Shown: in pieces, positions 1-32,000 of the stretch | How positions within the stretch are numbered: the stretch's first letter is position 1 | How the letters are laid out: each line of letters opens with the position of its first letter | Source of the DNA: Phosphitispora fastidiosa | GTDB taxonomy: Bacteria; Bacillota; Thermincolia; Thermincolales; UBA2595 | Reading direction: 5' to 3' | Length of the DNA stretch: 32,000 nucleotides | Assembly (NCBI RefSeq): GCF_019008365.1 | Contig: NZ_JAHHUL010000007.1 | Location: 14,133-46,132 of the forward strand | Made by a program: the position numbers and the translations under genes | Notes under the pieces: generated by a model | Told to the model about the DNA's origin: nothing | The model's input: the letters and a program-made list of their open reading frames with translations, nothing else | Databases searched by the model: none

Positions 1-2
1 TG

Positions 3-1238
3 ATTTATTGCGCTATACCTTACGCTATTGAAGGGCTGATAAGTATCGAAAAAACTTTTAAGAGTGACGGTTTGGTAACTGACGTGGGAGCAGAATTAAT
101 CAGAGATAAAGCGGTAAAAGTTGATTTCGACAACAAGCAGGTAGCAGTTGAAAAGGGGGGTATTTACGGCTATGACAAACTGGTGATAGCGACCGGTTCC
201 GAACCAGCGTTTCCCAGTATACCCGGAATTTCATTAAATGGAATTTTTGCAGTAAAAACGGAAAATGACCTTAGGAGAACAATAGCATTAAAAGAAACAG
301 GATTGAAAAAAGCGGTTGTGGTAGGAGCCGGCGCTATAGGTGTGGAATTGGCACAGGCCTTAAAAGGCGTGGGAATATCAGTAGACTTGATAGATATTGC
401 TGACCAGATATTAGGGAGTATTGCAGATAGCGATATGACCGCTGAAGTTCAGGGGAAAATTATTGATAACGGTATTAGAATGTTTTTGAATACTCAGGTT
501 ACAGCACTAAAGGGAGACAAAACGGTCCGGGAGGTTGTTCTGAGCAGTGGAGAAGCGATTAAGTTTGCCGATAAAGAAGGCGAACCTGTTCACGGAGCAG
601 TATTTTTCGCTATAACTATGAAGCCCGGTATTGATATCTTTAAGGAAACGGCATTAGATATCGAAAAAGGAGGAATTGTTGTCAATGGCAGGATGGAAAC
701 AAATATCCCCAATGTTTATGCTGTTGGCGACTGTGTTCAATTTGTATCCGGTATTACCGGAGCGGTAATTTCGGGTAAGCTGGCTACAAATGCTGTGCCA
801 ATGGGTAAAGTGGCAGCCAGGAATATCATGGGTATTGACAGCGAATATCAGGGATATTTTAACGGAGCGGCCACCAAAGTTTATGATTTGTTTATCGGAG
901 GAACCGGTTTAACAGAAAAAATGGCATTACAGAGCGGTTATGATGTTGTTGCAGGTTATGGGGCAACGACAACTATTTTCCCTATATTACCCGGCGCCAA
1001 AAAAGTCAAAGTAAAGTTGGTAGCTGACCGTAAAACCCACCGCTTACTGGGGGGTCAGATACTAAGCGAAGAGCCGGTTGGCGCCAAAATTGACCTCTTG
1101 ACTTTTGCCCTGCAAAAAGCGACCCTGTTGGAAGAAGTATCAATGTTAAGCTATTCCGCACAACCCTACCAATCATTCTATCCCGCCCAAAATGCAATTG
1201 TAATGGCAGCAGATGAAATTCTGGCAGCATTAAACTGA
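3..1238 (+). CDS. FAD-dependent pyridine nucleotide-disulfide oxidoreductase, NADH oxidase / CoA-disulfide reductase family (5' end cut by the window edge)
   Basis: The frame is open from nt 3 (IYCAIPYAIEGLISIEK...), upstream of the TTG at 72 used by the ORF track, so the gene starts outside the window. C-A-I-P-Y sits where the single redox Cys (CGLPY-type motif) of Nox/CoADR enzymes lies. Also present: NAD(P)H Rossmann motif VVVGAGAIGVELAQAL, FAD motif YAVGDC and a C-terminal dimerisation-type region. Confidence 0.8.
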   Translation: MYCAIPYAIEGLISIEKTFKSDGLVTDVGAELIRDKAVKVDFDNKQVAVEKGGIYGYDKLVIATGSEPAFPSIPGISLNGIFAVKTENDLRRTIALKETGLKKAVVVGAGAIGVELAQALKGVGISVDLIDIADQILGSIADSDMTAEVQGKIIDNGIRMFLNTQVTALKGDKTVREVVLSSGEAIKFADKEGEPVHGAVFFAITMKPGIDIFKETALDIEKGGIVVNGRMETNIPNVYAVGDCVQFVSGITGAVISGKLATNAVPMGKVAARNIMGIDSEYQGYFNGAATKVYDLFIGGTGLTEKMALQSGYDVVAGYGATTTIFPILPGAKKVKVKLVADRKTHRLLGGQILSEEPVGAKIDLLTFALQKATLLEEVSMLSYSAQPYQSFYPAQNAIVMAADEILAALN

Positions 1239-1391
1239 AATAATCCTCCCGGAAATATAGTCGTTTTTGTGTCAAACCATACACGACAGATGTACACGTC
1301 CCAAGCAAAAAGAGGCCTGCAGGCTGCTTTTTTAAAAAGTCCTGTCAGACCTCTTTATCTTTAATACCGCATACGGTAAACGTATCTTAGT

Positions 1392-1474
1392 TGGTGCCGA
1401 AGGGGGGACTCGAACCCCCATGGTTTCCCGCACGATTTTGAATCGTGTGCGTCTGCCAATTCCGCCACTTCGGC
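1392..1474 (-). tRNA. tRNA-Leu (anticodon CAA), class II with long variable arm, CCA encoded
   Basis: The reverse complement reads GCCGAAGTGGCGGAATTGGCAGACGCACACGATTCAAAATCGTGCGGGAAACCATGGGGGTTCGAGTCCCCCCTTCGGCACCA. It has a 7-bp acceptor stem GCCGAAG/CTTCGGC, an anticodon stem CACGA/TCGTG around loop TTCAAAA (CAA), a T arm GGGGG-TTCGAGT-CCCCC, and discriminator A plus CCA. Confidence 0.92.
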
Positions 1475-1507
1475 ATTTAATAGAGTACAACTAAAGTTGC
1501 ATAAATT

Positions 1508-1536
1508 ATTCTATCAAAGTTAAAGTTTAAAGTCAA
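1508..1536 (-). promoter_or_regulatory. Sigma-A-type promoter for tRNA-Leu
   Basis: The minus strand reads TTGACT (1536-1531), a 17-nt spacer, then TAGAAT (1513-1508), about 33 nt upstream of the mature tRNA 5' end. Confidence 0.5.
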
Positions 1537-1588
1537 ATGGAACTTTTCTCTTCCACATTTAAGAGCAAAATTCTAAAAATGTTAAATA

Positions 1589-1617
1589 TTGACAGCTAAC
1601 AAAATATATAATAAAAT
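1589..1617 (+). promoter_or_regulatory. Sigma-A-type promoter upstream of the carbonic anhydrase gene
   Basis: TTGACA (1589-1594), exactly 17 nt, then TAAAAT (1612-1617), about 125 nt upstream of the ATG at 1743. Confidence 0.45.
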
Positions 1618-1742
1618 GTTATCAACGTAAAGATTCAGAAAACTCAAACATGTTTTAAAGCCCCAGGAGGCCCGGGCTCTGAAAGGCTTTTTAAATTAAA
1701 ATTGAATAGGGGGGTATTTGTGTGTATAAGATGGGGAGAGTT

Positions 1743-2510
1743 ATGCCCAAAATCATATTTGCCCTGCTGATTATGGCCGTTCTGGCTACTGCCGGATGTG
1801 GCGCACAGCAGACAAGTACTAATACTAATCCTAATCCTGCATCAGATAATACTGCTGCCGAGAGTAAAGCGGCAGAAACGGGCAACATTAAAGCAAATGT
1901 TGCCACAAGCTTCAACAAAGAGGTAGATACACCACAGATCAGCGCCAGTACTTTTGTTGACCCTATGGCTTCAGTAATCGGTAATGTTCAGCTTGGTGAC
2001 AACGTATATGTCGCTCCGATGGCATCTGTACGCGGTGATGAAGGACAGCCGATTTTTGTCGGCAGTAATTCCAACATTCAGGACGGAGTGGTACTTCACG
2101 GTCTTGAAACAGAAGAAAACGGTGAACCGGTGGAAAATAACATGTATGAAGTTAACGGACAGAAATATGCCGTTTATGTAGGCAGCCACGTTTCCCTGGC
2201 ACACCAGTCCCAGGTCCATGGACCTGCAGCGGTTGGTGACAACACCTTTATCGGTATGCAGGCTCTTGTATTCAAGGCCAGGGTTGGCAGCAACTGTGTT
2301 GTAGAGCCCGGCGCCCGGCTTCTAAACGGTGTTGTGGTAGCTGACGGAAGGTATGTTCCGGCAGGTATGGTTGTTACTACCCAGGAACAGGCCGATAAGC
2401 TGCCTGTTATTGATGATACTTATTCAATGAAAGACCTCAACAAGGGTGTTCTTCATGTTAATGAAGGATTGGCTGCAGGATACCTCGGGGGTTCAGCAGA
2501 ATCACACTAA
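1743..2510 (+). CDS. cam: Gamma-class carbonic anhydrase, canonical Cam type, with lipoprotein signal peptide
   Basis: ATG 1743 is preceded by GGGGAGAG; the ORF-track start at 1722 is a GTG with no better SD. The N-terminus MPKIIFALLIMAVLATAGC has a lipobox (TAG|C). The left-handed beta-helix body is collinear with Methanosarcina thermophila Cam as I recall it: VIGNV..PMASVRGDEGQPIFVGSNSNIQDGVVLHGLE...SLAHQSQVHGPAAVGDNTFIGMQA...DGRYVPAGMVV. Confidence 0.88.
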   Translation: MPKIIFALLIMAVLATAGCGAQQTSTNTNPNPASDNTAAESKAAETGNIKANVATSFNKEVDTPQISASTFVDPMASVIGNVQLGDNVYVAPMASVRGDEGQPIFVGSNSNIQDGVVLHGLETEENGEPVENNMYEVNGQKYAVYVGSHVSLAHQSQVHGPAAVGDNTFIGMQALVFKARVGSNCVVEPGARLLNGVVVADGRYVPAGMVVTTQEQADKLPVIDDTYSMKDLNKGVLHVNEGLAAGYLGGSAESH

Positions 2511-2542
2511 ACCCCAAAATTGCATATTCAAACAGAGTAGAA

Positions 2543-2580
2543 ACTCCGGTGGGACCGCATTTCCTGACCGGAGTTTTTTC
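2543..2580 (+). terminator. Rho-independent terminator after cam
   Basis: ACTCCGGT (2543-2550) pairs with ACCGGAGT (2567-2574) and is followed by TTTTTT. Confidence 0.7.
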
Positions 2581-2664
2581 TTGTTTTCCACCCTTTGCCT
2601 CTTGTATATTGAAGGTGTTTTCAGGGCTGACGGGGAATTAGTGTAACTAATTGAACCACGGACC

Positions 2665-2690
2665 GGAACCTTTATGGATTCGGTTTCGTC
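2665..2690 (+). promoter_or_regulatory. ECF-type (autoregulatory) promoter
   Basis: GGAAC (2665-2669), 17 nt, then CGTC (2687-2690). This matches the generic ECF -35 GGAAC / -10 CGTC architecture and lies about 37 nt upstream of the GTG start of the ECF sigma gene. Confidence 0.5.
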
Positions 2691-2726
2691 AATAGTTTAG
2701 AACCTCGGGTAGGAGGGGATGACCGG

Positions 2727-3329
2727 GTGAACATAAGCGATGAAGCGCTTATAGAAAAAATAAAACAAGGCAACATTGATGCTTTTGAACAACTGATTTC
2801 AAATTACGAAACTAAGGTGTATACCATAGCATATCGTTATTTTGGTAACTATAATGATGCAAGCGACATGGCTCAGGAGGCACTTATCAGAGTATACCGG
2901 TCTATCAACAGTTTTCGGGGAGAGAGTTCCTTCTCTACCTGGTTGTACAGGGTGGTGACAAATGTGTGTAAGGATGAATTGCGTCGCCGGGCAAGACATA
3001 CTACGGTATCTATGGATGAGATGATTGAAAATGGCAGGGCCCCTGCAGTGGAAAACAAGTGCAGACCTATTGAGGAAATGATTCTCCGTAAAGAGCTGCA
3101 GGATGAAGTTCAGGATGTACTGAACTCCTTATCGGAGGATTACCGGACCATTGTCATAATGAGGGATATCCAGGGTTATTCCTATGAAGAAATATCTTTT
3201 TTCCTGGAATGTTCTCTGGGGACCGTTAAGTCAAGGCTCAACAGGGCACGTAATGCATTAAAGGAAAAGCTGCTGGAACGCAGGGATTTATTTACGGGGA
3301 CTCATGTGGAGGCCATTGAGAGGGGGTAG
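2727..3329 (+). CDS. ECF-family RNA polymerase sigma factor (sigma-70 regions 2 and 4)
   Basis: GTG start follows GGTAGGAGGGG. Region 2 reads DASDMAQEALIRVYRSINSFRGESSFSTWLYRVVTN. Region 4 HTH reads YSYEEISFFLECSLGTVKSRLNRARNAL. Size is 200 aa. Confidence 0.9.
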   Translation: MNISDEALIEKIKQGNIDAFEQLISNYETKVYTIAYRYFGNYNDASDMAQEALIRVYRSINSFRGESSFSTWLYRVVTNVCKDELRRRARHTTVSMDEMIENGRAPAVENKCRPIEEMILRKELQDEVQDVLNSLSEDYRTIVIMRDIQGYSYEEISFFLECSLGTVKSRLNRARNALKEKLLERRDLFTGTHVEAIERG

Positions 3330-3333
3330 GGAG

Positions 3334-4899
3334 ATGCAGTGCAGTGAAATAAGAGAGTTGTTATCGGCATATATTGATGGTGTCCTGGATACTAATGAAA
3401 ACACAGCAGTCAAAGAGCATCTCAGGACCTGCAGCGAGTGCTCCCGGGATTTGGCTGACTTACAGGAGACCATCAGGCTGCTCCGTTCCCTTGGTGACAT
3501 CAGGCCTCCGGAAGGTTTTCGCCAAGAATTAAGGGGAAAACTGGAGAAAGAGCCGCTGCCTGCCGGCAGTATTAAAAATCTCTTTTGGACCCAAAAAGCC
3601 CGCCGCTGGATCGCCGGACCTGGAAAGTACCTGGCAGCTTCATTTATAATTATCGGTCTGGGGCTGAGTACGGGGATTTATAACCTCCTCCAGTCTGGAA
3701 TACTGCCTAAAAGTGCGTCATATGAAATGGCTCTGGAACAAAAGACGGAATCCGGTACAGACCGGGCAGCGCTGGAATCTGTGCCTCAAAACGGTAAAGA
3801 AAAGAGCATTGCGGAAATTCCTGCCGGAGAATCAGACACGGTATCTTCTACTGCCAGGAACCCGCAGGCCGAACAGAATGAAGGGTTTATTGCAGGGGCG
3901 CCTGCAGATATAGCTCTGAGAAAAGCCCTGGCGCCTGAGGGGAAAGGCGGAGGGACCGTTGATCCTGCAGCGGACCAAACTGCCGGAAATTCTATCAATT
4001 ACTCTGCTGCCAATCCGGAGACAACAGTTTTAAGGAGCAGCTATCAGGAAGGCGCTTCACAGGATAGCATTACCGACCAACCGCAGCAGCCCTTCATGAA
4101 GAGTTCAGAAATATTGATTACAGCCATGGAGACTCCGGAATCGGGAACCACAACTTCAGAGGCTTATCCTGAATCTCCTGAAGAAAGTGCAGGAAGTGTA
4201 TTAATAACTCCAAATTACGATTCAGGTGCAAGTAAAAACAGCGAAAAATCTGTTAGTGTTTCCGAGGATGCGGCTTTGTCCAACAATGGCATAAAAGGAG
4301 AAATAGACCAGGAGGCCGCTAAAGATGGTTTCCTCAGTATAGAAGTCAGTAATTATAAGGAGTTTGAACCAAAGCTGACAGGGCTTGTGGACCGGTTCAA
4401 CGGTTCTGTCGAAAGTTCCACCAGCCTTACAGGAGAGTTGGTTAATGCCGGATTTGTTATCAGGGTTCCGGCAAACAGCTTTAACGAAATGCTGGGCAAG
4501 ATTGAAGCCCTCGGGAAGGTTGCCGGGAAGCAGGTTTCCGACAGGGATATGTCTACAGAGATTGATGAGTCCCAGTCCAGAATGGATAACCTCCGGAATG
4601 AGGAGGAGCGCCTGCTGGGGCTGGTAGATAAGGCGAACTCCCTCGATGAGGCGCTGACTCTTGAAAAGGAACTGGCACGGGTCAGGGATGAGAGTGAACT
4701 AATTCAGGGCAAGTTAAACACTCTTAATGAATCCGGCCAATTTTCCCTGATCAGGCTTGATATCAGAGAAGCAGCGCCTGCAGAGGCTGAGCCGGTTCCG
4801 GAGAAAAGCGCAGCCGGGTGGCTTCTCCCGATAGCGCTGATTATTGCCGGGATTGGCGGTGTAATTTACTATTTCCGTATCAGGAGAGCTGAACCATAG
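3334..4899 (+). CDS. Membrane anti-sigma factor: N-terminal zf-HC2 (ZAS) domain, TM segment, long low-complexity linker, C-terminal DUF4349-like domain and C-terminal TM anchor
   Basis: ATG 3334 lies 4 nt after the sigma stop, behind GGGGGTAGGGAG. The H-x3-C-x2-C motif is HLRTCSEC. TM segment is YLAASFIIIGLGLSTGIYNLL. The C-terminal coiled region (FVIRVPANSFNEMLGKIEALGKV...STEIDESQSRMDNLRNEEERLL...LEKELARVRDE) is typical of DUF4349. The final TM is GWLLPIALIIAGIGGVIYYF. Confidence 0.8.
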   Translation: MQCSEIRELLSAYIDGVLDTNENTAVKEHLRTCSECSRDLADLQETIRLLRSLGDIRPPEGFRQELRGKLEKEPLPAGSIKNLFWTQKARRWIAGPGKYLAASFIIIGLGLSTGIYNLLQSGILPKSASYEMALEQKTESGTDRAALESVPQNGKEKSIAEIPAGESDTVSSTARNPQAEQNEGFIAGAPADIALRKALAPEGKGGGTVDPAADQTAGNSINYSAANPETTVLRSSYQEGASQDSITDQPQQPFMKSSEILITAMETPESGTTTSEAYPESPEESAGSVLITPNYDSGASKNSEKSVSVSEDAALSNNGIKGEIDQEAAKDGFLSIEVSNYKEFEPKLTGLVDRFNGSVESSTSLTGELVNAGFVIRVPANSFNEMLGKIEALGKVAGKQVSDRDMSTEIDESQSRMDNLRNEEERLLGLVDKANSLDEALTLEKELARVRDESELIQGKLNTLNESGQFSLIRLDIREAAPAEAEPVPEKSAAGWLLPIALIIAGIGGVIYYFRIRRAEP

Positions 4900-4958
4900 G
4901 CTTGCGAAAGGCCGATAATTGGAAGGTTTCAGACGGGTAAATTGTGGATTTTGCGGTA

Positions 4959-5016
4959 AATATTATGGCGGGGCGCTGCCGGGAAATTTCCGGTGCAAGT
5001 ACCCCGCCATAATATT
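4959..5016. repeat. Perfect 15-bp inverted repeat (AATATTATGGCGGGG / CCCCGCCATAATATT) with a 28-nt loop, between the anti-sigma gene and polA
   Basis: Left arm is 4959-4973 and right arm is 5002-5016. The loop contains a nested CCGG..GAAATTTC..CCGG palindrome. A third direct copy of ATTATGGCGGG sits at 5078-5088, just before the polA SD. Confidence 0.8.
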
Positions 5017-5112
5017 ATGCTTATTTCCCGGGCTGTGTTGCAGGTATTTTCCCATATTACGGTGAAAATACTATAAAATTATGGCGGGTTCACGCCCATG
5101 GGAGGAAACGTA

Positions 5113-7824
5113 ATGAAAGATAAAACCAGGTTGATGATTTTAGATGGGAACAGCCTCATTTACAGGGCATTTTATGCTATACCGCTGTTAACCAGCAGTG
5201 AAGGGGAGTTCACAAATGCGGTTTATGGTTTTATGAATATGCTGATGAAGGTTCTCAGTGATGAAAAACCGGGTTGTATTGCGGTTGCCTTTGATAAAGG
5301 GAAGGTAACCTTTAGGAATGAAAAATTTGACCAATACAAGGGCACCCGGAAAGCGACTCCTGACGAGCTGAGACCCCAGTTTGCCTATGTGAAGGATATT
5401 CTAAAGGCGATGAATATACCGACCTATGAGCTGGAGGGTTATGAGGCTGATGACCTGATAGGCACAGTAACTAAGCGGGCCGAGGAAGAGGGATATATGA
5501 GCGTCATTGTGACCGGGGACCGGGATGCCCTGCAGCTTATATCGCCGGCTACCACGGTGATGCTTACCCGGAAGGGGATTTCGGAGACTGAGCTTTATGA
5601 TACCGGCAGGGTAAAAGAGAGGTATGGCCTGACTCCGGAACAAATGATAGATGTGAAGGGACTTATGGGTGATTCCTCAGATAATATTCCCGGTGTACCC
5701 GGAATAGGTGAAAAGACTGCTCTCAAGCTGATAAACACGTATGGCAGCATGGAAAAGGTTTATGAAAACCTGGGTGACCTTACCCCAAAGATGCGGGAAA
5801 AGCTGACGGAAAACCGGGAACTGGCTTTTCTGAGCAGGGAACTGGCCACCATTATCAGGGATGTTCCCTTTGAACTTGATTTAATGGAGTGTTATCTGGA
5901 GGAACCGGATTATGATAAACTGATGCCACTGTTACAGAAAATGGAGTTTAAAACCCTGATTAATTCCTTTACCGAAAGAATGAAGGCTGCCGGACTGGCC
6001 CCATCCGAGTCCGGGCAGGCACCGCCGGTGTGTCAGGTGGAATATGAATGTACGGTACTGCCGCTGCAGGAAGGCCTGGACAGGCTGGCAGCTGACCTTG
6101 ATAAAGGAGAAATAAGCATATCTTATGAACTCAGCAATCCTGACCCGATGCTCGCTGAACTGACAGGATTCAGCTGGAGTGTGGAACCCGGCACTGCGGC
6201 ATATGTAACCGGGGTCGGGGAGGGCCAGGCCGAGTTATTCAGAGAAGAGGCAAATATATCTCCATTGGCGTCTCTGGCAGGGTCCAGAGCTGGGGTGAAA
6301 AAGTACTGTCATGACGGGAAAAGGCTTATGGTGGCACTTGATAGATACGGCATCAGGTGGGGGTCTGTTGCCCAGGATACGCTGCTGGCTGCCTACCTTC
6401 TGAACCCAACTGGGCATCACCAGGACCTGGCTGATTTGAGCGCAGAATACCTGGGGCGGGAGCTTGCTCCCGGCGATGAAAGCGCCGGAGCTGCCGGAAC
6501 TTCCGGAGCTGCCGGAGCCGGTTCGAGTGCGGCTGTCATTATGGAACTGCAGAAGGTATTGGCGCAAAAACTGGCTGATGACGGCCTGGAAGAACTGTAT
6601 TACAGTGTTGAGCTGCCCCTTACCAGAATACTGGCAGACATGGAGATAACCGGAGTCAGGGTAGACAGGGAGCGCCTCACGGAAATGTCAGCAGAACTGG
6701 CGGATAAGCTGGAAAACATCAGCACAGAGATATATGGGCTTTCCGGAGAGGAATTTAACATAAATTCACCAAAACAGCTGGGCTACATCCTTTTTGAAAA
6801 AATGGGACTCCCGGCAGCCAAAAAAACTAAAACCGGTTACTCAACTGATGTGGAGGTATTGGAAAGGCTGGCAGCCGAACACGGGATAGCGGAGAAGATC
6901 CTTGAGTTCAGGCAGCTTGCCAAACTTAAATCAACCTATGTAGACGGTCTCCGCGGCCTGATTAATCCCCGTACCGGCAGGCTGCATACAACCTTTAACC
7001 AGGCGGTTACAGCAACAGGCAGGCTCAGCAGCGCTGAACCAAACCTCCAGAACATCCCGATTCGGATGGAAGAAGGCAGGCGGATCAGAAAGGCTTTTGT
7101 GCCTTCTGAACCGGGACACCGGCTTCTGGCTGCCGACTACTCACAAATAGAATTAAGGGTACTGGCACATATTTCCGGTGATGCCAATTTCATCAGGGCC
7201 TTCAGAGAAGGACAGGATATCCACACACATACTGCTTCCGAGGTTTTTGGTGTTCCTGAAAATGAGGTTACCAGGGAAATGAGGGATGGCGCCAAGGCTG
7301 TTAACTTTGGAATTGTGTACGGGATCAGTGAGTTCGGTCTGGCAAGGAATATCAGGATAACCAGACAGCAGGCCAGAGAATATATTGACGGTTATCTGGA
7401 CCGTTACCCCGGCATCAGGGAATTCATGAAAAATATAGTGGTTGAGGCACGGGAAAATGGGTATGTGACCACTATCCTGGACCGGCGCAGATACATTCCT
7501 GACCTGAAAAGCCGCAACCACAATGTCAGGGCGTTCGGGGAACGGGCAGCCATGAACACCCCGATTCAGGGCAGCGCTGCTGATATCATTAAGCTGGCCA
7601 TGGTCAGGGTGGCGGAATGCCTGGAGCGGGAAGGCCTGAAGACTAAAATGCTGCTGCAGGTTCATGATGAGTTGATATTTGAAGTGCCTGAAGAGGAGAT
7701 GGAGAAGGCTGTCCCACTAATCAGGGATTGCATGGAAAATGCTGTAGAGCTGGAGGTTCCGCTGGTTGTGGACATGAAACAAGGCCCCAGTTGGTTTGAT
7801 ATGGAAAAGATTAAAAATGTCTAA
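5113..7824 (+). CDS. polA: DNA polymerase I
   Basis: ATG 5113 follows GGGAGGAAACG; the ORF-track start at 5098 has no SD. Also present: an N-terminal 5'-nuclease domain (LMILDGNSLIYRAFYA, GDSSDNIPGVPGIGEKTA) and polymerase motifs A (DYSQIELRVLAH), B (RDGAKAVNFGIVYG) and C (QVHDEL). Confidence 0.97.
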   Translation: MKDKTRLMILDGNSLIYRAFYAIPLLTSSEGEFTNAVYGFMNMLMKVLSDEKPGCIAVAFDKGKVTFRNEKFDQYKGTRKATPDELRPQFAYVKDILKAMNIPTYELEGYEADDLIGTVTKRAEEEGYMSVIVTGDRDALQLISPATTVMLTRKGISETELYDTGRVKERYGLTPEQMIDVKGLMGDSSDNIPGVPGIGEKTALKLINTYGSMEKVYENLGDLTPKMREKLTENRELAFLSRELATIIRDVPFELDLMECYLEEPDYDKLMPLLQKMEFKTLINSFTERMKAAGLAPSESGQAPPVCQVEYECTVLPLQEGLDRLAADLDKGEISISYELSNPDPMLAELTGFSWSVEPGTAAYVTGVGEGQAELFREEANISPLASLAGSRAGVKKYCHDGKRLMVALDRYGIRWGSVAQDTLLAAYLLNPTGHHQDLADLSAEYLGRELAPGDESAGAAGTSGAAGAGSSAAVIMELQKVLAQKLADDGLEELYYSVELPLTRILADMEITGVRVDRERLTEMSAELADKLENISTEIYGLSGEEFNINSPKQLGYILFEKMGLPAAKKTKTGYSTDVEVLERLAAEHGIAEKILEFRQLAKLKSTYVDGLRGLINPRTGRLHTTFNQAVTATGRLSSAEPNLQNIPIRMEEGRRIRKAFVPSEPGHRLLAADYSQIELRVLAHISGDANFIRAFREGQDIHTHTASEVFGVPENEVTREMRDGAKAVNFGIVYGISEFGLARNIRITRQQAREYIDGYLDRYPGIREFMKNIVVEARENGYVTTILDRRRYIPDLKSRNHNVRAFGERAAMNTPIQGSAADIIKLAMVRVAECLEREGLKTKMLLQVHDELIFEVPEEEMEKAVPLIRDCMENAVELEVPLVVDMKQGPSWFDMEKIKNV

Positions 7825-7913
7825 CATTTAACAATTAAAGTTTGGAGGACAATTTGCTATAATAGATATAGAAGTTCATGTTATGTTAACTAATATGGGG
7901 AGGTTACTACCTT

Positions 7914-8741
7914 ATGCCAGAATTACCGGAAGTGGAGACTATACGAAGGTCCCTGGAAGATAAAATAAAGGGCAAAACCTTTACAGGCATCGAAATTTTT
8001 CTCGAAAAGATTCTTAAGGGCATTGACGCGGGTGAGTTTGATGAGAAATTAAAAGGCAAAAAAATAACCGGAATCAGCCGCAGGGGCAAATACCTGATCA
8101 TACAGCTGTCCGGCGGCCTTGTAATGGTTGTCCACCTTAGAATGACAGGACAGCTCCTCTACTGTTCCGCAGAACAGGAACGGGTAAAACACACTCATGT
8201 GATTTTCCACCTGAGTGACAAATATGACTTGAGATTTGTTGACCAGCGCCAGTTTGGCAAGGTACAGTTTTTGCCCGCTAAAGATCTGGAGAACCTTTCC
8301 AGCCTGAAGAACCTGGGTGTGGAGCCTTTAAGTGATGATTTTACCAGGGAGTTTTTCAAAAAGGGCTTGCGCAACAGAAGGGTCAAGATTAAGCCCCTTC
8401 TCCTGGAACAGGAATTTATCGCCGGAATTGGCAACATTTATGCTGATGAGGCCCTGTTCCGGGCCAGGGTGAATCCGGAGAAGGTTGCCGCCAACCTCAG
8501 CCCCAGGGAGGCCTCAATGCTGTTTAATGCAATCAGGGAAGTCCTTATTGAGGGTATAGATAACAAGGGCACTTCCATCAAAGACTATATTGACGGTGAC
8601 GGTAACAAGGGCAGCAACCAGAATAATCTCAGGGTTTACGGGCGTGACAGACAGCCCTGTACAAAATGCGGCACGGAAATACAAAGAGTTGTGATCAGGG
8701 GCCGCAGCGCTCATTATTGTCCCAAGTGCCAAAAAATCTAA
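7914..8741 (+). CDS. mutM: Formamidopyrimidine-DNA glycosylase
   Basis: N-terminal MPELPEVETIRR (catalytic Pro2/Glu3), an H2TH region, and a C-terminal zinc finger CTKCG...AHYCPKCQ. Size is 275 aa, in the conserved position after polA. Confidence 0.95.
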   Translation: MPELPEVETIRRSLEDKIKGKTFTGIEIFLEKILKGIDAGEFDEKLKGKKITGISRRGKYLIIQLSGGLVMVVHLRMTGQLLYCSAEQERVKHTHVIFHLSDKYDLRFVDQRQFGKVQFLPAKDLENLSSLKNLGVEPLSDDFTREFFKKGLRNRRVKIKPLLLEQEFIAGIGNIYADEALFRARVNPEKVAANLSPREASMLFNAIREVLIEGIDNKGTSIKDYIDGDGNKGSNQNNLRVYGRDRQPCTKCGTEIQRVVIRGRSAHYCPKCQKI

Positions 8742-8872
8742 TAAGCGCTTTTTGCTGTACCGGTCCCGGACTAGCTCCCTGAATCGCAGACAGGCACATA
8801 AGGGGAACCCCTCCCATATATTACATTGTAAGGCCAAGGAGCAAGGAATCAGGAGGGGGGAGGACCGGTATA

Positions 8873-9541
8873 GTGGAACTGTTATCCATTATTGCCTTCG
8901 CAACAGCTTTGAGCCTGGATGGATTCGGTGTAGGAATCTCTTACGGCATGAGGAAGATCAGGATTCCCGTATTGTCACTGGTGGTAATCAGTCTGACATC
9001 ATCTACGGCCATAGGGCTGACCATGTTATCCGGCCATTTCGTGTCACAGTATATATCTGCAGAAATGGCGGAAATAATCGGGGCATCAATCCTGATACTG
9101 GTGGGGCTTTGGATTCTGCTGCAGACCTGGTCAAAAAAAGAATCTCATATCAAGCCAGGGGAGAAGAGTGTTGGGGAACACAATCCTGAGTGCCAGACAA
9201 TACTGGACTTTAAAATAGAGGCCTTTGGCCTGGTAATTAAGATAATGCGGGAGCCTACAGTTGCTGATTTTGACAAATCAGGGTTTATCAGTGTCAAGGA
9301 AGCGCTGCTCCTGGGATTGGCTTTAGCCATGGATGCCATTGGCGCCGGATTTGGCGCTGCTATGACGGGATTTACCCCTGTTTTAACTCCTTTGATAGTA
9401 GGGATTGTCAAATTCCTTATGGTAAGTCTGGGAGTAATTTTGGGGAGGCGTTATGCCGTTAATTGGCTGGGCAACCGGGCCGCGGTATTACCCGGATGGG
9501 TATTGATAATGCTTGGTGTGGCCAGGGTAATGAAGATCTAA
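8873..9541 (+). CDS. ytaF: Sporulation membrane protein YtaF (MntP-like membrane protein family)
   Basis: GTG start follows AGGAGGGGGGAGG. The polytopic membrane protein has duplicated halves (ALSLDGFGVGISYG ... ALAMDAIGAGFGAAM). Its position after polA-mutM matches Bacillus subtilis. Confidence 0.8.
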   Translation: MELLSIIAFATALSLDGFGVGISYGMRKIRIPVLSLVVISLTSSTAIGLTMLSGHFVSQYISAEMAEIIGASILILVGLWILLQTWSKKESHIKPGEKSVGEHNPECQTILDFKIEAFGLVIKIMREPTVADFDKSGFISVKEALLLGLALAMDAIGAGFGAAMTGFTPVLTPLIVGIVKFLMVSLGVILGRRYAVNWLGNRAAVLPGWVLIMLGVARVMKI

Positions 9542-9554
9542 AATGTAATATGGG

Positions 9555-9669
9555 CAGGGGTAGATGTATTCCTACGGCGGGCTACGTCTCCGCCGGCAGC
9601 AGCTCCCGCTTCGCGGGTCGCTGGCCGGACGGACGACAGACTCCGCCTTCCGGAACACATCTACCCCTG
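9555..9669. repeat. 115-nt GC-rich rod-like hairpin / long inverted repeat immediately after ytaF
   Basis: Outer arms 9555-9572 (CAGGGGTAGATGTATTCC) and 9652-9669 (GGAACACATCTACCCCTG) pair at 17 of 18 positions. The interior continues with GGCGG/CCGCC, CCGGCAGC/GCTG-GCCGG and CCCGC-TTC-GCGGG helices. It is followed by TTTCT. Confidence 0.75.
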
Positions 9670-9892
9670 TTTCTACTATATTTGGTATGTTCCCCTTAAG
9701 GTAGACAGGTTAAATAATGAAAACCTACTGTCGAAAGGGGAGCATTATCATGTTTTGAAAAAGACCAATATAGCGGAGCAAAGAAAAATGCGGCTGTAGG
9801 AGAGTCATGTCGCAAACTTTGGTTAATAGGAGTGGCTTGATTTTTCCATTTGAGTTATAATATTAGTTAAGAATAATTTAGGGGATGTTTCT

Positions 9893-10519
9893 ATGTCTCA
9901 TATTTATACAATAGGTCATTCAATACATTCAGTTGAACACTTTTTATTATTATTAAACAGCAATGGTATAAACTGTGTGGTTGATGTTAGAAGTGTTCCG
10001 TATTCAAAATACAGTCCTCAATACAATATGAATGAACTGAGGCAACAGTTAAAGAGTAACGGCATTTATTACGTTTTCATGGGAAAAGAACTTGGAGCAA
10101 GACAATCAGATAAATCTTTATACAATGATGATGGATATGTTGACTTTGAAAGAGTCAGAAATAGCACTCTTTTTAAGACTGGTATTGAACGGGTTAAAGC
10201 AGGAATGAAAAAGGGATTTAAGATTGCTTTGATGTGTACCGAAAAGGATCCTATAGAATGTCATAGGAATATTTTAGTGGCAAGAGCGTTTTATTTGCAA
10301 AACTATCCTGTTTTAAACATTCTTGAAAACGGCGCTGTGGAAACACAAGATCATTTGGAAAATAGATTATTAGATAAATATTTTCCTAATAGAAATCAAA
10401 GAAATATTTTAGAGTTACTTGATGGTGAAATCAATGAAAAAGATATGATAATAAAAGCTTATCGAGAACGGAATAAGGAAATCGGATATAAGAATGATGA
10501 TGGGAGTCAAGTAATATGA
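9893..10519 (+). CDS. DUF488 domain protein, long form (208 aa), function unknown
   Basis: SD AGGGGA lies 8 nt upstream of the ATG. DUF488 hallmarks as I recall the family: IYTIGHS, VVDVRSVPYS, YVFMGKELGAR and the C-x-E-x5-C-H-R motif (CTEKDPIECHRN). Sits in a low-GC context. Confidence 0.75.
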   Translation: MSHIYTIGHSIHSVEHFLLLLNSNGINCVVDVRSVPYSKYSPQYNMNELRQQLKSNGIYYVFMGKELGARQSDKSLYNDDGYVDFERVRNSTLFKTGIERVKAGMKKGFKIALMCTEKDPIECHRNILVARAFYLQNYPVLNILENGAVETQDHLENRLLDKYFPNRNQRNILELLDGEINEKDMIIKAYRERNKEIGYKNDDGSQVI

Positions 10520-10959
10520 AAGTGTATACTATTGGTTTTACAAAGAAATCTGCTAGAGAGTTTTTTGCTTTGCTAAAAAAGCATTCCGTGAAAAAAATAT
10601 TGGATATAAGATTAAATAATTGCTCACAACTGGCCGGTTTTTCCAAAGGAGCTGATTTAGAATATTTTTGTGAAATTTGTGGTATCGGGTACGAACACAA
10701 TACCAGGTTATCTCCAACCAAATCAATATTGGACGATTATAAGAAGAAACGGATTGGTTGGCCTGAATACGAAGAACAATTTCTCAAGCTCCTAAGTGAA
10801 AGAAAAGTTGAAGAATTATTTAACTTCGGTGATGGAAACAATGATGTGGTTTGTTTTCTATGCAGTGAAGAAAAGGCAGACCAATGCCACAGAAGATTGG
10901 TGGCAGAATATTTTAAATGCAAAAATCCTAAGTTAGATATAGAGATTGTTCATATTTAA
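10516..10959 (+). CDS. DUF488 domain protein, short form (147 aa), function unknown
   Basis: The ATG overlaps the upstream stop (ATGA at 10516-10519), and GGGAG lies 11 nt upstream. Motifs VYTIGFTKKS, ILDIRLNN and the same C-x-E-x5-C-H-R motif (CSEEKADQCHRR) are present. Confidence 0.72.
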   Translation: MKVYTIGFTKKSAREFFALLKKHSVKKILDIRLNNCSQLAGFSKGADLEYFCEICGIGYEHNTRLSPTKSILDDYKKKRIGWPEYEEQFLKLLSERKVEELFNFGDGNNDVVCFLCSEEKADQCHRRLVAEYFKCKNPKLDIEIVHI

Positions 10960-10990
10960 TTAACCTGGTTACGAAGCGGGGTGGTAAGAA

Positions 10991-11656
10991 ATGGTCAAAG
11001 AAATAATAATTTTGGCAACTTCGGTGAAATACCGAAATTATTGCATTGCCGGAATTGATAAAGCCACAGGTGAATGGGTGCGAATTATCTCGGATGATGA
11101 TTCGATAGAAAATGCTGTCAGAATGGAAGATATGTGTTACGCGGATGGCTCTGTTCCCAAGGTTTTTGATGTGGTTCGAATAAAATGTAAGGGACATAGA
11201 CCAAACTTTTATCAGCCGGAAAACTTTCTTCTAGATGATACCTGTTACTGGCAAAAAGTTGATAGGGCGAGTATAAGTGATGTAATAAAAGTTCATCCGC
11301 CTGAGGATAAACCATATATTTTTTATAATCATACAAAGCGCATTCACAAAGATGACTTAGAACAAATTTGTAAAGTTGCGTCGGACAACCACTCTTTAAT
11401 TCTCATTTCTCCTAAAAATGTTATTGTTCATGTTAATGAATTCCCTGAACGGAAAACCGTAACAATTAGTTTCGACTACAACGACTGTACATATAAGTGG
11501 ATACCTACGACAGATACAGACTTTAAGAAAAGATATTTGGAGTTAGAGCCATTTCACTATCGAGTTAAGGAACGGGTGTTCTTAGTATTAAGTCTAGGTG
11601 TATGTGACCCTAAAGATGGATGTCATTATAAGCTTGTTGCAACAGTATTAGAATAA
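10991..11656 (+). CDS. Hypothetical protein (221 aa), third gene of the DUF488 cassette
   Basis: SD GGGGTGG lies upstream of the ATG, and the ORF is a clean 221 codons in a low-GC context. No catalytic motif was recognised. The N-terminal IIILATSVKYRNYCIAGID..GEWVRI and C-terminal LSLGV...YKLVATVLE pattern loosely recalls proteins annotated as dual-OB-fold domain proteins; this is unverified. Confidence 0.7.
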   Translation: MVKEIIILATSVKYRNYCIAGIDKATGEWVRIISDDDSIENAVRMEDMCYADGSVPKVFDVVRIKCKGHRPNFYQPENFLLDDTCYWQKVDRASISDVIKVHPPEDKPYIFYNHTKRIHKDDLEQICKVASDNHSLILISPKNVIVHVNEFPERKTVTISFDYNDCTYKWIPTTDTDFKKRYLELEPFHYRVKERVFLVLSLGVCDPKDGCHYKLVATVLE

Positions 11657-11668
11657 AAGCAATTCTAG

Positions 11669-11705
11669 CCCAGGTCCTAATAATGACCTGGGTTTACTGT
11701 TTCTT
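11669..11705 (+). terminator. Rho-independent terminator closing the three-gene cassette
   Basis: CCCAGGTC (11669-11676), an 8-nt loop, then GACCTGGG (11685-11692), followed by TTTACTGTTTCTT. Confidence 0.7.
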
Positions 11706-11737
11706 AGGTTCTGCTGATAAAAAATAAAAATTAATAC

Positions 11738-11766
11738 TTGATTAATGTCCGGAGGAAAAGTATATT
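11738..11766 (+). promoter_or_regulatory. Sigma-A-type promoter upstream of coaE
   Basis: TTGATT (11738-11743), 17 nt, then TATATT (11761-11766), about 70 nt upstream of the coaE ATG. Confidence 0.4.
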
Positions 11767-11835
11767 TTATAGAGGATGGGCTTTTTGTAGTAGAAGCTGT
11801 TCCGAAAACTGTTCACACAAATAAGGAGAGTCATC

Positions 11836-12474
11836 ATGACTGTTATTGGCCTTACGGGAAGCATAGCCAGCGGTAAGAGCCTGGTTGCTGAGGTTCTTAA
11901 AGAAAAGGGAGCGGTATTAATCGATGCTGATGTGGTGGCCCGGGAAGTTGTTGAGCCGGGGACAGAAGGCTGGAGGCAAATCCGGACCGAATTTGGAGAT
12001 GCTATTTTAAAGCCTGACGGGACGGTTAACCGCAAAGAGCTTGGAAATATGGTTTTTGCCAGCCCCGGACTGTTGAAAAAATTGAATAATATTGTGCATC
12101 CCATCATAGAAAAAGAAGTAATCGGCAAAATAAATTTATTCCGTGCCGGCTCGGTAAATGGAAACGAGGTCATGGTTATTGATGCCCCGCTCCTTATTGA
12201 GGCAGGAATGCACCGCTTGGTAGATGAGGTCTGGGTGGTCGATATCCCTCATGAAGTGCGGGTAAGGCGCCTGATGGAGCGTGACCGGCTGACCAGGGAA
12301 CAAGCGCTTGGGAGGATAAAAAGCCAGATGCCTGCAGAGGAAAAAAAGAAGTATGCCGGCATTGTCATAGATAACTCTGGAGACAGGCATGATACCAGAA
12401 AAGCTGTGGCAGAATTATGGGAAAGGCGTTTCGGGAAACCCGGGGTGGAAACAGTTGAGAAAACGAAAAATTAG
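11836..12474 (+). CDS. coaE: Dephospho-CoA kinase
   Basis: SD AAGGAGAG is present. The P-loop is GLTGSIASGKS, the DADVVAREV motif is present, size is about 200 aa, and the gene occupies the conserved position after ytaF. Confidence 0.93.
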   Translation: MTVIGLTGSIASGKSLVAEVLKEKGAVLIDADVVAREVVEPGTEGWRQIRTEFGDAILKPDGTVNRKELGNMVFASPGLLKKLNNIVHPIIEKEVIGKINLFRAGSVNGNEVMVIDAPLLIEAGMHRLVDEVWVVDIPHEVRVRRLMERDRLTREQALGRIKSQMPAEEKKKYAGIVIDNSGDRHDTRKAVAELWERRFGKPGVETVEKTKN

Positions 12475-13027
12475 ACGTGGCCGGATTATCTGGTTGCTAT
12501 TGCTGATTGCGGTCGTTGCTATGTTGAGTAGCAAATCATTTTGGCGGGTGTTTTATCCGCTGCCTTATAAAGAACTGGTTTTTTCCCAGGCAGCAAAAAA
12601 CAATATAGATCCTTATTTGGTTGCTGCTATTATCAAGACTGAAAGCAATTTTGTGCCATCAGCCGAGTCCCCCATGGGAGCCAGGGGAATAATGCAGATA
12701 ATGCCCGAAACAGGAGCATGGGCAGCACAACAGATGAATCTCAGGGAATTCAAACCAGACGATCTCTATAATCCGGAACTCAATATCAGGATAGGGTCCT
12801 GGTATATCAGCAACCTTAATACAGAGTTTAAGGGCAATAAAATACTGGTAGTTGCAGCTTATAACGGGGGCCGGGGAAATGTTAGAGAATGGCTGGATAA
12901 GGGCCTCTGGACCGGTGAACATGCAAGTGTTGATCAGATACCTTTTAGTGAGACCAGAGCGTATGTCAAAAAGGTATTACGGAATTATTCCTGGTATAGG
13001 TATCTCTATAAGGAAGCTCCCGGATAA
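12389..13027 (+). CDS. Lytic transglycosylase (SLT domain) with N-terminal membrane anchor
   Basis: Anchor is IIWLLLLIAVVAMLS. SLT motifs are IIKTESNF (catalytic Glu), GIMQIMPET and AAYNGGRGNV. The true start is uncertain: ATG 12389 overlaps coaE by 86 nt, whereas the in-frame TTG at 12455 (behind GGGGTGGAA) would give MRKRKIRRG... Confidence 0.85.
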   Translation: MIPEKLWQNYGKGVSGNPGWKQLRKRKIRRGRIIWLLLLIAVVAMLSSKSFWRVFYPLPYKELVFSQAAKNNIDPYLVAAIIKTESNFVPSAESPMGARGIMQIMPETGAWAAQQMNLREFKPDDLYNPELNIRIGSWYISNLNTEFKGNKILVVAAYNGGRGNVREWLDKGLWTGEHASVDQIPFSETRAYVKKVLRNYSWYRYLYKEAPG

Positions 13028-13084
13028 CCCGCTGCGTATGTGGTATACAGGTCGTACAGGAGTTCCCTGTGGGCCCGGTTTTAG

Positions 13085-13113
13085 TTTACAAAAAATGCAA
13101 AATAGGATATAAT
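13085..13113 (+). promoter_or_regulatory. Strong sigma-A-type promoter with no annotated gene directly behind it
   Basis: TTTACA (13085-13090), exactly 17 nt, then TATAAT (13108-13113). Confidence 0.55.
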
Positions 13114-13211
13114 AAAAGCACACATTCCTTGACACCTCAAACGCACGTGGAAAGTAGGAGATTATTATGTTATTTGAGGGCAGGAAAACATTACAAAAAG
13201 GATATTTCACG

Positions 13212-13243
13212 GACCGGTCATCTATGGCCGGTCTTGTTGTTTG
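13212..13243 (+). terminator. Rho-independent terminator / attenuator upstream of the first sigma-54 activator
   Basis: GACCGGTC (13212-13219), a 6-nt loop, then GGCCGGTC (13226-13233). The stem is 8 bp including one G-U pair and is followed by TTGTTGTTTG. Confidence 0.55.
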
Positions 13244-13297
13244 TGATTACAAATAGCAATTAGTTTCAGATATTATTAAAGGAAAGGAGTGAAGGGA

Positions 13298-15391
13298 ATG
13301 CCGGTCCATGACAGGAAAGAACAAATGCTGAAAGCCTGGACAGAATTTGTGGAACAGGGGCATGTGAACAAAAACTGGGTCCGCCGGGAAATCGAAGATT
13401 CATGGCGCCGCAGCCGGAGTATGGGTATTGATAAGTGTCTTGAAAATATACCTTTTTTGGCTGAAACAGCTGAGCTGGAACAGCGCCGCGAAGCGAACCG
13501 GGAACTGCTTGAAATATCTTTCCCAATCATGAAGAACCTATTCTCCTTTGTTGAAGGATCCGGGTTTATCGTGGCCCTGATTGACCGTGATGGCATAATC
13601 CTGCAAAGCCTTGGCGACCGGGAGACTGTGGCCCTTGCATCCCGGAACAGCCTGGTTGCCGGAGCAAGCCTCAATGAAGCGGTATCCGGTACAAATGCAA
13701 CCGGGTTAGCCCTCAAACAGGGACGGCCTATACAGGTTTTTGCAACTGAGCACTACATCAAGGCCCTTCACCCCTGGACCTGTTCCTCCGGTCCCATTTA
13801 CGGGCATTCGGGGCAGTTGGTAGGGGCGCTGAGTATGACCGGTTCTTTTGAAAAAGTCCATTCACATACTCTGGGGATGGTTGTTGCCGCTATTGATTCT
13901 GTTGAAGGTCAATTAAAGGTAAATAAAGTCCTGGAAAACCTGCTGGTTGTCAATCGCTATCAGAATGCTATCGTGGAATCAATTTCCGATGGGCTGATAG
14001 CTGTTGACGAAAAAGCGCGGGTGACCAAAATAAATAAGGCTGCGGATGCTTTGTTAAAAATTAACCCGGATTCGGTCATTCATTCTTCAATTAACGAACT
14101 TCTGGGATATCACAACCCCATTTTAAAGGCTCTGCAGACAGGTGATATCTGCACCGATGAAGAGTTCCAGGCAGATACCAAGAGGGGTAAGGTGCATTGT
14201 ACCATGACCTGCCGGCCCATCCGGAATCCCCAGCAGAAAATTGTCGGAGTTGTTACAGTTGTCCGGGAGATCCGGGCAGTTAAGCAGTTGGTAACCCGTA
14301 TGGTCGGGGCCAGGGCCAGGTTTACCTTTGATGACCTGATAGGGAGGAATGCCACTTACCTGAAGACAGTGGAGATGGCCCGGACGGCTGGCGGAAGCTC
14401 TTCGAATGTGCTGCTGCTGGGTGAAAGCGGAACCGGCAAGGAGGTCTTTGCCCAGGCCATCCATAATGCCACCTCCAGAGCCAAAGGGCCGTTTATTGCC
14501 ATAAACTGTGCTGCCCTGCCCCGTGAGCTGATAGGGAGCGAACTGTTCGGATATAACGAGGGAGCCTTTACCGGCGCAAAACGGGGCGGCAGTCCAGGCA
14601 AATTCGAACTGGCTGACGGGGGAACCCTGTTCCTTGACGAAATCGGGGAAATGCCCCTTGAGCTTCAGGCTAACCTGCTCCGGGTTTTGCAGGAAAAGGC
14701 TGTGGTTAGAATCGGCGGGGACCAGGTGATCCCGGTTGATGTCCGGGTGATTGCGGCAACTAACAAAGACCTGCAGCGTGAAGTGGAAAAAGGGGCCTTC
14801 AGGTCAGACCTGTATTACAGGTTGAATGTGCTTACAATAAACATGGTTTCCCTGAGGAACCGCAAGGATGATATCCTTCCCCTGACCGGTTTTTTTGTGG
14901 AAAAGGTTAATGCCAGGCTGGGTAAAAATGCCGTGGTAATCCCTCCTGAAACCCTTGATTACCTCCAAAGGTATCACTGGCCCGGGAATATCAGGCAATT
15001 GGAGAACGTGATTGAGCGTGCAGTTCACATCGCCTCAGGGGAAAATATCACCCCTGACTGCCTGCCTGATGAAGTACTGTCAGATACCCGGATTCATCTG
15101 GTCAGCGCCGCACAAGAAGCGGAACAGGCTGAAACAAAGGCTAACAGTGATGTTGTCGTCAGAAAAAGCGGTAGGAAAGCCGGCAGAACCGATATCCTCG
15201 AGGCCATCAAAAACAATGACGGCAATCTGACAAATGCCGCCAAGGACCTTAAAATATCAAGGAGTACTCTTTACCGGAAGATGGAAAAATATAGTATTAA
15301 GGTGGTTGAAGGGGAGTTTGTCTCATCAGGAATGCACCGGTCACGGCCCTTCATAGAAGTGGCCAATGAGCGCTTCCGGATTGATGATTAG
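13298..15391 (+). CDS. Sigma-54-dependent transcriptional activator (AcoR-like N-terminal GAF-type sensor, PAS, AAA+, Fis-type HTH)
   Basis: ATG 13298 lies 8 nt after GGAAAGGAG. Walker A is GESGTGKE, the GAFTGA loop is [11 protein letters not shown], Walker B is LFLDEIGEM, and the C-terminal HTH is [19 protein letters not shown]. Confidence 0.92.
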
Positions 15392-15406
15392 AGTAAGCTG
15401 TATATA

Positions 15407-16501
15407 CTATATAGTTAAGTTAATCTGCTGGACAGTTCCTACTGTCCCGTTTTCTTTTACAAACAGACCTGTCTTGCTGACCTGTCCCAGTGTCTCATTA
15501 CTCTGGTTTTTGACGGCAAAAAGGGTTTCGATATTGCCAAGGTAGACAGCGCCAATGCCTTTTTCGCCCAGCGCAAACAGGGTATCCTTGCCATCCCCAT
15601 CCTTGGTCCAGATGCGGAGTTTCTCAAAAACAGAGTCACTTTCGTCTATCCACCCGCTGCCATCCTCATCATAGACGGCCAATTCCAGGAAACCGTTACC
15701 GGTTTCGGGCCCGAAGAGTTCTCCGCCATTATTGATGACACCGTCATTATTGCGGTCAAGCGCCAGGAAGCCGCTCCCAGGCCTTACAAAGGAAATCTGG
15801 TCATTAGCGCCGTCTGTATCCAGGTCAAAACTAAATTTTGTATTGGTTAATTCGGCAGCTGCCCCGCTGAAATTAATTACCAGGGGGTCAATTTTTTCGG
15901 CATCACCGGCACGGATACTGATATTTTGTTCCTGCATAAAGGACCTGCTCATAGCTAAATCAACCGAGAAAGCTATTTCCCTGCCGTCTGTGGTATTTAT
16001 CACCCCGGCAGCTGAAAATGATGTTGCTTCTGTTTCCTGGTACTTTTCATGGGATTCATAGACCATTCCCCAGCCCTGGTTTCCTTCCTGAGGGCGCCCT
16101 GCAGGGCCGCTGCCTGGGGATGAATTTTGTGGGCCGGCGCTGTTTTTGTCCTGACATTCCTCTGAAAGACAGGTCACCTTTATTTTTATTTTTTTACCTG
16201 TCATCATTTCAATAAGTCTTTCGATAAGTGAGACCTTGAGTTTATCTTCTTCAGACAGCAGGTCTTCGGGGCTGCCGCTGCCTTCTACGGACCCCGCCGC
16301 TTTTGCCTGAGCCGAGATGTCCACAGTATCCGGAGCGGAGGGGAGCGCTGCCTGGGCAGAGGCATTTCTTGCTCCCATTAAGGATTGAGGGCTGCGGGGA
16401 CTCCGGCTGCCGACCCAGACCCTCAAGCTCTCACTTCGTTCATATGTCTCACTGTAAGTGCGGCTGCTGAACATGGCGATACTGCTGTTGGCAATTTTCA
16501 T
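15407..16501 (-). CDS. Hypothetical protein with C-terminal DxDxDG-type (EF-hand-like) calcium-binding repeats
   Basis: The ATG at 16501-16499 follows GGGAGGAG; the upstream 36 codons in the ORF track lack an SD. Repeats are DLDTDGANDQ, DRNNDGVINNGGELFG, DEDGSGWIDESD and TKDGDGKD. No signal peptide is obvious. Confidence 0.7.
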   Translation of the reverse strand: MKIANSSIAMFSSRTYSETYERSESLRVWVGSRSPRSPQSLMGARNASAQAALPSAPDTVDISAQAKAAGSVEGSGSPEDLLSEEDKLKVSLIERLIEMMTGKKIKIKVTCLSEECQDKNSAGPQNSSPGSGPAGRPQEGNQGWGMVYESHEKYQETEATSFSAAGVINTTDGREIAFSVDLAMSRSFMQEQNISIRAGDAEKIDPLVINFSGAAAELTNTKFSFDLDTDGANDQISFVRPGSGFLALDRNNDGVINNGGELFGPETGNGFLELAVYDEDGSGWIDESDSVFEKLRIWTKDGDGKDTLFALGEKGIGAVYLGNIETLFAVKNQSNETLGQVSKTGLFVKENGTVGTVQQINLTI

Positions 16502-16616
16502 AACATTACTCCTCCCTGAGTTTACCTTTCCGCTAATTCCATTTTGCGGATTAATTGTTGGTATATTTTTCTTATCGGGAAATTCAAAAAATACTTTAGA
16601 TAATAACATTTTGCCT

Positions 16617-16659
16617 GGATAACATTAAATTTGCAGGGATAATGATAAATTTGTAGAAT
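16617..16659 (+). promoter_or_regulatory. Tandem 20-bp direct repeats overlapping a sigma-A-type promoter for the LpdD-like/UbiD pair
   Basis: GGATAACATTAAATTTGCAG (16617-16636) and GGATAATGATAAATTTGTAG (16637-16656) share 16 of 20 positions. TTGCAG (16631-16636), 17 nt, then TAGAAT (16654-16659) form the promoter. A degenerate third copy lies at about 16598-16616. Confidence 0.45.
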
Positions 16660-16705
16660 ATTTCCGGGGAATAATCACATATATAAGGAAGGCTGGGGTG
16701 ATTAT

Positions 16706-17161
16706 ATGTATCCTGAGGAAGTTAAAGTGACGTACGGGGAAGGAAGGTATATGATTGAAATATCGTCAGTGGTTACCGGCGATGGTATTTCAATTACAAT
16801 TACCGGGGGTGAAAAGCCCCACATCGGCGGGGTTGCATTAAGTGTGCCCCGCAGGAGCCTTGGTGGTGAGAAGGTCTCCTGTGATACCTGGGTGCTGCCG
16901 GTACCGGGACATAAAGATACCGAAATTGCTGTGCCGGTTGCCGAAATGGTTTCCAGGGAAACAGGCAGGACGGTTGCTGTTACTGCCGGGATTCATATTG
17001 ACAGGGCTGAGGAAAGGGAGCTCCGGACACTGGTGGAAAACAGCCTGGCGGCTGCCGGTCTGCTATTGGAACAAATCGGCGAGCTTTCCGAAGCACAGGA
17101 AGACCGGCAGGAGGAAAAGGAAGTTCGGTCTGATAATGAGGAGAATGATGATGCACAATAA
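16706..17161 (+). CDS. LpdD-like protein (putative prenylated-flavin chaperone / UbiD accessory subunit)
   Basis: SD GGGGTGA is present. ITITGGEKPHIGGVAL ... PGHKDTEIAVPVAEMVSRETGRTVAVTAGIHID parallels the VVTGGTNPHIGDV ... SHDGRFHKD ... CTITAGIHVN core of Lactiplantibacillus plantarum LpdD, recalled from memory. The gene has an acidic tail and overlaps the UbiD gene start. Confidence 0.6.
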   Translation: MYPEEVKVTYGEGRYMIEISSVVTGDGISITITGGEKPHIGGVALSVPRRSLGGEKVSCDTWVLPVPGHKDTEIAVPVAEMVSRETGRTVAVTAGIHIDRAEERELRTLVENSLAAAGLLLEQIGELSEAQEDRQEEKEVRSDNEENDDAQ

Positions 17162-18911
17162 CCTGAGGAGTTTTCTGGCAACACTTAAAAGGGAAAAACT
17201 GATTATTGAGGTAGGTGCCGAGGTTGACCCATATCTGGAGCTTGCAGAGATTCACCGCAGGGTCATAGAGGAGGAAGGCCCGGCATTGCTGTTTACAAAT
17301 GTCAGGGGCAGCAGCTTCCCGGTTGTTACTAATCTTTTCGGTACCCGCCATAGAGTGGAACTGGCCATGGGGCCAAGGCCGCAGCAAATCCTGAAAAAGG
17401 TATCAGGAGCGATGGACAGGCTGCTGCCCCCGAAGCTGAAAAACCTCTGGGGGGAACGTGACTGGCTTTTGAGTATTGCCAAGAGCGGCCTTAACCGGGT
17501 TAGCCGCGATAAGGCTCCGGTACTGCAGGAGAAGCAGGCCGAAGTAAACCTTGGGGAACTTCCGGTACTGACAAGCTGGCAGGACGATGGGGGCCCCTTT
17601 GTTACCCTGCCTCTGGTCTATACCGAACACCCTCAAAACAGGGAACATAACCTGGGAATGTACCGGATTCAGATATTTTCCAAAAACCAGACCGGGATGC
17701 ACTGGCAGATACATAAGGGAGGCGGGTTCCATTACCATGAAGCGGAAAAGCTGAACCGGCCGCTTCCGGTAACCCTGTTCCTGGGAGGACCTCCGGCCTT
17801 GATTATAGCGGCTATTACGGCCCTGCCCGAGCCCCTGCCGGAGCTGATTTATACTTCCTTCCTGATGGGAGAAAAAATGAATATGGCTGAGGTGGCGGGA
17901 CATGCCCATAGATTGATAGCTGAGGCCGAGTTTGCCATCTGTGGGGAGGTTCCTCCCCATGAACGGAAACCGGAAGGGCCTTTTGGGGATCATTACGGCT
18001 ATTATTCATTGACTCACGATTTCCCGGTATTTAATGTCAAACAGGTCTATCACCGCCGGGATGCCATTTACCCGGCCACAGTGGTGGGGAAACCGCGGCA
18101 GGAGGATTATTATATCGCAGAATGGATGCAGGACCTGCTGGCACCCATGTTTCCTGTCCTGATGCCAGGGGTAAAATCCCTCTGGGCCTATGGCGAGGCC
18201 GGAGTTCATTCCCTGGCGGCGGCAGTTGTCAGGGAGAGTTATTTCCGGGAAGCGCTGGGTCATGCCTTCAGGATACTTGGCGAAGGCCAGCTGACCCTGA
18301 CCAAATTCCTCATGGTAACCGATGTAGTACTCGACCTTAAAGATTTCCCCAGCTTGCTGGAAAATATCCTGAGACGTTTTAACCCGGCTCGTGACCTGAT
18401 TATAATTGATGACACGGCCATGGATACTCTTGATTACACGGGGCGTCGTTTTAACCGGGGCAGCAAGGCCATTATGCTGGGACTGGGTGAACCGGTGCGG
18501 GAAATTCCCGGGGAATATACCGGGGGACAGCTTCAGGGCATCGATGTGGTAAGACCTTACTGCAGGGGATGCCTGATGGTTTCAGGCAGTTCTTTTGAAG
18601 ATGCACCGGGCCTGGCGGAAGAGTTGGTGAAAAATTCCCGCACCCGGCTGGAAGAGTGGCCCCTTGTGGTCTTGGTTGACGATGCCGCCGGAATTATGGA
18701 TCAGACCGGGTTCCTGTGGACAGTCTTTACCCGTTTTGACCCGGCATGGGATATATATGCTGATTATAAGGTGAGAAACAACAAAATCAGGTATGAGGGA
18801 CCTGTTATAATTGATGCCCGGATGAAACCCCAGTATCCCGCAGAACTTATTCCCCGGGAAGATATTGTCAGGAAGGTTTCTGAGCGGTGGAGTGAATTGT
18901 TTGATGTGTAG
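17151..18911 (+). CDS. UbiD-family (prFMN-dependent) decarboxylase
   Basis: Three consecutive in-frame ATGs (17145/17148/17151) follow GAGGAG (17138-17143). UbiD hallmarks are NNLRSFLATLKREKLIIEV, PALLFTNVRGS, HNLGMYRIQIF, MHWQIHKGGGFHY and LFLGGPPALIIAA. The 16842 start in the ORF track is an out-of-frame overlap with the upstream gene. Confidence 0.88.
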   Translation: MHNNLRSFLATLKREKLIIEVGAEVDPYLELAEIHRRVIEEEGPALLFTNVRGSSFPVVTNLFGTRHRVELAMGPRPQQILKKVSGAMDRLLPPKLKNLWGERDWLLSIAKSGLNRVSRDKAPVLQEKQAEVNLGELPVLTSWQDDGGPFVTLPLVYTEHPQNREHNLGMYRIQIFSKNQTGMHWQIHKGGGFHYHEAEKLNRPLPVTLFLGGPPALIIAAITALPEPLPELIYTSFLMGEKMNMAEVAGHAHRLIAEAEFAICGEVPPHERKPEGPFGDHYGYYSLTHDFPVFNVKQVYHRRDAIYPATVVGKPRQEDYYIAEWMQDLLAPMFPVLMPGVKSLWAYGEAGVHSLAAAVVRESYFREALGHAFRILGEGQLTLTKFLMVTDVVLDLKDFPSLLENILRRFNPARDLIIIDDTAMDTLDYTGRRFNRGSKAIMLGLGEPVREIPGEYTGGQLQGIDVVRPYCRGCLMVSGSSFEDAPGLAEELVKNSRTRLEEWPLVVLVDDAAGIMDQTGFLWTVFTRFDPAWDIYADYKVRNNKIRYEGPVIIDARMKPQYPAELIPREDIVRKVSERWSELFDV

Positions 18912-18925
18912 AGGTTATTTACACT

Positions 18926-18960
18926 CCCTATTTGTCTTGACAAATGGGGGCATTATATTT
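18926..18960 (+). terminator. Hairpin terminator after the UbiD gene
   Basis: CCCTATTTGT (18926-18935) pairs with ACAAATGGGG (18940-18949), giving a 10-bp stem with one G-U and loop CTTG. It is followed by a moderately T-rich tail (CATTATATTTCGGCATTTT). Confidence 0.5.
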
Positions 18961-19013
18961 CGGCATTTTAGTTTAGCTTAAACACTACTCGATTTAACAT
19001 AAGATTGTTCTGC

Positions 19014-20720
19014 TTAGAGTATAATTTTTGTTGAATTTATATTGTATTGTTTAATCTTTCGGTAAAGGCTTTGTAAACTTATACCCAATAATTTGGCCGC
19101 CTCCTTTTTTCCGTTTGTAGAATTTTCAAACATAAGCAGAGCTTTTTCTATGGCCTTTTTTTCTACAACTTTTATACCCGCTACTTTATCTGGAGATTCA
19201 AGGGTTTTCTCATAAGCATTTAAAACAAACCACTTGGGGAGGCTTCTTGTGGTTATTTTGGAACTGTTTTCCATAGCGACACAGTATTCAATTAAGTTTT
19301 TAAGCTCTCGGATATTCCCTGGCCAATTATATTCATTAATCAGGCATTGGACAGAATTGTCAATAGATAAATTTTTATTGAACTTCTTTTTGAAAATATT
19401 TAAAAAATATTCAGTTAACAAAGGTATATCTTCCCGTCTAGTTCGCAGGGGAGGTATTTCTAAAGGTATTACATTCAAGCGATAATATAAATCTTCTCTA
19501 AAGGTTCCTTCACTTACCATTTCTTCAAGATTTTTATTTGTCGCCGCAATTATCCTAACCTTTACGTTAACGATTTTTGTACAGCCCAATTTTTCAATAA
19601 CACTGGTTTCCATAACCCGTAATAACTTGGCTTGCAACGCTAATGGCATGTCACCAATTTCATCCAAAAATATTGAGCCTTCATTTGCTATTTCAAATTT
19701 ACCTTTCTTTCCCCCTATTTTAGCTCCAGTAAATGCTCCTTCGTCATAACCAAATAGCTCGCTCTCTAACAAATTATCCGGTATTGCACTACAGTTAATT
19801 GAAATGAAAGGTTTTATTTTTCTTGAACTGGATTCATGAATAGCCCTGGCAAACAACTCTTTCCCTGTTCCGGACTCACCTCTTATTAATATTGTAGAGT
19901 CAACACTGGATATTATTGTTGTTTGCTGCTTAATTTCATTTATTATTAAAGATTTGCCGATTATGCCGGAAAAAGCTGATTTATTAGCGAGAGCAGGAAT
20001 ACAGGTACTAGAGTTCATTTTTATAATGTATCCAATGTCATTAACGGGATTAATGTAAAGGGAGGATTTTGATTTGGCATTGGTTTGGTTTCCCACGTTT
20101 TCCCCAAAACTAAAATTTGGGTAAAAATGTTTGATATTACGTTTATCTCTGCTGTTTAACTCAAACAGTTTCTTAGCTTGTAAATTAAACTTGTTAATGT
20201 AGCCTTCACTGTCAATAATCATTACCGGGTCATCAAAGTTATTTAAAAGAGCTTCCATGAAAGCTTCGTCATGAATATAACCTGTATATGTAAAATAGTA
20301 ATTTGAAATCAAAGTTGAAAGGTTTCTGATTAAAGAGAAATTTGAATCAACATTATTTGTTAGGTTATTCTTTGACATAAGATATACTACACCTAAGATT
20401 TTTTCCTCGGACAATATTGGATGGTAAATAACTGCTTGGTAGGGACAGTTTGCTTTACCTTTGCAGTTCTGACAGCCCAAAGAACTGGCTCTGTTTTCCA
20501 TTACAAAGGGTTGACCGGTTCTAACCACCTGTTTTAAAAAGGTATCAGGCCTGGACCTGCCTATATTTTCCTTATAAGTCCCTGTTCCTGCAATGGCTTT
20601 TAAATCGCTTTGACATACCCCTAAATCGCAATTTAAAAATGGGGCCATTGTTTCGATTAAATCCTGAATTATCTTTGCTTCCATTCTCATTTTGTGCTTC
20701 ACTCCCATTTTGTACTTCAC
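19014..20720 (-). CDS. Sigma-54-dependent transcriptional activator with Cys-rich N-terminal sensor region
   Basis: Walker A is GESGTGKE, the GAFTGA loop is [11 protein letters not shown], Walker B is IFLDEIGDM, and the HTH is AAKLLGISLQSLYRKIKQY. The start is ambiguous: GTG 20720 or ATG 20708/20690/20684. GC is very low (single 60-nt lines about 23-35 percent). Confidence 0.9.
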   Translation of the reverse strand: MKYKMGVKHKMRMEAKIIQDLIETMAPFLNCDLGVCQSDLKAIAGTGTYKENIGRSRPDTFLKQVVRTGQPFVMENRASSLGCQNCKGKANCPYQAVIYHPILSEEKILGVVYLMSKNNLTNNVDSNFSLIRNLSTLISNYYFTYTGYIHDEAFMEALLNNFDDPVMIIDSEGYINKFNLQAKKLFELNSRDKRNIKHFYPNFSFGENVGNQTNAKSKSSLYINPVNDIGYIIKMNSSTCIPALANKSAFSGIIGKSLIINEIKQQTTIISSVDSTILIRGESGTGKELFARAIHESSSRKIKPFISINCSAIPDNLLESELFGYDEGAFTGAKIGGKKGKFEIANEGSIFLDEIGDMPLALQAKLLRVMETSVIEKLGCTKIVNVKVRIIAATNKNLEEMVSEGTFREDLYYRLNVIPLEIPPLRTRREDIPLLTEYFLNIFKKKFNKNLSIDNSVQCLINEYNWPGNIRELKNLIEYCVAMENSSKITTRSLPKWFVLNAYEKTLESPDKVAGIKVVEKKAIEKALLMFENSTNGKKEAAKLLGISLQSLYRKIKQYNINSTKIIL

Positions 20721-20845
20721 GACATTGATATTGTTTTGAAATACTATAAGCTCGGGAAAAATGAAGGCAATTCATAGAATCATTATTCAAAAGGTAGTAT
20801 TTGGTTTTATGGCAAAATAATCTTATTTTAATAATATTTGAATCT

Positions 20846-20881
20846 TTCGCTTTTAGCAATGGTTCGATTGCTAAAAGCGAA
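20846..20881. repeat. Perfect 15-bp inverted repeat TTCGCTTTTAGCAAT-(6 nt)-ATTGCTAAAAGCGAA
   Basis: Arms are 20846-20860 and 20867-20881 with loop GGTTCG. It lies about 130-190 bp upstream of the divergent activator gene. Confidence 0.8.
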
Positions 20882-21316
20882 TTTGCGTAGTTTACCGGTT
20901 GTTTTTCGGTTTTAACGGTGATGTTTTTAAGGATACAAATATGTCTGAAGAAATTAAAGTCTGCTAAGCCAGGAGTTTTGCCTGTATTAATAGACCTTAA
21001 CTTGTACGACAGGCGGCCGCATCCATTATAAATTCCTGGGAATCTCCCAATTGACTGCAAATTAAGTTGGGTTTTCCTTATACATATCTGATTTGTCTAT
21101 GCCGTAGATTACGGCATTTTTTCATCTGTTATTTCTTTACCTTTGTGTACATATTCCTTATAGTTATCCATGTTTATGTCGTGAACAATACTTTTAACGA
21201 CAAATCTTACAAGGAAGCCGTAAAAATCGCTCATCTGACGAATGCTTTATGAACCGCATCATAAAAGAGTAAATAACATTGCGGCGCTAACTTAAACAAC
21301 GTCAAACACAATTGGT

Positions 21317-21389
21317 AAGCCGTATGCCTTGGTAGGGCACGTACGGTCTGATGAGGGGGGAAGCCATGGAAATGGTTTCCCTACTCTAT
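21317..21389 (+). mobile_element. Group II intron 3' remnant (domain V, domain VI and 3' end), with no intact reverse transcriptase
   Basis: AAGCCGTATGCCTTGGTAGGGCACGTACGGTCT fits the domain V frame RAGCCGUAU-hairpin-ACGUACGGUUC, including the AGC triad and AC bulge. It is followed by GGGAAGCCAT-GGAA-ATGGTTTCCC (10-bp helix with GNRA loop), an unpaired A at 21383, and ...CTAT ending at 21389 (domain VI plus AY 3' end). Confidence 0.6.
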
Positions 21390-21520
21390 TATTTTTAACA
21401 GCAATTTTGGGAAATACACAATTATTAAAAGTAATAAAAATAAACCGTATTTCTCAATAATGATAAATACTTCAAAACAAGAAGTCTCCTAAATTGCCCA
21501 ATCTAAAGGGTTTTAACTAT

Positions 21521-21536
21521 TGGCACAACTTTTGCA
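21521..21536 (+). promoter_or_regulatory. Sigma-54 (-24/-12) promoter
   Basis: TGGCAC-AACTT-TTGCA is an exact match to TGGCAC-N5-TTGCW with correct GG-N10-GC spacing. It lies about 105 nt upstream of the TTG start at 21643, and a divergent sigma-54 activator is adjacent. Confidence 0.85.
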
Positions 21537-21642
21537 ATATTGTTTACCAAGTTAAGTTAGTTTAATTGAGGAGTTGATGCTTATGAATTGACAAGAACAC
21601 TTTAACTGTTAGGATAAACATTTAAACTAAGGGGGAATTGTT

Positions 21643-22998
21643 TTGAAATTCGCTACCGAAAAACTTAATTTCATGAGCCAGGAGCAGATAAAACAATACC
21701 AATTTGAGAAACTATCAAATCAATTAAAGTACTGCTATAATAATTCAGAATTCTACCGAAAAAGATTTAAAGATGCTGGTGCACTTCCTGGAGATATCAA
21801 ATCAATTGAAGATTTCAGAGAATTGCCTGTTTTCATGACCAAAGTATTAGAACGGGAAAGCCAGAGGGAATCACTTGAAAGATATGGCCATCCCTTTGGA
21901 ATGCACCTATGCTGCCGCCCGGAAGAACTGACGTTAACTTCTACTACATCCGGGACTACCGGTATACCTACATTTACCTATACCTTTTCACATCGGGACA
22001 TCAATGGCTTGCAAGCGCAAAACTGGGCACATATGTTCAAGTGTGGTGGAGTTTCACCGGGGGACAGAGTTTTATTTTGTTATGCCCTGGGGATTTACGC
22101 CACAACAATGGTTTTATGGGGAATAAGAAAATTGGGTGCTTTACCCATAGATGTAGATGTTCGCGGAGGTTCCGAGCCGATTTTGCAGTTTGCAGATTTG
22201 GTAAAACCTTATGCTGGCTGTTTTACTCCATCTTTGGCAGAGTATCTTATCGGCAGATCTCAGGATGTTATTGGTAAACCGGTCAGCGAATTGGGATTTA
22301 AAGCGCTTTTCCTGACCGGCGAGCCCGCCGTGGGAATTCCCGAAGTCAAACAGCGTTTAGAAGATGCGTATAAATGCAGGATTTATGATTATATGGCCCA
22401 GGGTGGGGGATCATTTGGTTTATCATGCGATTCGGATGAGTATCACGGGATGCACTGTTATGCACCTGATTACAATTTGTATCAGGACGATATTATTGAT
22501 CCTGAGACAAAAAAGCCTATCGATATTGTTGAAGGCGCAATTGGTGAAGCAGTTCATACTTCCCTGGATCGCGATGCTGTACCGGTCATTAGATACGCAT
22601 ATGGCGACATTGTGCAAGTATACACAGAAAAGTGCCCGGCCTGCGGTTTTGCAGGAAAGCGCGTCAAAGTTATCGGTCGGTCCGACGACATGCTCATTGT
22701 AAAAGGAGCAAACATTTATCCTGCAGCCATTAAGAACGTTATCGCCGAGTTCATACCCAAAATAACAGGAGAAATGAGAATAGTTTTGGATACTCCTCCC
22801 CCGAGAGTGGTTCCGCCACTTAAAGTTAAATTGGAGTACGGTAAAGGCATGGGTAGTGACCAATTACCGGGTTTGGAAGCGGAAATAAATAAACAGCTTC
22901 ACGCAAGAGTAAGGCTCACACCTAAAATTATCTGGGTTCCACCGGGGTCCATGGAAAAATCAATGAGGAAAACACCTCTGTTCGAAAAGAATTATTAG
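21643..22998 (+). CDS. PaaK-family (phenylacetate-CoA ligase-like / F390-synthetase-like) adenylate-forming enzyme
   Basis: TTG start follows AAGGGGGA; an alternative ATG lies at 21673. The N-terminal pattern is QYQFEKLSNQLKYCYNNSEFYRKRF..GALPGDIKSIEDFRELPVFMTK, the AMP motif is TSGTTGIPT, GRSDDMLIVKGANIYP is present, and size is about 450 aa. Confidence 0.82.
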   Translation: MKFATEKLNFMSQEQIKQYQFEKLSNQLKYCYNNSEFYRKRFKDAGALPGDIKSIEDFRELPVFMTKVLERESQRESLERYGHPFGMHLCCRPEELTLTSTTSGTTGIPTFTYTFSHRDINGLQAQNWAHMFKCGGVSPGDRVLFCYALGIYATTMVLWGIRKLGALPIDVDVRGGSEPILQFADLVKPYAGCFTPSLAEYLIGRSQDVIGKPVSELGFKALFLTGEPAVGIPEVKQRLEDAYKCRIYDYMAQGGGSFGLSCDSDEYHGMHCYAPDYNLYQDDIIDPETKKPIDIVEGAIGEAVHTSLDRDAVPVIRYAYGDIVQVYTEKCPACGFAGKRVKVIGRSDDMLIVKGANIYPAAIKNVIAEFIPKITGEMRIVLDTPPPRVVPPLKVKLEYGKGMGSDQLPGLEAEINKQLHARVRLTPKIIWVPPGSMEKSMRKTPLFEKNY

Positions 22999-23109
22999 TA
23001 TAACTAAAACGATGTCAGCCTAATGGGTTGTGGGCGTTATCCCTAAAGGGGTTTTTAGAAAAAATAGTTTAGAGTCAAACGGCAGAAATTTGAAAAAGGA
23101 GGGAACAAA

Positions 23110-24408
23110 ATGAAAAATCTCCGGTGGGTTATGGTAATTGGTGTCTGTTTAATAGGTTTTCTAGCCTATATTGACCGTGTTAATCTCTCTGTCGCAGCGG
23201 CGCCCATTATGAAAGAATATAATTTTTCAGCTACTCAAATGGGATTAATTCTGGGCGCAATGTTTCCCGGTTACTTGATATTTAATGTTATTGGCGGGGC
23301 TATCATGGACCGTTTCGCCCCGACAAAATTTCTAATGTTTGCAATTGCTGTATGGTCACTTTCAACTGCGTGGTTCACCCAGATAACCAGTTTTGGTTTA
23401 TTTTACCTCAGCAGGTTTATTTTTGGGTCTGCCGAAGGATTTATGCCTGTTTATAACACTAAGATTATATCTAACTGGATGCTCCCTAACGAGCGTGGTA
23501 GGTCCCAGGCCTCGTGGATTGCTGCCACTCTGATTGGGATGGCAATTGGGGCACCGGTTTCCGGGCTTATGATCAAGGCATATGGCTGGCGCACTTTGTT
23601 TTATATCTTCACTGCCTTTGGTTTTGTTATCATTGCTGTCCTTCTTACAGTAATGAAAGACAGTCCGAAGGAACACCGGCGTATTTCGCGGGAAGAATTA
23701 GAAATGATCGAATCTACCCTGGAAAAAGAAAGATTGAATAAGGCTCATACTGCCGGTGAAGTAGCTACCAGGGCGGAAATATTCGGCCTGTTAAAGGATC
23801 CTTACCTTTGGCTTATTTCGATAGGGTATTTTACAGCAATATCAATGTGGTGGGCTAACCTGACATGGCTTCCCGGCTACCTGGTTAGCGAAAAAGGTTT
23901 CACGGTACTAAAATCCGGCTACTTATCAGCTTTTCCTTTCTTGATGGGTGCTATTGGCCTGATGTGCGGAGGGTTTATCACTGACCACTTTTTAAAGGGC
24001 CGGCGAATACCTTTAATATTCTTATTTCAGTTATTGTCCCCACCTTTGGTGATGGTGGCTATTGGCAGCTCTAATAACGCAATTATGGTTACGGCCTTTG
24101 CAATTTCCATGTTCTTTACCTGTGGAGCGGTAGGGCAATGGTGGCCGCTGCCTATGGAGCTTTTTTCCCGTAAGTTGTCGGCTACAGCCGGGGGCATCAT
24201 GAGCGGCATTGGCACTGTAGGCGCTATTATCGCTCCGGTTATGTTAGGGTATGTTTTTGACGCAACAAAATCCTTTTACTGGGGTTTTGGAATCATTGCT
24301 TTAGTTACCTTTGTCGGAAGTTTTATTTCACTGGCGATTTCCGGGCACGAAAAAATGCTGCAGCAGAAAAATGCAGAGGGAAAAGGATTTCCCCAATCAG
24401 CAGCATAG
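23110..24408 (+). CDS. MFS transporter (anion:cation symporter-like)
   Basis: SD AAGGAGGG is present. The protein has about 12 hydrophobic segments, an N-terminal FLAYIDRVNLSVAAAPI motif, and a GGAIMDRF loop 2-3 motif. Size is 432 aa. Confidence 0.85.
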   Translation: MKNLRWVMVIGVCLIGFLAYIDRVNLSVAAAPIMKEYNFSATQMGLILGAMFPGYLIFNVIGGAIMDRFAPTKFLMFAIAVWSLSTAWFTQITSFGLFYLSRFIFGSAEGFMPVYNTKIISNWMLPNERGRSQASWIAATLIGMAIGAPVSGLMIKAYGWRTLFYIFTAFGFVIIAVLLTVMKDSPKEHRRISREELEMIESTLEKERLNKAHTAGEVATRAEIFGLLKDPYLWLISIGYFTAISMWWANLTWLPGYLVSEKGFTVLKSGYLSAFPFLMGAIGLMCGGFITDHFLKGRRIPLIFLFQLLSPPLVMVAIGSSNNAIMVTAFAISMFFTCGAVGQWWPLPMELFSRKLSATAGGIMSGIGTVGAIIAPVMLGYVFDATKSFYWGFGIIALVTFVGSFISLAISGHEKMLQQKNAEGKGFPQSAA

Positions 24409-24455
24409 GCTATATTCAGACATACTTTAAGATCCAGTAGTATTCATGAGGGGCG

Positions 24456-25247
24456 GTGAAAAAATTGGATGGTGCGACAATTCATAGGTTACTTAATGAG
24501 TATTTAAAATTGCGAACTCCTGCCCTTGCTTTTAAGGTGTTTGAGAGCGAACAGGAATTAGCTAAGATAAAAGGAGTCAGAAAACCTCACTGGCAAGGGA
24601 CAATGTGCCAATTGCTAACCGCATCCAGAACTTATGGTTGGACTTTGGGGTTTACCAAAGCTGACCTGGGAGTACCTAACTGTGCGGCGGTAATTGGCCT
24701 GTGTGAAATGCCACCGGGAGCATTGCAGGGGGAAATGCTGCATGAAGTTTGGTTTGAGACCGTTGAGGATGCTAAAAAGCATATGGACCAAATGCCCCGG
24801 ATAAAACCAGGGAGATACTCTGCTGCGGCAATCTCTCCTTTAGTTAAAGAGCGTTTCGACCCCGATATTATTCTTGTCTATGGGACCCCCGCCCAAATGA
24901 TAAGATTGATAGCCGGATTACAATGGAACAAGTATGAGCGTATGACTTTTTACGCGGTAGGAGAAACAGCCTGTGCTGATTCTATTGCGCAATGTTACTT
25001 AAGTCAAAAGCCGTCGCTGGCAATCCCTTGTTTTGGTGAACGAAGGTTTGGCGGGGTAATGGAGGATGAATTAGTAATAGCCCTTCCAAAGCACTATATT
25101 GCGAAACTTATGGAAGGACTTGAAAGAACCGAGCGGTCGGGGATAAGATACCCGATACCGTTTTATGGAGTAACTGTTGATCCTGGACCGGGAATGCCGC
25201 CAAAGTACCAGTCATATCTTAATCGACACAGAACAGAGCCTAAATAA
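24456..25247 (+). CDS. DUF169 domain protein (function unknown)
   Basis: GTG start follows GAGGGG. At about 260 aa it has the DUF169-like pattern LKLRTPALAFKVF...MCQLLTASR...NCAAVIGL, recognised from memory and not searched. Confidence 0.55.
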   Translation: MKKLDGATIHRLLNEYLKLRTPALAFKVFESEQELAKIKGVRKPHWQGTMCQLLTASRTYGWTLGFTKADLGVPNCAAVIGLCEMPPGALQGEMLHEVWFETVEDAKKHMDQMPRIKPGRYSAAAISPLVKERFDPDIILVYGTPAQMIRLIAGLQWNKYERMTFYAVGETACADSIAQCYLSQKPSLAIPCFGERRFGGVMEDELVIALPKHYIAKLMEGLERTERSGIRYPIPFYGVTVDPGPGMPPKYQSYLNRHRTEPK

Positions 25248-25272
25248 TCCCAATGCTGAGGTAGCAAGCCTA

Positions 25273-25309
25273 CATTCAGTTTCATGCTAAATACGCATGG
25301 AACTGAATG
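25273..25309 (+). other. Strong intra-operon RNA hairpin
   Basis: CATTCAGTTTCATGC (25273-25287), a 7-nt loop, then GCATGGAACTGAATG (25295-25309). The stem is 15 bp including one G-U pair, and no T-tract follows. Confidence 0.6.
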
Positions 25310-25472
25310 CGGGGATTATTAAAATTTGGAGAAACACTGCGATAATAGGGAGGAACTACGCCGTATTGGTCTGGTGAACAAGTTTGTATCGCATGAGAAA
25401 TTAAATAAAACTGTTACCAGAAGCCGGTGTTTCAGGGTAAGTAGTATAAAAATTATCAGAGAGGTGATTTTT

Positions 25473-26672
25473 ATGTCCAAAAAAGTAGGTATTGTAGGAG
25501 CAGGGGTGACACCGTTCAAAGGCAAATGGGTTGAAAAGACATATTACGAATTGGCACAGATGGCCACAGCCAATACACTTAAGGATGCCGGTATGTCGAT
25601 TAATGATATTGACGGTGTAATTTACGGGATCTACAACGATATTTTCGAGCGGACCTGCATCCCGGAACACCCGTTGCAGGGGATTATCGGTCTGCAAAAT
25701 AAGTTTGGGATGCGTGTTTCCTGCGGCGGCGCCACTGGCGCATATGCTATATCGGCTGCTCACGCTTATGTGGCTTCCGGAAGGTTTAAAGCTCTATTAG
25801 TGCTTGGGGTTGAAAAGGCCACGGATTGCTTTGATTTCCAGTCTATGTCGGCCACCCCGGAGGTCATTAAGACAATTGGCTGGTCAGGGGACAGCTTTTT
25901 CGAGCAGAAACTGGGCTGGACGGCGGCGGACAGTTATGCAGAAGTAGTTTTGGCTTACAAGGACGAGTATCCAAATGATTTGAAACCTGAAGTAACTGCC
26001 CGTATATCGGCCCAATTGAGCGAACAGGTTAGGACGAACGAATTTGCTCAGCGGCAGTTTGACCAGGTAACCCCGGAGGAAGTAATGAACTCAAGAATAG
26101 TAGTCCACCCCTTCAAGGAACTTGAAGTTTGTGTATACTCCGAAGGGGCCGCCGGTGTGATTGTAGCTGAAGAAAAGACTGCCGAGGCAATCGCCAGAAA
26201 CATGGGCCAGCCGGTGATCTGGGTCACTGGGATGGGTGAATCAAATGAACACTCCTTCGCCGGTAAGAACCAAAAGGTGATGCCCCGCATCATGTCTGAT
26301 CACATCGCGGCCCAAAGGGCTTATGAGATGGCGGGCATCAAAGATCCCCTGGCAGAAATTGATATAGTGGAAGTCCATGACGCCTTTGTCCCTCAATTGG
26401 CAATTACCCTTGCCGAGATGGGATTTGTCCCGATAGGAAATGCCAATGCCTTAATTGAAGACGGAATCATGCTCCCGGGAGGCAAGCTGCTGGTCAACCC
26501 CTGCGGTGGGCTAATATATTGCGGTCATGCCGTCGGCGCCAGTAACATTATGTCCGTCTGGTCCGCCAGGCGGGAGCTGATCAAGCGCGGTATGCGCAAG
26601 GCTGCGGTGCATGGGACAGGGAGCACAATAGCCCAGTACGGTGTAGTGACTATCCTGGAGAACCAGGGATAA
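25473..26672 (+). CDS. Thiolase-like protein, SCPx/nonspecific-lipid-transfer-type (DUF35-partnered)
   Basis: ATG 25473 follows GAGAGGTGA; the 49 upstream codons in the ORF track lack an SD. Motifs are KVGIVGAGVTPF, SCGGATGAYAI (nucleophile Cys region), VEVHDAF and NPCGGLIYCGHAVGASN. Size is 399 aa. Confidence 0.82.
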   Translation: MSKKVGIVGAGVTPFKGKWVEKTYYELAQMATANTLKDAGMSINDIDGVIYGIYNDIFERTCIPEHPLQGIIGLQNKFGMRVSCGGATGAYAISAAHAYVASGRFKALLVLGVEKATDCFDFQSMSATPEVIKTIGWSGDSFFEQKLGWTAADSYAEVVLAYKDEYPNDLKPEVTARISAQLSEQVRTNEFAQRQFDQVTPEEVMNSRIVVHPFKELEVCVYSEGAAGVIVAEEKTAEAIARNMGQPVIWVTGMGESNEHSFAGKNQKVMPRIMSDHIAAQRAYEMAGIKDPLAEIDIVEVHDAFVPQLAITLAEMGFVPIGNANALIEDGIMLPGGKLLVNPCGGLIYCGHAVGASNIMSVWSARRELIKRGMRKAAVHGTGSTIAQYGVVTILENQG

Positions 26673-26691
26673 TAAAGGGGAGGGAAAGAAT

Positions 26692-27678
26692 GTGAATAAT
26701 AGAGTTATCTCTTTAGACATGATACCGGAAGTGGGGACCGAGAAAGTGTCCCAAGACAACCAGGATTACCTGATTGTAAATGATGCTATGTTTACGTTCT
26801 ACAAACGTTCGATGGGGGAGTTATCAGCTTTCTTCCTGGCTTTACGGGATGAGAAAAAGATCCTGGGCACTAGATGCCCCAAGTGCGGGATGGTTCGTGT
26901 ACCGGTAATCATGACCCGCTGTCCGGACTGCGATTTTGTAGAGATGGAAACCATAGAGGCCGCAGATATGGGCGTAATGCTCTCAACTCCCCCGATCACT
27001 TACTTCGCCAACGCCCTCTTCCAAAAGCAGGTTCCCTTTGGGCGCGGCCGGTTGGTATTGGATGGCGCTGACACCGCTGTATCCGTTAACTTCTATACAA
27101 CCAAAGGCATCCTGGTTCCTGGCATCGTCACCAAAGGCACTAGGATGAAGGTAGTATGGCGCGATAACCGCGAAGGGGCCATCACTGACTTTTTCTGTGT
27201 CCCCGCCTCAGAGCTAACCCCCGAGCAGGTCGCCAAAAAGGGTCTGCTAGAGTCCGAAATAGACTGGGACACTGTTGTTGAGCCGGAGCTCCCCACCGCT
27301 ACCGCCGCAGATGGGGACAGTTTTAAAGCTGCCCTAGCTGAACTGAGACAGGTCGCCGAAGAGATGAATACCTGCGAGCGGGCGCAAAAGGATATTGCCA
27401 ACTGGTACAGGGATGTGCTAGTGAAAACAACCGGGGGCAGCTTCTCCATCAGCATTAGGGACGGTGTTTTTGAAATCAAAGAGGAGATACCCGCCTCCCC
27501 TGATTTCACGATGGTGCTGGCAGATCCCGCAACCCTCGTTAACGGGATTACCTACCGCGGCTCCTTAACCCAGGCGATCATGTCCAAAGACCTTTGGATC
27601 AGTAAAAATGCAGAATTCACCACCATTTTCAAGCTTGAGCGGATGGCTCGTTCCCTGGCCCGCAGCAAGAAGAGCTAG
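26692..27678 (+). CDS. DUF35 (zinc-ribbon + OB-fold) protein fused to a C-terminal SCP2 sterol-carrier-like domain
   Basis: GTG start follows GGGGAGGGAAAG. The Cys4 ribbon is CPKCG...CPDCD, followed by an OB-fold-type segment (GRGRLVLDGADTAVSVNFY...GTRMKVVW). The C-terminus DFTMVLADPATLVNGITYRGSLTQAIMSKDLWISKNAEFTTIFKLERM parallels [45 protein letters not shown] of SCP2, recalled from memory. Confidence 0.75.
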   Translation: MNNRVISLDMIPEVGTEKVSQDNQDYLIVNDAMFTFYKRSMGELSAFFLALRDEKKILGTRCPKCGMVRVPVIMTRCPDCDFVEMETIEAADMGVMLSTPPITYFANALFQKQVPFGRGRLVLDGADTAVSVNFYTTKGILVPGIVTKGTRMKVVWRDNREGAITDFFCVPASELTPEQVAKKGLLESEIDWDTVVEPELPTATAADGDSFKAALAELRQVAEEMNTCERAQKDIANWYRDVLVKTTGGSFSISIRDGVFEIKEEIPASPDFTMVLADPATLVNGITYRGSLTQAIMSKDLWISKNAEFTTIFKLERMARSLARSKKS

Positions 27679-27725
27679 CAGCCGACTGCATATTAATTCT
27701 GCTGTTTAAAGGAGGCTGAAATGAA

Positions 27726-29681
<1,956 letters not shown>

Positions 29682-29709
29682 CCTGCCCGCGGAAAGAGAG
29701 GAACCCATA

Positions 29710-30489
29710 GTGAAAACAAAGTCGGTAATTTGCGACATTAATGATGGGATAGCGGTAATCACTATTAATAATCCGCCCGTTAATGCCCTAAGTAAACCGG
29801 TTATGACTGAACTTAATATATTTTTGGATGGGATCTTAGCTAGCAGCTCTATACAGGTAGTAATAATCACCGGCTTTGGCGAGAGGGCTTTTGTGGCCGG
29901 GGCCGATATTAATCAATTTCTAACTCTGGATTCCTTATCTGGAAGGGACTGGGTACTTGATGGGCAAAAAATAATTTCTAAGATAACAACTCTGAGCCAG
30001 CCGGTAATTGCAGCTATCAATGGGCCTTCTCTGGGGGGAGGTTGTGAGTTAGTCCTGGCTTGTGATATCAGGATCGCCAGTGAAAACGCTTTTATCGGGC
30101 TGCCGGAGGTAAACCTGGGAGTCATACCGGGATATGGCGGAACACAACGGTTGCCCAGATTAATAGGTCAGGGCCGGGCGATGGCAATGATTTTAACGGG
30201 TGACCCGGTTAAAGCGGAAGAAGCCTTGCACATCGGGTTGGTTGAAAAGCTGGTTCCGGCGGGGCAGGCGCTTGCAGAGGCCATGATAGTAGCAAAAAGG
30301 ATAATGACTAGGGGACCTTTGGCTGTAAGGGCTGCCAAAAAGGCAATCGACGGAGGCTTGGAAACTACATTGGAAAAAGGGCTGTTATTGGAAGCAGAGC
30401 TTTTTAGCGCTATCTGCGGTACAGAGGACCAAAAGGAAGGAGCCAAGGCGTTTCTTTCTAAGCGACCGCCCGTCTTTAAAGGCAGGTAA
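29710..30489 (+). CDS. Enoyl-CoA hydratase/isomerase (crotonase family)
   Basis: GTG start follows AGAGAGGAA. Crotonase motifs are FVAGADI, AAINGPSLGGGCELVLACDIRIA, GLPEVNLGVIPGYGGTQRL and EGAKAFLSKRPPVF. Confidence 0.9.
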   Translation: MKTKSVICDINDGIAVITINNPPVNALSKPVMTELNIFLDGILASSSIQVVIITGFGERAFVAGADINQFLTLDSLSGRDWVLDGQKIISKITTLSQPVIAAINGPSLGGGCELVLACDIRIASENAFIGLPEVNLGVIPGYGGTQRLPRLIGQGRAMAMILTGDPVKAEEALHIGLVEKLVPAGQALAEAMIVAKRIMTRGPLAVRAAKKAIDGGLETTLEKGLLLEAELFSAICGTEDQKEGAKAFLSKRPPVFKGR

Positions 30490-30529
30490 GCCAATGCTGA
30501 TAGATTATAGGTGTAAGGAGTAGAGCATA

Positions 30530-31705
30530 ATGGAGGATGTATTAATTTTATCAGGCAGTCGAACACCGATTGGGGATTTTGGTGGCGCCTTCAAAGAACT
30601 GCTGCCTAATGAACTGGCCCTGTATCCCGTAAAAGAGGCTGTGGCCAGAGCAGGAGTAAATAAAAGCGAATTTGACGAGGTCATCCTGGGGAACTGTATT
30701 CAAAGGACAGATGAGCCTAATGTTGCCAGAGTAGTATTATTAAAAGCCGGTTTCCCGAAAGAAGTGACAGGGTATACTATTCAAAGGCAGTGCAGTTCAG
30801 GTATGCAGGCAATTGTATCGGGAATTCAACAGATCCGGTTAGGTGATTCAGACCTGGTGGCAGCCGGCGGGGTGGAGTGTATGAGTTCTTCCCCATATTC
30901 CCTAAAAAATGCCCGCTGGGGCCAGCGCCTGCAACATGGGGAAGTGCGGGACTCTGTTTGGGAAGTGTTATGTGACCCCACAAATCATATCATGATGGGA
31001 CAAACGGCGGAAAATTTGGCTATAAAATATGATATAACCAGAGAAGAGCAGGACGCCATAGCCCTGAGAAGCCATCAGAAAGCCATAGCAGCAATCAAAA
31101 GCGGTCGGTTTAAAGACGAGGTTGTGCCGGTGACTATTACCGTGAAAAAAAATGGAAGAGTGATAGATACGGATGAACGTCCAAAAGATGGTTTGTCTAT
31201 GGCAGACCTAGCTAAATTACGACCGGCCTTTTGCGAAAACGGCACCGTGACAGCAGGCAACAGCTCCGGCATAAATGATGGCGCCGCCGCAGTGGTATTA
31301 GCTTCGGAGCGAAAGGTCAGGGAATTGAATGCCAAGCCCCTGGCTAGAATAGTGTCATACGCCGTAGCCGGGGTCGAGCCTGAATTGATGGGCTATGGGC
31401 CGGTACCTGCTGTGAAAAAAGCACTCCAAAAAGCCAACCTGACTATAGGTGATATAGATTTGTGGGAAGTTAACGAGGCCTTCGCAGCCCAATACCTGGC
31501 TGTGGAAAAAATGCTGGGCTTAAATCGGTCTGTCGTCAATGTTAATGGTAGCGGGGTGGGCCTTGGACATCCCATAGGCTGTACAGGGGCCCGCATAGTG
31601 GTAACTCTTCTTTATGAGCTGAAGCGTAGAAATTTACGGTATGGCCTGGCGACACTTTGTGTTGGTGGCGGGATGGGTAAAGCTATAATTATTGAAGCGG
31701 TCTAG
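30530..31705 (+). CDS. Acetyl-CoA C-acetyltransferase (thiolase II)
   Basis: SD AAGGAG is present. Motifs are RTPIGDFGG, QRQCSSGMQA (nucleophile Cys), NVNGSGVGLGHPIGCTGAR and CVGGGMGKA. Size is 391 aa. Confidence 0.93.
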   Translation: MEDVLILSGSRTPIGDFGGAFKELLPNELALYPVKEAVARAGVNKSEFDEVILGNCIQRTDEPNVARVVLLKAGFPKEVTGYTIQRQCSSGMQAIVSGIQQIRLGDSDLVAAGGVECMSSSPYSLKNARWGQRLQHGEVRDSVWEVLCDPTNHIMMGQTAENLAIKYDITREEQDAIALRSHQKAIAAIKSGRFKDEVVPVTITVKKNGRVIDTDERPKDGLSMADLAKLRPAFCENGTVTAGNSSGINDGAAAVVLASERKVRELNAKPLARIVSYAVAGVEPELMGYGPVPAVKKALQKANLTIGDIDLWEVNEAFAAQYLAVEKMLGLNRSVVNVNGSGVGLGHPIGCTGARIVVTLLYELKRRNLRYGLATLCVGGGMGKAIIIEAV

Positions 31706-32000
31706 GAGTCTGTCCGAGAATTAATGAAGAATCCAATATATGGTAATAGACGGGAAGGGGTTTTGGTGACTTATGTAGAAATATATAAGCATGAGTAAAA
31801 AGTATAAAGACTATAATCAAAATTCTACTATATGCTTACGTTACTGGTGTTTATTCGTCGAGAAAGATTTCGAGTGAGACTTTCCCGATAAAACGGACAC
31901 TGTAGAGTTAGCTATTCTCCTAAAATCTCACAATTGCTTGAATTTACGTATTTCCCCTAATTTTTATAGGTAAACCGGCGATGCCATAAAGTGGCATCGC

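Follow-up and report, generated by a model that had tools for sequence, protein, structure and literature searches.

An intergenic site in the polA-mutM-ytaF-coaE block of Phosphitispora fastidiosa carries a real and clearly foreign three-gene cassette, recently inserted and horizontally acquired, which, judged from its protein families, is a new copy of the catalogued candidate anti-phage system PDC-M45. Within the window (the whole stretch of 32,000 nucleotides that was analysed), three + strand open reading frames lie between the ytaF (Mntp) stop at 9541 and the coaE start at 11836. The original prediction had described three packed + strand genes within these limits, with an ATGA stop/start overlap at 10516-10519 between genes 1 and 2 and a 31-nt spacing between genes 2 and 3, and all of these coordinates were reproduced. 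It had also put the trio forward as its best candidate for an undescribed system, a view that we abandon because the trio corresponds to PDC-M45 in PADLOC and because dedicated Pfam families, DuOB and DUF488-N3a, exist. The three genes are as follows.

9893..10519, + strand: long DUF488 protein, 208 aa, PDC-M45B equivalent (Pfam PF04343, E 5.3e-24; PADLOC PDC-M45B, E 2.7e-62)
10516..10959, + strand: short DUF488 protein, 147 aa, DUF488-N3a subclade, PDC-M45C equivalent (PF04343, E 5.3e-19; PF22751, 36.2 bits, cutoff 27; PDC-M45C, E 8.9e-57)
10991..11656, + strand: DuOB (dual OB-fold) protein, 221 aa, PDC-M45A equivalent (Pfam PF22557, E 3.5e-50; PADLOC PDC-M45A, E 1.1e-40)

Identity of the cassette

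Profile searches, which had been suggested as a check, assigned all three proteins, establishing the families as DUF488, DUF488-N3a and DuOB and their PADLOC counterparts as PDC-M45B, PDC-M45C and PDC-M45A, respectively. DuOB residues 2-221 aligned with positions 4-224 of the 230 in the PDC-M45A profile (PDLC04653), long DUF488 residues 2-203 with positions 4-195 of 204 in PDC-M45B (PDLC04657), and short DUF488 residues 1-142 with positions 1-141 of 145 in PDC-M45C (PDLC04658). All three genes lie next to one another on the same strand, as in PDC-M45. None of the three proteins is covered by an NCBIfam model, and a sequence search of the PDB with all three returned nothing significant.

PDC-M45 was proposed as a three-gene phage defence candidate by Payne, Hughes, Fineran & Jackson (2024) through ‘guilt-by-embedding’, and appears in their supplementary file 8 as the three-family cassette CAS_00153 with a count of 68; the same work presents its 145 PDC systems as explicitly untested predictions (bioRxiv 10.1101/2024.01.29.577857). 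The defence role of PDC-M45 is a published prediction, and the searchable literature yielded no experiment on PDC-M45, DuOB or DUF488-N3a and no later test of PDC-M45. The window copy has the same three protein families as the PADLOC system, adjacent on one strand, but its context differs: PDC-M45 was first found embedded in BREX, DISARM or type I restriction–modification loci, whereas here the same content stands solo in a housekeeping operon. The locus adds nothing categorically new and is best regarded as an unusually clean instance of PDC-M45.

Insertion site and boundaries

Empty sites in relatives, sought as the original prediction had proposed, were found in six loci. These loci, whose CoaE proteins are 79-97% identical to that of the window, keep the polA-mutM-ytaF-coaE block with ytaF and coaE only about 205-270 bp apart, and their flanking DNA shares 80-96% nucleotide identity with the window; because all six hold the same block with an empty site, the insertion is recent. 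Against the nearest empty-site relative, L023 (flanks 94-96% identical), blastn paired window positions 4007-9670 with L023 positions 1207-6862, and window positions 11720-18915 with L023 positions 6884-14020. Junction alignment together with blastn to the empty sites sets the edges of the insert at ~9671-11719, in place of the 9798-11834 proposed earlier, which coincide with an 11-nt repeat of chance-level frequency.

~9671-11719, no strand: inserted DNA segment of ~2.05 kb, missing in all close relatives, each edge placed to ±15 bp or so
9532..9692, + strand: native long hairpin directly after the ytaF stop (-84.9 kcal/mol, z = -7.6), host DNA that marks the left junction
11738..11766, + strand: native coaE promoter-like site, TTGATT-17-TATATT (scan), host DNA, intact just right of the insert

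The landing site thus has the native ytaF hairpin on its left and the native coaE promoter-like site on its right, both of which are conserved in relatives: the outer stem of the hairpin is kept in the empty-site loci L023-L027, and TTGATTAATGTCCGGAGGAAAAGTATATTTTATAG at the promoter-like site is conserved in all empty-site loci. It is a neutral intergenic spot, and the cassette is present there as a single copy. The G+C content of the insert is 0.343 versus 0.466 in the remaining window, and GC3 falls in the same direction (0.24-0.31 in the cassette genes versus 0.46-0.56 in neighbouring genes), which bears out the compositional drop reported originally. The accompanying claim, that a self-contained accessory module had been acquired horizontally, is upheld by the six empty-site loci and by the cassette's own promoter-like site and terminator hairpin.

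The insert contains the three open reading frames only. No recombinase, transposase, terminal inverted repeat, target-site duplication or attC-like site was detected in the insert or at the mapped junctions, and an Rfam search of the insert and its flanks gave no match. The locus shows that such cassettes spread alone, entering housekeeping intergenic sites with no recombinase of their own. Two short repeats were considered as target-site duplications and rejected. The 11-nt direct repeat AGGAGAGTCAT (at 9798 and 11824) has its left copy within the insert, and its right copy is the native coaE Shine–Dalgarno sequence, also found in the empty sites; four exact 11-mer pairs were observed versus 1.64 ± 1.59 in shuffles, which is chance level. 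The 8-nt CTGTTTCT close to both junctions is too short, and the alignment gives it no support. A second low-GC island at ~18.9-22 kb was considered as a companion defence island and set aside, its content being regulatory or metabolic.

Predicted expression signals

Scans of the cassette returned a promoter-like site ahead of gene 1 and a terminator-like hairpin behind gene 3.

9850..9877, + strand: promoter-like site of the cassette, TTGAGT-16-AATAAT, 15 nt 5' of gene 1 (consensus scan, pattern match only)
11667..11694, + strand: terminator-like hairpin closing the cassette (scan; -20.6 kcal/mol, z = -3.4)

The promoter-like site is to be read against a number of such sites in the region that is not above chance in the same consensus scan. 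A Shine–Dalgarno-like motif precedes each cassette gene (AGGGGA, GGGAG and GGTGG), so that the ribosome-binding sites originally ascribed to each gene were all located, and the ATGA overlap couples gene 2 translationally to gene 1. The closing hairpin, with a 10 bp stem that includes six GC pairs, was likewise recovered where a hairpin-plus-T terminator had been described, but it cannot be called ‘clean’ because the T-tract that follows it to ~11706 (TTTACTGTTTCTT) is imperfect.

Two DUF488 proteins

DUF488 is a large family that counts E. coli YeaO among its members, and we know of no measured function for it or for DuOB. Both of the cassette proteins that had been called DUF488 were recovered as such by Pfam (E 5e-24 and 5e-19). 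The short protein passes the cutoff of the DUF488-N3a subclade, which places it, with DuOB as its partner, alongside the rhodanese–phosphatase DUF488 clade; the long protein scores only 15.5 bits against DUF488-N3a (PF22751, cutoff 27) and is therefore not N3a. The long protein combines a cysteine PTP/rhodanese-like core (residues ~1-135) with a conserved C-terminal helical extension. A C-x-E…C-H-R motif is invariant in both families (C115, E117, C123, H124 and R125 in the long protein; C116, E118, C124, H125 and R126 in the short one), and the short family has residues of its own in N35, Q38, H61, W82 and Y85.

In the AF2 model of the long protein (pLDDT 90), strand 111-115 ends in C115, a loop spans 116-123, and helix 124-135 opens with H124-R125. 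The conserved Cys and Arg therefore sit in a strand–loop–helix as in the PTP fold, although the Cys-Arg loop, C-x9-R with a second Cys-His, is longer than the classical PTP C-x5-R. PTP-fold proteins were also its best structural neighbours: Foldseek ranked the Cys-phosphatases PRL-1, ShufPTP, KAP and MKP5 and archaeal PTPs highest (probability 0.75-1.0), but with E values of 6e-3 to 6e-2 and TM scores of 0.3-0.47, and with P-loop GTPases and kinases interleaved among the PTP matches. Taken together, the predicted structure and the conserved motif place the DUF488 proteins in the cysteine PTP/rhodanese fold class and make them candidates for a Cys-dependent phospho-, thio- or sugar-phosphate transfer. 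We caution that the structural matches of DUF488 and DuOB alike are weak (E about 5e-3, TM 0.3-0.47) and so speak for a fold class without pinning down an activity. One protein (P0371) was considered as a fusion of long and short DUF488, which would have provided a Rosetta-stone argument for interaction; its second half repeats the long type, and it was set aside as an internal duplication or an assembly artefact.

DuOB

The third protein, originally regarded as an orphan, is a full-length DuOB: it scores 171.4 bits against PF22557 (cutoff 27), with residues 3-219 covering positions 1-210 of the 210 in the profile, and its sequence agrees at 100% identity with a protein that NCBI already names ‘dual OB domain-containing protein [Phosphitispora fastidiosa]’. 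Clustered at 50% identity, the DuOB family has about 3,300 representatives. No real relative of DuOB was found in phage GenBank (tblastn), IMG/VR or BFVD (structural search), and the module is therefore not considered phage-borne.

The AF2 model (pLDDT 93.4) is nearly all beta, in two blocks that fit two OB-type beta-barrels. The best Foldseek matches were tandem-OB proteins, HIN-200, LEF-3, Teb1 and POT1, albeit weak (E about 5e-3, TM 0.3-0.39, identity about 10%), and aspartyl-tRNA synthetase anticodon-binding OB domains appeared among the weaker ones (ranks 35 and 48-50). DuOB shares with the HIN-200/PYHIN dsDNA sensors (AIM2, IFI16 and p204) and with the ssDNA binders LEF-3, Teb1 and POT1 an arrangement of two consecutive OB-type barrels in a unit of ~200 aa; this likeness is one of fold class only, with no sign of homology or of a common DNA-binding surface. 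One DuOB fusion protein bears RQC and HRDC DNA-binding modules. From its modelled fold we presume that DuOB is the nucleic-acid-binding subunit of the cassette; its invariant polar cluster (S11, K13, C18, E77 and N78) could instead belong to a pocket that binds a small molecule or has a catalytic role, and not to a surface for nucleic acid.

Recurrence and genomic neighbourhoods

Whether the trio recurs in unrelated genomes had been posed as a further check, and it does so across phyla. In a neighbourhood sample of 22 DuOB loci from reference genomes (Bacillota, Chloroflexota, Synergistota and Atribacterota), the short DUF488 gene adjoins DuOB in every one (22/22), and the long DUF488 gene is also there in 17 of the 21 assessable loci, which establishes a conserved synteny and speaks for a functional link between the families. 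The arrangement seen in the window is repeated in 16 other loci, and one further locus has the two DUF488 genes swapped. The trio copy at locus L022 appears degraded.

Some trios lie directly beside McrBC or GmrSD genes, in the order McrB-McrC-GmrSD-trio at L018 and GmrSD-trio at L014, and integrases, a D5-type primase and an ImmA-type regulator occur close to others. YpsA/SLOG proteins are close to two trios, and AAA_21/AbiEii-type proteins are among the neighbours of trios elsewhere. Many of the 22 related loci are in ordinary metabolic or housekeeping surroundings, and the window locus itself has no neighbouring defence genes.

A proteobacterial plasmid variant (for example A. baumannii pB8300 and C. 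freundii pLNU-11) keeps the core pair of DuOB beside DUF488-N3a (~146 aa). It differs from the window cassette in that DuOB comes first, the gene order being reversed, and in that an mSLOG+DUF4326 protein takes the place of the long DUF488; DUF4326 has been assigned to the rhodanese–phosphatase superfamily (Iyer et al. 2022, PMC9503650). The DuOB proteins of this variant are only 24-32% identical to that of the window, and the plasmid copies, on plasmids of 4-35 kb, sit among the toxin–antitoxin modules RelE/ParE and BrnT/BrnA.

Possible functions of the cassette

We tentatively favour a reading in which this horizontally acquired PDC-M45 copy acts in defence, with DuOB directing the two cysteine enzymes to nucleic-acid ends. 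DuOB would bind nucleic acid, most likely ssDNA or DNA ends of an invading element, and would present it to the long and short DUF488 proteins, two distant relatives that are predicted to be cysteine-dependent enzymes with a PTP/rhodanese fold. These might act on phosphate or sugar-phosphate groups at the termini, by removal, transfer or some other processing, and leave ends that would be marked or would be unusable for replication, ligation or packaging. Burroughs and Aravind, in work from 2023 that presumably gave rise to the Pfam families DUF488-N3a and DuOB, reportedly predicted that the RapZ-C-DUF488-DUF4326 clade processes DNA ends in conflict systems. The McrBC and GmrSD genes, integrases, D5-type primase and ImmA-type regulator by some trios and the toxin–antitoxin modules by the plasmid copies speak for a conflict role; the lack of defence neighbours in the window and the metabolic or housekeeping surroundings of many loci speak against one. 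The more specific proposition, that the cassette is a true immune system in which a tandem-OB sensor of invader DNA ends or ssDNA works with two cysteine PTP/rhodanese-fold enzymes that edit terminal phosphate or sugar-phosphate and so block replication or packaging, is doubtful on present evidence.

The plasmid variant bears on the choice of substrate. SLOG domains bind nucleotide ligands, and the mSLOG domain of the variant points to such a ligand; a small-molecule substrate therefore fits as well as a nucleic-acid substrate. The DUF488 enzymes would then have as substrates the phosphates of free signalling molecules, either ADP-ribose-like or nucleotides, with DuOB as sensor or scaffold, and such a module could still act in conflicts, for or against signalling-based immunity. 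The substitution of mSLOG+DUF4326 for the long DUF488, the YpsA/SLOG proteins by two trios and the pocket-like, invariant polar cluster in DuOB are all consistent with this interpretation, as is the role in processing terminal phosphates, on the ribose of ADPr or of ADPr breakdown products, that Iyer et al. (2022, PMC9503650) propose for DUF4326. We nevertheless consider it unlikely, because the fold matches of DuOB and its fusion to RQC and HRDC suggest a polymeric nucleic acid, and because the Firmicute trio, the window copy included, lacks any signal-generating domain such as SLOG, TIR or cyclase. A role outside immunity, in housekeeping or stress, would follow if DuOB bound RNA and the DUF488 enzymes repaired or modified RNA ends or tRNA by acting on 2'/3'-phosphate or cyclic-phosphate termini. 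OB folds often bind RNA, the weaker DuOB matches include aspartyl-tRNA synthetase OB domains, many trio copies are in non-defence surroundings, and the C-terminal domain of the related RapZ is reported to bind small RNAs. Against this, the highest-ranked matches of DuOB bind DNA, no trio examined has an RNA ligase, a kinase (Pnkp/Hen1) or RtcB as a neighbouring partner, and the module is patchily distributed, horizontally transferred and missing from every close relative, which disfavours a housekeeping role; together these points make RNA repair quite improbable.

Two further interpretations would dispense with defence altogether. The small, tightly coupled operon, the distant variants beside RelE/ParE and BrnT/BrnA on 4-35 kb plasmids and the AAA_21/AbiEii-type proteins near trios elsewhere recall a selfish, addiction-type toxin–antitoxin module, one part of which would be toxic and another neutralising, kept by post-segregational killing. 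We regard this as very unlikely, since no component matches a toxin or antitoxin in Pfam, NCBIfam or PADLOC, the catalytic residues are kept in both DUF488 paralogues, and each of the three is a well-conserved globular protein of enzyme size, none being a small labile antitoxin or a DNA-binding HTH protein. That the cassette is hitchhiking DNA with no present function, left to decay after a transfer event, is scarcely credible: the three open reading frames are intact and full length and retain essentially all residues that orthologues keep invariant, and ribosome-binding sites, translational coupling and terminator are preserved. The features that would fit such a remnant are its lack of a mobility gene, target-site duplication and terminal repeats, its single copy at a neutral intergenic site, and the degraded-looking copy at L022.

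Should defence by processing of invader nucleic-acid ends prove to be the function of the cassette, it would constitute an immune mechanism so far undemonstrated for any defence, and the P. fastidiosa insertion together with its isogenic-like empty-site relatives would form a natural test pair. The cassette is complete, intact and 2 kb long, with its own promoter-like site and terminator, junctions placed within about 15 bp and a close empty-site relative in L023, and is therefore a convenient construct for a first functional test.

Identity and layout of the cassette

The three genes lying between ytaF and coaE are a new instance of PDC-M45, an already named candidate system in PADLOC. Profile searches of the products, as proposed by the original prediction, returned DUF488 twice (gene 1, PF04343, E 5e-24; gene 2, E 5e-19, also above the cutoff of PF22751, 'DUF488-N3a, active DUF488-N3 subclade') and identified the third protein, previously regarded as an orphan, as a full-length DuOB ('dual OB-containing domain', PF22557, E 3.5e-50). 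NCBI holds Phosphitispora fastidiosa entries 100% identical to the DuOB and long-DUF488 proteins. All three proteins match PADLOC-DB models (gene 1, PDC-M45B, 2.7e-62; gene 2, PDC-M45C, 8.9e-57; gene 3, PDC-M45A, 1.1e-40), which contradicts the earlier view of an undescribed system. PDC denotes 'phage defence candidate'; 145 such candidates were predicted from genes located inside BREX, DISARM or type I RM loci and put into PADLOC, with PDC-M45 listed in a supplementary table as the three-family cassette CAS_00153, count 68 (Payne et al. 2024, bioRxiv 10.1101/2024.01.29.577857). Our literature search found PDC-M45 in the main text of no paper, and an experiment on DuOB in none.

Features of the ytaF-coaE region
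8873-9541, left neighbour, Mntp/YtaF-type protein
9893-10519, + strand, gene 1, long DUF488, 208 aa ORF
10516-10959, + strand, gene 2, short DUF488, 147 aa ORF
10991-11656, + strand, gene 3, DuOB, 221 aa ORF
11667-11694, closing hairpin, 10 bp, GC-rich
11836-12474, right neighbour, CoaE, with an SLT transglycosylase next

The three + strand ORFs, the ATGA overlap of genes 1 and 2, the 31-nt spacing between genes 2 and 3, and a Shine-Dalgarno-like motif at a sensible distance before each gene were all found where they had been predicted. The hairpin of the supposed clean hairpin-plus-T terminator was likewise confirmed (z = -3.4 versus shuffles), but its T-tract is imperfect. The low GC content noted originally holds for the whole insert (0.343 versus 0.466 for the remaining window) and extends to third codon positions (GC3 0.24-0.31 in the cassette genes versus 0.46-0.56 in polA, mutM, ytaF, coaE and neighbours).

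Insertion site

Six loci reached through the closest CoaE homologues (97% identical in the MAG GCA_016841725.1, hereafter L023, and in three rock-porewater metagenome contigs, L024-L026; 80% in Phosphitispora sp. TUW77, L027; 79% in GCA_016841325.1, L028) all share the order ECF sigma, anti-sigma, polA, mutM, Mntp, coaE, SLT, sigma54 activator. Their Mntp-coaE spacing is ~205-270 bp, and none of the six carries a DUF488 or DuOB gene between Mntp and coaE, so the genes do not behave as ancient residents of this locus. The anti-sigma/DUF4349 gene upstream of polA varies in length among the relatives (294-612 aa) and shows small indels and a divergent patch (90% identity; window 3803-4021 versus L023 850-1146).

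Alignment of the window to L023 by blastn gave homology at 4007-9670 (96.2%) and 11720-18915 (94.2%); therefore ~2,049 bp of the window replace ~21 bp of L023, and the insert edges originally placed at 9798 and 11834 are not the true ones. Left homology stops at …ACCCCTGT and right homology restarts at AAAAATAAAAATTAATACTTG, which puts the insertion point downstream of the host's own long hairpin behind ytaF and upstream of the promoter-like site belonging to coaE; since both are kept in the relatives, neither host gene is disturbed. The 9798-11834 coordinates match a perfect 11-nt repeat, AGGAGAGTCAT, which we rejected as a target-site duplication: its left copy falls within the insert, 127 bp from the edge, and its right copy, the coaE Shine-Dalgarno, is found in the empty sites too. 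Exact 11-mer pairs in the region (4 observed versus 1.64 ± 1.59 in shuffles) were not clearly above chance. ORFs, repeats and junctions of the insert revealed no recombinase, terminal inverted repeats or duplication at the true edges; the obvious routes of entry would be illegitimate recombination or a homologous exchange, through the flanks, with some relative not yet sampled.

Recurrence and genomic context

Scanning a DuOB alignment against one genome per species yielded 22 loci, in Clostridia, Negativicutes, Anaerolineaceae, Synergistaceae and Caldatribacterium, and their ORFs were searched for partner genes with the three cassette products as phmmer queries. The short DUF488 adjoins DuOB in 22/22. 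Of the 21 assessable loci (a contig end cuts off L003), 17 have the long DUF488 as well, so that the trio recurs outside this genome; 16 of those 17 keep the window's gene order, with the DUF488 genes swapped in L005. Three Selenomonadales loci hold the short DUF488 and DuOB only, and one Synergistaceae locus the short DUF488 with two DuOB genes. The DuOB family is sizeable: clusters at 50% identity give 3,314 representatives with E ≤ 1e-3 and 2,306 with E ≤ 1e-10; no relatives were found in GenBank phages, IMG/VR or BFVD. Together with the relatives lacking the cassette, this co-occurrence upholds the original view of a foreign, self-contained, conflict-type module.

Proteobacterial plasmids carry distant DuOB homologues (24-32% identity) in a variant whose genes run DuOB, then DUF488-N3a (146 aa), then mSLOG+DUF4326:
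L029 5001-6689, Acinetobacter baumannii pB8300
L030 4989-6656, Citrobacter freundii pLNU-11
This variant keeps DuOB and DUF488-N3a, which are therefore the conserved core; the third gene encodes another putative enzyme from that wider clade, a long DUF488 in some copies and DUF4326 in others. RelE/ParE and BrnT/BrnA modules and a recombinase surround the pB8300 copy, and on Klebsiella pneumoniae pH205 a truncated DuOB gene adjoins ISEcp1-blaCMY-36.

Two copies from gut Clostridia lie in a defence-island context: L018 (204-6624) encodes McrB (AAA_5), McrC and GmrSD followed by DUF488-DUF488-DuOB, with all genes on one strand, and L014 (3222-6624) GmrSD followed by the trio. Other copies are near a D5-type primase and an AP2-HNH protein (L001), an ImmA/IrrE-type regulator (L005), a TopB-like topoisomerase (L015), or AAA_21 ATPases, integrases and ISL3 transposases, and several are among ordinary genes. 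The Selenomonadales two-gene variant (L009, L010 and L012, ~5540-6650 each) directly follows the rseP-like M50 peptidase gene of the housekeeping block frr-uppS-cdsA-rseP, so that here too, as between ytaF and coaE, the module has inserted into a housekeeping operon. In L009 and L012 it faces a convergent radical SAM gene. This mixed context agrees with the remark that embedding-derived candidates associate less with other defence systems than enrichment-derived ones (Payne et al. 2024, bioRxiv 10.1101/2024.01.29.577857), and it is no statistical proof of a defence role.

Mechanistic clues and alternative interpretations

Across both DUF488 families a C-x-E…C-H-R motif is invariant, and a D-[VI]-R element is kept as well. 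The window's paralogues share only 26% identity, and further invariant residues are specific to each family; each paralogue therefore seems competent for catalysis and not redundant with the other. In its AF2 model (pLDDT 90) the long DUF488 has a Rossmann-like α/β core followed by a helical C-terminal extension; C115 closes strand 111-115 of this core, and a loop leads from there to helix 124-135, whose first residues are H124-R125. Its best PDB neighbours were cysteine phosphatases (PRL-1/PTP4A1, the ancestral PTP ShufPTP, KAP, MKP5 and archaeal PTPs), along with a tetrapyrrole-methylase domain, at weak Foldseek E values (6e-3 to 6e-2) and probabilities up to 1.0. Burroughs and Aravind reportedly defined a RapZ-C-DUF488-DUF4326 clade in 2023 and predicted DNA-end processing in conflict systems, with which these fold matches agree. 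The fold matches also agree with the placement of DUF4326 in the rhodanese-phosphatase superfamily (Iyer et al. 2022, PMC9503650).

The DuOB model (pLDDT 93.4) consists of two β-barrels whose best structural matches, all weak (E about 5e-3, TM 0.3-0.39), were HIN-200 dsDNA sensors and the ssDNA binders LEF-3, Teb1 and POT1. Natural fusions join DuOB to RQC and HRDC (P0279, 602 aa) or to DUF1351 (P0248, 496 aa). Several other members have a ~100-aa N-terminal extension that lacks a Pfam match.

Of the possible readings of the cassette, the likeliest is a nucleic-acid-directed conflict module, for which we infer a mechanism in which DuOB would attach to ssDNA or DNA ends and offer these to the two DUF488s, acting as cysteine phosphotransfer enzymes that may process terminal phosphate or sugar-phosphate groups. 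The mSLOG+DUF4326 protein of the plasmid variant would instead favour processing of free NAD/ADPr-derived or nucleotide signals, an interpretation we consider unlikely. Lower still is the probability of an RNA-end repair module, and a toxin-antitoxin-like addiction module is slightly less probable again. That the insert is inert hitchhiking DNA is very improbable, because all three genes are intact and essentially every invariant residue is kept. The value of the locus is practical: it is complete, and its compactness, mapped junctions and near-isogenic empty sites make it a good starting point for a first functional test of PDC-M45.

Other elements in the window

Directly after the ytaF stop, a very stable long hairpin (9532-9692, + strand; -84.9 kcal/mol, z = -7.6) occurs once within the window and has no Rfam match. 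Its outer stem, GGGGTAGATGTATTCC / GGAACACATCTACCCC, is kept in L023-L027, the inner stem differs through compensating changes, and the corresponding place in L028 is taken by a simple, unrelated terminator; the hairpin could be a terminator of unusual complexity or a structured element outside the known classes.

A second low-GC island (~18915-22000, GC 0.34-0.36) begins exactly at the end of synteny with L023, just past a UbiD-family gene (16842-18911), and appears to be a regulatory or metabolic insertion specific to this strain rather than a defence locus:
19014-20720, - strand, GAF-sigma54 activator
20572-21060, - strand, 162-aa protein with no family
21643-22998, + strand, ligase with AMP-binding_C_2 domain

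The sole Rfam match in the window at gathering score is a tRNA gene:
1395-1474, - strand, tRNA
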